A DNA stretch of 64,000 nucleotides from an uncultured Dehalococcoidales bacterium (GTDB lineage Bacteria; Chloroflexota; Dehalococcoidia; Dehalococcoidales; UBA5760): the NCBI GenBank assembly GCA_964472625.1, contig CAYYLM010000002.1, positions 9,366 through 73,365 of the forward strand. The letters are read 5' to 3'. The notes beneath the pieces were generated by a model that saw only the letters and a list, made by a program, of their open reading frames with translations, searched no databases and had not been told where the DNA came from. Positions 1 to 64,000 of the stretch are shown here, piece after piece. The translations under genes and the position numbers were made by a program. The first letter of the stretch is position 1. Every line of letters begins with the position of its first letter.

Positions 1-1449
1 CGGGTCATTCCAGAAGTAGAGTGGCATGGAGGGGTAAGGGGTAGTGACCACCAGCTCACCTTTCTGGTTAAGGACTGGCCTACCGTCAGGGTCATAGCAC
101 TTTACGTCTACCCCCAGGCTGGGCCCCTGGAGTTCCCCGGCGTAGACGGGACCAATGGGATTCCCTCCCAGAAAGAGTCCGTTAATGTCGGTGCCTCCGG
201 AAATAGAGGCTAAAAGCACATCCGATTTAATATCCCGGTAGACAAATTCAAAGCTCTCCACAGAAAGGGGTGAGCCCGTGGAGGTGATTGTCTTAAGGCT
301 ACCGAGGTCATATTCCTTCCCTGGCTTAAGGCGGTGCTTTTCCAGTTCAGCGAGGTATCGGGCGCTGGTCCCGAATATGGTTATCTTTTCATCTTGGGTT
401 AGTCGCCACGGTGCCCCGGCGTCGGGATAGAAAGGATTACCATCAAAGAGTACCACCGTGGCTCCCAGAGCAAGGCTGCTTATCAGCCAGGTCCACATCA
501 TCCAGCTCAGGGTAGTAAAGTAGATGATAGTGTCTTCCCGCTTAATATCGATCTGAAGCATTAGCTCTTTCAGATGCACGGCGAGAATCCCGGCGATTCC
601 CTGTACGATGCACTTGGGCAGCCCAGTTGTCCCCGAGGTGTACATGATGTATAAGGGGTGGTCGGGGGGGAGTTGGGCAAACTGGATTTCAAGCCCGGTT
701 TCCTTAGTTAGGAAGTCCTGGTAGTGAACTGAATTGGGAAGCTGGCTAATATCTGGCTCCCTTTCAATATAGGGGATAACCACTACCTTCTGAATAGATG
801 GTATCTCCTTCAAGATGCCAGCCACTCGTTCCAAGGAATCAAATTTCTTCCCGTTGTAGAAGTAGCCATCGGCAGTGAAGAGGACCTCGGGCTTAATTTG
901 CCCAAAGCGGTCCAGAATCCCTTGGGTGCCAAAGTCTGGTGAGCAGGCTGACCAGGTAGCGCCGAGGCTGGTAGCGGCCAGCATGGCAATAGCGGCCTCC
1001 GTCATATTGGGTAGGAACCCGGCTACCCGATCCCCAGGCTTGACTCCGAGCTCACACAGAGACTTGGCCAGACGAGCTACTTGCTCGTAGAGTTCGGCAT
1101 AGGTAGTTCTGACGGCATCACGTCCCTCGCTCTTAAAGATGAGGGCGGTGTGATGGTCACGATAGCGGAGCAGGTTCTCAGCGAAGTTGAGACGGGCACC
1201 GGTAAACCATTTGGCATCCATCATCCGCTTCCCGGGAATCAGAACGTGGTCATAAGTCTTAGAGGCCCTAATCCCGGTAAACTCCCACACCAGCGCCCAG
1301 AAGTGAGCTAGGTTATTTATGGCCCAGTCATTAAGTTCGTTATAGGTGGTGAGCTTTGTCCCGTATCGCTCGTTAACTAGAGCAATGAAACGGGTAAGAT
1401 GAGCCTTTTTCTTACGTCCCTCCGACGGTTCCCAGAGGGGGGCCTTCAT
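1..1449 (-). CDS. Acetoacetate--CoA ligase (acyl-CoA synthetase), 3' end outside window
   Basis: Absent from the ORF track because it runs off the edge. Manual translation from ATG at 1449: MKAPLWEPSEGRKKKAHLTRF..., AMP-binding motif HPLYIMYTSGTTGLPKCIV, later STGSPLS and ASISGGTDI, typical of acetoacetyl-CoA synthetases. Confidence 0.85.
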   Translation of the reverse strand, partial: MKAPLWEPSEGRKKKAHLTRFIALVNERYGTKLTTYNELNDWAINNLAHFWALVWEFTGIRASKTYDHVLIPGKRMMDAKWFTGARLNFAENLLRYRDHHTALIFKSEGRDAVRTTYAELYEQVARLAKSLCELGVKPGDRVAGFLPNMTEAAIAMLAATSLGATWSACSPDFGTQGILDRFGQIKPEVLFTADGYFYNGKKFDSLERVAGILKEIPSIQKVVVIPYIEREPDISQLPNSVHYQDFLTKETGLEIQFAQLPPDHPLYIMYTSGTTGLPKCIVQGIAGILAVHLKELMLQIDIKREDTIIYFTTLSWMMWTWLISSLALGATVVLFDGNPFYPDAGAPWRLTQDEKITIFGTSARYLAELEKHRLKPGKEYDLGSLKTITSTGSPLSVESFEFVYRDIKSDVLLASISGGTDINGLFLGGNPIGPVYAGELQGPSLGVDVKCYDPDGRPVLNQKGELVVTTPYPSMPLYFWNDP

Positions 1450-1820
1450 GCTATCCTTTTCTCCTTAATCCGATTACGGTATTTTTAATGCCCTTCATCT
1501 GTGTGAAAAACTGGATGGGTGAAGTTGAGGGTTAAAAAGTGCCTGAGGCTAAATCATCGACGCTACCCCGATCTTACTCGAGAGCATTCAGTGAGGCTTA
1601 CGTTGGCTAATTATAGGGGACTGGGCAGCAGGTTTGCAACGCCCTAATCTGTAGTTCGGCGGATACTTAGAGGATGGGGATATTACTCCGACTAGTGGCT
1701 ATAGCGAGGCGATTGGGGAAAATGCTAGAATAAACTGGTTGCTGATGGATGAGAGAGGGTAGATTTCTATCGCTGGAACAATCGGATGCAGGTTCTTAAC
1801 AAACGTCAGGAGGTTATAGC

Positions 1821-2342
1821 ATGACAACAGGCGAAGAGCGCATAAAAAGGGCCAAGAGAAAAGCACTTGAGTATGACGTAGGTTACTCTGGTTGTTCTCA
1901 GAGTGTTTTGGGGGCTCTCCAGGAAGAGTTTGGTATCGGAAACAGGGAATCGTTCAAAGCAAGTACTGTGCTCTCCGGGGGGATCGCTCGCCAAGGGGAA
2001 ACTTGCGGGGCTATCATAGGTGCCCTCTCAGCGTTAGGTTTAGTTATCGGACGTAACCGCATCGAAGATACCGAAGCCTATCGAGCGATGCTAGATCCTT
2101 CCACGGAACTACGTGCCAGATTTATGAAAGAAATCAAAAAGCAGTTTGAACTCAGCGAAGACTTAGAAGACACACTATGTCGTCATATTCAAGAGAGAGT
2201 TTTCGGTCGGTCTTTTAACCTAGCAAATGAAAGGGACTTCCAGGCCTTCTTGGATGCCGGTGGTCATAGCGAGTTTGGGTGTCCTAAGGTATGTGGAATA
2301 GCTGCTGAAGTTGCTGCTGAAAAAATATTAGAGCTTATCTAA
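1821..2342 (+). CDS. C-GCAxxG-C-C family putative redox protein
   Basis: GCSQSV, GETCGAIIGA, LCRHI and CPKVC motifs; GGAGG ribosome-binding site upstream. Confidence 0.75.
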   Translation: MTTGEERIKRAKRKALEYDVGYSGCSQSVLGALQEEFGIGNRESFKASTVLSGGIARQGETCGAIIGALSALGLVIGRNRIEDTEAYRAMLDPSTELRARFMKEIKKQFELSEDLEDTLCRHIQERVFGRSFNLANERDFQAFLDAGGHSEFGCPKVCGIAAEVAAEKILELI

Positions 2343-2490
2343 ATACTCGACCACCGTCCACTTTAGGGTAGCCTCGGTAACCAGCGAAGCCTCGTCAGCG
2401 GTCAGATATAGCATCGCATAGGCTATATCCTATGGAGTAGCTAGGCCTGCCTGAGGGAATGGTGGCGATGAGCCTTTTTGCTTTCCTATT
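2341..2490 (-). pseudogene. Decayed C-terminal fragment of a short-chain dehydrogenase/reductase
   Basis: Minus strand reads IATIPSGR/LATP*DIAYAMLYLTADEASLVTEATL/VDGGRVF with two 1-nt frameshifts and an in-frame TAG. This matches the SDR C-terminal pattern IPxGRxxTPEDIAxxxLYLASDEASxVTGxxLxVDGG. Confidence 0.6.
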
Positions 2491-2539
2491 GAACGATAAT
2501 TAAAAAGTGGCTGGTAGCGGCGGCTGCCATTTTACTATC

Positions 2540-3694
2540 TCACCAGGCATTTATCCAAATCTGCCTGACATCCTCTAGCGTGAATTGCTTTGAGTTAACC
2601 TCTAGAAGCCGGGTGATGTCCATGGTGGCTATCGCCATTTCTTCAAGGGCGTCTTGGGGCACCCCTAGGTCTCGCAGGTGTAGAGGAATACCGACATCTG
2701 CTATCAGGCTCTTAACTGCGGCCACGCCTTGTTGCGCGGCTTCTTGGTGAGAAAGCCCTGGCGTCTTTACCCCCAGCATCTGAGCGACGATGGCGTATTT
2801 ATGAAGATTAGCTTCCAAGCTGGCCTGCGTGACATAGGGCAGTAAAATGCTATTGGCTACCCCGTGAGGCACGTGAAAGCGTGAGCCTAGCGGATAGGCA
2901 AGGGCGTGTACCGCAGCGACGCTGGTATTGGCGAAGGTGATACCAGCCAGCAGAGCTCCTTCGGCCATACGATTACGTGCCTCCCTGTCGGCGCCATTCT
3001 TGACCGCGGTTCGGAGGTTACCTGAGATGAGCCTCATTGCTTCCAGGGCTAGGGCATCGCAGAAGTTGTTGGCCTTCTTACAGGTATAGCCTTCAATGGC
3101 ATGGGTGAGAGCGTCTATTCCGGTGGCCGCTGTAAGCTGGGGTGGGCAGCGGTAGGTAAAGGTGGGGTCTATAATGGCCACTCGGGCGAGTAGGTGAGTG
3201 CTTATCATGGCTAGTTTAAGCCCCTTTTCCGGGTCACCAAAGACGGCGTGCTTGGTTGCCTCACTACCGGTTCCCGCTGTGGTCGGTATGGTAAAGATGG
3301 GGACTCCTGGACCGGGGACGTTATCGGTGCCGATATAATCTTCACCCCTGCCGCCGTGAGCCAGGAGAATAGAGAGCCCCTTAGTGGTATCTAGGCTTGA
3401 GCCACCACCAACGCCTACCAATAGGTCGTAGCTTTCCTTACGGAGCTCCCCGGCGATAGCATTTAGCCGGGGTAGAGTGGGTTCCGGCTCTGCCTCGGAA
3501 AAAATGTCCACTGAGATATTAGCCTGTGACAGCAGCTCCTTTACCGGCTCAACCAGCCCTGCCTGGTAAACCCCGGCATCGGTAACAATGAGAGCACGCC
3601 TGGCACCCAGCTGGCGAGCCTCATCCTTGATTAGATTGACTGAGCCTACCCCGAAGTAGACCTTCCCCGGTAGCGTAACCTGATAGGTATCCAT
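2540..3694 (-). CDS. Iron-containing alcohol dehydrogenase
   Basis: GGGSSLD, IPTTAGTGSEAT, DALTHAIE, HALAYPLG and HGVAN metal-binding motifs. Confidence 0.92.
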   Translation of the reverse strand: MDTYQVTLPGKVYFGVGSVNLIKDEARQLGARRALIVTDAGVYQAGLVEPVKELLSQANISVDIFSEAEPEPTLPRLNAIAGELRKESYDLLVGVGGGSSLDTTKGLSILLAHGGRGEDYIGTDNVPGPGVPIFTIPTTAGTGSEATKHAVFGDPEKGLKLAMISTHLLARVAIIDPTFTYRCPPQLTAATGIDALTHAIEGYTCKKANNFCDALALEAMRLISGNLRTAVKNGADREARNRMAEGALLAGITFANTSVAAVHALAYPLGSRFHVPHGVANSILLPYVTQASLEANLHKYAIVAQMLGVKTPGLSHQEAAQQGVAAVKSLIADVGIPLHLRDLGVPQDALEEMAIATMDITRLLEVNSKQFTLEDVRQIWINAW

Positions 3695-3863
3695 AGATGT
3701 AATATCCTTGTCTTTTTTACATTCTCTGGCATTATACTATTAGCATAAACCCAATTCAAGGGGTGCTCAGGCTGTCATAAGGCTTTCGGGTAGCGAAGCT
3801 GGCTTTATGGTTGTCAGGCCTGGTCTCAAATAGTTAGTATTAAGTTGTGTGGTGGTAGGGGGG

Positions 3864-3892
3864 TTGCAAAGTGATTAGTTTGCGGCTAAAAT
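3864..3892 (+). promoter_or_regulatory. Sigma70-type promoter
   Basis: TTGCAA-17 bp-TAAAAT upstream of ORF 3940. Confidence 0.55.
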
Positions 3893-3939
3893 GAGACACT
3901 TTAAAGATTAAACCGATTCGTCAGACGGAGGTAAATCTA

Positions 3940-4296
3940 ATGCTAAGATCGTGGAAATCAATAACGGCAGGTGTCATGAGCATAATCTCTGGGATAATAG
4001 GAATCGGTGGCGGTGCTATTGTTAGCCTTATGGGTGATTTTGTCAGTGAATCGGGAGGTATATTCGGGTTTGAGCCGTTTGGTGTCCCCACGATTATTCT
4101 CGGGATAGTGGCCGTTGTGGGTGGTATCTTTGCCTTAAGGAGGCGGGTATGGTGGCTGGCGGTTATCGGTGCCATCTTTGCCATGCCCTGTATGCCGGTT
4201 TTAGGAACACTGTCGATCATCTTTGTTACCCTGGCAGACCAGGAGTTTGTATCATCTTCAGGAAGTGCTGCTGAGAGTGAACAGCCGCTTGAGTGA
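3940..4296 (+). CDS. Small multi-pass membrane protein, paralog 1
   Basis: Hydrophobic, Gly-rich helices; WKSITAGVMSIISG...GGIFALRRRVWWLA...IIFVTLADQEF aligns with the next ORF. Confidence 0.8.
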   Translation: MLRSWKSITAGVMSIISGIIGIGGGAIVSLMGDFVSESGGIFGFEPFGVPTIILGIVAVVGGIFALRRRVWWLAVIGAIFAMPCMPVLGTLSIIFVTLADQEFVSSSGSAAESEQPLE

Positions 4297-4316
4297 AATT
4301 TGGGGTAAAAAACCTA

Positions 4317-4345
4317 TTGCACGTGGTCTAAAAATGGTGTAAAGT
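4317..4345 (+). promoter_or_regulatory. Sigma70-type promoter
   Basis: TTGCAC-17 bp-TAAAGT upstream of ORF 4380. Confidence 0.5.
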
Positions 4346-4379
4346 AGCGCCAGACTATCTAGAGAAGGAGGTAGTTCTG

Positions 4380-4793
4380 ATGGAACGAACTTGGAAACCA
4401 ACCACGGCGGGTATCATGACTATCATTACCGGGGCGATGGGTATTGTGGGAGGAATCTTCTTATTCCTTTTATCTGGTTTGGTGGGGGCGCTAGGTGGTG
4501 TCGACTGGAGTCAATGGGTAGATAAGTGGAGCGGTGAGTGGTGGGGGCCCGGCGCAGCTGATATTCCTGGTATGATGAGTGAAGTAATAGGTATCGGGAC
4601 AACCGTTTTCCTGATTGCCGGTATCGTGGTCCTTGTCTTTGGCATAATCGCCTTGTGTGGTGGTATCAGCGCTATAAAGCGGAGGCGCTGGGGATTATCG
4701 CTGGCTGGCTCCATTCTATCCCTTTTCATCATGCCGATTCTTGGACTATTGGCTATTATCTTTGTCTCTCTGGGCAAGGGAGAATTTGAATAG
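4380..4793 (+). CDS. Small multi-pass membrane protein, paralog 2
   Basis: WKPTTAGIMTIITG...GGISAIKRRRWGLS...IIFVSLGKGEFE; AAGGAGG ribosome-binding site. Confidence 0.8.
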   Translation: MERTWKPTTAGIMTIITGAMGIVGGIFLFLLSGLVGALGGVDWSQWVDKWSGEWWGPGAADIPGMMSEVIGIGTTVFLIAGIVVLVFGIIALCGGISAIKRRRWGLSLAGSILSLFIMPILGLLAIIFVSLGKGEFE

Positions 4794-4910
4794 CCCGCTA
4801 AAGAGGTAGTAGCTACTGGATTAGTGGCTTCTAAATGCTGAAGCCTTGAAGGGTCTTTGGTATAGCTCTAGACATCATTGCGGTGAGGTCAGGGTTGTGC
4901 TTGGTTTAGT

Positions 4911-4942
4911 AGGGGGTGGGTAGTCCCACCCCCTCTATTTTT
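4911..4942 (+). terminator. Rho-independent terminator
   Basis: AGGGGGTGGG-TAGT-CCCACCCCCT perfect 10-bp stem followed by CTATTTTT. Confidence 0.75.
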
Positions 4943-5205
4943 ATCGTCCCTCAGTCAGCGAGCACTTGTCGCGCTGAAATAAGCCGGTTTACCATTACGG
5001 TGAGTTATGGAAGATAAGCTATCTTTCATATCCCATTCAGTAGACTGCGTACGGTAGTTTTGCTGAGGCACCTGTGATAAAATAACGGCATGCCCGATGG
5101 GATGCGCTTTGCCTTCTGGGGGCGAGACAAGTAGCCCAGGCGTTGCGTTAGGTGCTTAGTTCGGCTAACGTTTTTGGATTGTAGTTCCTAGCTAACCTGA
5201 CTTTA

Positions 5206-5290
5206 GGGGGAGTGCCGGAATTGGCAGACGGGCGCGGCTTAGGACCGCGTGCCGCAAGGCGTGGGGGTTCGAGTCCCCCCTTCCCCACCA
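5206..5290 (+). tRNA. tRNA-Leu(TAG)
   Basis: Acceptor GGGGGAG/CTTCCCC, anticodon arm CGCGG-CTTAGGA-CCGCG, long variable arm GCC-GCAA-GGC, GTTCGAGTC T-loop, encoded CCA. Confidence 0.95.
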
Positions 5291-5380
5291 GGGGTTACCA
5301 TAGGCAGAACTCCCTTAGTGATGAAGTGGAATGTCTATCTCGTGTTCGAGTAACCAGCCGGTTAAGGAAGGGACCTTAGG

Positions 5381-6361
5381 ATGAATATTCTGGTTACCGG
5401 CGGAGCAGGATATGTCGGTAGCATCGTCGCTGAAAAGCTTCTGGGTAGGGACCATAGGGTTATCGTCCTAGATAATCTTCAGCAGGGGCATAGGGAGGCA
5501 GTCCCGCCTGAAGCCGAATTTCACTTGGCTGATATCTGTGATGCTCAGGCTATTGAGGATGTTTTTCGCCACACTAAGATTGATGCGGTAATGCATCTGG
5601 CTGCGGAGACAGCGGTAGCATATTCTGTCACTGACCCTAAGCGATACTTTAAGAATAATGTCGTCGGTGGCCTAAACCTCCTTGATGTGATGTTGAAGTA
5701 TGAGACCAATAAACTTGTCTTTTCCTCGAGCGCATCTGTTTACGGGCAGCCTAGTGCCACACGGGTTAGTGAACACCGGGCTAAGGCCCCACTGAATAGC
5801 TATGGTGAGTCCAAGCTAATGTTCGAGCGTATCCTAGGCTGGTATGGGAAGGCATCTGGACTCAAGCATATCTCCCTGAGGTATTTCAATGCCGCGGGAG
5901 CCAGTGAGCGCCTTGGGGAAGACCACCATCCGGAAACCCACCTCATCCCCAATGTCCTTAAGGCGGCTCAGGACAAGATGAGGCCAGTAGCCATATTTGG
6001 CACGGACTATCCCACCGAGGACGGGAGCTGTATTCGAGATTACGTTCATGTAGTGGACATCGCCCAAGCTCACATTCTAGCTCTGGGAAGAGTTGAGGAG
6101 CTGGGTGGCCGGGTCTACAACCTGGGTAGTGGTGAGGGGCATTCAGTATTTGAGGTGGTGGCCACAGCTAGGAAGGTCACCAAGCGAGACATCCCGCTGA
6201 AAATCTGCCCCCGGCGCTCTGGAGATCCGGCCGTTCTGGTAGCCAACTCAAGGCGGGCTAAGTCTGAATTAGGCTGGGAGCCAGCATTTCCTGACCTTGA
6301 GAGCATCATTGACAGCGCCTGGAGGTGGACGAAGCAGCATCCCAAGGGCTACGGGTGTTGA
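5381..6361 (+). CDS. galE: UDP-glucose 4-epimerase
   Basis: TGGAGYVGS, FSSSASVYG, YGESK (YxxxK), LRYFNAAGA, IRDYVHVVDIA. Confidence 0.93.
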   Translation: MNILVTGGAGYVGSIVAEKLLGRDHRVIVLDNLQQGHREAVPPEAEFHLADICDAQAIEDVFRHTKIDAVMHLAAETAVAYSVTDPKRYFKNNVVGGLNLLDVMLKYETNKLVFSSSASVYGQPSATRVSEHRAKAPLNSYGESKLMFERILGWYGKASGLKHISLRYFNAAGASERLGEDHHPETHLIPNVLKAAQDKMRPVAIFGTDYPTEDGSCIRDYVHVVDIAQAHILALGRVEELGGRVYNLGSGEGHSVFEVVATARKVTKRDIPLKICPRRSGDPAVLVANSRRAKSELGWEPAFPDLESIIDSAWRWTKQHPKGYGC

Positions 6362-6400
6362 CTTCGCGTAGTATAATATGCAACATAGGCACTAAAAACT

Positions 6401-6808
6401 GTGAGAGAGCGCAGAATGAGAATACCGGGTAAAATAACCATCTTACTTGCGGTTACTATCCTTGGCTTAGTGCCTCTGGTAGCCTGCGCCGAAGTGCAGT
6501 ACCAGCCTGAGGAAGTGCCGTCGGCTCCGCCAGCTGAGAGGTTGCCGATTCTCAACCTCAGTATGGTGCAGGACGAGCTGGGCTTTGTCATAATCAGAGG
6601 AACAGCCGAGAATATTAACCCCACCAGTTCTAGTTATGTTGAAGTCAGGGTGATGTTTTATGATGCCGAGGGGGTACTTCTTGATACCTTCCGGGATAAT
6701 ATAAGCAACCTGGGCCCGGGGGAAAGTTGGGATTTCGAGATCTTGTGTCCTGGCATCGATACTGATGGGGTTAAAAGGTATGAAGTTGTCGCCAGCTCAG
6801 CCTGGTAG
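6401..6808 (+). CDS. Secreted/lipoprotein with FxLYD-like domain
   Basis: Signal peptide with LVAC lipobox; VRVMFYDAEG...ISNLGPGESWDFEI pattern. True start may be ATG 6416. Confidence 0.65.
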   Translation: MRERRMRIPGKITILLAVTILGLVPLVACAEVQYQPEEVPSAPPAERLPILNLSMVQDELGFVIIRGTAENINPTSSSYVEVRVMFYDAEGVLLDTFRDNISNLGPGESWDFEILCPGIDTDGVKRYEVVASSAW

Positions 6809-6837
6809 CCAGTGCGGCAATTTGCGGCTGGTAGGTC

Positions 6838-8412
6838 TTATCTGTCAGGGTCGGCCCCTCCGTAGGTCAGGATGACTATGGTTTCATTGGTAAAACTGAT
6901 CTTAAAACCGGCGGCAAATAGGTCAGTAAGCGGGTTTTCCAGCGTCCCTCTATGTAGTAGCAGGAATTTAACCTGATATGCCTCTGCCAGACGGCGCAGT
7001 TCTTCGGGTTCGGCATCCGGTGACAGGAAGCGGTGAGCAATCTCGGCCTGAGCCCGCTCGTCACGGAAGGAAAGCCAGCGGGTGTCCACCGCCAGATAGG
7101 TGGGCAGCCGGGTATAGCCTTCCACCCACCAGCCGAGGATACCGCCGCGCGGCGTCTCGTTGGCGATAACCCGGTCCCCTGGAGTTCCGTGGCTTTGGAG
7201 CCAGTCTAGGGCAGCCAGTACCGGTCCGTCGACAACCTGGTAATGATTGAAGGCCCGCTCAGCCTGCTGCCCGCCAAGCACGAGCACGCTAGTCAGGGCG
7301 CTAACTATAACGGTGATGGTCAGGATGCGTATTGCCCGCTTTCCCAGCCTTGCCAGCCGGGAAAATGTTTCTTTATTCATGAGGATCGCAACGGCGACAC
7401 CAATCGAGAGTGTTAGCCCGACCTGCAGCAGGTGAGCCGACCTTATTTCGTGTATCGCTGCGAAGGTCAATATCGAGGAGATGCCGAGGGTTGCTGCCGC
7501 ATCGGCCAGGAGAAGGCGGCGCCTCTTCAAAACTGCCCAGCCAGTAAAAGCGCCCCCGGTCACCGCTATCGCCACCCACAGGTGGAGTTCGCCGTACCAG
7601 GAATCGGGATTGGCTAGGGTTCTCAGCAGGCTAAACTGCTGAGGGTTAAAGGGATTACTGGCTAGCAGAGTAACTGTCCTCAGGTAGACAGGAATGACTA
7701 AAGCCAATAGCGTGCCAGCAGTCACTAGGCATGCCACGTGCCGTCGGCTCAGGTGGCATCTTGGTAGCAGGGAGTGGGACCCCCGGTTCTCGTAGACACG
7801 GACTATCAGCAGGACACCCAGGGCTAGCGCTAACTGGATAGCGGCTAGGGTGTGCGTTGCCACCGTAGCCACGGTGGAGAAGGCGAAGCCCACCAAAAAC
7901 CAGACCCGGCCGGTACGTAGCCCCTGGAGCAGCAGGTAGATAGAGAGCACCAGGAAGGCAGCCCCCAGTAGTTGTGGGTAGCCTCCCCAGGCGAGCACCT
8001 CGTTGTGGTAACCCATGGCCGGTATGGCCGCCGCCAGCAGGGCGGCGAGCCAGGGATTCATCGATGTTCTAAGTAGGAGATAGGACGGGATGCTTAAGCA
8101 GGCGGCGGCTACCAGTCCCAGCACCTTCAGGGCAGTCAGCGGAGGCAGGAGGTAGAGAGTGCCGCGGAGCATCACCAGAAATAGCGGTGGGTAGGCCACC
8201 TCTGCCGCCTTGACGTGGTTGCCGAAGAGTTCAAGACTAAGGGCAAGCCAGTTGCCCCCATCGGGACCTGGCGGAGCTACCTCGGCACTCAGCATTATCC
8301 AATGGTGCAGGCTTAAGGCAGCCACTAGTCCGATGAGCAGTATAATGCTACCGGCGGTGGGTGAGATAAACTTACCGACTCTGGGCCATTTAATGTTGGC
8401 GAGCTCGGTCAT
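6838..8412 (-). CDS. Polytopic membrane protein, putative GT-C-fold glycosyltransferase
   Basis: About 12 TM helices, first loop PPGPDGGNW, YPPLF, WGGYPQ, THTLA, and a C-terminal soluble domain, in a glycosyltransferase cluster. Confidence 0.55.
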   Translation of the reverse strand: MTELANIKWPRVGKFISPTAGSIILLIGLVAALSLHHWIMLSAEVAPPGPDGGNWLALSLELFGNHVKAAEVAYPPLFLVMLRGTLYLLPPLTALKVLGLVAAACLSIPSYLLLRTSMNPWLAALLAAAIPAMGYHNEVLAWGGYPQLLGAAFLVLSIYLLLQGLRTGRVWFLVGFAFSTVATVATHTLAAIQLALALGVLLIVRVYENRGSHSLLPRCHLSRRHVACLVTAGTLLALVIPVYLRTVTLLASNPFNPQQFSLLRTLANPDSWYGELHLWVAIAVTGGAFTGWAVLKRRRLLLADAAATLGISSILTFAAIHEIRSAHLLQVGLTLSIGVAVAILMNKETFSRLARLGKRAIRILTITVIVSALTSVLVLGGQQAERAFNHYQVVDGPVLAALDWLQSHGTPGDRVIANETPRGGILGWWVEGYTRLPTYLAVDTRWLSFRDERAQAEIAHRFLSPDAEPEELRRLAEAYQVKFLLLHRGTLENPLTDLFAAGFKISFTNETIVILTYGGADPDR

Positions 8413-8417
8413 CCAAG

Positions 8418-9461
8418 CTAAGTCCCTTCTTGAGAGCGCCGGAGTATCTCTTCCATCAGGGCAACCACCTGCCAGCCGTCCTGCGCTCGCGTTGGGGGTT
8501 GCCTGCCATCTGATACCGCATCCAAAAACTGGCCTATCAGCCGGTCATGGCCGTAGGACAGCTGACCACATGTCGCGTGTAGGCCGGAGGTGCTAATCCC
8601 TCTCCACAAGCGGAGGGTACCCAACAGTGACATTTTTAAGACATCGCGTGCCCGATGAGCCTGCTCCGGGGGTAAATGGATGAGGATATCACGAAACAGG
8701 TCCAGTATTAACACTGCCCGGGAGCAGAACAGGATAAGTAGCCATTCCGAAAAGGGCGCCCCAAACCACATGGTCAGGTAACCGTCGCCGCAGGCCCCCT
8801 GCAAACGAGCCTCAGTTCGTGCTGCCCCTGGTGGCAAGTCCCGGGCGCCACTCATGTGCCAGGCCTGCTCTACTCTCAGTTCCCCCAGAAAATACCGCAT
8901 CAGGTAGAGAAAGTGAGGTGCCTCGTCGAAGAAGAGCCCCCCGGGCAGGTCGTTAAACCAGGTGGGCAGACGCCTCCGTGAGCTACTTAACTGGATTCCC
9001 ATCACCCAGTGCACCTTGCCAACCTTACCGCTCTCAAGCAGGGACTTTGCCTTCTCCAGTGACCGGGAGAAGAGGAAGTTGTGGGCCGGGCATAGTATCA
9101 CCCCGGCGCTACCGGCCAGTGCTTCCAAAGCCTGGCCCTCCCCAGAGGTCAGCGTCATCGGTTTTTCCACCAGCACGTGTTTACCGGCCCGGATAGCGGC
9201 CTCGACCAGCCAGGCGTGTGTCCCCGGCGGGGTGCACACGGAGACCACGTCCAGTGGTTCCTCGAGGAACTTCTCGAGGCTGGTGAAAGACCGGGAAATC
9301 CGGAATCGCCGGGCAACAGATTCGGTGCTAGTTGGCTCACGACCCAGAATTGCACTGAGGGTAGCTCGGCTATCCCGCTTAAAAGCGGGGATGTGACGCT
9401 TGAGCGCTACCCATCCTGTCCCTACAATACCCACCCGCACCCGTTTCTGTACATCATCCAC
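8418..9461 (-). CDS. Gfo/Idh/MocA family oxidoreductase
   Basis: VGIVGTGWVA Rossmann start, CTPPGTH, HVLVEKP motif. Confidence 0.88.
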   Translation of the reverse strand: MDDVQKRVRVGIVGTGWVALKRHIPAFKRDSRATLSAILGREPTSTESVARRFRISRSFTSLEKFLEEPLDVVSVCTPPGTHAWLVEAAIRAGKHVLVEKPMTLTSGEGQALEALAGSAGVILCPAHNFLFSRSLEKAKSLLESGKVGKVHWVMGIQLSSSRRRLPTWFNDLPGGLFFDEAPHFLYLMRYFLGELRVEQAWHMSGARDLPPGAARTEARLQGACGDGYLTMWFGAPFSEWLLILFCSRAVLILDLFRDILIHLPPEQAHRARDVLKMSLLGTLRLWRGISTSGLHATCGQLSYGHDRLIGQFLDAVSDGRQPPTRAQDGWQVVALMEEILRRSQEGT

Positions 9462-10605
9462 GACGGTGTATCTCCTCGTTGTAGACGTGCTCTGTCTGGT
9501 CTACGACAGCATCCCAGGTATAGCCGTCCTTCACGAGCTCCCGTCCCCGGCGCCCCATCTCCTGAGCCAGGGAGCGGTCATCTAGCAGCCTGACGATAGC
9601 CTGGGCCAGCGCCGTGCTGCTACCAACCGGAACCAGGAAGCCATGGACGCCGTCCTTCACCAGCTCGGGGGTGCCGCCAACGGGAGTCGCCACCACGGGT
9701 ATAGCCGATGCCATCGCCTCCAGCACCACTAGGGGCATACCCTCTAATGATGATGGTCTTACCAAGAGAGCTGCCTCACGCATCAACTGGGGTACATCTT
9801 TCCGTATTCCTAGGAACTGGACTGCACCCCTAAGCCCCAGCTTATGGGCCTGCCCTTGAAGTCGAGTTCGAAGGGGGCCGTCACCCACCACTACGAACTG
9901 CGCCTTCGGGTGCTGGGCTAAGACTAGCGGTACCGCTTGAATCAGCGTTTCTGGGCCCTTGTTAGGCACCAAACGTCCTACAAAAAGAACCGTCTCTCCC
10001 CAGTTACTCTGCTCCGGTCTGGGGTGGAATAGACTAGCATCAACCCCATTGGGGATTACCGACACCGGGGTCGAGTGCCCGCCTATGTGGCGGGCGTGCT
10101 CCGCCACAGCGTTGGACACGCAGGTCACGTGGTCACTGCGCCGCACGATGTATCTTCCCACGGTTAACTCATAGGTTCGGACGAACGTCCTGAGCGCCCT
10201 ACTGCCACCTTCCAATCGCCCTAGGTGGAGGGTGGTAACCAGCGGAACGTGAAACGTCGTTCTGAGCAGAGCTGCCACTTCGGTAGTGCGGGAGAATAGA
10301 TTGTGAGCATGGATTAGGTCTGGCTGGAAACTACGGATAAGCCGAGTTAGAGCACCCAGGACTGGCACCGAGGCAGTAAACTGGACACCAAGCCACCGGG
10401 TCAGCTCCAGAGCTGGCGCTCGGTAGACTGTTAGTCCGTTGCTAGACTCGGTGGCCGGTGCGGGACAGGTTTGTAAGGTCAAGACAGTAACCTTATGGCC
10501 GCGCCGAACCAGACCGTGACATAGCTCGGCAGCCACTCGCTCCACACCACCACCAACGTGGGGTGGAAAGTAATCACACAACATCAAAATGCGTAATCCC
10601 GGCAC
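9454..10605 (-). CDS. Glycosyltransferase family 4
   Basis: FPPHVGGG-VE, IPNGVD, FVGRLVPNKG, EGMPLVVLEAMA motifs. Confidence 0.92.
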   Translation of the reverse strand: MPGLRILMLCDYFPPHVGGGVERVAAELCHGLVRRGHKVTVLTLQTCPAPATESSNGLTVYRAPALELTRWLGVQFTASVPVLGALTRLIRSFQPDLIHAHNLFSRTTEVAALLRTTFHVPLVTTLHLGRLEGGSRALRTFVRTYELTVGRYIVRRSDHVTCVSNAVAEHARHIGGHSTPVSVIPNGVDASLFHPRPEQSNWGETVLFVGRLVPNKGPETLIQAVPLVLAQHPKAQFVVVGDGPLRTRLQGQAHKLGLRGAVQFLGIRKDVPQLMREAALLVRPSSLEGMPLVVLEAMASAIPVVATPVGGTPELVKDGVHGFLVPVGSSTALAQAIVRLLDDRSLAQEMGRRGRELVKDGYTWDAVVDQTEHVYNEEIHRRG

Positions 10606-10852
10606 CTTTCCATCTCGCTCAATACAGGCTTATCGTCTCACCCGAGGGCACACAGTGATATATTACATTCTTTCTTACCTTGCGGGCAACGTCTTTCCAT
10701 CTGCTCACAACAGCGTTTATGGGGCTTTACTGTCAAAGTAGTGGCTATTTTAGGTTATTGTCTCAAATAGTGTTTTGTGCTAAGGTATTGATGAAGACCA
10801 CATTTAAGGTAAGAGTCGCCGTCTCGCGCCCTCAGCCAGACGAATTTTAGTT

Positions 10853-11560
10853 GTGAAACAGGAGAAATACTGGTTGCGGCACTTAATTAGTGTCATTGTG
10901 CCCACTCTCAACGAGGCAGAGTGCATAGGGGCTCTGGTGTCAACTATACCCGTGGTAGAGTTTAGAGCTCGGGGATTTGAGACTGAGATATTGGTCGTGG
11001 ATAACGGTTCGGTAGATGGCACGGCAGAGCTGGCGAGAAACGCGGGCGCCCGGGTAGTCTCCGAACCACGGCGAGGATACGGTTTTGCCTATCTCCTAGG
11101 ATTTAAGGAGGCCAAGGGTGGCATCATCTGCACCCTTGATGCCGACGGCACCTATCCTGCGGCTGCCCTGCCTGAGATGGTCGACAGGCTGTTAGGGGAG
11201 GATCTGGACTTTGTCAATGCCGACCGTTTCTCGTTTATGATGAATGGCGTTATGCCTCGGACCAGACGGTTGGGTAATGCCATCCTGACGCTTACCAGTC
11301 ATGTTCTTTTCCGGCTGCCCTTCAGCGATTCACAATCAGGCATGTGGGTCTTCAGGAGGGAGTTACTCGATAAGATGCGGCTACGTGCCACCGGCATGGC
11401 TCTATCAGAAGAGATAAAAATTGAAGCTGCCTGGCGGGTAAAGGCCCGTTGCGCTGAGTTACCTATCCATTATGGTTACCGAAGCGGTGACTCAAAGCTA
11501 CGTATGTGGCGTGATGGGTTCGGTAACCTTATCTATCTGCTGCGGAAACGCCTCACCTAG
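10853..11560 (+). CDS. Glycosyltransferase family 2, polyprenol-phosphate glycosyltransferase (DPM1-like)
   Basis: VIVPTLNEA, VVDNGSVDGT, RRGYG, LDADGTYP, DSQSGM, R.GDSKL. Confidence 0.88.
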   Translation: MKQEKYWLRHLISVIVPTLNEAECIGALVSTIPVVEFRARGFETEILVVDNGSVDGTAELARNAGARVVSEPRRGYGFAYLLGFKEAKGGIICTLDADGTYPAAALPEMVDRLLGEDLDFVNADRFSFMMNGVMPRTRRLGNAILTLTSHVLFRLPFSDSQSGMWVFRRELLDKMRLRATGMALSEEIKIEAAWRVKARCAELPIHYGYRSGDSKLRMWRDGFGNLIYLLRKRLT

Positions 11561-11584
11561 CCGGATTAGTACCTTGGCTCATCT

Positions 11585-12097
11585 TCACGGATTTACTGTA
11601 GTCTCCCCAGTCTCATAATTGCCGCTAACGTAGGTCGTTACCCCTGGGGTGACGGTGACCACAGTTGGCGGTGGGGTCTGGTACCCGTCCATATCCTGGA
11701 AGGATACCGTGTAATCCCCTGCCTCCAGGTTTACCCAGAGCCCCCAGTCGTTCATCGGGTTACCATCAACGAATATCGTATTTGCCGTCGGCAGCACCGG
11801 GGACGTCTCTACCCTCAGATTACCCAACTGGATAAAAGAGACGACCACCTGGGTAGTGCCGTCGGAATTCACTACTACCGGTTGGCTTAGCGGCTGAGAT
11901 TGAGTTACCGGGTCGCCCTCCGGTGGGTAGTAGGTTACCTCAACCTCAGATGGGGTAAGGTAGCCGGTAACATCGCTTAGAGAGAGGGTATACTCCCCGG
12001 GGGGCATTTTTACCCAGTCAAGCCCCCAGTCATTTCGGGGGATACCGTCAACGGATATTGTGGTGGCAACTGCCGGTGAAGTCTCCACCCGGAGCAG
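11585..12097. repeat. Copy 1 of a 513-bp near-identical duplication (C-terminal module)
   Basis: Aligns without gaps to 13692-14204 (offset 2107); about 11 mismatches counted by eye. Confidence 0.95.
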
Positions 12098-13666
12098 CCC
12101 CGTGGGTAGATAGTCAAGCGCCATCCAGTCTATGTGAGGGCCACCGGTGGTACCAGCGGACTCAAGCCTTATGGTATTATCACCAGCATCAAGCGGGATA
12201 TCTATGCTCTGCCCCCGCCAGCACCTATCGGCGCCGGTCGGCTCGAACGAAAGGCTGTCACTGACCACAGTCTCGTTTACCATGACCTTAAGCGGCTTGT
12301 CAGCTGCACTTCCGTTGGCATACCTGATGACCAGGGTCTTGGCGGTGGCGTAAGCCGCATTTACCGTCATCTCAACGTAGCTTCCCATCTCATCGTCGAG
12401 ATTGACATACGAAGCGCCGGTAAAGCCTCTTTCTGTAGTTTCGATTGCTGCGTGGTACAGGGTTTCCTTCTCCGCCTGGTGTAACTCCCTCAGGTTACTA
12501 TACTTTGTCCTTTGCTGCTCATTGGCGAAGAGGAAGGCTCCCTGACCGTGGTTATCATTGGTTACCTGCTCTCGGTTGATATAATACGAGTAGGGGCTAC
12601 CGACATCGGTCCCCTGACAGGTGCCGTAGAGGTTGGTTTCGCCAAGGGCGTCAAGCTCTATGTTGCTCAGTATGCCTTCATAACCTTTCTTAGCGGTGGT
12701 CTCGTAGTCGGCGCTATCGATATAGCCTGCGTCGATTGCCTTGGACAGGGCGTAGGTATACATGCAGCCGCTGGACTGTTCCACCCAGTTATCGGTCAGG
12801 TCGCCTTTGTCCACGACCTGATACCACAGGCCGGTGGTGTCGTCCTGATAGTTTTTGATGCCCTCGAGGAGCTCAACCAGTATATCAATTACGGCCTGCC
12901 GGTTGGCATGGTCACTGGGAATCTTCTCCAGAACCTCGGTACAGGCAACCACGTACCAGCCCATTGCCCGGCACCAGACCTCGGGGGAAAGGTGGGTGGT
13001 CTCGTCAGCCCAGCTTGCCGAACCGTCCTCGTCCCAGGCATGGTACCCCAGTTTGATCGCCGGGTATTGCAGATGGCTATAGTATATAATCAGCTGGTTG
13101 GTGCACTCGTTATTGCAGTATTCGGTATCGCCAAACACCTCGCCGTAGTTAGCTAGGAAAATCGTCAGCATGAAAGCCCCATCCAGCCAGAGCTGATCCA
13201 CAGTCCAAGTGTTGTGAACCAAGCCCCCGTCGGTGGTGCGGGGATAGGTGTCAATCCGGTCTCTTATCTGCTGGGCGGCGGTCTGATATTTGGTCTCCCC
13301 GGTCGCTTCATAGAGGTGGCAGAGCAGTAACCCGGGCATCATGTTATCCAGTCTATCAAGAGGAATGCTACCGTCCAGCCCACTATCGCTGACAAATCTG
13401 TCTACCCAGTCCTTAATAAAGTTATAGTAAGCAGTGTCACCCGTCCGCTGGTACACCCGCCACATACCCTCTAGAAATAACCCTTGAGGATACTGCCAGC
13501 TCCCAAACGTCTCGGGGGTGTACCTTGCCATAACTGAATCGCAGAGCTCTACCGACCAGTCGGTATCTTCACCCTGAGCCACAGCCGGGCTCGTGCTGCC
13601 GAAGAATGAGGCGGCACTACCCGTCAGGAGTATCAGGATAAGTATTACACCTAAAATCCTTTTCAT
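11585..13666 (-). CDS. Secreted glycoside hydrolase family 105/88 with CBM35-like module and C-terminal PEGA-like repeats
   Basis: Signal peptide; WLDGAFM, YHAWDE and WCRAMGW GH105 motifs; QAE...GFTGASYVN...IRYANG...NTIRL...GPHIDW CBM6/35 pattern; shared C-terminal module. Confidence 0.8.
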   Translation of the reverse strand: MKRILGVILILILLTGSAASFFGSTSPAVAQGEDTDWSVELCDSVMARYTPETFGSWQYPQGLFLEGMWRVYQRTGDTAYYNFIKDWVDRFVSDSGLDGSIPLDRLDNMMPGLLLCHLYEATGETKYQTAAQQIRDRIDTYPRTTDGGLVHNTWTVDQLWLDGAFMLTIFLANYGEVFGDTEYCNNECTNQLIIYYSHLQYPAIKLGYHAWDEDGSASWADETTHLSPEVWCRAMGWYVVACTEVLEKIPSDHANRQAVIDILVELLEGIKNYQDDTTGLWYQVVDKGDLTDNWVEQSSGCMYTYALSKAIDAGYIDSADYETTAKKGYEGILSNIELDALGETNLYGTCQGTDVGSPYSYYINREQVTNDNHGQGAFLFANEQQRTKYSNLRELHQAEKETLYHAAIETTERGFTGASYVNLDDEMGSYVEMTVNAAYATAKTLVIRYANGSAADKPLKVMVNETVVSDSLSFEPTGADRCWRGQSIDIPLDAGDNTIRLESAGTTGGPHIDWMALDYLPTGLLRVETSPAVATTISVDGIPRNDWGLDWVKMPPGEYTLSLSDVTGYLTPSEVEVTYYPPEGDPVTQSQPLSQPVVVNSDGTTQVVVSFIQLGNLRVETSPVLPTANTIFVDGNPMNDWGLWVNLEAGDYTVSFQDMDGYQTPPPTVVTVTPGVTTYVSGNYETGETTVNP

Positions 13667-13691
13667 TTTTTCGCTCGGCTAAGGGGGTTAA

Positions 13692-14204
13692 TCACGGGCC
13701 TACTGTAGTCTCCCCAGTCTCATAATTGCCGCTAACGTAGGTCGTTACCCCTGAGGTAACTGTCGCCACAGTTGGTGGTGGGGTCTGGTACCCATCCATA
13801 TCCTGGAAGGATACCGTGTAATCCCCTGCCTCCAGGTTTACCCAGAGCCCCCAGTCGTTCATCGGGTTACCATCAACGAATATCGTATTTGCCGTCGGCA
13901 GCACCGGGGACGTCTCTACCCTCAGATTACCCAACTGGATAAAAGAGACGACCACCTGGGTAGTGCCGTCGGAATTCACTACTACCGGTTGGCTTAGCGG
14001 CTGAGATTGAGTTACCGGGTCGCCCTCCGGTGGGTAGTAGGTTACCTCAACCTCAGATGGGGTAAGGTAGCCGGTAACATCGCTTAGAGAGAGGGTATAC
14101 TCCCCGGGGGGCATTTTTACCCAGTCAAGCCCCCAGTCATTTCGGGGGATGCCGTCAACGGATATTGTGGTGGCAACTGCCGGTGAAGTCTCCACCCGGA
14201 GCAG
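13692..14204. repeat. Copy 2 of the 513-bp near-identical duplication
   Basis: Same as 11585-12097; both encode LLRVETSPAVATTISVDGIPRNDWGL...GETTV. Confidence 0.95.
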
Positions 14205-15512
14205 ACCAGGCGGCTCGGTGGTGAAGCTCGTATCATCTCCGTAGTTAGTGCCGTCACCAACTGCCTTAGCCCGGAAATGGTAGGTAGTATCAGGCGACAG
14301 GCTGGGCAGGCTGAAGCTAAACGGTCCGGTGGTAACCATTGACTCTGGCGTTGTTTCATTACCATAGGCGGCAGTCTCTCCCCACTCGAAGGATACGTCT
14401 ACATCTGAGGTGGTGCCGAGGTCGTCCAGATTACCATTTAGGGTGGCGGAGATGGCGGTGATGTCAGAGGCATCACTGGTAGTTACTGAAGGCATTATTG
14501 TCGCCAGTTGAATAGCGCTAACCCCAATGTGTTGATGACCCGAGTAGATCCCCCCCCAGGTCATCGTATGGGTACCGTAGTCCCAGGTATCGTGCAGATA
14601 GACGGTGTCGCCGCTAACGTCGTACCCGAAGCCGAGCATGGTATGGCCCTCGATGTGAATCAGCACCGGCCGCCCGGCGTCAATTTCAGCCGTATAATCA
14701 TCGAAGGTAAACCCCAAGTCTGGGTTAGTGCCCTGCCCCTTTATATACTGGTTGAAGTTGGTTATTACGCTGTAACCGCGTGACTCGGCAAATAGCTTCA
14801 TGCCGTGGCAGCCGTCCCGCAGTCCATAAGGCGATAAGTCAGGGTCAACCCAAGGACTGCCATCGGTATAGTAGCCAAAAATAGTGGAGCCATCTGGATT
14901 GTCAAACGTAGACTGGCTGGTCCCCATGAAATCCCCGGTGCAGCCCTCGTGGGTGTGCTCTATCCAGCCATTAACAATCCAGGGGTCGTCGGTGTCATCG
15001 AGATAGTATATCCAGTAGTCGTCGACATGCCCCCGGGTTGTTCGCCCGTCTATGCCGTCATGGGTGGCACTTAGGGGGCACTCACCATCAGAGCCCCCAA
15101 TCCCGTAACCCCAGATGGAGTTATCCAGGGGACAGACGCCACCGTTGGTGGGCCCGGTATACATGTCGCGGTAACCGGTCCGGTCGTAGTAGCCGAACAG
15201 CATCGCCGCCGAGGTAGCCGAGCACCCGTAGCTCCAGTTAAAGGCGGGTACCTCGCTGAGAGCACCAGTCGCTGTCCGAATATCGACCTCAGGGACAGTG
15301 GCTGCGGCGGCCCTGGTTTCCGGCGGTTTTCCGGGAACACTAATCACGTCTATCTGCCTTCCGTCTTCATCAACAAACGTCTCGACCAGATACGGATTCT
15401 CAGTCTCGGCCGCCACGGGGCCCGTGCTGACAAAAAACGGGGCACTGCTACCAATGAGCAATGTCGAGATAGCGATGATACCGGCGATCCATTTGAACTT
15501 TACTTTTAGCAT
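13692..15512 (-). CDS. Secreted protein: papain-like (C39/C10-like) cysteine peptidase domain, Ig/FnIII-like domain, PEGA-like repeats
   Basis: Signal peptide; WSYGCSATSAAM (Cys), GRPVLIHIEGHTMLGFGY (His), YLHDTW (Asp); VTTSDASDITAISATLNG Ig-like repeat. Confidence 0.65.
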   Translation of the reverse strand: MLKVKFKWIAGIIAISTLLIGSSAPFFVSTGPVAAETENPYLVETFVDEDGRQIDVISVPGKPPETRAAAATVPEVDIRTATGALSEVPAFNWSYGCSATSAAMLFGYYDRTGYRDMYTGPTNGGVCPLDNSIWGYGIGGSDGECPLSATHDGIDGRTTRGHVDDYWIYYLDDTDDPWIVNGWIEHTHEGCTGDFMGTSQSTFDNPDGSTIFGYYTDGSPWVDPDLSPYGLRDGCHGMKLFAESRGYSVITNFNQYIKGQGTNPDLGFTFDDYTAEIDAGRPVLIHIEGHTMLGFGYDVSGDTVYLHDTWDYGTHTMTWGGIYSGHQHIGVSAIQLATIMPSVTTSDASDITAISATLNGNLDDLGTTSDVDVSFEWGETAAYGNETTPESMVTTGPFSFSLPSLSPDTTYHFRAKAVGDGTNYGDDTSFTTEPPGLLRVETSPAVATTISVDGIPRNDWGLDWVKMPPGEYTLSLSDVTGYLTPSEVEVTYYPPEGDPVTQSQPLSQPVVVNSDGTTQVVVSFIQLGNLRVETSPVLPTANTIFVDGNPMNDWGLWVNLEAGDYTVSFQDMDGYQTPPPTVATVTSGVTTYVSGNYETGETTVGP

Positions 15513-15731
15513 GCTAACTTAATTCTTACTTCTCATTTGGGTAATTGTCAATTGTTCTAAAGTATAGCTTAATGGTGTGCCTAGAGAATATGACGGACTG
15601 TACAATCTGTGAGGCCGGTTGGTTGTGTGTGGCATCGTGTAGGCGCTATGTCACAGTCTTATGACTTGACTGTCTTGCTACGATAGCAATCTCATGGTTG
15701 ATAAGCCGGTAGAACTCATAGCCTATGTGGA

Positions 15732-16946
15732 CTATGCACGCCTGAGGTTCCGGATAATCTCCCCGAGGTTTGGTCTTTTACCATACATCAGCATATAAGT
15801 CCTCAGAAGCTTCGATGCCAGCACCAACCCACCAATAATGCACGAGACCAACACAGCCATGCTAGCGGCTAGTTGCCAGCCGGGGACGCCAGTCAGGCCA
15901 AGCCGTAATATCACCAGCACCGGCGCCGAGAAGGGGAAAATGCTGAGCACAACCCAGGCTGGGCTGTATGGGAATTCCATGATTAGCGACAGGATCCAAA
16001 AAGGCGCGATTACCCACAGGGCAAAGAACGAGGCCAAGTGCTGTGCCTCACGGACACTGCTGCTGACGGCGGCGGTACCAATTGAAAGCACGCCAAACAT
16101 GAGGTAGCCCAGAATGAAATAGACCACGGCCAGGCCGAGAAGGTTGGGCGGTATTTGTATCGCACTGATAAAGCCGCCGATGGATGACGAGGCCAGGTTC
16201 AGCAGGAGCGGGGTAACGGCCACCCAAATGGCCACCTGCATAAGGCCGGCAGTACCGATTCCTAAAACCTTGCCGGTGACGAGCTGACGGGGCGAGACCG
16301 AGGATAACAGTATCTCCATGAGGCGGTTTTCTTTCTCCGCACCAAGTCCCTGCAAGAGATAGATTGTTGAGAACATCAGAGACACCGCCAGCAGAGCGCC
16401 GAAAATACCGGGGATGACTAGGTTTGCGTATCCGCCTTGCTCCGGAGCCACGGTTCCGGTGGCAGTAAGCGTGGTGGTAACCAGGTTTAAGGGTGCTTTA
16501 ATCCTGACGGCAGTAGCCTCAGGCACCTTCTCCACCAGAAGGTTACTTGAAATGAATTCCTCAACCGCCGCCGCCGTGGCCGTGGGCGGTCTAAGCTCTC
16601 GCTGGGTAGTGTAGCGCCTGATTATCCCCGTCGCAATGAAGTCCGACGGAATGACGAAGTACTCCTTAATATCTTCCGCAACCAAGGCCTCAGTAGCGGC
16701 TTCGGGGGTATCAAAGGGGACCAGGGTGATGTTTCCCTGGGTGGTAAACTGGTCGAACCCTCCGGCTTCATCAACGTATCCGATTTTAGTTACCTCTGCC
16801 GGGGGTTTGGCGATTCCTGATACGACGCCATAGACCCCAATGCCCACGAGAATCAGCAGGGGCGGGAGAATGGTCAAGAAGATAAACCCCTTCTTCTTTA
16901 TCGTGTGCCGGAATTCGTGCTTGAAAACTAAAAGCGTCTTATTCAT
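15732..16946 (-). CDS. ABC-2 type transporter permease (NatB/YhaP-like)
   Basis: EKENRLMEILLSSVSPRQLVTGK and PFSAPVLVILR motifs; six TM helices plus an extracellular domain. Confidence 0.88.
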   Translation of the reverse strand: MNKTLLVFKHEFRHTIKKKGFIFLTILPPLLILVGIGVYGVVSGIAKPPAEVTKIGYVDEAGGFDQFTTQGNITLVPFDTPEAATEALVAEDIKEYFVIPSDFIATGIIRRYTTQRELRPPTATAAAVEEFISSNLLVEKVPEATAVRIKAPLNLVTTTLTATGTVAPEQGGYANLVIPGIFGALLAVSLMFSTIYLLQGLGAEKENRLMEILLSSVSPRQLVTGKVLGIGTAGLMQVAIWVAVTPLLLNLASSSIGGFISAIQIPPNLLGLAVVYFILGYLMFGVLSIGTAAVSSSVREAQHLASFFALWVIAPFWILSLIMEFPYSPAWVVLSIFPFSAPVLVILRLGLTGVPGWQLAASMAVLVSCIIGGLVLASKLLRTYMLMYGKRPNLGEIIRNLRRA

Positions 16947-17835
16947 GGTTCTTACTTACGACCTTCAAGAATATCTCGTTCAGTGAAGGCGTGGCTACCT
17001 CGAATCGATTAATTACTCTGCCGGTGCTAACCAATCGTTCCAGCACCTGCTTAGGCGTTGTATTTTCGTCGAGGATAAGCTCAACGTAGCCTTTATGAGT
17101 CCGCTGCTCGGTAACTCCTGGTACTGTTCCCAGGTCATCTTCAGCATCAATAATAACTGAGTTACTTCTATACTGTGCCTTGATTTCGATGAGATTTCCC
17201 TGAAGAACAGAGCGCCCGTTGTCTATCATCAGTATACGGTCGCAGAGTTCCTCCACCTGATTCATCTGGTGTGTGCTCAGAATTACGGCTTTACCCTGGT
17301 TCCTCAGGTCAACAAATATCCTTTTCAGTAGCTCAGTGTTAACCGGGTCTAGACCACCGAATGGTTCATCAAGAACAACCAGTTCCGGGTCGTGGATGAT
17401 AGTAACGATGAATTGGATGATCTGACCCATGCCCCGGCTCAACTCCTCAATCTTCTTTCCTTTATGGGGCAGCATGCCGGTCTGGTTGAGCAGTTCGTCA
17501 GCCTTTTCCTCGGCCGAGTGCCTATCCATTCCCTTGAGCGAGGCTAGGTAGATGATAGAATCGATGACCGTCAGATTCCGGTATAGCCCTCTTTCCTCAG
17601 GCAGGTAGCCAAGCTTGTTCTTACTGGCTTCGGTCAGCCTCTCACCGAGGATCGTCACCTCGCCTGAGTCTGGCTTGATTATGTCCATCATTATCCTGAT
17701 GGTGGTGGTCTTGCCGGCACCGTTAGGCCCGATTAGACCAAATATCTCGTTTTGGGCGACAGCGAAAGATAGGTCGTTAACTGCGACCTTATCGGCGTAG
17801 GACTTGACTATGTTATTGACTTCAACTACGGGCAT
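16939..17835 (-). CDS. ABC transporter ATP-binding protein
   Basis: GPNGAGKTT Walker A, LSRGM signature, LDEPFGGLDP, STH; 8-nt overlap with the permease. Confidence 0.93.
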   Translation of the reverse strand: MPVVEVNNIVKSYADKVAVNDLSFAVAQNEIFGLIGPNGAGKTTTIRIMMDIIKPDSGEVTILGERLTEASKNKLGYLPEERGLYRNLTVIDSIIYLASLKGMDRHSAEEKADELLNQTGMLPHKGKKIEELSRGMGQIIQFIVTIIHDPELVVLDEPFGGLDPVNTELLKRIFVDLRNQGKAVILSTHQMNQVEELCDRILMIDNGRSVLQGNLIEIKAQYRSNSVIIDAEDDLGTVPGVTEQRTHKGYVELILDENTTPKQVLERLVSTGRVINRFEVATPSLNEIFLKVVSKNHE

Positions 17836-17928
17836 ATTAGTAGCTCTTTTAGCTTTGTATCATAGCATGGCGGTCATCAGCAATGCCAATCACCTTGCTA
17901 CCGCACCATACTATGTCTTTCATCGAGA

Positions 17929-18567
17929 CTATACTCTCCCCTGAGCATTTTCTCCAATACCTTCAATAATTACCCTTGCTACTTCACTAGATAGAACTTC
18001 AAGTGGTACGCTGTGGAGCTTACCACTCTTCCCCTCAAACTTGTATAGCACTACCAAGCCTATCCAAACTCCCATAACAATACGTGCTGTCAAGTCGTTA
18101 TCCAGCGATTTTAGTTTTTTTTCTGAAACACCTGATTCTATACACCGGCTTGTCATTCCAAGCAGCGGTTCCATGACTCGTTCTCTATAATATTCTCTCA
18201 ACTGGGAATCTCGCTGGATCTCACTGAAAATAATCATCAAGCTGTCGACGTTGGTAAACGCGTTCTTAAGCCGGTTATGAATAATTCCAGCCAGAACCGA
18301 AACTGTGTCACCTTGTGGTGGATACTTTATTACTTCTACGAACGACTGAGCAGCTAAGTATCTTTCAGCAATGGCCATGAGCAAGTCGTGTTTGGTAGGG
18401 AAGTAATGGAAAATCGTACCCTGGGCAACACCAGCTTTCCGAGCTATCTCTAAAGTGCTTGAGTTAGCAAAACCTTTCGTAGAAAAGACAGAGAGAGCCG
18501 CGTCTAAAATCTGTTGTTTCCTTTTACTGGAAATGCTCTCACTACTTTCTCGTCTGGTAGGTGCCAT
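17929..18567 (-). CDS. TetR/AcrR family transcriptional regulator
   Basis: QILDAALSVFSTKGF...IARKAGVAQGTIFHYFPTKHDL HTH. Confidence 0.92.
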   Translation of the reverse strand: MAPTRRESSESISSKRKQQILDAALSVFSTKGFANSSTLEIARKAGVAQGTIFHYFPTKHDLLMAIAERYLAAQSFVEVIKYPPQGDTVSVLAGIIHNRLKNAFTNVDSLMIIFSEIQRDSQLREYYRERVMEPLLGMTSRCIESGVSEKKLKSLDNDLTARIVMGVWIGLVVLYKFEGKSGKLHSVPLEVLSSEVARVIIEGIGENAQGRV

Positions 18568-18588
18568 ACTTATCCCCCACTTAATACG

Positions 18589-18635
18589 TTAATTGAGCAC
18601 TCAATCAATATATTATAAAGAAATTCCCTTGTCAA
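18589..18635 (-). promoter_or_regulatory. tetR promoter with palindromic operator
   Basis: TTGACA(18635-18630)-17 bp-TATATT(18612-18607); inverted repeat TTAATTGAG-CA-CTCAATCAA at 18589-18608 overlaps the predicted start site. Confidence 0.7.
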
Positions 18636-18683
18636 GAACCTTGGGGATTATAGCGAAACTGCAAGGCCTATTCGGGGATTAGT

Positions 18684-19109
18684 CTATCGGAGGTGACCCG
18701 CCTTGGCTCTAAATGCTAGAACGGCTGGCTTGTCTTCACCATCAGGGAACTCTATACTCACTGCCATCCCGATTTTGATATCGTTTGGCCTTTGTGTATC
18801 CAGTCCGACTATCAGAGCACAGACTCGTGGTCCTTCATCTAGCTCCACAATACCGCAGCAGTAGTGTCGATTCCTGTCGTAGCCTTGAGAGATCATTGAG
18901 TTAGTCCCGACAGCTATAGTGGTGAAGCTTGTGAGCTTGCCTTCTCCTGTCAAAGATACCCACTCTAGCTCAGCGCTCCGACACTGGAAACAGACCTGGC
19001 GTGGGGGCAAATACACAGCCCCGCACCCTTTACATCTGGTTCCCCTAAGTCTCTTGTCACGAAGAGCCTGGTAAAACGAGGCGCTGGTAAACTCCATCTC
19101 AGTCACCAT
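18684..19109 (-). CDS. Zn-ribbon/OB-fold (DUF35, ChsH2-like) thiolase partner
   Basis: GTRCKGCG..PPRQVCFQC, GEGKLTSFT, VELDEGPRV; 2 nt from the thiolase stop. Confidence 0.88.
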   Translation of the reverse strand: MVTEMEFTSASFYQALRDKRLRGTRCKGCGAVYLPPRQVCFQCRSAELEWVSLTGEGKLTSFTTIAVGTNSMISQGYDRNRHYCCGIVELDEGPRVCALIVGLDTQRPNDIKIGMAVSIEFPDGEDKPAVLAFRAKAGHLR

Positions 19110-19111
19110 TA

Positions 19112-20374
19112 TTATCTCCTCTCATAGATATGCACGAGGCAGCTAGCTCCGTGGGCACCGACGTTGTGTGTCAGAGCGAGATTAAGCTCTCGGTTCTTAA
19201 TCTGTCTAGCTCCAGCTCCACCCCGCATCTGATGCCAAACCTCAACCGTCTGAGCAATGCCGCTGGCACCAACGGGGTGTCCCTTAGCCTTTAGTCCCCC
19301 GGATGGGTTGACCGGTTTCGGGCCCTGTAGGGCAGTTAGTCCCTGTTCTGCTGCCTTGGCCCCCTCTCCTGGCTCAAAAAGGCCCAGATCTTCAGTGGCT
19401 ATGATTTCGGCAATGGTAAAGCAGTCGTGTACCTCGGCCATCTGGATATCCTCAGGGTGGACTCCCGCCATCTCATAGGCCTGCCGTGCCGCCTCTTTGG
19501 CGCCAGCTAAGGTTGTCAAATCCCTTCGGCCACTCAACGAATAATCGCTTGCCTGCCCTGAGCCAACAACATAAATTGGCGTGTCGGTAAAACTCTTAGC
19601 TAAATGCTCTGCCACTAGAAGGACGCAAGCCGCGCCATCGGTTATCGGCGAGCAGTCAAACAATCTCAACGGCCAAGCGACGACAGGGTTAGCCTGGGGA
19701 TCTTTCAGAAAATCCATCTCGGTACGCCAATTGGGAACAGGTTGCCCCTTCTCCTTCATCTTGGCCAGTCGGTTGGTCATGATGTCGCTAATGGTGCAGT
19801 AAAACTGAGCTATAGGGTTAAGCGCTCCATTCTGGTGGTTCTTCATAGCAACCGCCATAAGCTGTTCTTCAGTAAGCCCATACTTGTGCCGGTAGGCGGT
19901 AGCCAACAAGGCATAAGCTCCCGGGAAAGTGATGCCAGTGCGTGCCTCATAGGGTGCATCTGCGAAAGCGGCTAGAACCTCGGTGACCTCAGAAGTCGGC
20001 AGGTTGGTCATCTTCTCTACACCACCAACGAGAACGACTTCGTATGTTCCGGAAGCAATGCCAATAATGCCTTCACGCAGCGCTAGGCCGCCGCTGGCGC
20101 AGGCGCTTTCAACCCTTATGGCTGGTCGGTTGACCAGACCAACCTGATCAGCGATAACTGGTGCCAAATGTGCCTGCCCTTCAAAGGACAGCGGAGCGGC
20201 ACTGCCCACATACAAAGCCTCGATATCCTGAGTCTCAATCCCTCGGTCTACCGAGCCCAGCATCGTAAGAAATGCTTCGGTAAAGAGCTCTCGCCCCAGC
20301 TTATCTGGAAAAGCCCCGAACTTGGAAGAGCCCACCCCTACTATGGCAGCCATTCTATTCATTTTGTGAGTCAT
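19112..20374 (-). CDS. Thiolase (SCP-x/archaeal-type acetyl-CoA acyltransferase family)
   Basis: VESACASG (Cys), AEVHDCFT, NPSGGLKAKGHPVGASG. Confidence 0.9.
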   Translation of the reverse strand: MTHKMNRMAAIVGVGSSKFGAFPDKLGRELFTEAFLTMLGSVDRGIETQDIEALYVGSAAPLSFEGQAHLAPVIADQVGLVNRPAIRVESACASGGLALREGIIGIASGTYEVVLVGGVEKMTNLPTSEVTEVLAAFADAPYEARTGITFPGAYALLATAYRHKYGLTEEQLMAVAMKNHQNGALNPIAQFYCTISDIMTNRLAKMKEKGQPVPNWRTEMDFLKDPQANPVVAWPLRLFDCSPITDGAACVLLVAEHLAKSFTDTPIYVVGSGQASDYSLSGRRDLTTLAGAKEAARQAYEMAGVHPEDIQMAEVHDCFTIAEIIATEDLGLFEPGEGAKAAEQGLTALQGPKPVNPSGGLKAKGHPVGASGIAQTVEVWHQMRGGAGARQIKNRELNLALTHNVGAHGASCLVHIYERR

Positions 20375-20557
20375 GCTTTCCTCTATTCCTTTTTAGTATT
20401 CTGTGCCATCATTGATAGTAGTGGCTTAACTGAGGCGAAGTGACCATCGTCAGTAACAATTGTCTGACCCATTATATAGCTTGACGCCTCTGAAGCCAAA
20501 AATATGGCGTTGCTGGTAATCTCCTCAGGTTACGCGCTGCGTCCTTCTGTTACCTTG

Positions 20558-21217
20558 TCAGCGGCTGAGCTGATATTTAACAGTATCCAAGAGCCAGTGG
20601 CTGTCTCTGGTGATAGTCCTGCTCTCTCTTAGACGTATTCTTCTGGTGAAAATAGGCCCATTAGTCACCAAGGTGTGGTACTCACCGTTCTCGCCACAGA
20701 TCTCAATGTTCTTCCTCTTAAGGTACTCTAAAAACGACTTATCTACTTGTCGACCTATCCAGTCTTCATCGATCAGCTCAGATTTAGCACTAACGATAAC
20801 CGCTTCAAACCCTTCATCGATGAAGCTAGATAATATCTGTTCTGTACTCCTGCCCCAGAGGGGCTCAATCGCCTTAATGCCTAGGTCACGGCAAGCCTTT
20901 TCCACCCAATCTTTGTGTTCCTCCAGGCATATATCACCAAAAACCATCCCCTTTACACCCTCGGGAATTAGACTTCTGACTGCGTCCTTGAAATCCTGCT
21001 CATACCCCTCCTGGGTAGTTTCTTTCTGCAAAAGAGGAATACCTATAGCCTGGCTTTGCAGTTGAATTAGCTTGGCTTCTGTGCCGTGAAAGCTTACTCT
21101 GCGGAATTCTTTAGAGATGAAGTTCACGAGGTGGGAGATGCTGTATCCCTGGCGCACTGCCTCATAATAGGCAAAACAACTATCCTTGCCACCACTCCAG
21201 GATGCTACATAACTCAT
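20558..21217 (-). CDS. Diphthine--ammonia ligase-like PP-loop ATPase (DUF71/Dph6 family)
   Basis: SWSGGKDSC, VFGDI, EPLWG, CGENGEYHT motifs. Confidence 0.85.
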   Translation of the reverse strand: MSYVASWSGGKDSCFAYYEAVRQGYSISHLVNFISKEFRRVSFHGTEAKLIQLQSQAIGIPLLQKETTQEGYEQDFKDAVRSLIPEGVKGMVFGDICLEEHKDWVEKACRDLGIKAIEPLWGRSTEQILSSFIDEGFEAVIVSAKSELIDEDWIGRQVDKSFLEYLKRKNIEICGENGEYHTLVTNGPIFTRRIRLRESRTITRDSHWLLDTVKYQLSR

Positions 21218-21315
21218 AAGCCCATTGCTCCGCTTAACTTGAGGTTAATTATAATGCATTCCGACATCAATGGGACGGTACGCTTTCAAGCACAGCTTGT
21301 GAACACGAAAGTCAG

Positions 21316-22641
21316 TTAATAATACATCTTGCCCATGTCAATACGCTCGCCAAGACTCCGCTTATAGGGAACAAAGTGAATCGCTTCTTCTGGGCAAACT
21401 AACAAGCACAGCCCGCAGGCGGCACAATTGTCCTGGTCAACATGAGCTACCTCGTGCTCCATATATATAGCCGGGCAAATACCATCGGCACAAATTCCAC
21501 AGCCGGTACACTTACTTACATCTACCTCAGATCCCAGTTTCAGCTTCCTTGCTTCGTTTACAGCTTGATTAATGGGTTTGATGTATTTCAAAGCAATACC
21601 TCGAAAGTCATCAATGGTTTTGTATCCGTGATCATCCATAAACTTAGAAAGGAAACTGGCAATCTTTCCGAGCTGGCGGGTACCACGGAACATAACACCA
21701 GACGCAGTTTGTCCAGCTATAGCCCCAAGCATTATAGATTCTACAAGGTGCTCCCCGGTGATTAGGCCACCTCCAGCCCAGATATCAATCTTCCCTGGGA
21801 AAAACATGGCAGTACAAGCTGTATAGAAATTACTAGGTATTCTAATTGGGTCGCTAGCACCGGCACAGGTTAGTTGGTTGGTTTCTACCTCCTTTAGAAT
21901 AGGCCATAAGGGCTTGCCCCCATTGTGGATGTCGATAGGTCCCACTGCTAATGGGTAATGAATACTCTGTACGAATTTTGCCCCAGCATTTATGGAAGCT
22001 TCAACTACTGCCATCACACCAGGAAAGCCCGCTTGGGGTGTCATTTTCAATCCAACCGGAATCTTCACCGCTTCCACCGTTGCTTTTACTATTGGTCCAA
22101 CCAGCGATGCTGAAGCCCCCAACATAACACCGTATTTTTCTTCCATTGTTAAGGCTTTTCCTGGCTTTTCCATAAGAGATAGGGGACAACCCCCGTTTAT
22201 CTCCAACATGTCAGCACCAGCCGATTCTAGCTGCTTGGCGAGGTCAGCGTAAACTTCGGGTCTACCTATAGGGTCAATCAAGCTGGCAACTATTGGTATC
22301 TCAGGAGGGATGGCTTTCTTTAATGCCTCTGTAAATCGCAGGTTCGTGCTAAGAGCCTGATTCACCTCTTCGGGACAGCAAAGATAATATCCATGACGTT
22401 TTCGTTCTCCATAACCCACGTACTGCCCAATCTTAAATTGTCTTATCGGCTGGGGCTCCTCGCCGGGCAGGGTAGATGGTGTGTATACAAAACCGGCTCC
22501 ATGATCTATACAACGCTTATGCCAGTCTACGATCTTCTCCATGGGTCCGGCAGGATACCACCAGTTTAACGGTGCTAAGGATGCGGCACCAATAGGTGAT
22601 CGCATTTTTATTCCGCCTACTGTCGTCGAAATATCAGCCAT
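21316..22641 (-). CDS. Dihydropyrimidine dehydrogenase PreA-like FMN protein with 2x[4Fe-4S] domain
   Basis: EINGGCP active loop, GLKMTP, GGL, C-terminal CTGCGICADGICP and CAACGLCLLVCP. Confidence 0.75.
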   Translation of the reverse strand: MADISTTVGGIKMRSPIGAASLAPLNWWYPAGPMEKIVDWHKRCIDHGAGFVYTPSTLPGEEPQPIRQFKIGQYVGYGERKRHGYYLCCPEEVNQALSTNLRFTEALKKAIPPEIPIVASLIDPIGRPEVYADLAKQLESAGADMLEINGGCPLSLMEKPGKALTMEEKYGVMLGASASLVGPIVKATVEAVKIPVGLKMTPQAGFPGVMAVVEASINAGAKFVQSIHYPLAVGPIDIHNGGKPLWPILKEVETNQLTCAGASDPIRIPSNFYTACTAMFFPGKIDIWAGGGLITGEHLVESIMLGAIAGQTASGVMFRGTRQLGKIASFLSKFMDDHGYKTIDDFRGIALKYIKPINQAVNEARKLKLGSEVDVSKCTGCGICADGICPAIYMEHEVAHVDQDNCAACGLCLLVCPEEAIHFVPYKRSLGERIDMGKMYY

Positions 22642-22713
22642 TTTTCTTTCCTCCTACCTCTAGTATATTTACTTCCGCCATTTCCAGTTAGTCTCTCTTA
22701 GCCTAACTCGAAG

Positions 22714-23154
22714 CTACTTATCTATCCACTTAGTGTAAACCTTGAAGCGGACTTTACCTAGACCGCCATATTCCAGTCCCTGATCCGCACAGTCTACCGC
22801 TTTAATAAAAAGTCCGTTAGGATCAAGCCCTTCAGCGACTCTGTCGAAAATCATGAATATAAAGGTCTGCATACGATCAAGAGCATTAATGCATAGGGGG
22901 AAGGTGGATTCCTCCACATTTATCAATTGACGGTCAACGACTAACTTGTCTCCCACCTTAGCCCGCACAGCACAATTTTTCACGTCAATAACCTCAAAAA
23001 TCGTCCTCAGCTTGGCTTGATCCTCACGATGTGCTATTAACTTTAGCCATCCTGGCGTCAGTTTTTCCAAATCTTTATCTTTGAAGCCAAAACGCCCTTC
23101 TATATACTTCCGTGTTGCTTCGTCGATCTTTTCCATTTTCTTACCGACCTCCAA
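22714..23154 (-). CDS. Conserved hypothetical protein (TIGR04076-like)
   Basis: KNC..RAKVGDK...LCINAL...DCADQG...GKVRFKV pattern; co-oriented with the PreA-like gene. Confidence 0.5.
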   Translation of the reverse strand: MEVGKKMEKIDEATRKYIEGRFGFKDKDLEKLTPGWLKLIAHREDQAKLRTIFEVIDVKNCAVRAKVGDKLVVDRQLINVEESTFPLCINALDRMQTFIFMIFDRVAEGLDPNGLFIKAVDCADQGLEYGGLGKVRFKVYTKWIDK

Positions 23155-23266
23155 ACAACGAAATATTAGCCTTCAGCAACGTAAGTCACATGTGAGGGAT
23201 ATAGACTGTGTCGTATGCTATAGGGTATTATACCATATATGAAGTAGGAACAAGGAGGTTAGTTAA

Positions 23267-23626
23267 ATGAAGAAATATCGTATTGTGCCTTTACCTATAG
23301 GCACACTGGAGGTTGATAAATCGTGCATGATGTATTTCACAGAACCAGGAGTGCCTATTACCCTTCCAACGATATCTTTTTTCATTGAAGGGGGGGAGAA
23401 AAATATTTTGGTGGATACGGGTGCGTCGGCGGAGGTAATGAAAAAACATTGGGCTGGAGCTGTTAGTGATGTCCAATCTTTTGAGGAAGCATTAGCAAAA
23501 CTGGGCCTAAAACCCGAAGACATAGATATTGTTATACAAACGCATTTGCATTTTGACCATGCTGGAAATACTAGAAGCTGGGACCCCATCAGGTCAGGTT
23601 TCAGGATCTTACGGATATCTTTATGA
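23267..23626 (+). pseudogene. 5' half of an N-acyl-homoserine-lactonase-like metallo-beta-lactamase
   Basis: ILVDTG and IQTHLHFDHAGN motifs, then unrelated sequence from about 23576; the distal His/Asp metal ligands are missing. Confidence 0.75.
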
Positions 23627-24932
23627 ATTCCTCATAACAGGAGCTTTCAGTAGCGTTTCTAGAGAGGCTGAAGACCTTGACATCAAATACAATTTCTTAG
23701 CATATTTAGCAAACTTCATGTTTGAAAATGACATTAGAGATGTTGGGGGGGAGACCTTGAGCGAAATAGCTTCGAACTTCAGCAGATATGCCAAGGTGAC
23801 GATAGCGCACGAGAACCTCAAACGGGAACTCATCATCTCTAAGGTGATGAAGATAAAAGACGGTGCGTATTGTTTTAATCATCCATATGTATATCACTAC
23901 TTTGTGGCACGATATTTGAGTACCATCATTAGAGATCCTGATGCAAGTGCTGAATTCGAGACCAAACTAAGCAATATTATCAACAATCTACAGGATGATG
24001 AGTCAGCGAATATTGTCGTTTTTCTCTGCTATCTAGTGCCAGGTGATGCTTCTCTCATTGATAAAATCATTAGGAAAGCTAGGGAACTCTTCACTAGCCA
24101 GAAAGAATTCAATTTTCCATCAGATGCAGAATTCTTTGACCGGTTTTCTTACAAGGAACCCGTCATAACTGTCTATGCTGTTGCCCCTGAAACAGCAAGG
24201 ACAATGTCAAGACGGGCTTTGGATGAACAACAACATGAAGATAAGCTAGAAAAGAGCCACTCACGAGAAATTGGGGTTAATGAGAAGGAAATCATTACAG
24301 AAATCAGACTTGCCAATAAAGTCATGCTTGTTCTTGGTCAGATTCTACGGTCCTTTCCTGGTTCTCCAGGCAAAAGAAAGCATCCCTTGGCAGAAGAGTG
24401 CTGCAAACTTGGAATGCGTTTGCTATCCGCATCAATGAAGGAACTTATACAGAAGTCGCCTGCAGTCAGAAAGCAATTCGTAGACTTCTTCAAGAAAGAA
24501 TTTCCCAAAGCCCGAGAGGGATATGCTATTGCTCATGCCAATAGTTTTGTTTTCATGTTGGGAGAAATGAGTTCACAAAATATCATCAAATCGGTAGCCA
24601 TGTCAATTGGCTCACCAAGATTAGCACCACTGTATGATGAAATGTTGCAAATAGACCAGTCAGTGACATTCCAATTGATAAACATATGTATTCGATTGAA
24701 TCACTTTAAAGCCATCCCAGAGCGAGAAATGGTGGCGACCTATAAAGCTGTCAAGGGAAGACACTTCTCCTCAACGCTATTGAAAATACTCGCTATTGAG
24801 TGTCTGCTTAGACACCCGCCTTCTATATCAAAGCAGCAAAGTATCTTTAAAAAACTAGGTATTGTTATTGATGATAAGCCATCATTATCTACCAGGCTTG
24901 CCAAAGCGAGGTTAGTTAAACGGGGTAGATAA
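23550..24932 (+). pseudogene. C-terminal part of a STAND-like NTPase (P-loop and effector missing)
   Basis: SYGYLYEFLIT helical region, YCFNHPYVYHYFVARYL winged-helix motif, long helical tail; no Walker A; AT-rich relative to flanks; no credible own start. Confidence 0.55.
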
Positions 24933-25050
24933 GTTCATCAGCGTGTAAATATAACCCCACCCTAATGAAGGCTCCAGTGCTAAAGTTAGTTTAGAACATC
25001 TCTCGGAATCAATGATGATTATCTCCATAAAACAACCAATTGTCCAAAGT

Positions 25051-25075
25051 TGACCTGCCCCCAAAAACTAGTCCA
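25051..25075 (+). mobile_element. Orphan IS3-family terminal inverted repeat remnant
   Basis: TGACCTGCCCCCAAAAACTAGTCCA resembles IS3/IS150-type ends (TG...CCCC-A-run...CCA); no transposase or partner IR seen. Confidence 0.4.
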
Positions 25076-25339
25076 GTTATAATGTTAGCCTAGTGACTAG
25101 AAAGGGGTATGAATGGTTAGAAGGGCCGAATCTGAATGCACATATTTGTTCAGAGGGGTCAATCATCAGCAAAAATGGGGCACAATGGGTAGATTTTGAA
25201 GACACATTAGATTATATTGTTCAATAAAATGCTGGCTATGTTGGCTTATCCTCTTGACTTAGGTTCAGGGTGTGACACAGTTCATTATCTAGAATTTAAT
25301 ATAACCTGGCTCGACTCCTGTATTACAGATCTACTAATG

Positions 25340-26293
25340 TCATTTATTTGGTGGAGGTATATAGACGTCTTTAACAGATGGGGGTCGTACTATTCTATAT
25401 GTTTTGCCATCGACTGATTTTATTATTAGTCCATCCTTGTCCTTAAGCTCTTTCTTTCTTTTCACAGGCTTTCTATCCGGAATAGTATCCAGAAGGTTAA
25501 CGGTTTCTCTAAGATGCTTTGGTAGTAAGCTTAAATAGGCCTCCGTTGTACCTATCCTTGAATGTCCTAACAGTTCCTGAACAGCTTTAATGTTTGCCCC
25601 TTTTTCCAATAGACGGGTGGCGTAACCATGCCGTAAGCTGTGAACGTGAATATTCACCCCGGCCTTCTTGGCTATTCTACTTATTTTGTCGCTTATGGCG
25701 ACGGGTTTAACGTTGAATATACTATCTCCCGAACTCATACTCTTAATATGCTTTTCTAATAATCTGACTATGCGAGATGGCAAAGGAACCGTTCTATCCT
25801 TTTGGCCCTTACCCTTTCTGACAATTAGAGCTTCTTCGGCTATAAGAATGTCGCTGACCTTAAGATTGGCAAGTTCCTCGTGCCTTAAGCCGGAGTTATA
25901 GGCAAGCTCGATAAGTAAAATGTCACGATCAATGTCCTGTTTATGAGTTCGTTTTTGCTTTACGGTATCGATCATCTTTTGTACGCTCTCATCTTCGACA
26001 TATTCGGGAAGCTGGTGCGGGAGTTTCACCTTCAGGTCGATGTCTTCCCCGTACCACTCAAGGAATCCCTTAATGATGCTCAGGTATTTATAGAGGGTGG
26101 CCGGTCTGCTTTTACTCCATTTACTTAGGAAGCTTTTGGCGTGCATGGCCGAGGGCTGATCGCCCCTGAGGAATTCTTGGAATTGGTCGAGTACCTGGCC
26201 GTAGCGGATGAGGTTTCTCTGATTACGGATGCGAAGGGCCAGTTCCGCTTGATAGAGGGTGAATAAATCTTCGTTTGTTTTAGTTCTCAGCAA
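25340..26293 (-). CDS. Tyrosine recombinase/integrase
   Basis: Catalytic set SGLRHEEL (R), GKGQKDR (K), HSLRH, LLGHS, TEAY intact. Start reassigned to TTG 26293, 6 nt after AGGAGG. Confidence 0.92.
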   Translation of the reverse strand: MLRTKTNEDLFTLYQAELALRIRNQRNLIRYGQVLDQFQEFLRGDQPSAMHAKSFLSKWSKSRPATLYKYLSIIKGFLEWYGEDIDLKVKLPHQLPEYVEDESVQKMIDTVKQKRTHKQDIDRDILLIELAYNSGLRHEELANLKVSDILIAEEALIVRKGKGQKDRTVPLPSRIVRLLEKHIKSMSSGDSIFNVKPVAISDKISRIAKKAGVNIHVHSLRHGYATRLLEKGANIKAVQELLGHSRIGTTEAYLSLLPKHLRETVNLLDTIPDRKPVKRKKELKDKDGLIIKSVDGKTYRIVRPPSVKDVYIPPPNK

Positions 26294-26384
26294 GAGTCGC
26301 CTCCTGCTTTTCCCGTCTAGGACAAATAGTAGCAGTTCTCCTAATGATGAATCAAGACTAGAACTGACGTCTTTTTGGTAAAAA

Positions 26385-26456
26385 AGCGGGTGAAGGGATT
26401 CGAACCCTCGACGTCTTGCTTGGGAAGCAAGCACTCTGCCACTGAGTTACACCCGC
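26385..26456 (-). tRNA. tRNA-Gly(CCC)
   Basis: GCGGGTG/CACCCGC acceptor, CTTGC-TTCCCAA-GCAAG anticodon arm, GTTCGAATC T-loop, U discriminator, CCA not encoded; TTGATT-17-TAGAAT promoter upstream. Confidence 0.95.
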
Positions 26457-26565
26457 ATCTGTGGCCTGTGCGTAGATTCTACTCCATAAATAATGGAAAA
26501 TCAACCTGTAGACTGCTTAACTTGAGAATATCCTAAGATACTAATAACCGCCTCAACTTCCTTAT

Positions 26566-27078
26566 TTAGGGAATGATAGGCCCATTTCTACGGGGGTAAG
26601 CTCCAGAATTATATACTACCGTTTCTGAAGCAATGTCTACAGCGATCTGCATTTGTCTTTCACTGCCAATAATAGTTAGTCCTGGGTAGAAATTAGCTTC
26701 ATTTGGCAACGGATTGGGAGCTCCCATCTTAAGTTCTTTGAGTCTTTCTTCATCATAATGGGACATACCACTGTCCCATAAGGCATACCAACTAATGTCT
26801 GACAAAGTGTATTGTTGACCTTTGAACCATTCAGATGCCTCTGCTACTTTCAAAGCTATCTCAATAACCTTTTCCTTTTCGCTATCTGTTAATTCCCACG
26901 GCAATTGTCCAGTAGGTTCCCAAGGTGTAGGGGTACTAAACTTCTCTACAGGTGGCTCTGGTACTTCTGTTACCATTGGCTCTTCTGGTGGTTGCTCAGT
27001 TGTACGGCAGCCGAATGCGATTAATAAACAGCCTAGCAGTAGCAAGTTTAACCAGCGAATGTTCATTACAGACCACAT
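26566..27078 (-). CDS. Hypothetical lipoprotein
   Basis: MWSVMNIRWLNLLLLGCLLIAFGC lipobox, Pro/Glu-rich linker; start chosen at ATG 27078 or 27066 rather than 27192. Confidence 0.6.
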   Translation of the reverse strand: MWSVMNIRWLNLLLLGCLLIAFGCRTTEQPPEEPMVTEVPEPPVEKFSTPTPWEPTGQLPWELTDSEKEKVIEIALKVAEASEWFKGQQYTLSDISWYALWDSGMSHYDEERLKELKMGAPNPLPNEANFYPGLTIIGSERQMQIAVDIASETVVYNSGAYPRRNGPIIP

Positions 27079-27313
27079 TTTATCACTTTGTTGCTTCCTG
27101 TCAATGAGAAGAGTCATCATAAATGGTGTTCCTAATATATAACTATCAATCTCGCCCAGAGTTACCAGTTTTGGTGAGCCTTTTTGAAACAAGCGGGCAG
27201 AGCGGTATTTCCATTTGACCTAAAATGTAGTTTTTGGTCATTGTCGCAGGAGACCAATCGGAGTAAAATAGGGAAGATAGGCTGCGAATACAAAGGAAAG
27301 GGAGGCTATTCAT

Positions 27314-28111
27314 ATGGAATGGGGAATGGCTAACCGTATGGCGCAATTAATTCAATCAGACGGGCATGCGCTTTTCTTGCCGGTAGACCACGGGTATTTC
27401 CAGGGTCCTACCAGAAGATTGGAAGAGCCGCGTAAAACTATTGAGCCGCTGCTACCCTATGCGGATGCTATTTTCATTACTAGGGGTGTGTTACGCTCGT
27501 CGGTGTCGCCTGATAATACCAAACCAATTATTCTTAGGGTGTCGGGGGGGACCAGCGTGGTGGGGAAGGACCTGGCCAACGAAGGGATTATCACTTCTAT
27601 GGAGGAGGTTATCCGCCTTAATGCTTCGGCGATAGGCATTTCTATCTTTGTGGGTAGCGATTATGAGAAAGAGTCTTTACTTAACCTGTCAAAGCTCGTC
27701 GACGAGGGAGAGAGGTACGGCATACCGGTGATGGCGGTGACTGCGGTGGGTAAGGAGCTTGAGAAGAGGGACGCGCGCTACCTAGCCCTAGCCTGTCGTA
27801 TCGCCGCTGAGTTGGGGGCGCGGGTGGTGAAAACCTACTGGTGTCCCGGCTTTGACAGGGTGGTTCGCGGTTGTCCGGTTCCCGTGGTTATGGCTGGTGG
27901 CCCCCAGGTTGATACTGAACTTGAGGTGTTTCAATTTGTCGATGATGGTATGCAGAAGGGTGCTATCGGGGTGAATCTGGGCCGGAACATCTGGCAGAGT
28001 GACTATCCGGTGGCCATGATTAAGGCGATTAGGGCTATTATTCATGATGGAGCTAGCGCAGAACAAGCTCAAGAGGTGTTCAGTGCGGAAAAAGAGGCGA
28101 AAAGCCGGTGA
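27314..28111 (+). CDS. lsrF: LsrF-like thiolase/class I aldolase (DhnA family)
   Basis: PVDHGYFQGP, ILRVSGG, LGARVVKTY (Schiff-base Lys), MAGGP, GRNIWQ. Confidence 0.8.
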   Translation: MEWGMANRMAQLIQSDGHALFLPVDHGYFQGPTRRLEEPRKTIEPLLPYADAIFITRGVLRSSVSPDNTKPIILRVSGGTSVVGKDLANEGIITSMEEVIRLNASAIGISIFVGSDYEKESLLNLSKLVDEGERYGIPVMAVTAVGKELEKRDARYLALACRIAAELGARVVKTYWCPGFDRVVRGCPVPVVMAGGPQVDTELEVFQFVDDGMQKGAIGVNLGRNIWQSDYPVAMIKAIRAIIHDGASAEQAQEVFSAEKEAKSR

Positions 28112-29160
28112 CTCGCGGTAGCCAGGCGGCCATGCACGTCGCTATGTGGTATAACAACCGGGACGTGCGCATAGAGGAAATACCTGTCCCTGGGATAGGT
28201 GCCGGTGAGCTCTTGGTACGGGTGGAGGCCTGTGGTATCTGCGGCAGTGATGTCATGGAGTGGTATCGGCGTGACCGGGCGCCTCTGGTGCTGGGCCATG
28301 AGATTGGTGGACAGGTTGCGGCGGTGGGTGAGGGGGTGGCGGCTTATCGAGAGGGTGACCGAATAACCGCTGCCCATCATGTTCCGTGTAATACCTGTCA
28401 CTACTGCTTGAGGGGGCATCATACGGTTTGTGATACACTCCGCCGGACGAATTTTGACCCCGGTGGTATGGCGGAGTACCTTCGTTTGTCGGCAATTCAT
28501 GTTGACCGGGGGGTATTCCAGTTACCAGACGCCATATCTTATGAAGAGGCAACCTTCATCGAGCCGTTGGCTTGCGTCCTGCGGGGGCAAAGGCTGGCAA
28601 ACATGCGACCTGGGAGCAGTGTGCTCGTTATTGGTAGCGGTATTACCGGGCTTTTGCATGTCCAGCTAGCGCATGCTTCAGGAGCTAGTCAAGTAGTGGC
28701 TACCGACATAAGTGATTACCGCCTCAAGGCAGCCGAGCGGTTTGGGGCTGAGATTACCCTCCATGCTGATGAGGACTTGCCTAGCTACCTGCGCCAGGTT
28801 AACCAAGGTCGTCTGGCTGACTTGGTGATATTATGTACTGGTGCCAAATCAGCCATTGGCCAGGCACTAGGGTCAGTGGAACGCGGGGGTACTGTGCTGC
28901 TCTTTGCTCCGACGGATCCCGGGGTTAATATCCCGATTTTCATAAACGAGCTTTTCTTCCGCAATGATGTCACACTGACCACTTCCTATGCTGGGAGTCC
29001 GGCTGACTACCAGACAGCGCTAGAGCTAATCCGGGCCGGTACCTTGTCGGTGCGCCAGATGATTACCCACCGCCTGAGTCTGGCCGAGGCAGGCTTAGGC
29101 TTCCAGCTGGTTGCTGGGGCCAAAGACTCTCTTAAGGTGATAATTGAGCCTCAGCGCTAG
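28108..29160 (+). CDS. Zn-dependent (MDR) dehydrogenase, sorbitol/threonine dehydrogenase-like
   Basis: CGICGSD, GHE, CNTCHYCLRGHHTVC, GSGITG; true start may be ATG 28132. Confidence 0.85.
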   Translation: MTRGSQAAMHVAMWYNNRDVRIEEIPVPGIGAGELLVRVEACGICGSDVMEWYRRDRAPLVLGHEIGGQVAAVGEGVAAYREGDRITAAHHVPCNTCHYCLRGHHTVCDTLRRTNFDPGGMAEYLRLSAIHVDRGVFQLPDAISYEEATFIEPLACVLRGQRLANMRPGSSVLVIGSGITGLLHVQLAHASGASQVVATDISDYRLKAAERFGAEITLHADEDLPSYLRQVNQGRLADLVILCTGAKSAIGQALGSVERGGTVLLFAPTDPGVNIPIFINELFFRNDVTLTTSYAGSPADYQTALELIRAGTLSVRQMITHRLSLAEAGLGFQLVAGAKDSLKVIIEPQR

Positions 29161-29221
29161 AGCAGTGTTGAGAAGTTGCTAGAAGTGTTGGCAATAGCCA
29201 GAGTCATGCGGGTAAACTTCG

Positions 29222-29250
29222 TTGACATTATCGGGTTGCTATGCTAGTTT
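29222..29250 (+). promoter_or_regulatory. Sigma70 promoter of the dehydrogenase operon
   Basis: TTGACA-17 bp-TAGTTT with extended TGn. Confidence 0.6.
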
Positions 29251-29342
29251 GATGGCAGAATTCGGTGGCGAGAAGTAGGCAGGGGGTGGGGTAGAAATAT
29301 GTGCGTGAACTCTATCGAGCCAATGAGGGGGGAGGATAACTA

Positions 29343-30302
29343 ATGGATATTGAAAAGGAAAAGCTAGTGTGGATGTACCGGACAATGGTCCGAATCAGAA
29401 CCTTTGAAGAGAGGGTAGGTGAGGAGTTTGCCGCTGGCAAGATTCCTGGTTTTGTCCATTTGAGCTCGGGACAGGAGGCTAATCCGGCTGGGGTGTGTGC
29501 TAATCTTAGGCCTGACGATTATATCACTAGTAACCATCGGGGGCACGGCCATCTGATTGCTAAAGGCTTGAAGCTGGACGTGATGACGGCGGAGGTCTTT
29601 GGTAAGAAGACCGGTGTTAATAAGGGTAAGGCCGGCTCTCAGCACCTTACTGATATGGCAGTTGGCTGTTTAGGGGCTGAGGGGATTCAGGGCACTCCCG
29701 TGCCGGTGGCGGTTGGTGCTGCCCTCTCGGCTAAGTTGAGGGGTACCGACCAGGTTGCGGTGGCTTTCATTGGAGACGGTACCCTGAATACGGGGAGATT
29801 CCACGAGGGATTGAACCTGGCAGCAGCCTGGAAGCTGCCCCTTATCTGCTACTGTGAAAACAATATTTGGGCGGAGTCAACCAATATCTATGATGTTACC
29901 GCGCTGACTAACATTACTGATAGGGCTGTTGGCTATGGTATCCCCGGGGTAGCTGTTGACGGTAATGATGTACTCGCCGTCTATGAGGCGGTGCGCGAGG
30001 CAGTTGCCCGAGCCAGAAGAGGTGAGGGTCCTACCTTTATAGAAGGTAGAACCTGCCGGCGGCGCGGTCACTTTGAGGGCGATACCCATCTCTACCGCAC
30101 CCAGGAGGAGAAGGACGAGTGTCGGAAGCGGGACCCCATCCCCAGATTCAGGGAGAAGCTGATTGAAATGGGAGTTTTAACCGAGGGGGAAGCGGATAAG
30201 ATTGACCAAGAGGTAGCGGAGGAAATGGAGAAAGCGGCCAAGTTTGCTGAGGAAAGCCCGTTCCCTGAGCCTGGGGAGGTCTACGCTGACGAATTCGCTT
30301 AA
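29343..30302 (+). CDS. TPP-dependent dehydrogenase E1 alpha (acetoin/pyruvate dehydrogenase family)
   Basis: GFVHL..GQEA, SNHRGHGH, GDG...ENN TPP motif, RGHFEGD. Confidence 0.9.
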   Translation: MDIEKEKLVWMYRTMVRIRTFEERVGEEFAAGKIPGFVHLSSGQEANPAGVCANLRPDDYITSNHRGHGHLIAKGLKLDVMTAEVFGKKTGVNKGKAGSQHLTDMAVGCLGAEGIQGTPVPVAVGAALSAKLRGTDQVAVAFIGDGTLNTGRFHEGLNLAAAWKLPLICYCENNIWAESTNIYDVTALTNITDRAVGYGIPGVAVDGNDVLAVYEAVREAVARARRGEGPTFIEGRTCRRRGHFEGDTHLYRTQEEKDECRKRDPIPRFREKLIEMGVLTEGEADKIDQEVAEEMEKAAKFAEESPFPEPGEVYADEFA

Positions 30303-30314
30303 GGAGGCAAGATA

Positions 30315-31301
30315 GTGAGAGAGATAACCTTAACTCAAGCCATAACTGAAGCCGTTGATGAGGAAATGACCAGAGATGCCACGGTATTTCTGTTTGGCGA
30401 GGATGTAAGGCAGTGGGGGGCTCCTCTGGGAGAGTTCAAGGGTCTTTATAAAAAATATGGGCCAGGCAGAGTGCTGGACACGCCGATCTCGGAGACAGCC
30501 ATGATTGGTGCCGCCATAGGTTCGGCCGCCACGGGAATGAGACCGATCGTGCACATCATGTTCGCTGAGTTTTTGACGGTGTGCTTTTCTGATATCTTCA
30601 ACGCCATGTGTAAGCCGAGGTACATGTCGGGGGGGAAGATAAAGTTTCCGGTGACGATTATGAGCTATTGTGGTGCTGGTATATCGGCGGCGGGGGAGCA
30701 CTCGGGGTGTCTTGACGGTATGATGATGAGCATTCCGGGACTTAAAATTGTGCAACCGTCCACTCCCTATGATGCCAAAGGCCTAATCAAGTCGGCGATC
30801 AGGGATGATAATCCCGTTCAGGTTTTTTATCATAAGAAGCTGATGCTTAGCGGTCTAAAGGGTGGGGTGCCAGAGGAGGAATACACAGTACCCTTGGGGA
30901 AGGCGGATATCAAGAGAAAGGGTAGCGATGTTACCGTGGTGGCTACTGCCCTGATGCTTCACCGGGCGCTGGCTGCAGCCGAAAAGCTTCAGGCGAAGGG
31001 TATCAGCGTCGAGGTTATTGACCCACGCACTTTGGCACCTCTTGACAAGGAGACTATCATAAGCTCGCTTAAGAAGACAGGCAGGCTGGTGATTATGGTT
31101 GAAGAGCCAAAGACGGGAAGCTCGGCGTCTGAGATCGCGGCGGTAGTAGCTGAGGAAGCCCTTGACCTGCTTAAGACACCCATCAAGAGAGTCTGTGCTC
31201 CTGATACGGCTATCCCCTTCACTCCAGCGCTGGAGAAGGTTTGGATGCCGAGTGAGGAGGATTTGATCCAGGCGGTAACCAAGCTCGTAGGAAGTAAGTA
31301 A
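30315..31301 (+). CDS. TPP-dependent dehydrogenase E1 beta
   Basis: FGEDV, DTPISE, EVIDPRTLAPLD, KKTGRLVI. Confidence 0.9.
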   Translation: MREITLTQAITEAVDEEMTRDATVFLFGEDVRQWGAPLGEFKGLYKKYGPGRVLDTPISETAMIGAAIGSAATGMRPIVHIMFAEFLTVCFSDIFNAMCKPRYMSGGKIKFPVTIMSYCGAGISAAGEHSGCLDGMMMSIPGLKIVQPSTPYDAKGLIKSAIRDDNPVQVFYHKKLMLSGLKGGVPEEEYTVPLGKADIKRKGSDVTVVATALMLHRALAAAEKLQAKGISVEVIDPRTLAPLDKETIISSLKKTGRLVIMVEEPKTGSSASEIAAVVAEEALDLLKTPIKRVCAPDTAIPFTPALEKVWMPSEEDLIQAVTKLVGSK

Positions 31302-31418
31302 GAGACCGGCGGGTAAGATAGCAGCTTAGAGTATAGTAGGTAGGCGTTAGGCTAAGAGGGATTGATACCCTTAATTTCCATTATAGTGTGGCCCCGGGTG
31401 CATTGTAATCTGAAGTGA

Positions 31419-32444
31419 TTGGTGCTAATTATGGGTGAGGTAAGTCCAGCCAAGATTAAGGTTCGAAAGATTACTCAGGTAGCCATCGCAGTGCATAATC
31501 TGCCCATGGTGGTGGAGAATTACTGGAAGATCCTGGGCATCGGTCCGTGGAATATCTATGCCTGGGAATACCCCCTGGTTTCCAGTCGTACCTACCATGG
31601 CCAACCAGCCTGGTCACGGGAGAAGATATGCCATGCTATGGTGGGTGATGTCGAGTTTGAGTTGATGCAACCGGTTGATGGTCCCTCACTTTACCGTGAT
31701 TTCCTCGAGGAGCATGGCGAAGGAATCCATCACCTGCAGTTCCTAGTTGATGATTTCGACGAGACAACGAGGATACTGACTGAGGAATATGGTTTTACTA
31801 GCCTACAGAGTGGTAGCTGTGGGCGCACTGAAAAGGGCTGTCGTTATAACTATGTCTATTTTGAGCCTCTCGGCTGTATTTGGGAGGTAGTCGACTGTGA
31901 AGAGGGTATCGGTGGGGAACCTACCAGCCGCTATCCAGAAAGAGCTCAGGACAGCCCGGCTAAACTCAAGGTGAAGAATATCAACCGGGTGGCTATTGTG
32001 GTCGAGGATGTGCCGAGGGCAGCGGAGAGTTACTGGAATGTGTTGGGTATTGGCCCCTGGGCTATGTATGAGTGGGAGGAGCCTCTTATCTACGATCGGA
32101 AATACCGTGGTAAGCCAGCTTGGGGTAGGGAGAGGGTTGCTATCGCCGATGTCGGTGGAGTTCGGCTTGAGCTATGCCAACCGGTGGCGGGAGACTCTGC
32201 CTATCGTGACTTCCTCGAGGAGCACGGACCAGGCCTTCACCATATTAGCTTCTTGGTTGATGATGTCGATAAGGCGAGCCAAGTACTAGCTCAGGACGGT
32301 TTCCCCAGTCTCCAGAGCGGGCGTTTTGGAGACCCTGAGTCGGGGGATGCCTATAATTATATCAATATTAAGCCGCTCCGTGCTATCTGGGGACTAGCCC
32401 ATTATGACGAGAGGAATTTGGCGCCTACTTTGTATCCACGTTAG
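31419..32444 (+). CDS. VOC/methylmalonyl-CoA epimerase-like protein with two tandem VOC domains
   Basis: Two repeats of (Q/R)VAI.V...LGIGPW...EL.QPV.G.S.YRDFLEEHG.G.HH..F.VDD. Confidence 0.8.
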   Translation: MVLIMGEVSPAKIKVRKITQVAIAVHNLPMVVENYWKILGIGPWNIYAWEYPLVSSRTYHGQPAWSREKICHAMVGDVEFELMQPVDGPSLYRDFLEEHGEGIHHLQFLVDDFDETTRILTEEYGFTSLQSGSCGRTEKGCRYNYVYFEPLGCIWEVVDCEEGIGGEPTSRYPERAQDSPAKLKVKNINRVAIVVEDVPRAAESYWNVLGIGPWAMYEWEEPLIYDRKYRGKPAWGRERVAIADVGGVRLELCQPVAGDSAYRDFLEEHGPGLHHISFLVDDVDKASQVLAQDGFPSLQSGRFGDPESGDAYNYINIKPLRAIWGLAHYDERNLAPTLYPR

Positions 32445-32620
32445 CAGTAAATAGCTGGCTGGTGGTTGATTATATCGGTTGCCAAATGGTAGAATGGTTT
32501 CGGGAATCAGTGACTTCGCTTGATGACTTGGCAGCAGGGACTCAGCTGAAATTTAGCTGATAAAGAATTCAAAGGCAGAGGGTCTCTGCTGTTTTATTTA
32601 GTAGTTTTGGAGGTGAAGCA

Positions 32621-34171
32621 GTGGCTACTAAAGTAATTGTCCCCAAGCTAGGCATGAGCACGGAGCCGATTACGCTGGTTGAGTGGAAGGCTAAGGAAGG
32701 CGACCGGGTCGAGAAGGGTAGTGTTGTTCTGGTGGTGGAGACGGAGAAGATCAGGCACGATATTGAGGCTGAGGCGTCGGGGTTTCTTCACATTCTGGTT
32801 GAGGCAGGAAAGGAGGCACCCATCGGTTCAGCGGCGGCTCTTATTGCTGAAACCAAGGAGGAATTGGCGACCCTTAAGAAGGGCGAGGGGGCAGCAGCGG
32901 CCGCTGAGGTTGAGGAGGTTTCCCCAGTTGAAGCTCCCGCTAAGGCGAAAGAGCCCCCCCCGACTGAAGCTTTAGTCGCCGGAACCAAGGTTGTCGTCCC
33001 CAAGCTAGGCATGAGCACGGAGCCGATTACGCTGGTTGAGTGGAAGGCTAAGGAAGGCGACCGGGTCGAGAAGGGTAGTGTTGTTCTGGTGGTGGAGACG
33101 GAGAAGATCAGGCATGATGTTGAGGCTGAGGCATCGGGGTTTCTTCACATCCTGGTTGAGGCAGGAAAGGAGGCGCCCATCGGCTCAGCGGCGGCTCTTA
33201 TCGTCGCTGCCAAGGAGGAACTGGAGGCCCTTCAAAAGGGTGAGGTACCGCTAGCGGCCGCCGAAGTTAAAGAGGCTCCCCCGGCTGAGGCGGAAAAAGA
33301 GCGTATTCAAATCTCCCCCGTAGCTCGTAAGATGGCTGAGGAGCACAGGATAGATATCGCCGAAGTAGTCGGTAGCGGTCCCGAAGGCAGGATTGTGAAG
33401 GAGGATATCGAGAGAGAGATTGCCAAGAAGGCGGCACCTCCCGTTGAAGCCGTAGCTGAGGGGTATCAGGGTAGACGAGTAAAATCCAAGCTCCCGCTTA
33501 CGGGTATCCGTAAGGCAGTTGCGGAGCATATGCACCGGAGCCTATCGGTCTCGGCTCAGCTTACGGTCATGGGCGAATTGGATGTAGCTGAGCTAGTAAA
33601 GTTGCGCAAAAAGCTGGTGGGGCAGGAAGAGAAGCTCGGCGCCCGCGTTACCTATACCGACCTTATGGTAGCCGCGGTGGCTAGGCTGCTCAAAGAATAT
33701 CCACTGGTTAATGCTAGCCTGATAGGTAACGAGATTATACAGTGGGAGGATATCAACGTCTCGGTTGCGGTGGCTATGGAGGAGGGGCTAATTGTTCCGG
33801 TGGTAAAAAATGCCGATCAGAAATCACTGGTTGAGATAAGCAAAGAGTTACGGACGCTAGCTAAGAAGGCGCGGGAGAGGACACTGGCACCGGAAGAGGT
33901 TCAGGGAGGCACCTTTACCATAACTAACCTTGGGGCGTTGGGTGGTGGCTATCGTTTTGAGACGGTAATCATAAATCAACCCGAGTCCGCCATTTTAGGC
34001 ACTGGGGGCCTAAGCGACCGGGCTGTGGTCAGGGAGGGGCAGATTGTGATTCGACCAATCATGACCTATTACCTAACCTACGACCACCGGGTATTTACCG
34101 GGGCGGTGGCAGCGGCATTCATTAACAGCTTAGCCGAGCTATTGCAAACCCCAGAACCTTTAACAGTCTAG
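32621..34171 (+). CDS. Dihydrolipoamide acyltransferase E2 with two lipoyl domains
   Basis: Two VETEKI lipoyl-Lys motifs, ISPVARKMA...GSGPEGRI binding domain, GGTFTITNLG, DHRVFTG. Confidence 0.9.
   Translation: MATKVIVPKLGMSTEPITLVEWKAKEGDRVEKGSVVLVVETEKIRHDIEAEASGFLHILVEAGKEAPIGSAAALIAETKEELATLKKGEGAAAAAEVEEVSPVEAPAKAKEPPPTEALVAGTKVVVPKLGMSTEPITLVEWKAKEGDRVEKGSVVLVVETEKIRHDVEAEASGFLHILVEAGKEAPIGSAAALIVAAKEELEALQKGEVPLAAAEVKEAPPAEAEKERIQISPVARKMAEEHRIDIAEVVGSGPEGRIVKEDIEREIAKKAAPPVEAVAEGYQGRRVKSKLPLTGIRKAVAEHMHRSLSVSAQLTVMGELDVAELVKLRKKLVGQEEKLGARVTYTDLMVAAVARLLKEYPLVNASLIGNEIIQWEDINVSVAVAMEEGLIVPVVKNADQKSLVEISKELRTLAKKARERTLAPEEVQGGTFTITNLGALGGGYRFETVIINQPESAILGTGGLSDRAVVREGQIVIRPIMTYYLTYDHRVFTGAVAAAFINSLAELLQTPEPLTV
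32639..33223 (+). repeat. Near-identical tandem lipoyl-domain coding repeats (32639-32866 and 32996-33223)
   Basis: Long identical nucleotide runs at offset 357. Confidence 0.9.
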
Positions 34172-34188
34172 ATTGATAAGGAAGGTGC

Positions 34189-35598
34189 ATGGAACAAAGG
34201 GACGTAGTTGTCATTGGCGGTGGTCCTGCTGGCTACGTAGCGGCGATAAGGGCCGCCCAGCTGAGGGGTAAGGTAACCCTAGTGGAAGAGGCTAAACTGG
34301 GTGGCACCTGTCTCAATCGTGGCTGTATTCCCACCAAATTCATGCTACGCAGCGTTGAGGCCTACCAATCACTGAAAACTGCGGAGCGATATGGTATCAG
34401 TGTGTCCGGGGCTAATCTGGAACTAACCAAGATGCAAGCCGGTAAGAACGAAGTAATATCAGCTTTAGCTTCAGGGGTTAAGGGGCTTCTTTCGGGTAAC
34501 AAGGTTGAGGTCTTAAACGGGCGGGCTAAACTTACTTCTTCAGGTCAGATAGCAGTGGGCTCCGCTCAGGGGAAGAAAGAGACTATCACTGCTGACAAAA
34601 TAATCCTGGCAACCGGGGCAAAACCAATAGTGTTACCTATTCCTGGGGCTGATAGCCCGAACATAATGAGTGTTGATGATCTGCTAGAGGTAAAGGAGCT
34701 CCCCAAGAGCCTAGTGATTATCGGCGGGGGTGTCGTCGGGGTGGAAATGGCCACGGTCTTTGCCAAGCTGGGCTCACGGGTAAGTCTGGTGGAGATGATG
34801 CCCCACTGTCTGCCAGCTCAGGATGATGAGATAGCCCTAGTTCTAGAGGGTGTGCTTAGGGATGAGGGGATTCAGGTATGCTGCAGTGCCCGGGTGAGCC
34901 GAATTGATGACACTGACGGTGGTAAAGCAGTCGTCTTTTCCGAAGGTGGAGCTGAGCAGAAGATAGAGGCAGAAGCGGTGGCCATAGCGGTAGGCTATCG
35001 ACCGAATGTAGACGGCTTGGGTCTAGAGGAATGTGGCGTGGCGGTCGAGAGGGGTGGTATCCAGGTCAACGAAAAGATGGAAACCAGCGTACCTAATATT
35101 TATGCGGCTGGTGATGTCGTCGGCGGTATGATGCTGGCTTATGTTGCCATCGCTGAGGGGATGGTGGCGGCTGAGAATGCTCGGGGGCTGGATTCAAAAC
35201 TGGATTATAACGCTATTCCGCAATGCATCTTTACCCTGCCCGAGGTAGCCGGCGTCGGCCTCACCGAACAGGAAGCCACAGCTCAGGGGCATGAAATACA
35301 GATTGGCAGATTCCCCTTCATGGCTAACGGGATGGCGGCTATCATTGGCGAACAGCGGGGGCTGGTTAAGATAATTACCGAGCCGAAATACGGACAGGTA
35401 TTGGGGGTTCATATTATTGGCCCTCAGGCAACGTGTCTCATCGCTGAAGCCGCTACGGCTATAAAGCTAGAGAGTACCGTTGATGACATTCTGGCCATGA
35501 TTCATGCTCATCCTTCTCTCTCAGAGGCAATCTGGGAAGCGGCGGCGGATGTTAAGGGTGAGGCAATTCACATCCTGTCGCAGAAAAAGAGCGGGTGA
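34189..35598 (+). CDS. lpdA: Dihydrolipoyl dehydrogenase E3
   Basis: GGGPAGY, GGTCLNRGCIPTK, GGGVVGVE, HAHPSLSE. Confidence 0.95.
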   Translation: MEQRDVVVIGGGPAGYVAAIRAAQLRGKVTLVEEAKLGGTCLNRGCIPTKFMLRSVEAYQSLKTAERYGISVSGANLELTKMQAGKNEVISALASGVKGLLSGNKVEVLNGRAKLTSSGQIAVGSAQGKKETITADKIILATGAKPIVLPIPGADSPNIMSVDDLLEVKELPKSLVIIGGGVVGVEMATVFAKLGSRVSLVEMMPHCLPAQDDEIALVLEGVLRDEGIQVCCSARVSRIDDTDGGKAVVFSEGGAEQKIEAEAVAIAVGYRPNVDGLGLEECGVAVERGGIQVNEKMETSVPNIYAAGDVVGGMMLAYVAIAEGMVAAENARGLDSKLDYNAIPQCIFTLPEVAGVGLTEQEATAQGHEIQIGRFPFMANGMAAIIGEQRGLVKIITEPKYGQVLGVHIIGPQATCLIAEAATAIKLESTVDDILAMIHAHPSLSEAIWEAAADVKGEAIHILSQKKSG

Positions 35599-35628
35599 TA
35601 TAATTCACTTTACATAAAATTATGTGAG

Positions 35629-36390
35629 ATGTTGTGTTCGGTCTATCAACTGGGGCGGGTAGGTTATGGCGAGGTGTATCAGCTGCAGACGGACCTCCTA
35701 GACCGGAGGCTAACCGACGGTATCGGAGATACCCTTTTGCTAGTAGAACACCCACCAACGATTACTATCGGTAAGTCAGGTAAAGTAGAGAACATCCTGG
35801 CTTCTCAGGCGGAACTAAGAGAGGGGGGTATCTCGTTATTCTTTGTAGATAGGGGAGGGGATGTTACCTATCATGGCCCCGGTCAGCTGGTGGTCTACCC
35901 GATTATTGATCTTAAGGATAGGGGAAGAGATCTTCACCAGTATATTTATGACCTTGAAGAGGTAATCATAAGGGCTCTTGGCGACTTTAGTATTGGGGCG
36001 GTGAGGGATAAATCCCATCGTGGGGTTTGGGTCGCGGATAAGGAGATGGCGGCCATTGGGCTTAGAGTCAGAAGATGGGTAACCATGCACGGCTTTGCCC
36101 TCAATGTAAATACGGATTTAGACCCCTTTTCACTGATAAACCCCTGTGGCTTCACTGATAGGGGGGCTACCTCAATGGCAGTGGTACTAGCTCAAGAAAT
36201 ACCAATGACGGCCGTAAGCGATAGGATACTGGCCCGTTTTTCAGAAGTTTTTAATGCCGAGATGAAACTTTTCCAAATTCGGACGAAGCCTAGTTCAGAT
36301 GATATGGGTCATGATTTACTTAGGCAAACTAATCTTGATACTCTGGTGAGGGATAAGACTCATGAGAGCCAGACTACCACCCTGGTTTAA
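35629..36390 (+). CDS. lipB: Lipoyl(octanoyl) transferase
   Basis: EHPPTITIG, DRGGDVTYHGPGQLVVYP, HGFALNV, INPCG. Confidence 0.93.
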   Translation: MLCSVYQLGRVGYGEVYQLQTDLLDRRLTDGIGDTLLLVEHPPTITIGKSGKVENILASQAELREGGISLFFVDRGGDVTYHGPGQLVVYPIIDLKDRGRDLHQYIYDLEEVIIRALGDFSIGAVRDKSHRGVWVADKEMAAIGLRVRRWVTMHGFALNVNTDLDPFSLINPCGFTDRGATSMAVVLAQEIPMTAVSDRILARFSEVFNAEMKLFQIRTKPSSDDMGHDLLRQTNLDTLVRDKTHESQTTTLV

Positions 36391-37219
36391 GCAGCGGGCT
36401 AACCCCGAGGCCATGATGGCTATGGAAGGACTTCTTAATAGCCTGAGCCTGCATACTATTTGCCAGAGTGCCCACTGCCCTAACGCCGGAGATTGTTTTT
36501 CGCGAAAGACAGCTACGTTTTTGATTCTGGGTAATATCTGCACCAGGGACTGCCGCTTTTGCGCGGTGGAGAAGGGCTACCCCCTGCCGGTGGATAAAGA
36601 AGAGCCCGAGCACCTGCTTGAGGCAGTAGAGGCGCTGAGTCTGTGTTACGTAGTCATAACCTCGGTCACCAGAGATGACCTTCCCGATGGTGGCGCCGCT
36701 CAGTTTGCTAGAACCGTAAATCTGCTCCGTGAAAAGAGGCCGGGGATTATGGTCGAGGTTCTCGTTCCCGATTTCCTTGGCTCCCGTGAGGCTCTGAGCA
36801 CGGTGGTAGCCGCTTTACCTAGCGTGCTAAACCACAACGTGGAGACAGTGCCCCGTCTTTATTCCGGGGTCAGGTCGAGGGCAGATTACCGGCGCTCTAT
36901 AAGACTCCTCGGTATGGTGAAGGATCTGGACCCGGGGATGGTTACCAAGTCAGGACTGATGCTTGGGCTTGGGGAAACGAAGGACGAAGTAGTCGCCGTC
37001 ATGGAGGACTTAAGGGAAGCCGGATGTGATTTGCTTACCCTTGGTCAGTACCTGCCGCCTTCGCCACAACATTATCCTCTATCCCGGTATGTCTCTCCCG
37101 AGGAGTTTGCTGAGTTCGAGGCGATGGGCAGAAGCCTTGGCTTTGCCGAGGTTGCCTCAGCACCTCTGGTGAGAAGCTCCTTTAGAGCCGCCGAACTCTA
37201 TGCCAAAGCCAAAAACTGA
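36362..37219 (+). CDS. lipA: Lipoyl synthase
   Basis: CQSAHCPNAGDC, CTRDCRFC, HNVETV, RSSF. Confidence 0.95.
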   Translation: MRARLPPWFKQRANPEAMMAMEGLLNSLSLHTICQSAHCPNAGDCFSRKTATFLILGNICTRDCRFCAVEKGYPLPVDKEEPEHLLEAVEALSLCYVVITSVTRDDLPDGGAAQFARTVNLLREKRPGIMVEVLVPDFLGSREALSTVVAALPSVLNHNVETVPRLYSGVRSRADYRRSIRLLGMVKDLDPGMVTKSGLMLGLGETKDEVVAVMEDLREAGCDLLTLGQYLPPSPQHYPLSRYVSPEEFAEFEAMGRSLGFAEVASAPLVRSSFRAAELYAKAKN

Positions 37220-37242
37220 CTAACCGATGGGGATAGCTTACC

Positions 37243-38157
37243 ATGCGAATTGTCTTAATTGCCCACCTCTCACTCGGCTCTAAACTCCTTGAAGCCATTC
37301 TGAAAAAGGGTGAAGAGGTAGTGAGTGTATTTATCCCCGGTGGCGACTCTTCGAAACCATCCCCTCTCAAGACCCTGGCTCAAGATAACGACATTCCGGT
37401 TCATGAGCCAGTTCACATGAAGGATGCCGGCGTTTACAAGGTGATGGCTCCCTACGAGCCAGAGCTGGGGGTGCTTGCCTTTGTTCAGGACATCGTGCCC
37501 GTGGCTATCCTCAACTGTCCCCGGAAGGGAATGATTATGTATCACCCCTCGCTACTACCGAGGCATCGGGGCGGTAGTGCCATGAACTGGGCCGTAATTC
37601 AGGGTGAGACCAAGACTGGGTTGAGTGTCATCTGGCCGGATGCCGACATTGACAGCGGATCGATACTGCTTCAGAAAGGGGTTGACATCCTTCCCGACGA
37701 TACCGTGGGTTCGCTGTTCTTTGATAAGTTGTATCCCATGGGAATTGATGCCCTGACTGAGGCGATTCAGCTTGTTAAGGAGGGTAGAGCTCCGCGCATC
37801 CCCCAGGATGAAAGCCGGGCAACCTGCGAGCCGTTGTGTCAGGAGCGCCACGGCATCATCAACTGGGCTGAGCCTAACCAGGAAGTCTATAACCTGATCC
37901 GGGGCACCAATCCCCGGCCGGGTGCCAGCACTACCTATCGGGGAGAGAAATTGAAAATTTTTGATTCTAGGGTGGTAGGCTCGGCTCCTGGGGCGGCTCC
38001 CGGTGAGGTTATCCTGGTAAGTGATGAGGGGTTTTCGGTTGCCTCTCAGGACGGCAGCATCATGGTCAGGCAGGTGCAACCCCCAGGCTCCGGTAAGATT
38101 AGTGCCGCTGAGTTTGCTGAGAACGTCAATTTGAGGGAAGGCGACCGGCTGGGATAG
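37243..38157 (+). CDS. Formyltransferase family protein (ALDH1L1 N-terminal/Fmt-like)
   Basis: YHPSLLPRHRGGSAMNW, WPDADIDSG, and an Fmt C-terminal domain (IRGTNPRPGA). Confidence 0.8.
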   Translation: MRIVLIAHLSLGSKLLEAILKKGEEVVSVFIPGGDSSKPSPLKTLAQDNDIPVHEPVHMKDAGVYKVMAPYEPELGVLAFVQDIVPVAILNCPRKGMIMYHPSLLPRHRGGSAMNWAVIQGETKTGLSVIWPDADIDSGSILLQKGVDILPDDTVGSLFFDKLYPMGIDALTEAIQLVKEGRAPRIPQDESRATCEPLCQERHGIINWAEPNQEVYNLIRGTNPRPGASTTYRGEKLKIFDSRVVGSAPGAAPGEVILVSDEGFSVASQDGSIMVRQVQPPGSGKISAAEFAENVNLREGDRLG

Positions 38158-38338
38158 CTCTAAGCTACCTTCCTTAAGTTACTCTCCAGGCGCTGGCGAG
38201 GTAGAGCTTTAGTAGTATTGACGGGTATCGTTTTATCGTTTATTATCACAGAAAACCTGGGCTTATGGCATGGAGTTGTGAAATGAGGCGTAATTCTTTA
38301 AGGATTTTGGTCGGGCTTTACAACAGGAGGCAAGGGGT

Positions 38339-40048
38339 ATGCTTTCCAGGCTAACGGGGGAAAGACAGGGGCAATACTCTAGAATCTTCGGCTGGCTGGC
38401 ATTGAGCATTATCCTGTCCTTACTGCTGGTGGTATTCCCGGCTGTACCTGCTCAGGCTCAGGTTGAGCTTTTTCTTGATCCGACTGAGGGTAAGGTCGGC
38501 GACAAGGTTTATGTTACGGGCACTGAGTTTGAGCCCGGGGAGTATTTTTATCTCTATTTCTCCAGTGATAAGGCTAGCATCGGTAGTTACATTGAGGAAA
38601 AACTCACTCATTACAAGCTACTGGAGAGGAATATCAAACCGAATGAGGAGACTGACCCGCTTCCCGGTGAATTTTATACCCAATTCCGTGTCCCCGATAA
38701 ACTTGACGATGGCGAAGATATTGAGGATGTGCATGGTGGTGAGCATTATGTCTATGTTGCCACTCGTATTGACAAGCAGATAGTTGCCTATGCCACGTTC
38801 AGCGTACCCCATGGTGAAATTGAGCTGACCCCAGAAGCAGGGACGGTAGGTTCTGAAATTGAGATTAGCGGCCAGGGGCTTCGCCCTGACCAGCAGATCA
38901 CCATTAAATACGATGGCAAAGAAGTTAACATAATAAGTGGTGATACCAAGACTGATGGCGACGGCGGGTTCATCAGCACTATTACGGTTCCCGAGGGGCC
39001 GGCTGACGACTATATCATAACTGCGATTGATGAGTCGGGCAATCGGCCGGAAGCGGAGTTCAGGGTAACGCCAAAGATATCCGTAAGCCCCACGTCACAG
39101 GATGTAGATGAGATGGTGGAGGTTAGAGGCACCGGCTTTGGTGTCAGAGAGCGGGTTACCGTTACTCTGGATGGCACTGAGATTGTCACGACTCCGGTAA
39201 CCCTGCATACCACTCGCCTTGGCAGTCTTGGCGGGAGTTTCGTGATACCACCGCGCCCAGCTTATACCGATGGTAGCCTGGTTAAGGTACGGGTCCGCGA
39301 TGAAAGTGATAATGTGGCTGAGACCGAATTGACTGTTCTACCTATCCCGGCTTCCATCTGGCTAAATCCGGCTACCAGCCTGGACGCACCGGGTCACGTC
39401 GGTATGGGGCTTACTGCCAGCGGCATCTGGTTTGTGCCCGGTGCCACCATTGACATCACTTATGATAATGGTGAGACCTCAGCGATTGCCACCACTGAGG
39501 CGCTTGATAGTAGAAATTTTTCGGTGACCTTCACGGTACCGCCCAGTGTTCCCGGTAGCCATACGGTAACCGCCAGTGATGGCATCAATAGTGTAGCCGC
39601 TGTCTTTACCATGGAATCAGAGAGACCGCTGACGCCAGTGCCACTATTGCCAAAAGCTGCCGCCCCGCTAGAGGCTGAGGGGCTTTTTGACTGGGAGGAC
39701 GTTAGCGACCCCAGTGGCATAACCTATGTGCTTCAGGTCGCGGGCGATAGTGATTTTGCCTCCGTAGTGCTGGAGAGGGGAGAGCTAGCTGACTCAGAAT
39801 ATACTATTAGTGGAGAGGAGAGGCTTAGGCTAGCCGAGAGGCAGACTCCCTATTACTGGAGGGTGAAGGCAGTCGATGGTACCTTTAGTGAGAGCTACTG
39901 GATGATATCCATCCCGTTCTATGTTGGCAGTCCTCAAGGAGCACCACTGCCCGGCTGGATGAAGTATTTATGGATTGGTGTTGGCTGTGGCCTGGCTGCT
40001 TACTTTATAACAAGGGCATGGAAGAAGCATGCCGAGTCGCCTGACTAA
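38339..40048 (+). CDS. Cell-surface protein with Ig-like (IPT/TIG-like) repeats, FnIII-like domain and C-terminal TM anchor
   Basis: Signal peptide; repeats of P..G.VG..I.I.G.G...F; WEDVSDPSGITYVLQ..YYWRVKAVD; hydrophobic tail followed by KK. Confidence 0.75.
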   Translation: MLSRLTGERQGQYSRIFGWLALSIILSLLLVVFPAVPAQAQVELFLDPTEGKVGDKVYVTGTEFEPGEYFYLYFSSDKASIGSYIEEKLTHYKLLERNIKPNEETDPLPGEFYTQFRVPDKLDDGEDIEDVHGGEHYVYVATRIDKQIVAYATFSVPHGEIELTPEAGTVGSEIEISGQGLRPDQQITIKYDGKEVNIISGDTKTDGDGGFISTITVPEGPADDYIITAIDESGNRPEAEFRVTPKISVSPTSQDVDEMVEVRGTGFGVRERVTVTLDGTEIVTTPVTLHTTRLGSLGGSFVIPPRPAYTDGSLVKVRVRDESDNVAETELTVLPIPASIWLNPATSLDAPGHVGMGLTASGIWFVPGATIDITYDNGETSAIATTEALDSRNFSVTFTVPPSVPGSHTVTASDGINSVAAVFTMESERPLTPVPLLPKAAAPLEAEGLFDWEDVSDPSGITYVLQVAGDSDFASVVLERGELADSEYTISGEERLRLAERQTPYYWRVKAVDGTFSESYWMISIPFYVGSPQGAPLPGWMKYLWIGVGCGLAAYFITRAWKKHAESPD

Positions 40049-40091
40049 GACGGTTTAGCCTAGAAAGCCTAATGCTTTGACGCTAGTTGGG

Positions 40092-40463
40092 CTATTCTGC
40101 TTCTAGAGTAATCTGAGCTGTCTTACCCTTCTTAGTCACTTGGGCCACCGGGGGCATATCCCTGAGGATATCCAGTAAGGGGATGGGACTCTCTGCGGAG
40201 ACAACAATCTCGGTACCTTCAGCTACGGAACCACCAATCAACACTAGCTGCAGTTCTGGAACCTGAGACAAGTGCTCTTCTAATTTCCTGACCTGACCTG
40301 AGTCTACTGGTGGCACTATTGTCAGTCTCACTGTGCCCTTATACAGTTCCGTACCTGATTCTTTGCCTTCCTTCTTGGCTACTTGCTCTGTCTCTTTCTT
40401 GGCTTGGGCTTTCGCCTTCTTAGCTTCCTTTTTGGCTCTTTCCCCGTCTTCTTTAGCTTCCAT
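40092..40463 (-). CDS. Hypothetical protein
   Basis: Charged N-terminus and a compact ferredoxin-like C-domain (LYKGTVRLTI...); GGAGAG ribosome-binding site. Confidence 0.65.
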   Translation of the reverse strand: MEAKEDGERAKKEAKKAKAQAKKETEQVAKKEGKESGTELYKGTVRLTIVPPVDSGQVRKLEEHLSQVPELQLVLIGGSVAEGTEIVVSAESPIPLLDILRDMPPVAQVTKKGKTAQITLEAE

Positions 40464-40605
40464 TGGCTCTCTCCTTGGTTACCCGCTCTGCCTAGGGCTA
40501 CTTGGTGCTAGGCTGCTGCCTGTATTGTGGTCAGATTATTCTAACATTCGTTAGTATAAACACAGCCGGGAACCCCTGTCAATCACGGCTGAGAATTATT
40601 ACTTA

Positions 40606-40645
40606 TATCCTATCTTATCCTATCTTATCCTTACTTTACTTTACA
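40606..40645 (+). repeat. Array of eight 5-mers in a divergent promoter region
   Basis: TATCC TATCT TATCC TATCT TATCC TTACT TTACT TTACA (10-bp period). Confidence 0.8.
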
Positions 40646-40790
40646 ATCTAATCATTATTTGTTACCCTTATTGTCGCACTACTAATGGGGGACTGTTTCA
40701 CAGTCTAAATGACTCGTTTGGGTGATTGAACTGGGTATTAGGATAAGGCAGAATAGGGAGAGGTAAGTTTAAGGTAGTTTAAGAGAGGAG

Positions 40791-41087
40791 GTGGAGATGC
40801 CGAGTCACGAAGAGATTAACCCTATGTTGACGACGAGTGAGGTGGCTCGTCTGCTTAATGTGCATATCAATACGGTAAGGCGGTGGAGTAATCAGGGAGT
40901 ACTAAAGACATACCGTATCGGCACGCGTGGTGATCGCCGGTTTCACCGTGAAGATATCGCCACTTTCCTTTCGCAGAAGTCGAAGATGGCCAATCTAGAT
41001 ACTGAGATGGAAATCCCCTCCCTATCAGACCAATCGTCAGGAAGTCGCCAGAACCTACCAGCGTCGGTAGCCTATGACCGTAAGTAA
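40791..41087 (+). CDS. Excisionase/MerR-like HTH (HTH_17, BldC-like) DNA-binding protein
   Basis: LTTSEVARLLNVHINTVRRWSNQGVLKTYRIG.RGDRRF. Confidence 0.85.
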   Translation: MEMPSHEEINPMLTTSEVARLLNVHINTVRRWSNQGVLKTYRIGTRGDRRFHREDIATFLSQKSKMANLDTEMEIPSLSDQSSGSRQNLPASVAYDRK

Positions 41088-41110
41088 TATCTATATGTGA
41101 GGGTGAGCAA

Positions 41111-41791
41111 ATGAACAAAATCGTGGTAATGATAATTGATGAGGAAGCATTCTTTAGAGCTGGCGTGCGTCAGGCACTTGCTCAACAGACTGACTTCGAG
41201 GTATTGGATTGTGATCCGTCTGATAGCCCATTAGATATGATTGACGCTAGTCTTCCCAATATTGCCCTGCTCGGCTCAGCCCTCGGTGCCCACAGTGGAC
41301 TAGAATTGGGAAGAAAAATCGCCCGCTATTACCCCAATACCAAGGTAATAATGCTGAGTCCCAATCCTGATGATGAAGAGCTCTTTGAGGTTATCAAGAC
41401 AGCGGCCGTAGCCTGCTTAAACAGGAATACCGCTGCTGATGAGCTCGCTAACACGATAAGGCGGGCATCTCAGGGTGAATACCCAATAAATGAGAGCCTT
41501 ATGACAAGACCCAAGGTCGCCCAGCGGGTGTTAAAGCAATTTGAAGATATCTCATCGATGGGTAGGGCGATCGAAACAGTAATTGCACCCCTCACCCGTC
41601 GTGAGACGCAGATTCTGGACTACGTTGCTGAAGGCAATACAAATAAGCAAATTGCTGATATCTTGGGGATTAGTGAGCAAACGATTAAGAGCCATGTCAG
41701 TGCTATCCTTCGCAAGCTGAATGCTAATGATAGGGCTCATGCTGTTGCCCTAGCCATTCGTAATGGTTGGATTTCACCAGGTGAGAAATAG
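41111..41791 (+). CDS. NarL/LuxR-family response regulator with atypical receiver
   Basis: LTRRETQILDYVAEGNTNKQIA..LGISEQTIKSHV LuxR HTH; phosphoacceptor Asp replaced (IALLGS). Confidence 0.88.
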   Translation: MNKIVVMIIDEEAFFRAGVRQALAQQTDFEVLDCDPSDSPLDMIDASLPNIALLGSALGAHSGLELGRKIARYYPNTKVIMLSPNPDDEELFEVIKTAAVACLNRNTAADELANTIRRASQGEYPINESLMTRPKVAQRVLKQFEDISSMGRAIETVIAPLTRRETQILDYVAEGNTNKQIADILGISEQTIKSHVSAILRKLNANDRAHAVALAIRNGWISPGEK

Positions 41792-41874
41792 TGAGGGGAT
41801 ATAGCAGCAGGATTTCAAGGGGACATAAAGGGTAGTTTTAGGGGCGTTTAGTCCTGTCGGTCTAAAATTGAGAA

Positions 41875-44283
41875 ATGGCTAATCTGAGTAAAGAGAAGGT
41901 TGCGAGTAAGAATGATGAGTTTGATTCTCGCCAGTCAGTAAAGCTTAATGCCTTTGAGTCACTAGGAGGGGGAGGCAAAGTGCCACAATTGGAGATTGAC
42001 CTTAAACTAAGTGACCAGATTTGGGAATATCTGCGCAAGCAGGGTTACAAGGTAACCGAGGGGGCAAGGCTCGTCGGCAAGTCGGGGGTTGAGCATACCT
42101 TTGACATGCTGGCGCAGAGGGATGACGGTTTTATCAGCTACACTATGGCGATATGCATTGCGGCTGGGGGAGATAAGGAAGCAGAGGTACAAACTATTTT
42201 CAACTTCGCCAACAAGGCCTATGATACTGGTATTATTGACCGGGTGCTTATTGCTGTCCCGGAGATTAGTCCTGAGGCGAAGCAACTGGCTGGTAAACAG
42301 CGGATAAAGGTTATTGAAGCCGAAAAGATGGGGGCTTTGCTTGACACTAAGCCTGTGGCGCAGCTTAAGCCTGGGGAGCCACTTAGGTTTGAGACACAAG
42401 CAGAGCTGGTGAAATCTTTGCTGAGTCGGGGTTACCAGGTCGAGGAAAAGGCTAAGGTTAAGAGCCGATCTGGGGTTGAGTATAGCTTTGACATACTGGC
42501 TTATGTTGATATGGATGGGGCTAATCACAGCCTAGGTATCGACTTTCTGAGTGCGGAGAAGGAAGTAGGTTTGGATCAGGTATCCATATTTGATACTAAA
42601 GCCTACGAGGTTGGCATTGATGATAAAGTCATTGTTGTCTCGCCGGTGCTTAGCCTGGAAGCGAAGCAGTTTGCCCAGCATCAGCGAATAAGGGTTTTCG
42701 AAGTGGGCGCAAAGCCAGCTTCCAAGGATTCAACGTCAGCAGAGGAAGCAACTAAACCTGATTCGGCTAAGGTTAAAACGAGACAGCTACGGCAGATGGT
42801 TCAGGCTGAGGCATTACAAATGATACCCGAGGTGATGGCAAGAAGGTATAATGCCGTACCACTAACTCTCTCGGGTAACACGCTGAAGGTTGCTATGGCC
42901 GACCCGACCGATATCTTTGCTCTGGAGGCTTTCTCTGCCCAGAGTAAAAAGAGGATTCAACCGATAGGCGCCAGTGCTAAGGAAGTCAGGGAGGCTATTG
43001 ACTTTAACTACAAAGGCCATAGCGAGATCGAGAAGCAGATTGCTCATATCTCTATCCCGGCCGATGCCCTTGATGAAAGGCTGGCCATTGATGCGGCTAT
43101 TGATGCCCCTCTGGCTCAGGCTCTTAACCTTATTGTTGAGGAAGCGGTGAGAGCACACTCATCTGATATTCACATTGAACCCGAGGAGGATAGGGTGAGG
43201 GTACGCTACCGCATTGATGGTACCCTTCAGGATATGATGTCTCTACCGGTGACGGTGCATCGTGCTGTTATTTCTCGAATTAAGATTTTGGCTGATATGA
43301 ATATTGCTGACCACCATCGTCCTCAGGATGGACAGTTTTCTACTAAAGCCAAGGGGCGAGAGATAGATGTTCGTGTCGCTACCGCACCTACCGTCTTCGG
43401 TGAGATGGCGGTGCTGCGGCTTCTTGACAAAGCTCGGGCTACTTTGGGGTTATCGGAACTTGGTTTCTTGCCAGATAGCCAGGCCAAGTACGAAAGTTTG
43501 CTCAAGGTACCCTATGGTATGCTCTTGATCAGTGGTCCCACCGGAGCCGGGAAAACCACCACCTTATACGCTTCCATTAATTCCCTTGATACCATGGGGC
43601 GGAACATAATTACGATTGAAGACCCGGCCGAGTATCGGTTTAAGGATATTAATCAGATTCAGGTTAATTCTCAGGCTGGCATTACCTTTGCCCGAGGACT
43701 GCGGTCGATACTCCGTCTTGACCCCGATGTTATCATGGTCGGCGAAATACGTGATGTTGAGACAACTCAAATCGCAGTTCAGTCAGCTTTGACTGGGCAC
43801 CTGATGCTTACCTCCATCCACGCTAGTGATGCGGCTGGTGTACTCACCCGTCTCATTGACCTCGGAGTTGAGCCGTTCTTGATCGCTTCCTCCGTTATTG
43901 GTGTTGTCGCTCAGCGGATGGTGCGTCGCATTTGCCCGGATTGCGGCCACCCTATTGAGGCACCCCTGGTGGAAAGACTGGCTTATGAAAAGGAGATGGG
44001 GGAGGAAAAGACCGAGTTTTTATACGGTACCGGTTGTGCTACCTGTGCCTATACTGGTTATGTGGGCCGAACCGGAATCTTTGAGATTCTGGTGGTGAGT
44101 GATGGCATCCGAGCTCTGGTTACTAATCGAGCTAATAGCAATGAGATTCGTTCTCTGGCGTTTGAGGAGGGGATGAGGGCAATGATGAATGATGGTATGC
44201 GCAAGGTGCAAAGCGGGATTACTACCCCGTCTGAAGTGCTGCGCAGTGCCTACTCCCCCGACCTTAGGCCTGAAGCAAAATAG
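41875..44283 (+). CDS. pilB: Type IV pilus extension ATPase PilB/GspE with two N-terminal restriction-endonuclease-like repeats
   Basis: GSPII_N region, GPTGAGKTT, TIEDPAEY, LRLDPDVIMVGEIRD, HLMLTSIH, CPDC..GCATC Zn motif. GTG 41980 is an alternative start with a GGAGG site. Confidence 0.9.
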   Translation: MANLSKEKVASKNDEFDSRQSVKLNAFESLGGGGKVPQLEIDLKLSDQIWEYLRKQGYKVTEGARLVGKSGVEHTFDMLAQRDDGFISYTMAICIAAGGDKEAEVQTIFNFANKAYDTGIIDRVLIAVPEISPEAKQLAGKQRIKVIEAEKMGALLDTKPVAQLKPGEPLRFETQAELVKSLLSRGYQVEEKAKVKSRSGVEYSFDILAYVDMDGANHSLGIDFLSAEKEVGLDQVSIFDTKAYEVGIDDKVIVVSPVLSLEAKQFAQHQRIRVFEVGAKPASKDSTSAEEATKPDSAKVKTRQLRQMVQAEALQMIPEVMARRYNAVPLTLSGNTLKVAMADPTDIFALEAFSAQSKKRIQPIGASAKEVREAIDFNYKGHSEIEKQIAHISIPADALDERLAIDAAIDAPLAQALNLIVEEAVRAHSSDIHIEPEEDRVRVRYRIDGTLQDMMSLPVTVHRAVISRIKILADMNIADHHRPQDGQFSTKAKGREIDVRVATAPTVFGEMAVLRLLDKARATLGLSELGFLPDSQAKYESLLKVPYGMLLISGPTGAGKTTTLYASINSLDTMGRNIITIEDPAEYRFKDINQIQVNSQAGITFARGLRSILRLDPDVIMVGEIRDVETTQIAVQSALTGHLMLTSIHASDAAGVLTRLIDLGVEPFLIASSVIGVVAQRMVRRICPDCGHPIEAPLVERLAYEKEMGEEKTEFLYGTGCATCAYTGYVGRTGIFEILVVSDGIRALVTNRANSNEIRSLAFEEGMRAMMNDGMRKVQSGITTPSEVLRSAYSPDLRPEAK

Positions 44284-44292
44284 AGGTGAAAT

Positions 44293-45501
44293 ATGGAGTA
44301 TTCTTATGTAGCGTATACCAGGGATAAAAAATTAGTGAAGGGCAAGCTCTCGGCGACCAACCAAGAGGCAGCAGCTGGTGTGTTGAGCTACGGTGGCTAC
44401 CAGGTGCTTAGCCTTAAGCAGGTGGTTCCCTTCTTTGATACGGGAAAGCTGGGCACCAGTTTCTCCCGGGTAAAGCCGACAGAAATCATAATGTTCTCCC
44501 GCCAGCTGGCTTTACTACTTGAAGCTGGCACTGATATTGTTACCGCTTTGGAGTTATTACAGAACCAGACAACTAGCCATACCCTGAAGAGGGTGATTGC
44601 TGAGGTGGTCGCTGACATCCGTGCTGGTAGCTCGCTGTCAAAGGCGCTAAGTAAGCACCCGCGGGCTTTCTCGCAACTTTACCACCGGGCAATATCGGCT
44701 GGTGAGCAGGGTGGTAATCTGGAGGAGACACTTAGGCAGATGGCAAATCATATCGAGAGGGCCACCGTCACGGAAAAGAAGATAAAAGGAGCCCTGCGCT
44801 ACCCCATTATTGTTTTTATCATTGCGATTGTTGTGGTTGGGATATTAGTTAAATTTGTTCTGCCCCGTTTTATCCTTCTGTACGCCGCGTTTGGGAGTGA
44901 GTTGCCGACACTGCCGAGGATGCTTATCGGGTTTACCAATTGGTTTGATCAGTATGGCCTCTGGCTGGTGCTGGGGGTAGTCGCTGCCATTGGCATAACC
45001 TTTGCTTATATCAAAACCCCAGCGGGCAAAATCTGGTGGCATAGAACGCTGCTTAATCTGCCGGTATTTGGGCGTATTAACCTCCTGAATCAGCTGTCAC
45101 GCTGCTGTCGCACCATAGCGCTACTATTTAAGGTTGGCGTACCGCTACCGGAGATTATGGCGGTAGCCATTTATGGCACCACCAATAATATTGTGGCTCA
45201 GGAGTTGACTGAGGTGCAACAGGAGTTGCTTAAGGGTGAGGGCTTATCCCGTCCTATGGGCAGGCGGAAGCTGTTTCTGCCCCTGATGGTGCAGATGACC
45301 GGGGTCGGTGAGGAAACCGGTAACCTCGATAAAACACTAACTACGGTAGCGCAGGCCTATGAGGCTGAGGCTGAGGACAAGACCAGCGCGGCGGTAGCTA
45401 TGATCCAGCCAATGATGACGATGGTTATTGGTGGCATTGTTGCCTTTATTGCAATCGCTCTGGTGCAGGCTATGTATTCTGTCTACGGGAACTTCGGTTA
45501 A
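44293..45501 (+). CDS. pilC: Type IV pilus/T2SS platform protein PilC/GspF
   Basis: FSRQLALLLEAG, AGEQGGNLE, GEETGNLD, IQPMM. Confidence 0.92.
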   Translation: MEYSYVAYTRDKKLVKGKLSATNQEAAAGVLSYGGYQVLSLKQVVPFFDTGKLGTSFSRVKPTEIIMFSRQLALLLEAGTDIVTALELLQNQTTSHTLKRVIAEVVADIRAGSSLSKALSKHPRAFSQLYHRAISAGEQGGNLEETLRQMANHIERATVTEKKIKGALRYPIIVFIIAIVVVGILVKFVLPRFILLYAAFGSELPTLPRMLIGFTNWFDQYGLWLVLGVVAAIGITFAYIKTPAGKIWWHRTLLNLPVFGRINLLNQLSRCCRTIALLFKVGVPLPEIMAVAIYGTTNNIVAQELTEVQQELLKGEGLSRPMGRRKLFLPLMVQMTGVGEETGNLDKTLTTVAQAYEAEAEDKTSAAVAMIQPMMTMVIGGIVAFIAIALVQAMYSVYGNFG

Positions 45502-45514
45502 GGGGGACTAAGGG

Positions 45515-45874
45515 GTGATGAAAGGTGAAAAGGGGTTTTCCTTTATTGAGGTAGTAATTGCCCTGGCGATACTGGGTATAATTGCGGTTGGCTTTCTTGG
45601 TGGTTTAGGTACTGCCTCAAGGGGTCTCCTCACTGCCGATGAGCGAGAGACGGCTAATAACCTGGCCGAAGCTCAGATGGAGTATGTGAAAAACCTGCCT
45701 TACAGCGTTGCCTACTCGAAGTCAACGGCAATCCTTGGTGAATATGAATATTATGATGTTGAGATAGTTACCACCTCCCTGGAGGATGGAAATATTCAGA
45801 AAATAGAGGTGACGGTAAGTCATCAGGATAAACCAGAGGTAATTACTCTGGCGGATTACAAGGTGAACCGATGA
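45515..45874 (+). CDS. Minor pilin (PilV/GspI-like)
   Basis: Class III signal KG|FSFIEVVIALAILG. Confidence 0.85.
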   Translation: MMKGEKGFSFIEVVIALAILGIIAVGFLGGLGTASRGLLTADERETANNLAEAQMEYVKNLPYSVAYSKSTAILGEYEYYDVEIVTTSLEDGNIQKIEVTVSHQDKPEVITLADYKVNR

Positions 45875-46407
45875 TACTTAAAAAATTAGGCTACATAAAT
45901 AAAAAGCAGCGGGGCTTTACCCTGCTCGAGCTGATAATAGCCCTAGCTATTACCGGTGCTATCACTGGTGGACTAGCCACGAGTATCTTTCAGACGCTTG
46001 ACTACAGCGCCCGGGACAATATGCGCATGGTGGCTGTCAAGCAGGTGGAGAACGCCATCCACTACATTAACCGTGATGTCCAGATGGCTCAGATTATAGA
46101 GCCGACTGAAGACGCAGATGGTTTCCCCTTGGTCCTGACCTGGGTAGAGTGGGACGTGGACAATACCGAGCATGTGGTTACGTATAGCATAGTGGGTAAC
46201 GAGCTACAGCGTAGTCATTCCGAGGATGGTGGTACACCGACTGAACTTACACTGGCACAGCATATTGATACGGACTCGGATGACACTTATTGTGACTTTG
46301 ACGAAGATCTCTGGATATTTACCTTTAGAATAACCGTTACCGTAAGCGGCTATCCGGAAGATATAAGTGAGATGAGAGAAGTGAGGATTACTCCCAGAAC
46401 TTCATAA
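45871..46407 (+). CDS. Minor pilin (PilW/GspJ-like)
   Basis: RG|FTLLELIIALAITG; 4-nt overlap with the previous gene. Confidence 0.85.
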   Translation: MILKKLGYINKKQRGFTLLELIIALAITGAITGGLATSIFQTLDYSARDNMRMVAVKQVENAIHYINRDVQMAQIIEPTEDADGFPLVLTWVEWDVDNTEHVVTYSIVGNELQRSHSEDGGTPTELTLAQHIDTDSDDTYCDFDEDLWIFTFRITVTVSGYPEDISEMREVRITPRTS

Positions 46408-46423
46408 CAGGGGGTGTGGCACC

Positions 46424-49234
46424 ATGATTAGAAGGATAACAGTTTTACTGCGTAGCGCCAAAAGGGAAGAGGCGGGACAGGCTTTCATCTTGGTTCTAAT
46501 CCTGCTGTTGGTGGGTGGTCTCATCATTGCGCCACTGCTAGCCTTTATGGGTACCGGCCTCCAGAGTGGTCAGGTTTTCGAACAGAAGACGAGTGAGTTA
46601 TATGCCGCTGATGCCGGCATCGAGGATGGTATTTGGCAGGTGCAGTTTGATGAACTCGAGTCACTCAGTAGCCCCACGGTCTATAGCGTGTATGACTACA
46701 GCACGGTGTGGGATTTCCAGCTGGATGAGCAGGTAAACGAAGAGGACGTGACGGGCACCATTGAGAATGTCTGGATTCCCAAGGATTTGGCAGCGCCCGG
46801 TGAGGCTCAGGCGGAGGATATTATTGAGGGGGTTGATGGTAAACCCCCCAAAGCGGTAGTAACCGGCACTGTTCCCGACACAGAAGAATATAAAATCAAG
46901 ATAACCTATAATAAGGAACAAGAGGACGTCTATCAATACGGTGATGAATTCGTAATAGAAGAGATCGGGATATGGCTACCGCCCGGGTTTGAATATGTAG
47001 TTGGCTCCAGTAACCTCGAGGCTGACTCCTTCGCTGATTATTATTCGGTGCCGGTAGTCTCAGATCACTCCGGGGGACAGGCGGTCATCTGGAGCTTCAG
47101 CTCAGTTCCTATGTCTGTTTTCCCGGGTGTGAATCCGTCGGACATGCCCATGGTGACTCAGGTCACCTTCCAGTTTACGGCGCGCCGGGAGGGAAGTAAC
47201 CCCGAAGCCCTGTCCTGGGTAGATACCAATATGAACTTGAGTGGCAGTATTAGTTATGCCTGGGATGCCGACACCAAGGTTTATAAGATTACCTCTCAAG
47301 CTGGCGATACCAACCTTGAAGCCCATACCGCCAAGACCGAGCTACGCGAGGTCGGTGGGGCGATAGCGGGAGACTACCGTGCCATCGGCAACACCCTGAT
47401 GACCAACGAATACGGCGGTTCGACTCCGGTGGTGCGGGATACTCTGCTGGCTGAGAGCGATGCTACTGTCAGTGATATCCCCGACAGCGCCGAGATCCAG
47501 GCGGCTTATCTCTACTGGTCAGCCTGGCTGGAAGAGGAGCTGGAGCAAGAGTCTGGTGACACGACGGTATTCGAAGACGACTGTTCCAACTTCAGTAATT
47601 GGAATAATCCGGGTAATGATTGGGTAATCTCCAGTGGCACTTTCCGGGGGCATCATTATGGCAGTGCCCAGTATAGATTCCTGACCCTGCAGTCAAGCCT
47701 AGACCTGAGCTCATATTCAGGTAAACTGACGACCGTTTACTGGCAGCAGTGGGAATATGGTACCCTGGAGAGTAATGACTACCTCTGGCTTGCCTTTTCC
47801 GGTGATGGCGGCAGCAGCTGGAGCAGCAATATTGTGGCCTTCAGCAATGATATCGGGAGCACGCCGCAGGATTTCAGCTACACCATTCCGGATGAGTATC
47901 TCACCGCTAACTTCAAGATGAGACTTCAAATAGGTGACGATAATGGCTGGGTTGGCGGTGGCGAGTACTGCTTTGTCGATAACATTGGTATCTCGGTATC
48001 CAATGCCATACTTTATGATGACTGTTCTGACTTCGTAGCTGGCCCTATTAATTGGACTAACGGTAGCCACTGGACAATCTACAACGGTGATGAATTTAGG
48101 GGGCAGGGTGGGGGCAGTACCGCCGATAGGCGTCTCACCATGACCGACAGCCTGGATTTAAGTGCCTACTCCGACAAGACGATTGTCGTCTCCTGGGAGC
48201 AACGTGAGAGCGGGTACCTAGAGTCCAGCGACTATCTCTACTTTGCCTTCTCCGGCAATGGTGGCAGCAGCTGGAGCAGTAATATTCAGGCCTTCCGTGA
48301 TGATATCGGGAGCACACCACAGGAGTTCAGCTACACCATTCCAGAGCAGTATCTTACCGCCAACTTTAAGATGAGGTTTTACCTCTACTTCAACTATTAT
48401 AATGAGTACGCCTATGTTAACAATATTACTATCTATGAAACCTCAGGGGACGCCTGGGCCGATGCCACGGCTATCTTCAAGATAGATGGCACCCAGGTTT
48501 ACTTTGATGAATATGGAGTCCCTCAGACGGGTGGGGAGGAAATAGTTGCTTCGGAGTGGACAATCCTGGAAAATCAGACCGGCGAGTATTCCTATGCCTG
48601 CTTCTTGGACGTGACCGACCTGGTGCAGGCGTTTAGTGCTGAGGGTGATGATGGCAATCACCCCGGTAACGGCGCCTATACCGTCGGGGGAGTGTATGGG
48701 GATACCGACGATGAGTGGTCCTATGCCGCCTGGTCGCTGATACTTGTCTACGCCAGCGCGGAGACGTATGGTCACCAGCTCTATCTCTACGATGACTTTG
48801 TCTACTCGAGTATGGACGTCAATGTTGATTTTAATGGTGACGGGCAACCGGGTGGTCGAATCAGTGGCTTTCTGGTTCCAGAACAGATTGAAGGCGAGGG
48901 CGACGATGCCGATGCCGCTACGATGACCTGCTTTGTCGGTGAGGGAGATGATTACTATAACTACGACTATTTTAGGTTCGAGGGAACCAACCTCTCCGAC
49001 GGTAGGAGCTCTAATGATGTCTGGAACTCATGGTCGGTTGGGCTGGTAGAGGACGGCATTGATATTGACACCTTCCATGTTACCTGGGGGAGTGGCCTGC
49101 TGGAGGCTGGGGATACCTCGGCTCAGATAGACCTGCCTACCCAGACTGATTCCTGGAACCTAGTGTATATCATCCTTTCTTTCCGCAGCGAGGTCGTCGC
49201 TGGGGGCACTATTAGCTACTTGATAAAAAGTTAG
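46424..49234 (+). CDS. Large PilX/GspK-like tip pilin-adhesin with tandem internal beta-sandwich domains
   Basis: EAG|QAFILVLILLLVGG prepilin lacking Glu5, AADAGIEDG PilX motif, very acidic, two internal repeats. Confidence 0.75.
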   Translation: MIRRITVLLRSAKREEAGQAFILVLILLLVGGLIIAPLLAFMGTGLQSGQVFEQKTSELYAADAGIEDGIWQVQFDELESLSSPTVYSVYDYSTVWDFQLDEQVNEEDVTGTIENVWIPKDLAAPGEAQAEDIIEGVDGKPPKAVVTGTVPDTEEYKIKITYNKEQEDVYQYGDEFVIEEIGIWLPPGFEYVVGSSNLEADSFADYYSVPVVSDHSGGQAVIWSFSSVPMSVFPGVNPSDMPMVTQVTFQFTARREGSNPEALSWVDTNMNLSGSISYAWDADTKVYKITSQAGDTNLEAHTAKTELREVGGAIAGDYRAIGNTLMTNEYGGSTPVVRDTLLAESDATVSDIPDSAEIQAAYLYWSAWLEEELEQESGDTTVFEDDCSNFSNWNNPGNDWVISSGTFRGHHYGSAQYRFLTLQSSLDLSSYSGKLTTVYWQQWEYGTLESNDYLWLAFSGDGGSSWSSNIVAFSNDIGSTPQDFSYTIPDEYLTANFKMRLQIGDDNGWVGGGEYCFVDNIGISVSNAILYDDCSDFVAGPINWTNGSHWTIYNGDEFRGQGGGSTADRRLTMTDSLDLSAYSDKTIVVSWEQRESGYLESSDYLYFAFSGNGGSSWSSNIQAFRDDIGSTPQEFSYTIPEQYLTANFKMRFYLYFNYYNEYAYVNNITIYETSGDAWADATAIFKIDGTQVYFDEYGVPQTGGEEIVASEWTILENQTGEYSYACFLDVTDLVQAFSAEGDDGNHPGNGAYTVGGVYGDTDDEWSYAAWSLILVYASAETYGHQLYLYDDFVYSSMDVNVDFNGDGQPGGRISGFLVPEQIEGEGDDADAATMTCFVGEGDDYYNYDYFRFEGTNLSDGRSSNDVWNSWSVGLVEDGIDIDTFHVTWGSGLLEAGDTSAQIDLPTQTDSWNLVYIILSFRSEVVAGGTISYLIKS
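47567..48438 (+). repeat. Two ~145-codon tandem repeats inside the adhesin gene (47567-47995 and 48011-48438)
   Basis: Shared DDCS.F...SLDLS.YS.K...LES.DYL..AFSG.GGSSWSSNI.AF..DIGSTPQ.FSYTIP..YLTANFKMR; nucleotide similarity is visible at 47791-47920 vs 48245-48374. Confidence 0.85.
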
Positions 49235-49263
49235 ATTTATTTAGAGTATGGGGTGAATAAAGT

Positions 49264-49887
49264 ATGAAATTTGGTAAGGTAGCTCAATTAGCTCTGGCGA
49301 TTGGCATTTTCGCCATCGCGCTTATCTTCCTCTACCGCATGAACCAGGGGCGGGCGGCCGAGCATGAACAGCTCAGTGCCCAGCTGGATGTGGCCCAGCA
49401 ACTGCTGCCCCAGCTCGTTTCTGAAAGTGAGGATTTGGAAAGCCGCCTTAACCAGCTGCAAGCTGAGCTGGATCAGGCTAATGCCTCGCTTAGTGAGGGT
49501 AAAGCAAGGTTTCCCCTCTCCATAGATGGCATTAGGTACGACGAGTTATTATGCCAGATGGCTCATGACCGTGACCTGGAGGTAATGAGACTGGTCACTT
49601 CGGAGCCAACCGAGCGAAAAGTGGAAGAGGTTACCTATACCATCAGCTCTTTTGATCTGGAAGTGATGGGTCAGGTGGCTGACATCCTCGATTTCGTTAA
49701 TGCCATAGCCATCGGTGAAGACTTTACCACGGCTACCGTGGAGCTGGTGGATATTAAGGTTCCTGAGCCGATAACCATGCAAGAGGAGGAGGCGTTAGCT
49801 GGGCAAGAGCAGGAAGAGGAGGAAGAGGAACCAGAGGCGCCATCAGCTGTTATTAAAGTGAATATCTATAGCTACAAAGGGGATTAG
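49264..49887 (+). CDS. PilO-like alignment protein
   Basis: N-terminal TM, coiled coil, ferredoxin-like C-domain; position in the pil operon. Confidence 0.65.
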   Translation: MKFGKVAQLALAIGIFAIALIFLYRMNQGRAAEHEQLSAQLDVAQQLLPQLVSESEDLESRLNQLQAELDQANASLSEGKARFPLSIDGIRYDELLCQMAHDRDLEVMRLVTSEPTERKVEEVTYTISSFDLEVMGQVADILDFVNAIAIGEDFTTATVELVDIKVPEPITMQEEEALAGQEQEEEEEEPEAPSAVIKVNIYSYKGD

Positions 49888-49889
49888 AT

Positions 49890-51431
49890 ATGGCCGAAGT
49901 TACTCTATTTATTGAAGATAGTGCTGTCAAGCTACTGGTAGCCAGAGGCCGGCGGGTAGAAAAATGGGCGAAGCTACCGCTGGAGCCGGGGCTGGTTAGC
50001 GATGGCTTGATCCTTGATGAAGCCAAGGTAGCCGATAAGATTCGTGAGCTCTTTAAGCTACAAAAGGTAGGGGCAAGAACGGTAGTGGCTGGTTTAAGCG
50101 GATTCAATTCGGTTTATCGTTTGATTTCGCTACCTGAGCTACCGGAGGCAATCCTTCCCGAGGCGGTAGAGCAGGAGGCAAGTCGAGTGATACCGGTGCC
50201 CCGGGACCAGGTCTACCTGTCGTATCAGTTGATGCCTACCTCGGCTGCGGAGACATTAATCTTCTTGGCGGCTTTTCCTCGCAACACCACCGACGCTCTG
50301 CTCCGGACGCTGCAGAAGGCTGGGCTGAGGGCCGATGTTTTGGACTTAGCTCCTTTAGCTCTGTGTCGCACTGTTGATGCTCCGGAGGCGATAGTTGTCG
50401 ACGTCAGTTCAGCCAGCCTTGATATTGCCATTATATTGGAAAGGATACCTCAGGTAATTCGTAGCCTCTCTCTTCCCGGTGAGGCACAGTCGCTGGCGGA
50501 ACGGCTGACGACTATTGTTGAGGAGCTTAATCGAACTATTGCCTTCTATAACTCCAGTCATCGTGATAAGCAGTTAGCAACCTCAGTACCTATATTTGTC
50601 TCTGGTGACCTGGCTCAAGCGCCGGACACCTGGCAGTCGCTCAGCGGTACGGAGGGCTATCCTACCTCAGCCTTACCATCGCCGATGGAGCCAATCGAGG
50701 GATTTGACCCGAGTCAATTCATGGTCAATATTGGGCTGGCGCTCAAGCAGCTACCTCTTGAGAAAGAAGCAGCTAACTTCTCGATAGTAAACTTCAATGC
50801 TCTACCACACGCAGAGAAGCCCAAGAAGAAGGTATCTCCAGCCAGCATTCTTCTGCCCATTATTATTGTCCTGGGCTGTGGCGGGGTTTTCTATATGTTT
50901 AACCTTGGCCGGAATGCTGAGGCTGGTAATGAGCTTTTACGTGCCCAGTTGGAGCTTACCCAGAGCCAAATTCCTGAGCAGCAGGCGGTAAAGACAGGGC
51001 TTGAGGAGCAGCTTGCCGAGCTAGAACCCCAGATTGAGCCCGTAAAGGCTGAAGCTGACATCTTTAATACTACCTTTGCCGACGTGCAGGAGGGGCGCAA
51101 CCGGATTGACCAGGAGGTGACTCAGATTGCGCATCTGGTGCCGGAGGAGGTAGCTTTAGTTTATGGTGGTGATGAGATAATGGGGTATGATGCACCTATA
51201 TGTGAAGCTAGCATTAAGCATACCGGTGATGAAGTAACAGTAGTCGGCAGGAGCCAAGACCTAGACGCCATCTTTAAGTATGCTAGAGGTTTAAGAGCTA
51301 GTGGTGGCTTCTCCGAGGTCATTATCTCATCTATTGAAGCTTATGAAGTTGTAGTATCGGAAGAGGGTGAGGAGGAGGAAGAAGAGGAAGTAATTAGGGG
51401 GTATAACTTCCAGTTTACCCTGCTACAGTAG
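49890..51431 (+). CDS. pilM: PilM-PilN fusion protein
   Basis: Actin-like PilM domain (EQEASRVIP, LDLAPLAL), TM, coiled coil, PilN-like C-domain (VVGRS...YARGL..SGGFSEV). Confidence 0.75.
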   Translation: MAEVTLFIEDSAVKLLVARGRRVEKWAKLPLEPGLVSDGLILDEAKVADKIRELFKLQKVGARTVVAGLSGFNSVYRLISLPELPEAILPEAVEQEASRVIPVPRDQVYLSYQLMPTSAAETLIFLAAFPRNTTDALLRTLQKAGLRADVLDLAPLALCRTVDAPEAIVVDVSSASLDIAIILERIPQVIRSLSLPGEAQSLAERLTTIVEELNRTIAFYNSSHRDKQLATSVPIFVSGDLAQAPDTWQSLSGTEGYPTSALPSPMEPIEGFDPSQFMVNIGLALKQLPLEKEAANFSIVNFNALPHAEKPKKKVSPASILLPIIIVLGCGGVFYMFNLGRNAEAGNELLRAQLELTQSQIPEQQAVKTGLEEQLAELEPQIEPVKAEADIFNTTFADVQEGRNRIDQEVTQIAHLVPEEVALVYGGDEIMGYDAPICEASIKHTGDEVTVVGRSQDLDAIFKYARGLRASGGFSEVIISSIEAYEVVVSEEGEEEEEEEVIRGYNFQFTLLQ

Positions 51432-51447
51432 AAATGGGGGTGAGGGT

Positions 51448-52518
51448 ATGGATATTTTTTCCTTGCTTCGTGAAGCAGCATCAAAGGGGGCCTCAGACCT
51501 ACATATGGTCGTCTCTAGCCCGCCCTTACTGCGCGTGAATGGTCTGCTTGAGGCGGTAAACGGCACCAAGCTACTAACTGCCAATGAGATAAACCAGGCG
51601 TTTCTTCAGATAACTACCCCTGAGCAAAGAGAAAGCTTCCATCACCATCTGGAGCTTGATTTTAACTATTCCCTGTCTGAGGTTGGGCAGCTTCGTTGCA
51701 ATGCCGCTCAGCAGCGCGGGGCAATCAGCCTTGCCGTGCGTCTGTTGCCGGCGGAGGTTCCGACTATAGATGAGCTGGAGCTGCCGGCAATATATAAAGA
51801 GCTTGCCATGAAACAGAGGGGTTTGATCGTAGTTACCGGTCCTACCGGCAGTGGTAAATCCACCTCACAGGCGGCCATGATTCAGCATTTGAATGAAAAT
51901 GAGAGCCGTCATGTGGTTACTATTGAGGACCCCATTGAGTATGTCCATCCCAGTATTAAGTGTGCCATAACCCAGCGTCAGCTGGGCAGTGACACTCTCT
52001 CCTTCGCTGAGGCGCTAAGGCGGGTCCTAAGGCAGGACCCAGATGTGATTCTGGTCGGCGAGATGAGAGACCTGGACACTGCGGCTGCGGTACTGTCTAT
52101 CGCTGAGACCGGGCATTTGATACTGACCACCGGTCATGCGCCCAGTGCCAGCCAGGCGGTGGAGAGGGTGATAGACCTGTTTCCGCCTCACGAGCGTCCT
52201 TTGGCTCAAACGCGGTTGGCGTCTCTGCTGGTAGCGGTGCTTTTTCAGACGCTCGTCCCCAGGATTGACGGCTCGGGGAGAATAGCGGCTACTGAGATTC
52301 TGCTGGCTAATGCGGCGGCACGTAACCTTATCCGGGAAGGCAAAACCTATCAGCTGCCCAATGTAATCCGCACTAGCCGGGAAATCGGTATGGTTTCGCT
52401 TGATGAGGCGCTGGTTAACCTTTACTTAAAACGCATCATAAGCTATGAAGCCGTGCTTACTTTCTGCTGGGATCGCAAGGAAGTGGAAAAGCTCACTGGT
52501 AGCGTGGGTATAAAGTAG
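51448..52518 (+). CDS. pilT: Type IV pilus retraction ATPase PilT
   Basis: GASDLH, GPTGSGKST, TIEDPIEY, LRQDPDVILVGEMRD, AARNLIREGK (AIRNLIRE-like). Confidence 0.92.
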   Translation: MDIFSLLREAASKGASDLHMVVSSPPLLRVNGLLEAVNGTKLLTANEINQAFLQITTPEQRESFHHHLELDFNYSLSEVGQLRCNAAQQRGAISLAVRLLPAEVPTIDELELPAIYKELAMKQRGLIVVTGPTGSGKSTSQAAMIQHLNENESRHVVTIEDPIEYVHPSIKCAITQRQLGSDTLSFAEALRRVLRQDPDVILVGEMRDLDTAAAVLSIAETGHLILTTGHAPSASQAVERVIDLFPPHERPLAQTRLASLLVAVLFQTLVPRIDGSGRIAATEILLANAAARNLIREGKTYQLPNVIRTSREIGMVSLDEALVNLYLKRIISYEAVLTFCWDRKEVEKLTGSVGIK

Positions 52519-52564
52519 TCCTTTGGGAACTATCGGCTAACGTTACCTTAATTTTTAAAGTTAG

Positions 52565-52596
52565 TAAGAGAGGGGCATTAAGCCCCTCTTAATCTT
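52565..52596. terminator. Terminator between convergent pilT and pilin genes
   Basis: AGAGGGGC-ATTAA-GCCCCTCT stem. Confidence 0.65.
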
Positions 52597-52826
52597 TCGC
52601 TTACCTAACTGGTATTATTCCTCCCACAGTTGTGGTTCTCATCAAATTGCCCTCGGCTGCTGTCACTGATTCTGGCGAGAGACAACATCATAAAACAGGA
52701 AAGCCCGCCGGCAGCTTGGAGGTGAACCTTCTGTCGACGAGCTTTTAGGAAGCAAGCTTCACTTTTGATAATTGGTCTTAGGCTGCTAGATTAGCAGTTT
52801 GTGTCTCAGTTTTGTTAATCTGGTTA

Positions 52827-53228
52827 CTAATAACCGTCGTCGGTCTGGGTGACTACGCCTTCTGTGGTAACATTATAGGTGCCGACCAGTATTTCGTTAC
52901 CGCCCATGATAAAGGTGCCTACATCTGAAGTACCAACAACCACATCTGAATCAGCATCTAGCTCGCCACCTGCTGTAGTGGAGACTCCTTCGGAAGCCAT
53001 GGCGGCAATCACCGCGGTCTGGACGTTGGCTAATTCTGTGGCTGCCGCCTCTGATTCGCCCTCATCCATGAAGCCAGCGATATTGGGGATGGCGACCGCA
53101 GCCAGCACGCCCAGGATGGCGACCACCACAAGCAGTTCAATCAGGGTGAAACCCTTCTGCCCGCGGCGGAACTTCCTAGCAAACCTCTTCTCGCCGTAGT
53201 GAAGCCTTCTCATTAGTGTCTTCATCAT
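52827..53228 (-). CDS. pilA: Major type IVa pilin
   Basis: KG|FTLIELLVVVAILGVLAAVAIP; start at ATG 53228 after AAGGAGGTG; own promoter. Confidence 0.88.
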   Translation of the reverse strand: MMKTLMRRLHYGEKRFARKFRRGQKGFTLIELLVVVAILGVLAAVAIPNIAGFMDEGESEAAATELANVQTAVIAAMASEGVSTTAGGELDADSDVVVGTSDVGTFIMGGNEILVGTYNVTTEGVVTQTDDGY

Positions 53229-53293
53229 TTGTTGTTTCACCTCCTTTCTCAAATTTATGATGAAGCTTAAGTGATTTCTAGTGACTTAAGTCC

Positions 53294-53321
53294 AGTTTAG
53301 CATAGCTACCGGCACAGTCAA
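53294..53321 (-). promoter_or_regulatory. Pilin promoter
   Basis: TTGACT-16 bp-TAAACT with extended TGn. Confidence 0.6.
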
Positions 53322-53355
53322 TCACGCAATAGTAATAGTAAGATGGTATGAGTTC

Positions 53356-53484
53356 ACGGGGTATTCCGTCTGGCTTTCCCCTTGCGGGCGGTGGGAGGAA
53401 GCTAGAGAGTGAGCTATGCCTTGCTTATGCTCACCCGTTAGTATCATCGTCGTGTTTCCGCCGGCATCCGGGTTTTGCCCTCGT
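53356..53484. ncRNA. Candidate structured non-coding RNA, 6S-like long hairpin with central bubble
   Basis: Nested helices GGC/GCC, CCC/GGG, TGC/GCA, GGCGG/CCGCC, an unpaired central bubble, then GGGTGAGC/GCTCACTC; strand uncertain. Confidence 0.4.
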
Positions 53485-53491
53485 TAAGGTT

Positions 53492-53519
53492 AAAAAAGAA
53501 GGGGCGTTAACCCCTTCTT
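53492..53519 (-). terminator. Rho-independent terminator of the 53553-54920 gene
   Basis: AAGAAGGGG/CCCCTTCTT stem with a U-tract on the minus strand. Confidence 0.75.
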
Positions 53520-53552
53520 AACTCTGTGGTGATAGCTAGAGGTAATAGATGC

Positions 53553-54920
53553 CTAGCCAGGTGAGTCTAGCTTCTCGACTTCAAAGGCCTTGATACGTTG
53601 CCTTTCCACAAACTGTTTAGCCTCCTGGCTGAGCCCAGGGGAGGCAATGAAAACCTTGTCCTGAATACCGGTATCATAGGCCTTATCATCAAAATCAAAC
53701 ACCTTGTCCAGTTCTACCGGTTTGTCGCTTGCCTCAATGCCGATGGCAATGCGGTGGGTAACGATGCCGTCATCCCTGATAGCCAGAATATCTATATTGT
53801 GTTCGGCACCAGACCGGCCCTTAACCGCAGTATTTTTCTTGACCTCATAGGCATGTCGCTTCAGGTGTTCTATTAGCTGAGAAATGGACTTGAATTCAAA
53901 TGGCTCCTTCTCTGTTTCTACCGCCAGTGATGGGGTAGCTCTGGCCAGTACTGTCTTCAGATCCTCAAGCGGCAGCACCTTAATCCTCTGGTGACTGGCA
54001 AACGTAGCTGCTTCCTTGTCTAACGGCGGGTCAACAAGCAAGACCTTCTCATGAACGCCAGTGTCGTAGGCTTTGTCATCAAATTCAAATACGTCTCGCA
54101 GAGAGACTATATCCCCAGCGACTTTAATCCCGATGGCAATATCATAAGTTATGATGCCATTTTCCCTGGTTGCCAGGATATCAAAACTATGTTCGGCACC
54201 CGACCGACCCTTTTTAGTGGCATTTTCACTAACCTCAAAACCGCGCTGTTTCAGAAACTCGGTGAGCTGGGCTTTAGGCTTGAGCTCAAACTCCAGCCAA
54301 CTTCTTTTGGCTTCATCAAGGCTGTAGGAATAGACGTTTACCTCGGCGACTTTATCCTCGCTGGTGATCGAGGAACATTTCAGGCAGCGCCATTTCATTA
54401 TCGGTGCGGGGAAAACGTCACCGCAGACATGACACTTGTGCATTAGACCTTGGCTCCGATAGTCGCTTTCGAGCTTTCTTAGCTCCGATTTGCACTTAGG
54501 ACATATGAGTCTCCCTTGAGTTGCAAACTCGTCTTCAAGCCCGACATATCCGCAGATAGAGTGTTCTAGGACCCGGCCGCGAGCAATGTTGCCGGAACCA
54601 CACTTGGGGCAGTGGGTGGTTGGTCTCAGATTCACTGACTGGCACTGAGGACAGTGGAGAAACCGGTCAAAGAAGTCCTTATTGAGAATACCCTTACTAG
54701 CCAGGGACTCCAGAACTGATACCGCTTCTTGCCCCGTGATCTCCAGTGTTTCTTCGACGAAGGGATAGGTAAAGCCCATGTCGCTGGTGAAATCAAGCTC
54801 GGGTTTAATATCAGTAACGTTCTCCGCCAGCATTTTCGTCACCAGTTTGGTGATTTTTTCATCGCCTATTAGACTGGGGAGAGCGTTGGCTGGTTCTGGA
54901 GCTTCACTATCTTCCGCCAT
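53553..54920 (-). CDS. Multi-Zn-ribbon (TackOD1-like) protein with two C-terminal restriction-endonuclease-like repeats
   Basis: CPQC, CPKC, H..CG, CPKC, CHVC and CLKC motifs; two GRSGAEH.(F/I)DILA...FDDKAYDTG...QRIK repeats homologous to the PilB N-terminus. Confidence 0.75.
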   Translation of the reverse strand: MAEDSEAPEPANALPSLIGDEKITKLVTKMLAENVTDIKPELDFTSDMGFTYPFVEETLEITGQEAVSVLESLASKGILNKDFFDRFLHCPQCQSVNLRPTTHCPKCGSGNIARGRVLEHSICGYVGLEDEFATQGRLICPKCKSELRKLESDYRSQGLMHKCHVCGDVFPAPIMKWRCLKCSSITSEDKVAEVNVYSYSLDEAKRSWLEFELKPKAQLTEFLKQRGFEVSENATKKGRSGAEHSFDILATRENGIITYDIAIGIKVAGDIVSLRDVFEFDDKAYDTGVHEKVLLVDPPLDKEAATFASHQRIKVLPLEDLKTVLARATPSLAVETEKEPFEFKSISQLIEHLKRHAYEVKKNTAVKGRSGAEHNIDILAIRDDGIVTHRIAIGIEASDKPVELDKVFDFDDKAYDTGIQDKVFIASPGLSQEAKQFVERQRIKAFEVEKLDSPG

Positions 54921-55037
54921 TTTCTGCCTTCACCAATTTTGGACTTGCGAGCAAAGTATACCGTTGTCACTCACTAAAATCAATAATCCTTTTCCCTATT
55001 GACTAGATCCTGAAAAGCATCCAAAATAGAGACTGAA

Positions 55038-55835
55038 GTGGAAGGTGCCCTGATCGCCATATTTACCATACTGGGGATGGTCATCGCTAGTTTCCTTAAT
55101 GTCGTGATTGACCGCTTGCCCCAGAATGAGTCGATTGTTTCTCCTCCCTCTCATTGTCCTTCTTGTCAGCGTCGCCTGGCTGCCAAAGACCTGATCCCCG
55201 TTTTTAGCTACCTGTGGCTGCGCGGTCGCTGTCGTTATTGCCGGGCTCCAATTCCTCGGCGGATATTGGGGATGGAGATTACAATCGGGGCGCTACTGCC
55301 GCTTCTCTACTGGCACTATGGTTTGAGTGCGGCACTGGGGATTATGGCTTTCTATTGCTGCCTGTTCATTATGCTCCTGGTGATTGATTGGGAGAAAGGG
55401 CTTATCCTCAACCGGCTGGTATACCCCAGCATGATAGTCGCGGTACTGTTTAGTATCTTCTTGGCCGGGAGGGTAGATGTTTTCGTGCTGGGGGGCAGAA
55501 TTGTGCAGCTGCCGCCTGGAATCGCTGACGCGGCAATCGGAGGCGCGATTGGCTTCGGGCTGGCCTTGTTGGTGGTGCTGCTTTCCAGAGGCGGTATGGG
55601 TTTTGGTGATGTCAAGATGGCGGCCCTGATTGGGCTGGTGGTCGGTTTTCCCGTCGTGTTTTTTACGCTAATTATGGCGGCAATTTTAGGTGGTGTGGTA
55701 GCGGCAATTCTGCTCCTCTTAAAGAAAAAGAAGCGGAAAGAGGCGATCCCCTTCGGTCCGTCGCTTTCGGTAGCTACTATAGTTACCCTGATATGGGGTG
55801 CCGACATCCTCATCTGGTGGCTGGGGCTGTTCTAA
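55038..55835 (+). CDS. pilD: Prepilin peptidase/N-methyltransferase
   Basis: ASFLNVVIDRLP, SHCPSC, GRCRYC, VID, GMGFGDVK, IPFGP. Confidence 0.93.
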   Translation: MEGALIAIFTILGMVIASFLNVVIDRLPQNESIVSPPSHCPSCQRRLAAKDLIPVFSYLWLRGRCRYCRAPIPRRILGMEITIGALLPLLYWHYGLSAALGIMAFYCCLFIMLLVIDWEKGLILNRLVYPSMIVAVLFSIFLAGRVDVFVLGGRIVQLPPGIADAAIGGAIGFGLALLVVLLSRGGMGFGDVKMAALIGLVVGFPVVFFTLIMAAILGGVVAAILLLLKKKKRKEAIPFGPSLSVATIVTLIWGADILIWWLGLF

Positions 55836-55913
55836 GCCCCAATCTCTAACCGTCCCACCACAGTAAGATTGCCTGCCTTCAGCTTTGGTCTCAAGGAAAG
55901 TGGCCTCAGGGTA

Positions 55914-55967
55914 TTGACATTTACCATCTGGCGAATTATAGTGTATATAATTAGTACTATAGTACTA
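55914..55967 (+). promoter_or_regulatory. Consensus promoter with perfect 16-bp palindromic operator
   Basis: TTGACA(55914)-17 bp-TATAGT(55937); TAGTACTATAGTACTA at 55952-55967. Confidence 0.75.
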
Positions 55968-55998
55968 GGGCGAAAGTTGTAACTAGCAGGTAATTAGG

Positions 55999-56262
55999 AT
56001 GGAACGCCGAAGGTCAAGCATTCAAGTAATAGCCGACATATTGAGGCTGGGTGAAGCGGGTAAGACCGAGATTATGTATAGCGCCAACATGAGCTTCTTC
56101 CAGCTGAAGAAGTATCTCAACTTCCTGCTTGAACTGAGACTGATAGACAAGGTGACGGTAGGGAATCCCACGGTTACCTACCGGGTGACCCGGAAAGGTC
56201 TTAGGTTGCTCAAGAGCATAGACACCGTCCTAGAGATGCTCGAGTTAAAGGAAGCTGATTGA
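55999..56262 (+). CDS. Winged-helix transcriptional regulator (archaeal-type HTH_45-like)
   Basis: RRRS..QVIADIL...KTEIMYSANMS..QLKKYL..L...YRVTRKG. Confidence 0.8.
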   Translation: MERRRSSIQVIADILRLGEAGKTEIMYSANMSFFQLKKYLNFLLELRLIDKVTVGNPTVTYRVTRKGLRLLKSIDTVLEMLELKEAD

Positions 56263-56283
56263 GCTTAGAGAAAGGGTAGTTGT

Positions 56284-56646
56284 ATGGCTGAGAAAAGAAT
56301 GCTGATAGTATCGGCTGAGTTGGTGAGGCGGATCGATGAAAATCGCGGTGATATGAGCCAGGCTGAGTTTATCGATTTTCTGATTGACAGTCAGCTAGAG
56401 GAGACCCAGACTAAGACTAAAGAGGAAGCAAAATATGTCACCGAAGAACAGTTTCGTTCTCTAGAACAGGATATAAAGAAGCTCCTCCGGAGCTTTCTTG
56501 ATTTTTTCGTCAGCTATGGCCTTGAACTGGGTAAGCAGGCTCCCCAATCTGAGTTTGAGGAACTTGCCAGCCGGCTGCAGGGACTGGAGAAGGAACTGGA
56601 AGCCGACGGCGGCGGAAAAGGTAAGGCTACCATAAAGTGGAAGTAG
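56284..56646 (+). CDS. Hypothetical protein with ribbon-helix-helix-like N-terminus
   Basis: MLIVSAELVRRIDENRGDMSQAEFIDFLID resembles CopG-type RHH; coiled-coil tail. Confidence 0.6.
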   Translation: MAEKRMLIVSAELVRRIDENRGDMSQAEFIDFLIDSQLEETQTKTKEEAKYVTEEQFRSLEQDIKKLLRSFLDFFVSYGLELGKQAPQSEFEELASRLQGLEKELEADGGGKGKATIKWK

Positions 56647-56679
56647 CCGCTTAAGTTTTACAACTTTAGGGAAAGCATG

Positions 56680-56710
56680 ACCCCCCTCATAAAGAGGGGG
56701 TTTTTATTTT
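56680..56710 (+). terminator. Rho-independent terminator
   Basis: CCCCCTC-ATAAA-GAGGGGG followed by TTTTTATTTT. Confidence 0.8.
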
Positions 56711-56873
56711 GGGTGGTTAATAATCTAAGGGTAGGTAAAAGATGTTGAGGTATGGTTAGTTCGAGTTAGTTGGGCTGATTTTAGGTGTCCCCAGGGTGTA
56801 GAACATTGTTCTAGTATTCAATACCTTCCCATTCTCAAGGCTATCCCTGATAGTAATATTTGGGGAAGGTATT

Positions 56874-57449
56874 ATGCTTTACATAATAATTGGGGCCATC
56901 GGTTTTGTGGTAGTCCATATTTTTGACCTCGTTGCCCTGAAGAGGATTCCCAGGCTAAAGCCGGTTGTCTGGTGTATCGGGTCCGGCTTATTAATCTACT
57001 CGCTGGTGATGATATGCCGGTATCCGGTTAAGATTGAGCTGCCGGCCTGGTCAATGTGGTTGGGGTGGGGGATACTCGCCGTATCGGCTTCCTTATTAAT
57101 ACATTCACTATTTGTCAGTCTTCCCTTTCGTAAGACATATGTTGATCCCGGGGTCGGCGATAAGCTGGTAAAAACTGGGCTCTATGCCCTGGTGCGCCAC
57201 CCCGGGATTTTGTGGTTTCCCCTCTTTATGCTATCTCTAATCCCGATTTCAAGGTCCAGCCTATTACTTATTGCTGCCCCGACCTTTATTGCCCTGGATA
57301 TCGTGCTGGTATTTATCCAGGACAGGTTTATCTTTGGCCGTATGTTTCATGGCTATGAGAGATACCGGCGGGAAACCCCGATGTTACTGCCGAATAGAAA
57401 GAGCGTCGGCGCTTTTCTGCGCTCCTTACGGCAGGTTAAGTCTCAGTAA
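56874..57449 (+). CDS. Isoprenylcysteine carboxyl methyltransferase/PEMT-like membrane methyltransferase
   Basis: LVKTGLYALVRHPG, YERYRRETPMLLP. Confidence 0.8.
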   Translation: MLYIIIGAIGFVVVHIFDLVALKRIPRLKPVVWCIGSGLLIYSLVMICRYPVKIELPAWSMWLGWGILAVSASLLIHSLFVSLPFRKTYVDPGVGDKLVKTGLYALVRHPGILWFPLFMLSLIPISRSSLLLIAAPTFIALDIVLVFIQDRFIFGRMFHGYERYRRETPMLLPNRKSVGAFLRSLRQVKSQ

Positions 57450-57473
57450 TCTAACTCAAGGAGGTTAGACGAC

Positions 57474-59123
57474 ATGAGTAGAGAAGCAGAACTAATTGTC
57501 CAGGGTAAAAACCAGGAGCTGTGGCAGAGGTGCTGTGGCTTTATCGATCTGAGCTTAAAAGATTTTATGGGCATCCAGGAACGGTTACTGCTGGAGCAGC
57601 TAGAATCGCTTAAAAAGTGTAAGCTGGGTAGGAGCATCATGCGTGGTGCCGGACCCAGAACTGTGGCCGAATTCCGGGAACAGGTGCCGCTAACTACCTA
57701 TACCGATTATGAGCCATTCCTGCTGACCAAAAACGAGCGTGCCCTACCGGCGAAACCGCTCTTCTGGCAGCATACCTCAGGTCGGTCTGGTGAATATGCC
57801 TTTAAGTGGGCCCCGGTTACTGCCCGCCAGTTTGAAGAAACACGTGCCCTGCTGTTTGGCTGTCTCGCCTTCTCCTGCTGCAGTGAGAAGGGTGAGATTG
57901 CTTACAAGTGGAAGGACAAATTCCTTTACGCTCTAGCCCCACCTCCCTACACGACCGGGGCGCTGATACACAACGCACCACACGAAGTGTTTAACTTCTT
58001 ACCGCCAATACGGGCCGCCGAAAATATGTCTTTTGAGGAAAGGGTACAACTTGGTTTCCAGCTGGCTCTATCTGAAGGCCTGGATCTATTCTTCGCCATG
58101 TCCAGCGTGCTAGTTGCCATTGGTGAGCGCTTCGGCCAGAGAAAAGGAAGCGTTAACATTAAATCTCTGTTGGCTAGGCCTGGACTTCTGTCGCGTTTGC
58201 TAAGGGGAGTAGTGAAGAGTAAGCTGGCTCGTCGGAGAATGATGCCTCGGGATATCTGGAGTCTCAAGGGCTTGGTCTCAACCGGCTCAGATGGTGCCGT
58301 GTTTCGGGAAAAGGTTAAGAAGATGTGGGGGCGGTATCCGCTGGATGTCTATGCCGGCACCGAGGGGCTGATTATGGCGACACAAACCTGGGACTACGCG
58401 GGGATGACCTTTATACCCCACATTAACTTCTTTGAGTTTATCCCTGAGGAGGAGTCCCTCCGGTCCAAGGCTGACCCTGATTATGAGCCAGAGACGGTAC
58501 TTTTAGACGAAGTTAAGGCGGGCGAGAACTACGAGGTGGTTATCACCAGCTTCCACGGCATGCCCTTTACCAGATACCGGCTGGGTGACATGATTAAAAT
58601 AACATCACTGCGTAACGAGAAGCTCGGGATAGATATACCTCAAATGACATTCCACAGTCGCGTGGATGACATAATCGACATCGCTGGTTTTACCCGGCTA
58701 ACAGAGAAGGTTATCTGGCAGGCGATAGAGAACACGGGTGTCCCTTATGAGGAGTGGACGGCGCGTAAAGAGCTACAGGACAAGCCGGTATTACACCTCT
58801 ACCTTGAGCTCAAAGAGGACGGACGCGTTACATCCGAAGAGTTGGCTACCGCAGTTCATAGGGAACTGGCCAAGTTAGACCCTCCCTATGCTGATTTGGA
58901 GGCATTTATCGGCTTGAGACCGCTTGAGGTTACCCTGCTACCGCAAAATGCCTTTCGGAGCTACATGTTACAGCAGCAGGCGGCTGGTGCCGACCTAGCT
59001 CATCTGAAGCCGCCGCACATTAATCCCTCAGATAGCATGCTAGAGAGTTTGGTCAAAGGTGTGGAGGCGGTGCCGGTATCTGCCGAGCCAGAGCACGAGC
59101 CTGAAATAGTTCAGAGTCGGTAA
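57474..59123 (+). CDS. GH3-family acyl-adenylate/amide synthetase
   Basis: VPLTTYTDY, HTSGRSG P-loop, YAGTEG, FFEFIP, YEVVITS, RYRLGD. Confidence 0.85.
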   Translation: MSREAELIVQGKNQELWQRCCGFIDLSLKDFMGIQERLLLEQLESLKKCKLGRSIMRGAGPRTVAEFREQVPLTTYTDYEPFLLTKNERALPAKPLFWQHTSGRSGEYAFKWAPVTARQFEETRALLFGCLAFSCCSEKGEIAYKWKDKFLYALAPPPYTTGALIHNAPHEVFNFLPPIRAAENMSFEERVQLGFQLALSEGLDLFFAMSSVLVAIGERFGQRKGSVNIKSLLARPGLLSRLLRGVVKSKLARRRMMPRDIWSLKGLVSTGSDGAVFREKVKKMWGRYPLDVYAGTEGLIMATQTWDYAGMTFIPHINFFEFIPEEESLRSKADPDYEPETVLLDEVKAGENYEVVITSFHGMPFTRYRLGDMIKITSLRNEKLGIDIPQMTFHSRVDDIIDIAGFTRLTEKVIWQAIENTGVPYEEWTARKELQDKPVLHLYLELKEDGRVTSEELATAVHRELAKLDPPYADLEAFIGLRPLEVTLLPQNAFRSYMLQQQAAGADLAHLKPPHINPSDSMLESLVKGVEAVPVSAEPEHEPEIVQSR

Positions 59124-59173
59124 ACCCGCAAGCTACGGGTTAGTTAGCTAACAACGGCAAGAGGTAGTGGTTA

Positions 59174-60433
59174 ATGACCGCAGGTACTGATAACGACAAG
59201 CGAGTAGTGATTACTGGACTAGGGGTTGTCAGTCCACTGGGACTGACGGTGCCCGATATGTGGCAGGCCCTCGTTTCGGGTAAGTGTGGAATTAACTATA
59301 TTTCTAACTTCGATGCCACAATCTTTAGGACTAAGTATGCGGCTGAGGTGAAGGGCTTTGACCCATATGCCTACGTCGGACCTAAAGAGGCGAGGCGTAT
59401 GGACCGATTTGCCCAGTTTGCGGTTGCTGCTAGCCTTCAGGCGGTAGAGGCAGCTGGTTTAAGGCTGGATAACGGCGACGCTGAGGAGGCTGGTGTTATC
59501 ATTGGCGACAGTATCTGTGGGCTGCTTCAGATTTGCGACCAACTTAGGGTATTAAGTGAAGCTGGTCCGGAGAAGGTGAGCCCGGTTCTAGCTCCGACCA
59601 TGTCTGGCGATGCTGCCTCGGTACAGGTCTCACTGATACTGGGTACCAAGGGCATTAACTACTCCCCATCATCGGCCTGTTCCAGCAGCAGTGACGCCAT
59701 CGGGCAGGCCTACGAGATAATTAGGGGGGGTGGGGCTAAGGTGATTATTGCCGGCGGTGCTGAAGCTCCGATAATGCCCATCATCCTAGCGGCCTTTAAT
59801 TCCTGCCGGGCACTCTCGACCAATAATAATGGGGTTGAAACCGCGTGTCGCCCCTTTGATGCCGAGCGAGATGGTTTTGTCTTAGGCGAGGGCGCGGCCA
59901 TTATGGTTCTGGAGGAGGCTAATTATGCTCTGGAGCGCGGGGCGCTCATCTTGGGGGAGATCATCGGCTATAGTGCGACCAGTGATGCTTTCCACCTGAT
60001 ACAACCCTCTCCCGATGGTGAAGGTGCGGCCAGAGCCTTAAGGCTAGCGATGAAGCGGGCTAATGTTACCCCAGGCGATATTGACTATATCAATGCTCAT
60101 GGCACCGCGACCTTACTCAACGACCGTACTGAAACCCAGGCCATGAAAAGCGTGTTTGGTGAGCATGCTTATCGGATTCCTATCTCAGGCAGCAAATCCC
60201 AGACAGGGCATCTTCTGGGAGCCTCCGGGAGCCTTGAGGCGGTGATCTGTGTTCTGGCCTTAAATCACGGGGTTGTTCCCCCGACCATTAACCTTAGTCA
60301 CCCCGACCCTGAGTGCGACCTGGATTACGTACCCAACAGGGCACGGTGCGTTGAGGTAGAGACGGCAATCTCAAACTCCTTTGGCTTCGGGGGACATAAC
60401 TCAACACTTATCTTTCGTCACTACTCCGAATAG
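59174..60433 (+). CDS. fabF: Beta-ketoacyl-ACP synthase II family protein
   Basis: SACSSS (Cys), INAHGTAT, KSQTGHLLGASG, SNSFGFGGHN. Confidence 0.88.
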   Translation: MTAGTDNDKRVVITGLGVVSPLGLTVPDMWQALVSGKCGINYISNFDATIFRTKYAAEVKGFDPYAYVGPKEARRMDRFAQFAVAASLQAVEAAGLRLDNGDAEEAGVIIGDSICGLLQICDQLRVLSEAGPEKVSPVLAPTMSGDAASVQVSLILGTKGINYSPSSACSSSSDAIGQAYEIIRGGGAKVIIAGGAEAPIMPIILAAFNSCRALSTNNNGVETACRPFDAERDGFVLGEGAAIMVLEEANYALERGALILGEIIGYSATSDAFHLIQPSPDGEGAARALRLAMKRANVTPGDIDYINAHGTATLLNDRTETQAMKSVFGEHAYRIPISGSKSQTGHLLGASGSLEAVICVLALNHGVVPPTINLSHPDPECDLDYVPNRARCVEVETAISNSFGFGGHNSTLIFRHYSE

Positions 60434-60509
60434 TAACCTTAACTATGTCAAAAAGGGGGCACGATGTTTTTTAGGGCTCCCCAGCGGGCTTTAAGAAGAG
60501 GTAGAAGTA

Positions 60510-61967
60510 ATGGATATACTGCTTATTGATCCGCCTTATACTAGCCTAAAGGGTGTGTCAACAGATTGTGGCTATCACATAGGTCTAACCAGTATTGCGG
60601 CGTATATTCGTAATGAAGGGATTGAAACTGCCGTGTTAATGGGAGACCTGTTGGTGGATTCACTGCGTAGCAACAAAAATAAGGGGTTTACTTATAACGT
60701 CAAAGAATATGCCGCCGGACAGCGAGCTTATGAGGCGATTGTAAGCGATAAAAATCACATTGTCTGGAGAAAGTTGACTGACATTGTGATTAAGGCTAAT
60801 CCCATGGCGGTGGGAATATCGTATTTATCACCACTAAAGTATGTGGTTGAAAGAATAGCTGGTCTGGTTAAGGAGATTGATCGCGGTATTAAGGTTATTG
60901 CCGGCTCGTCTCATCCGACCTTTTGCCCTGAAGAAGTAATGCAGAACCCAGATATAGATTTTGTTATTAGAGGCGAGGGTGAGATCCCGCTGCTAAGCCT
61001 CGTTAGAGAGTTCAAGAAAGCCAGTCCTAGGTGGGAGAGAGTCCCCGGGATTTACTACCGGGACGGCGGCGGGCAGGTATCGAATACTAATGGCGTAAAG
61101 CTAATCGAAAATCTTGATGAACTGCCATTTCTTGCTCGAGACCTGGTGCTTAATTGCGATTATGATTGCTATCGGCTCCACAGTATCGCTACCACCCGTG
61201 GTTGTCCCTATACCTGTTCTTTCTGTGCCGATAAAAGGCTCTGGGGTGGCAAGGTGCGCCGCCGTAGTGTGGCTAAGGTCATTGAAGAGATGCAACTCCT
61301 GAAGGATACCTACAAGATCGATTATGTTGACTTCGCCGATGGCACCTTTACCTATGACCGTAGGTATTTACAGGGATTCTGTAAGGCAATGATTGACCAG
61401 AAGCTGAATATTAAGTGGCGGTGTACCGCCCGGTACGATAACCTGGACGAAGACCTGCTTCAGTTGATGAAGCAGGCTGGCTGTGCCGGGCTTTATTTCG
61501 GTTTAGAGTCGGGAAGCGATCGGGTGTTGAGGGCTATTGATAAAAAGATAACCGTTGACCAGATTATCAAGGTGAGCGAAATGGTCTATGACAGTGGCAT
61601 CCCTGCTGCAACCTCAGTCTTGCTGGGTCTGCCGGATGAGACCAAAGAAGATATGGAAGAGACTCTGAAACTAATGAAAAGGGTTAAGGCTGACCTCTTT
61701 GATGTCAATAGTTATACCCCGTTACCCGGCACCCCATTGTACGATGCCATGAGTGAAGAAGATAAGAAAAATATCGATTGGCGCAAAGTGTCGCTTAAGT
61801 CCTTTGATAGTTACTTCTCGAAGAGTGTATCACAGGATGATTTCAGGAAATATATATCTGAGGCTTATGGGATAGCAAATAGGGTGCGGCGGAAAACCCT
61901 TGTCCGTTTCGCAGCCAAGATGTTTTTCCATTCTGTAGCCGGGATGTTTAGAAAACTACGAAGATAG
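60510..61967 (+). CDS. B12-binding-domain radical SAM protein
   Basis: N-terminal cobalamin-binding Rossmann domain (HPT, RGEGE), TRGCPYTCSFC. Confidence 0.9.
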   Translation: MDILLIDPPYTSLKGVSTDCGYHIGLTSIAAYIRNEGIETAVLMGDLLVDSLRSNKNKGFTYNVKEYAAGQRAYEAIVSDKNHIVWRKLTDIVIKANPMAVGISYLSPLKYVVERIAGLVKEIDRGIKVIAGSSHPTFCPEEVMQNPDIDFVIRGEGEIPLLSLVREFKKASPRWERVPGIYYRDGGGQVSNTNGVKLIENLDELPFLARDLVLNCDYDCYRLHSIATTRGCPYTCSFCADKRLWGGKVRRRSVAKVIEEMQLLKDTYKIDYVDFADGTFTYDRRYLQGFCKAMIDQKLNIKWRCTARYDNLDEDLLQLMKQAGCAGLYFGLESGSDRVLRAIDKKITVDQIIKVSEMVYDSGIPAATSVLLGLPDETKEDMEETLKLMKRVKADLFDVNSYTPLPGTPLYDAMSEEDKKNIDWRKVSLKSFDSYFSKSVSQDDFRKYISEAYGIANRVRRKTLVRFAAKMFFHSVAGMFRKLRR

Positions 61968-62116
61968 GCCGGGCCAATAGATTGGCCGATTGTATATTCT
62001 AAAGCGCAGTTAGTTCTAATCTGATTACTCCCCATCTGTGACATTTACCGTTTCTTCCCTGAATTCCCGTTTTGCTCCTACCCCTGCCTTAACAGGTGTC
62101 CCAGACCAAGGCGCTA

Positions 62117-62145
62117 TTGACAAGCCTAGAGCCATAAGGCATAAT
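62117..62145 (+). promoter_or_regulatory. Sigma70-type promoter
   Basis: TTGACA-17 bp-CATAAT upstream of the cyclase gene. Confidence 0.55.
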
Positions 62146-62213
62146 CTCTAATATATGAAACATTATGTAATGATTAGCCGTTTGCGCCTCGTTGGGTAGT
62201 AGAGGGGGATGCT

Positions 62214-64000
62214 GTGAATGTATGGGCGGTAATTCCATTAGTTAGCTTTCTACTGTTTGCTATCTTAGCGATAGTAGTTCTGCGGCAGGATGGCCGGCGC
62301 ATAAATCGGGTATTTGCCCTGTTTCTCATTGCCTCCAGCATATGGAGTTTCTCCTCCTTTATGCTGCATCTTAATCCTTATCCTCAATATGCCCTCCTGT
62401 GGAATGAGATACTAGCGGCCATGCTTGTCTGGGTGGTAGTCAGTTACTACCATTTCGTCAGGGCTTACAATAATAAACCAGGTGGCTTAGCTTTATACCT
62501 GGGCTATGGTGCGGTATTCACAGTCTTGGCGCTGGCGCTGAATGGCTACTTGATAAAATATGCCTTCGTCATTAACGGGGTTTTATACCATGATGTGGGG
62601 TCTGCGCTCTACGTAATAGGTGGTATTAGTGCCGGCTTCTTGATCAGTGCCACATTAGGACTGATTAACCGATACCGTAGCTCTATTGATGCCGTCGACC
62701 GCAACCGAACCATGTATCTCGTCATCGGCTCCGTGATAGTAATCGTCTCAACCTACGTCACTAACCTGACCCCGGCTATAGCTGGCCTGTCTATTGACCA
62801 CGTTGGCAACATGGTCAACGCTGGAGTGATCGCCTATGCCATTACGAAATACCAGTTGCTTAACGTCAGATTTGTGACACGTAAGGTACTGGCCTATGCC
62901 TTATTGATTGCCTGTATCGGTGGCATATATAGCGGTCTTTTACTGCTTGGCCAGAGGTACTTACCTTCCCAACCGGTGTATGCTTCCGTTACCTATAACA
63001 TCGGGGTGGTCATCTTTCTGGCATTTCTGACCCGTCCCTTGCTGCGTAAAATCGAAGATTGGGTGTACCGCTCATTTCACTGGGGAACATATAAATACCG
63101 CCGAGCCCTGATTGACTTTGGTGATCGGATGAGCCACATCATTAACCTGGATGAGCTGGCTGATGAAATGTTGAGCGCCATGACCAAGGCGCTGCACTTA
63201 AAGCAGGCGAAACTCTTGTTCCAGGACTATAGTAGCGGTGACTTCACCACCAAATTTGCCCACCCTAAGGTGGAGGATGAGGAGTTGGATGACGAGTTTA
63301 AATTTAGCGTGGATAACCCGGTAGCGGCTTGGCTCAATAAGAAGGGCGAGCCACTTACCCTGGAATCAATTGATAATATGCCGGAGTTTAAGGGGCTGCG
63401 GGAGCCAGAAAGGGAGCAGATAATAGCCTCCAACCTAGGACTCTTGTGTCCCATCAAGAGCCGGGATAGGCTGATTGGTATCATTGCCCTGGGGAAAAAG
63501 GAGGCAGATACCATCTATTCTCACGAGGACTTAGAGCTGGTGATGAGCATGGCAAGTCAGGCCAGCACTATAATCGAGAATGCCCAGCTTTACTCTCAAG
63601 CGGTGACCAGGGCGAATACGGATGGACTCACCGGACTTTATAACCACCGTCATTTTCACGAACGTCTCGACCACGAGATCGCCAGGGGCTCTCGCTTTGG
63701 TACCACCTTTTCCTTAATCATGCTGGATATAGACCTCTTTAAGGCCTTCAACGATATTCATGGTCATCTGGCCGGAGATGAAATTCTGCGTCGCATCGCA
63801 ATTTGCATTCAAACATCAATCCGAAGTCTAGATATTGCCTTCCGTTATGGAGGTGAGGAGTTCACTATTATTCTACCTGAGGCGCGACTCGATGATGCTC
63901 ATAAGGTGGCCGAGCGCATTCGTAAGACCATAGCCGCCAGAACAAGCTCTACGGCGCCTCCGATTACTGCCAGTATCGGCGTGGCTAACTGGCCGATTGA
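62214..64000 (+). CDS. 7TM sensor-GAF-GGDEF diguanylate cyclase, 3' end outside window
   Basis: Absent from the ORF track. Manual translation from GTG 62214: MNVWAVIPLVSFLL... TM helices, GAF-like LIGIIALG, DGLTGLYNHR, DIDLFKAFNDIHGHLAGD, RSLD I-site, YGGEEF. Confidence 0.88.
   Translation, partial: MNVWAVIPLVSFLLFAILAIVVLRQDGRRINRVFALFLIASSIWSFSSFMLHLNPYPQYALLWNEILAAMLVWVVVSYYHFVRAYNNKPGGLALYLGYGAVFTVLALALNGYLIKYAFVINGVLYHDVGSALYVIGGISAGFLISATLGLINRYRSSIDAVDRNRTMYLVIGSVIVIVSTYVTNLTPAIAGLSIDHVGNMVNAGVIAYAITKYQLLNVRFVTRKVLAYALLIACIGGIYSGLLLLGQRYLPSQPVYASVTYNIGVVIFLAFLTRPLLRKIEDWVYRSFHWGTYKYRRALIDFGDRMSHIINLDELADEMLSAMTKALHLKQAKLLFQDYSSGDFTTKFAHPKVEDEELDDEFKFSVDNPVAAWLNKKGEPLTLESIDNMPEFKGLREPEREQIIASNLGLLCPIKSRDRLIGIIALGKKEADTIYSHEDLELVMSMASQASTIIENAQLYSQAVTRANTDGLTGLYNHRHFHERLDHEIARGSRFGTTFSLIMLDIDLFKAFNDIHGHLAGDEILRRIAICIQTSIRSLDIAFRYGGEEFTIILPEARLDDAHKVAERIRKTIAARTSSTAPPITASIGVANWPI

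Follow-up and report, generated by a model that had tools for sequence, protein, structure and literature searches.

PilB-type ATPases set when type IV pili are built, and their known inputs are cyclic di-GMP, which acts through the MshEN domain, or partner proteins such as FimX/PilZ. The Dehalococcoidia matter in subsurface and organohalide settings and are largely uncultured. Here, we analyzed a 64,000-nucleotide stretch of DNA (the window) from an uncultured Dehalococcoidales bacterium, in which positions 41875 to 44283 of the plus strand encode a PilB-type protein of 802 amino acids in one uninterrupted open reading frame. Like MshEN-bearing PilB, MshE, and GspE proteins (Vibrio cholerae MshE, 5HTL; Geobacter PilB, 5TSG), it has an ATPase core, an alpha/beta N1 sub-domain, and the same gene context, and like them it appears to carry its regulatory module at the extreme N terminus. 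Where MshE and PilB have a helical bundle with two RLGxx...Q motifs, however, the protein has about 230 amino acids of tandem domains with a restriction endonuclease (REase)-like fold. We call the tandem pair of inactive REase-fold domains iRE2 and the protein iRE2-PilB. We give a probability of about one-half to the reading that iRE2 is a nuclease-dead module that is physically attached to the PilB motor, regulates it, and links it to signaling proteins of the TackOD1 type. TackOD1 was defined as a response regulator output domain and was tied to type IV pilus loci of thaumarchaea (PMC5847659; PMC4858521), and the authors who described it stated that its role was open (PMC5847659).

The PilB fusion and its pilus locus

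The ATPase motifs of iRE2-PilB are intact. The T2SSE core (N2 plus CTD; amino acids 409 to 790; 43099 to 44244, plus strand) scored 426.3 bits against PF00437 in a Pfam scan (cut-off, 24.9), with a Walker A motif (GPTGAGKTT) at residue 554, a His box (LTSIHA) at 645, and a tetracysteine zinc motif formed by CPDC at 687 and CATC at 721. The protein nonetheless fell under both NCBIfam equivalog cut-offs, with 508.7 bits against the 675.65 needed for PilB (TIGR02538) and 533.4 against the 630.25 needed for GspE (TIGR02533), and thus its assignment as an extension ATPase rests on gene context. The genes that follow on the plus strand encode a PilC platform protein with two T2SSF domains (44293 to 45501), two minor-pilin-like proteins with prepilin N termini (45515 to 46407), a PilM-PilN fusion (49890 to 51431), and a separate PilT-like retraction ATPase (51448 to 52518). 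Further along are a major-pilin-like PilA (52827 to 53252, minus strand) and the prepilin peptidase PilD (55038 to 55835, plus strand). Two regulators are encoded upstream on the plus strand, and both are conserved there in iRE2-PilB loci: a small HTH_17/MerR-like protein (40791 to 41087) and, directly upstream of iRE2-PilB, a NarL/LuxR-type protein (41111 to 41791) whose degenerate receiver has Gly at the phosphoacceptor position. These neighbors mark iRE2-PilB as the extension ATPase of a type IV pilus of the Gram-positive style in its Dehalococcoidales host.

The original prediction, made from the letters of the window, held that iRE2-PilB lacks MshEN, and this was half right. The cyclic di-GMP motif, RLGxx(L/V/I)(L/V/I)xxG(L/V/I)(L/V/I)xxxxLxxxLxxQ, was absent from all 802 amino acids in both strict and relaxed searches, and a hidden copy was rejected by motif search in the short PilB proteins of a sister lineage as well. 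The alpha/beta half of MshEN is present, however, as an N1 sub-domain at amino acids 309 to 380 (42799 to 43014, plus strand), where PF05157 scored 56.3 bits (cut-off, 23.1) but covered only profile positions 13 to 85 of 90. V. cholerae MshE could be aligned only from residue 71 on (residues 71 to 121 with iRE2-PilB residues 306 to 356), which indicates that the alpha/beta half was retained and that the helical half, which binds cyclic di-GMP, was replaced by iRE2. The N1 sub-domain also aligned with residues 95 to 167 of Geobacter PilB. It is joined to iRE2 by a poorly conserved linker rich in Lys, Ser, Ala, and Glu (amino acids 278 to 308; 42706 to 42798, plus strand), for which the pLDDT fell below 50 at the C-terminal end of the model.

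The fusion is widespread. It was found as one intact open reading frame of 764 to 825 amino acids in 55 of 80 loci, which come from genomes of different GTDB species of Dehalococcoidia, and the domain order was identical in all 55. Seven metagenome proteins (P0002, P0008, P0012, P0015, P0018, P0021, and P0024) also span the junction between iRE2 and the ATPase. In three loci (L030, L043, and L058), module and ATPase are on separate open reading frames, which could point to a frameshift, an overlooked stop codon, or a chimera of the assembly, but the 55 independent single-frame assemblies, the metagenome proteins, and the uninterrupted frame of the window leave such an artifact with next to no probability, and we rejected it. 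Mean column conservation was 0.71 to 0.72 in the two repeats and 0.49 in the linker, with values of 0.71 to 0.85 outside the linker. We conclude that, in a large clade of Dehalococcoidia, iRE2-PilB is the standard form of PilB, neither rare nor unique. The architecture had been thought undescribed, and indeed our literature search found no paper on a PilB with tandem Mrr-like REase domains. The architecture is already in the databases, however, under automatic names, for example "restriction endonuclease" and "general secretion pathway protein E."

Fold and vestigial active sites of iRE2

The N-terminal repeats have the fold of Mrr-type nucleases. Repeat 1 spans amino acids 46 to 160 (42010 to 42354, plus strand; best Mrr_cat stretch, amino acids 49 to 152; AlphaFold2 elements H10-22 to E111-115), and repeat 2, with the same order of secondary structure, spans amino acids 175 to 277 (42397 to 42705, plus strand). 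The two are 38% identical (E value, 8e-21), and the consensus proposed for them, GY.V..G(K/R)SG.E(H/Y).FD.LA..F..KAY(D/E).G..EA..QRI.V, is literally found in both. When the N-terminal 302 amino acids were scanned alone, Mrr_cat (PF04471) scored 30.5 bits over two stretches against a gathering cut-off of 21, and relatives scored 40 to 46 bits. AlphaFold2 modeled iRE2 from a 38-sequence alignment with a pLDDT of 88 and a pTM of 0.78, each repeat having the order a-b-b-b-a-b-a-b. In the PDB, a single-sequence search with the N terminus gave no match, and a profile search gave AF1548 marginally (E value, 0.38), a match that served for register only. Foldseek, which had been named as a check of the fold, returned REase-fold nucleases: AF1548 (1y88; E value, 7.5e-6; root mean square deviation, 3.0 Å) and, among other PD-(D/E)xK matches, the nuclease domains of Can2, Cdn1, and VC1899 as well as NucS/EndoMS, MspJI, FokI, and Bax1. 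Thus, the joining of a PilB-type ATPase to two tandem Mrr-like domains in one open reading frame was borne out by the T2SSE and Mrr_cat profiles, the AlphaFold2 model, and the Foldseek matches. The REase-like domain nearly always occurs as a tandem pair, and this, together with the two-domain pTM of 0.78, fits an obligate pseudo-dimer.

The (D/E)xK half of the catalytic motif of the fold has been lost. iRE2 shares with Mrr-type nucleases (PF04471; AF1548, 1y88) the fold, the topology, the G-rich loop, and an acidic/Asp pair (E73...D77), and the first Asp on beta2 (D77 and D206) was retained in 54 to 57 of the 57 PilB-linked modules. Unlike in those nucleases, however, the (D/E)xK of beta3 is gone from both repeats. 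At the position of IECK in AF1548, repeat 1 reads MAICIA, with no acidic residue and no Lys, and repeat 2 reads LGIDFL, with the Asp kept and no Lys. In the family, beta3 of repeat 1 has C/G-x-A/T and that of repeat 2 has D/G-x-L, and no conserved Lys was found there in 76 modules (57 PilB-linked and 19 TackOD1-linked). An earlier reading of the window, that the first Asp is kept and the (D/E)xK replaced, therefore holds across the family. Further differences from Mrr-type nucleases are a K-x-Y-D on helix alpha2 that is invariant and specific to the family, a Q that precedes beta5, and the occurrence of iRE2 as a tandem pair joined either to the motor ATPase or to TackOD1.

A noncanonical set of polar residues is conserved instead. 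S, H/Y, D, K, Y, D/E, and Q are invariant or near-invariant in both repeats of the PilB- and TackOD1-linked families, although overall identity is below 50%, and in repeat 1 of iRE2-PilB they are S70, H74, D77, K114, Y116, D117, and Q142, with equivalents in repeat 2. They sit at the vestigial active-site positions, including the G-x-S-G loop, and by their place in the sequence we infer a putative binding pocket. The same invariant His, Asp, Lys, and Tyr could also represent a rewired catalytic site, which runs against a dead nuclease. The modules are acidic, with median pI values of 5.35 and 5.64 and median net charges of about -6 and -5.

One of the nearest described systems is NA-iREase1 (PF22722, NACHT-associated inactive restriction endonuclease 1), which, like iRE2, is an inactive Mrr-like accessory of a signaling NTPase. 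Its partner is a NACHT/STAND NTPase, whereas that of iRE2 is the PilB ATPase or TackOD1. Several close relatives of the window module scored 23.1 to 33.4 bits on the NA-iREase1 model, on either side of the gathering cut-off of 27, and iRE2-PilB itself gave no match. Membership of either iRE2 protein of the locus in an anti-phage defense system was rejected, as the PADLOC models of defense proteins gave zero matches.

TackOD1 proteins that carry iRE2

A second iRE2 protein is encoded in the same locus. It was found by tblastn and is a protein of 455 amino acids (53553 to 54920, minus strand) that we call TackOD1-iRE2. A TackOD1 domain, which is winged helix-turn-helix-like with multiple zinc ribbons, occupies amino acids 20 to 201 (54318 to 54863, minus strand), and an iRE2 module, located by tblastn and AlphaFold2, occupies amino acids 215 to 451 (53568 to 54278, minus strand). 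The protein scored 144.2 bits against PF18551 (cut-off, 32) and 46 bits against Mrr_cat, and its relatives are approximately 41 to 51% identical to the PilB iRE2 module. The AlphaFold2 model had a pLDDT of 86.7 and 1y88 as its best Foldseek match. The REase part dominates the matches of the whole model, and no fold was assigned to TackOD1, the start of which was modeled as three helices and a beta-hairpin, winged-helix-like, followed by zinc ribbons. Eleven Cys residues are invariant in our TackOD1 alignment (A2), the same number as was described for the domain (PMC5847659).

TackOD1-iRE2 is frequently encoded with the pilus genes. In the window its gene lies between pilA, which is directly downstream, and pilD, which is divergent from it, and the same placement recurs in L001, L064, L072, L076, and L009/L079. 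In the sister lineage (eight loci), the gene is 22 to 35 nucleotides upstream of a gene for a PilB of 519 to 526 amino acids that lacks iRE2. No TackOD1-iRE2 gene was found in the approximately 3.7 kb of sequence downstream of PilT in L021 and L030, and we conclude that co-location with the pilus locus is frequent but not universal.

iRE2 also forms the C-terminal end of REC-TackOD1-iRE2 response regulators. At the two places examined, the genes for these proteins adjoin a gene for an OmpR-type regulator, and in L083 one for a GAF histidine kinase as well. A place for REC-TackOD1-iRE2 in pilus loci is therefore unsupported, and neighbors of the two-component rather than the pilus kind run against a full coupling model. 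Like the thaumarchaeal proteins (arCOG06883; Galperin 2018, PMC5847659; Makarova 2016, PMC4858521), TackOD1-iRE2, which has a full TackOD1 domain, is encoded in a type IV pilus locus, but the archaeal examples are REC-TackOD1 proteins of about 318 amino acids, whereas those of Dehalococcoidia carry the additional C-terminal iRE2. An iRE2 on the archaeal proteins was rejected: the reference protein has 318 amino acids and no iRE2, and neither Mrr nor any endonuclease is mentioned in PMC5847659 or its supplements. Thus, the pilus links of TackOD1 and of iRE2 are separate observations.

What iRE2 may do for the motor

How iRE2 might control the motor can be put as a model. The helical, cyclic di-GMP-binding half of MshEN has been exchanged for iRE2, a covalent pseudo-dimer without the catalytic (D/E)xK that presumably no longer cuts DNA. 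The module would act in cis on the PilB hexamer, on its assembly, activity, or placement, and would couple PilB to the TackOD1 proteins that bear the same module, either by module-to-module contact or by a shared effector held in the predicted S70/H74/D77/K114/Y116/D117/Q142 pocket and its repeat 2 equivalents. The model is supported by the fold with its lost (D/E)xK; by the retention of the fusion as one open reading frame in 55 species-level genomes, with repeats better conserved than the linker; by the replacement of exactly the regulatory half of MshEN, with ATPase motifs intact; by seven polar residues (near-)invariant in both protein families; by the nearly constant tandem pairing of the domain; and by the lack of a PADLOC defense match. 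It is also supported by the Rosetta-stone pattern, in which a separate TackOD1-iRE2 beside a short PilB is set against a fused iRE2-PilB, by the encoding of TackOD1-iRE2 in the same pilus locus, and by the position of iRE2 at the end of REC-TackOD1-iRE2 response regulators. We infer that iRE2 regulates PilB and contacts PilB and/or TackOD1-iRE2. The allosteric input proposed for iRE2 at the outset is made more plausible by the sharing of the module with TackOD1 proteins, response regulators, and the neighbors of short PilB proteins, and the presence of the pair on both PilB and a zinc-ribbon protein of the pilus locus points to an undescribed control of pilus assembly.

Other readings compete with this model. 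iRE2 might be only a sensor of a small ligand that has assumed the part of the lost helical bundle, such that PilB and the TackOD1 and REC proteins respond in parallel to a nucleotide messenger or metabolite without touching one another, with control of the motor on one side and a transcriptional or other output on the other. Every copy keeps the seven polar residues invariant at its vestigial active site, the module sits where MshEN binds cyclic di-GMP, its fusion to varied partner domains is typical of sensors, and its acidity disfavors nucleic acid binding. Nonetheless, we identified no gene in the locus for a cyclase or another enzyme that makes a messenger, we know of no REase-fold domain established as a receptor of small molecules on its own, and REC is already the input of REC-TackOD1-iRE2, where iRE2 looks more like an output part. 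We regard a pure sensor as possible but rather unlikely. More speculative, and unlikely, is the wider proposal that iRE2 is an unrecognized receptor that binds a nucleotide-type messenger or other small effector at its conserved S/H/D/K/Y/D/Q pocket and replaces cyclic di-GMP and MshEN as the master input to type IV pili in Dehalococcoidia, acting in parallel on iRE2-PilB, TackOD1-iRE2, and REC-TackOD1-iRE2.

That the dead pair still binds DNA or RNA, as pseudo-nucleases of the ERCC1 and FAAP24 type do, and tethers PilB and the TackOD1 proteins to DNA, for example for autoregulation at an operator or for coupling of retraction to DNA uptake, seems doubtful to us. The Foldseek matches belong to a fold family that overwhelmingly binds DNA, inactive REase domains with retained DNA contacts are known, and with its winged-helix-like start and zinc ribbons TackOD1-iRE2 could be a transcription factor beside pilA. 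The modules are consistently acidic, however, PilB works on the cytoplasmic side of the membrane and is bypassed by incoming DNA in established models of type IV pili and competence, and two regulators dedicated to DNA binding (HTH_17 and LuxR-type) are already encoded in the locus. Retained cleavage of nucleic acid by PilB and TackOD1-iRE2, at a site rewired around His, Asp, the Lys of helix alpha2, and Tyr, is very improbable. The invariance of H74, D77, K114, and Y116 exceeds the usual need of a scaffold, and it is documented that catalytic residues have moved within the PD-(D/E)xK fold and that related folds have metal-independent His/Lys/Tyr sites. But at the canonical beta3 positions for the acidic residue and Lys, repeat 1 has Cys/Gly and Ala/Thr, and repeat 2 has Asp or Gly and Leu. 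Relatives score on a Pfam model of inactive REases, no defense system signature is seen, and it is not obvious why a housekeeping motor should carry a nuclease six-fold or why response regulators should carry one.

A whole Dehalococcoidia clade has swapped the cyclic di-GMP input of MshEN for a dead-nuclease pair, and iRE2 is a candidate new module of motor control that can be put to a direct test. The proteins are of soluble-domain size and could be expressed heterologously, which would allow a test of the hypothesis with no need to culture the host. The link to iRE2 also gives TackOD1 its first functional lead. In a neighbor-joining tree, which is not a rigorous phylogeny, PilB-linked and TackOD1-linked modules formed two groups except in L053/L055, compatible with one old fusion. 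Finally, iRE2 would be a further case of the PD-(D/E)xK fold recycled for signaling. ERCC1 with XPF, FANCM-FAAP24, and the N-terminal domain of Rpb5 have nuclease-dead, dimeric REase-like folds that serve assembly or targeting rather than catalysis. Those proteins are eukaryotic or archaeal DNA-binding factors of repair or transcription, whereas iRE2 is a single-chain, acidic pair on a pilus motor, and Rpb5 chains were among the Foldseek matches of the iRE2 models.

The N-terminal module of iRE2-PilB

As an ATPase, iRE2-PilB (41875-44283, plus strand; 802 aa) is a typical GspE/PilB superfamily protein, although it scores under the NCBIfam equivalog cut-offs; its T2SSE ATPase core (426 bits) spans aa 409-790, and its Walker A, His box, and tetra-Cys motifs are intact. 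When the N terminus was scanned alone, two stretches matched Mrr_cat (30.5 bits against a cut-off of 21). The two repeats (aa 46-160 and 175-277) share 38% identity with one another (E 8e-21). An AlphaFold2 model of aa 34-292, built on a 38-sequence alignment (pLDDT 88, pTM 0.78), runs twice through the order alpha-beta-beta-beta-alpha-beta-alpha-beta. The best Foldseek match in the PDB was AF1548 (1y88; E 7.5e-6, rmsd 3.0 A), followed by the nuclease domains of Can2/Cdn1/VC1899 and then by NucS/EndoMS, MspJI, FokI, and Bax1. Given this topology and these matches, the original prediction of an Mrr-like fold was correct. We note that chains of the RNA polymerase subunit Rpb5, the N-terminal domain of which is, like iRE2, a noncatalytic REase-like fold, recur in the Foldseek lists of both the iRE2-PilB and the TackOD1-iRE2 models (target-normalised TM-score up to 0.41).

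The canonical (D/E)xK of the fold is gone. The AF1548 strand 'IECK' (ExK) was aligned with 'LGIDFL' of repeat 2 by a family-built profile, and 'MAICIA' of repeat 1 was matched to it through repeat equivalence. Across 57 PilB-linked and 19 TackOD1-linked modules, the acidic position of beta3 is Cys or Gly in repeat 1, and in repeat 2 it is Asp (PilB-linked) or Gly (TackOD1-linked). The Lys position is Ala, Thr, or Ser in repeat 1, with Lys in 6 of the 19 TackOD1 copies, and in repeat 2 it is Leu (PilB-linked) or either Leu or Glu (TackOD1-linked). On this tally, the canonical (D/E)xK is lost from iRE2, as had been claimed from the window alone, and the claim that the first Asp is kept also held: the 'PD' Asp (D77/D206) is conserved across the modules. 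So are His or Tyr at H74/Y203, Tyr at Y116/Y244, Asp or Glu at D117/E245, and Gln at Q142/Q270, and both the Ser of the G-x-S-G loop (S70/S199) and the Lys of helix alpha2 (K114/K242) are found in 76/76 modules. Because this polar set persists at less than 50% overall identity between the PilB-linked and TackOD1-linked families, it suggests a retained functional site other than the classical nuclease site. As a nuclease domain, iRE2 shares the fold of the Mrr nucleases and passes the Pfam score but fails on the catalytic motif, and we therefore call it Mrr-like and inactive rather than an Mrr nuclease. Close relatives of the iRE2-PilB module give borderline matches to the NA-iREase1 model, and no defence-system signature was found for either iRE2 protein of the window.

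Read as a statement that MshEN is absent, the original prediction was only half right. It stood for the c-di-GMP motif, which a motif search did not find in iRE2-PilB, but not for the alpha/beta half of the domain, which is kept (PF05157 'MshEN' match at aa 309-380). Vibrio cholerae MshE (5HTL) and Geobacter PilB align only from their residues 71 and 95, respectively, each to aa 306 onward of the window protein. Judged from these alignments, the repeat pair replaces only the helical, c-di-GMP-binding half of MshEN, and the argument that the repeats sit at the MshEN site was right in substance.

Distribution of iRE2 and its ties to PilB

The fusion of iRE2 to PilB is real. Among 80 species-level related loci, nearly all from Dehalococcoidia, 55 have a single stop-free ORF of 764-825 aa that spans module and ATPase, and several metagenome proteins cross the junction; a frameshift or assembly artefact, which was to have counted against the prediction, is thereby ruled out. 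The nearest genome locus (L001, a Dehalococcoidales MAG) is 79% identical in the module and 92% in the ATPase part. In three loci (L030 9989-10795, L043 10007-10870, and L058 9851-10888), a stop closes the double module and the ATPase has an ORF of its own behind it, which reflects either a true split or a frameshift error of assembly. When 1.84 billion representative proteins were searched with a profile, 884 relatives scored E <= 1e-3, of which 86 reached E <= 1e-30. Among them are response regulators of 626-983 aa with the order REC-(Zn ribbon)-TackOD1-iRE2, as well as a CARDB-TackOD1-iRE2 protein and a 1111-aa PilB variant. The iREase-like domain is almost always found as a tandem pair. 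In the P0101 cluster of longer PilB variants (1099-1114 aa), the module lies at aa 13-243, and some 380 residues without a family match separate it from an MshEN-like N1 and the ATPase. The protein P0023, 288 aa long and from a 1674-nt Logan contig, combines HTH_17 (72% identical to window 40815-40994) with an iREase repeat (67% identical to 41971-42546) in reversed order relative to the window, and probably comes from a misassembled or wrapped short contig.

A second double-module protein of the window, TackOD1-iRE2 (53553-54920, minus strand; 455 aa), was detected by tblastn with the metagenome relatives. In it, a TackOD1 multi-Zn-ribbon domain (PF18551, 144 bits) precedes two Mrr-like domains, and the top Foldseek match of its AlphaFold2 model (pLDDT 86.7) is again 1y88. 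Galperin and co-workers, who gave TackOD1 its name, described it as the output domain in response regulators of Thaumarchaeota and left its function open (PMC5847659), and TackOD1 (arCOG06883) proteins were noted in thaumarchaeal T4P loci (PMC5847659; PMC4858521). Since their archaeal reference protein is just 318 aa long, and neither Mrr nor an endonuclease comes up in the paper or its supplements (PMC5847659), the combination with iRE2 appears to be a bacterial feature. The family numbers 1271 clusters at 90% identity (E <= 1e-5), named 'hypothetical protein', 'restriction endonuclease', or 'Holliday junction resolvase'. The two REC-TackOD1-iRE2 response regulator genes examined (L081 4000-6357 and L083 10001-12253; 750-785 aa) adjoin two-component genes outside pilus loci; an OmpR-type regulator gene directly precedes each, and in L083 a GAF histidine kinase gene precedes it as well.

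The related loci fall into three layouts. Type A (about 60 loci, the window included) reads HTH_17, LuxR-type regulator, iRE2-PilB, PilC ... PilT. In type B, a sister lineage (L056, L059, L061, L066, L068, L069, L073, and L077), a separate TackOD1-iRE2 gene (447-453 aa) lies 22-35 nt ahead of that for a short PilB (519-526 aa) that has no iRE2, as in L073 (5573-6916 and 6939-8519), a MAG labelled Dehalococcoides mccartyi. Type C (about 10 loci) has TackOD1-iRE2 at its centre, flanked by pilD and pilT as it is in the window, and several type A and C loci share a genome or contig (L009/L079, L006/L080, L038/L074, and L049/L071). TackOD1-iRE2 was not seen downstream of PilT in L021 and L030. With iRE2 beside PilB in one lineage and part of the same protein in another, the layouts are a classical Rosetta-stone indication of functional, often physical, coupling.

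What iRE2 might do

iRE2 is under selection and, by the canonical criterion, noncatalytic. It occupies the regulatory end of PilB, is accompanied by signalling domains, and is tied genetically to PilB in two arrangements. For these reasons we favor, at a probability of roughly 0.5, the reading that iRE2 is a nuclease-dead, pseudo-dimeric regulatory module that would couple to the PilB motor and link it to TackOD1-type signalling proteins. The link might run through direct contact, either of iRE2 with the PilB core or of iRE2 with iRE2, or through one effector bound in parallel at the conserved polar cluster. The lack of a TackOD1-iRE2 hit downstream of PilT in L021 and L030 and the non-pilus setting of the two REC-TackOD1-iRE2 genes call for caution with this reading. 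The main rival, that iRE2 is purely a ligand sensor, seems to us unlikely by comparison, and nucleic acid binding is more doubtful again, as the modules are consistently acidic (median pI 5.35 and 5.64) and the place of PilB in the pilus machinery disfavors it. That iRE2 could be a rewired but active nuclease we consider very improbable.

What we propose as new here is the control module at the N terminus of this PilB. The original prediction called the architecture undescribed, and our literature search agrees, as we found no paper on a PilB with this N terminus or on a role for TackOD1-iRE2 proteins; sequences of both are abundant in databases under automatic names. Because iRE2 is common to PilB and another protein of the pilus locus, the finding becomes a directly testable hypothesis.

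The pilus locus and its surroundings

A complete type IV pilus (T4P) locus of the monoderm type occupies about 40.8-55.8 kb of the window, with genes for a 2-oxoacid dehydrogenase complex and lipoate upstream. On the plus strand, an HTH_17 regulator (40791-41087) and a NarL/LuxR-type regulator (41111-41791) precede iRE2-PilB, which is followed by PilC (44293-45501), two minor pilins (45515-46407), a 936-aa protein (46424-49234), a 207-aa protein (49264-49887), a PilM-PilN fusion (49890-51431), and PilT (51448-52518). On the minus strand, the TackOD1-iRE2 gene lies directly upstream of that for the PilA-like major pilin (52827-53252) and is divergent from pilD (55038-55835, plus strand). The PilM-PilN fusion is a single chain of 513 aa, with PilM_2 at aa 20-163 and PilN at aa 441-494. 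The 936-aa protein, encoded inside the pilus operon, has a hydrophobic N-terminal segment and no significant family match; it may be a large protein of the pilus tip or one otherwise associated with the pilus.

In the NarL/LuxR-type regulator encoded just upstream of PilB, Gly takes the phospho-acceptor Asp position of the receiver (LLG in place of LMD in an alignment with VraR), and of 48 related loci, 41 share this Gly. Asp stands two residues on in many of these, but the window regulator has Ala there and is probably a pseudo-receiver that works independently of phosphorylation. A 123-aa protein that has no family match and is rich in Lys, Glu, and Ala in its N-terminal half is encoded at 40092-40463 (minus strand), between the gene for a TIG/Big-domain surface protein (38339-40048) and the pilus locus. 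Finally, GC content falls to 0.41-0.44 at about 22000-26500, against about 0.50-0.55 elsewhere; this region, which holds a 467-aa ORF without a Pfam hit (23529-24932) and has a tRNA-Gly at its boundary (26385-26456), may be an acquired island.
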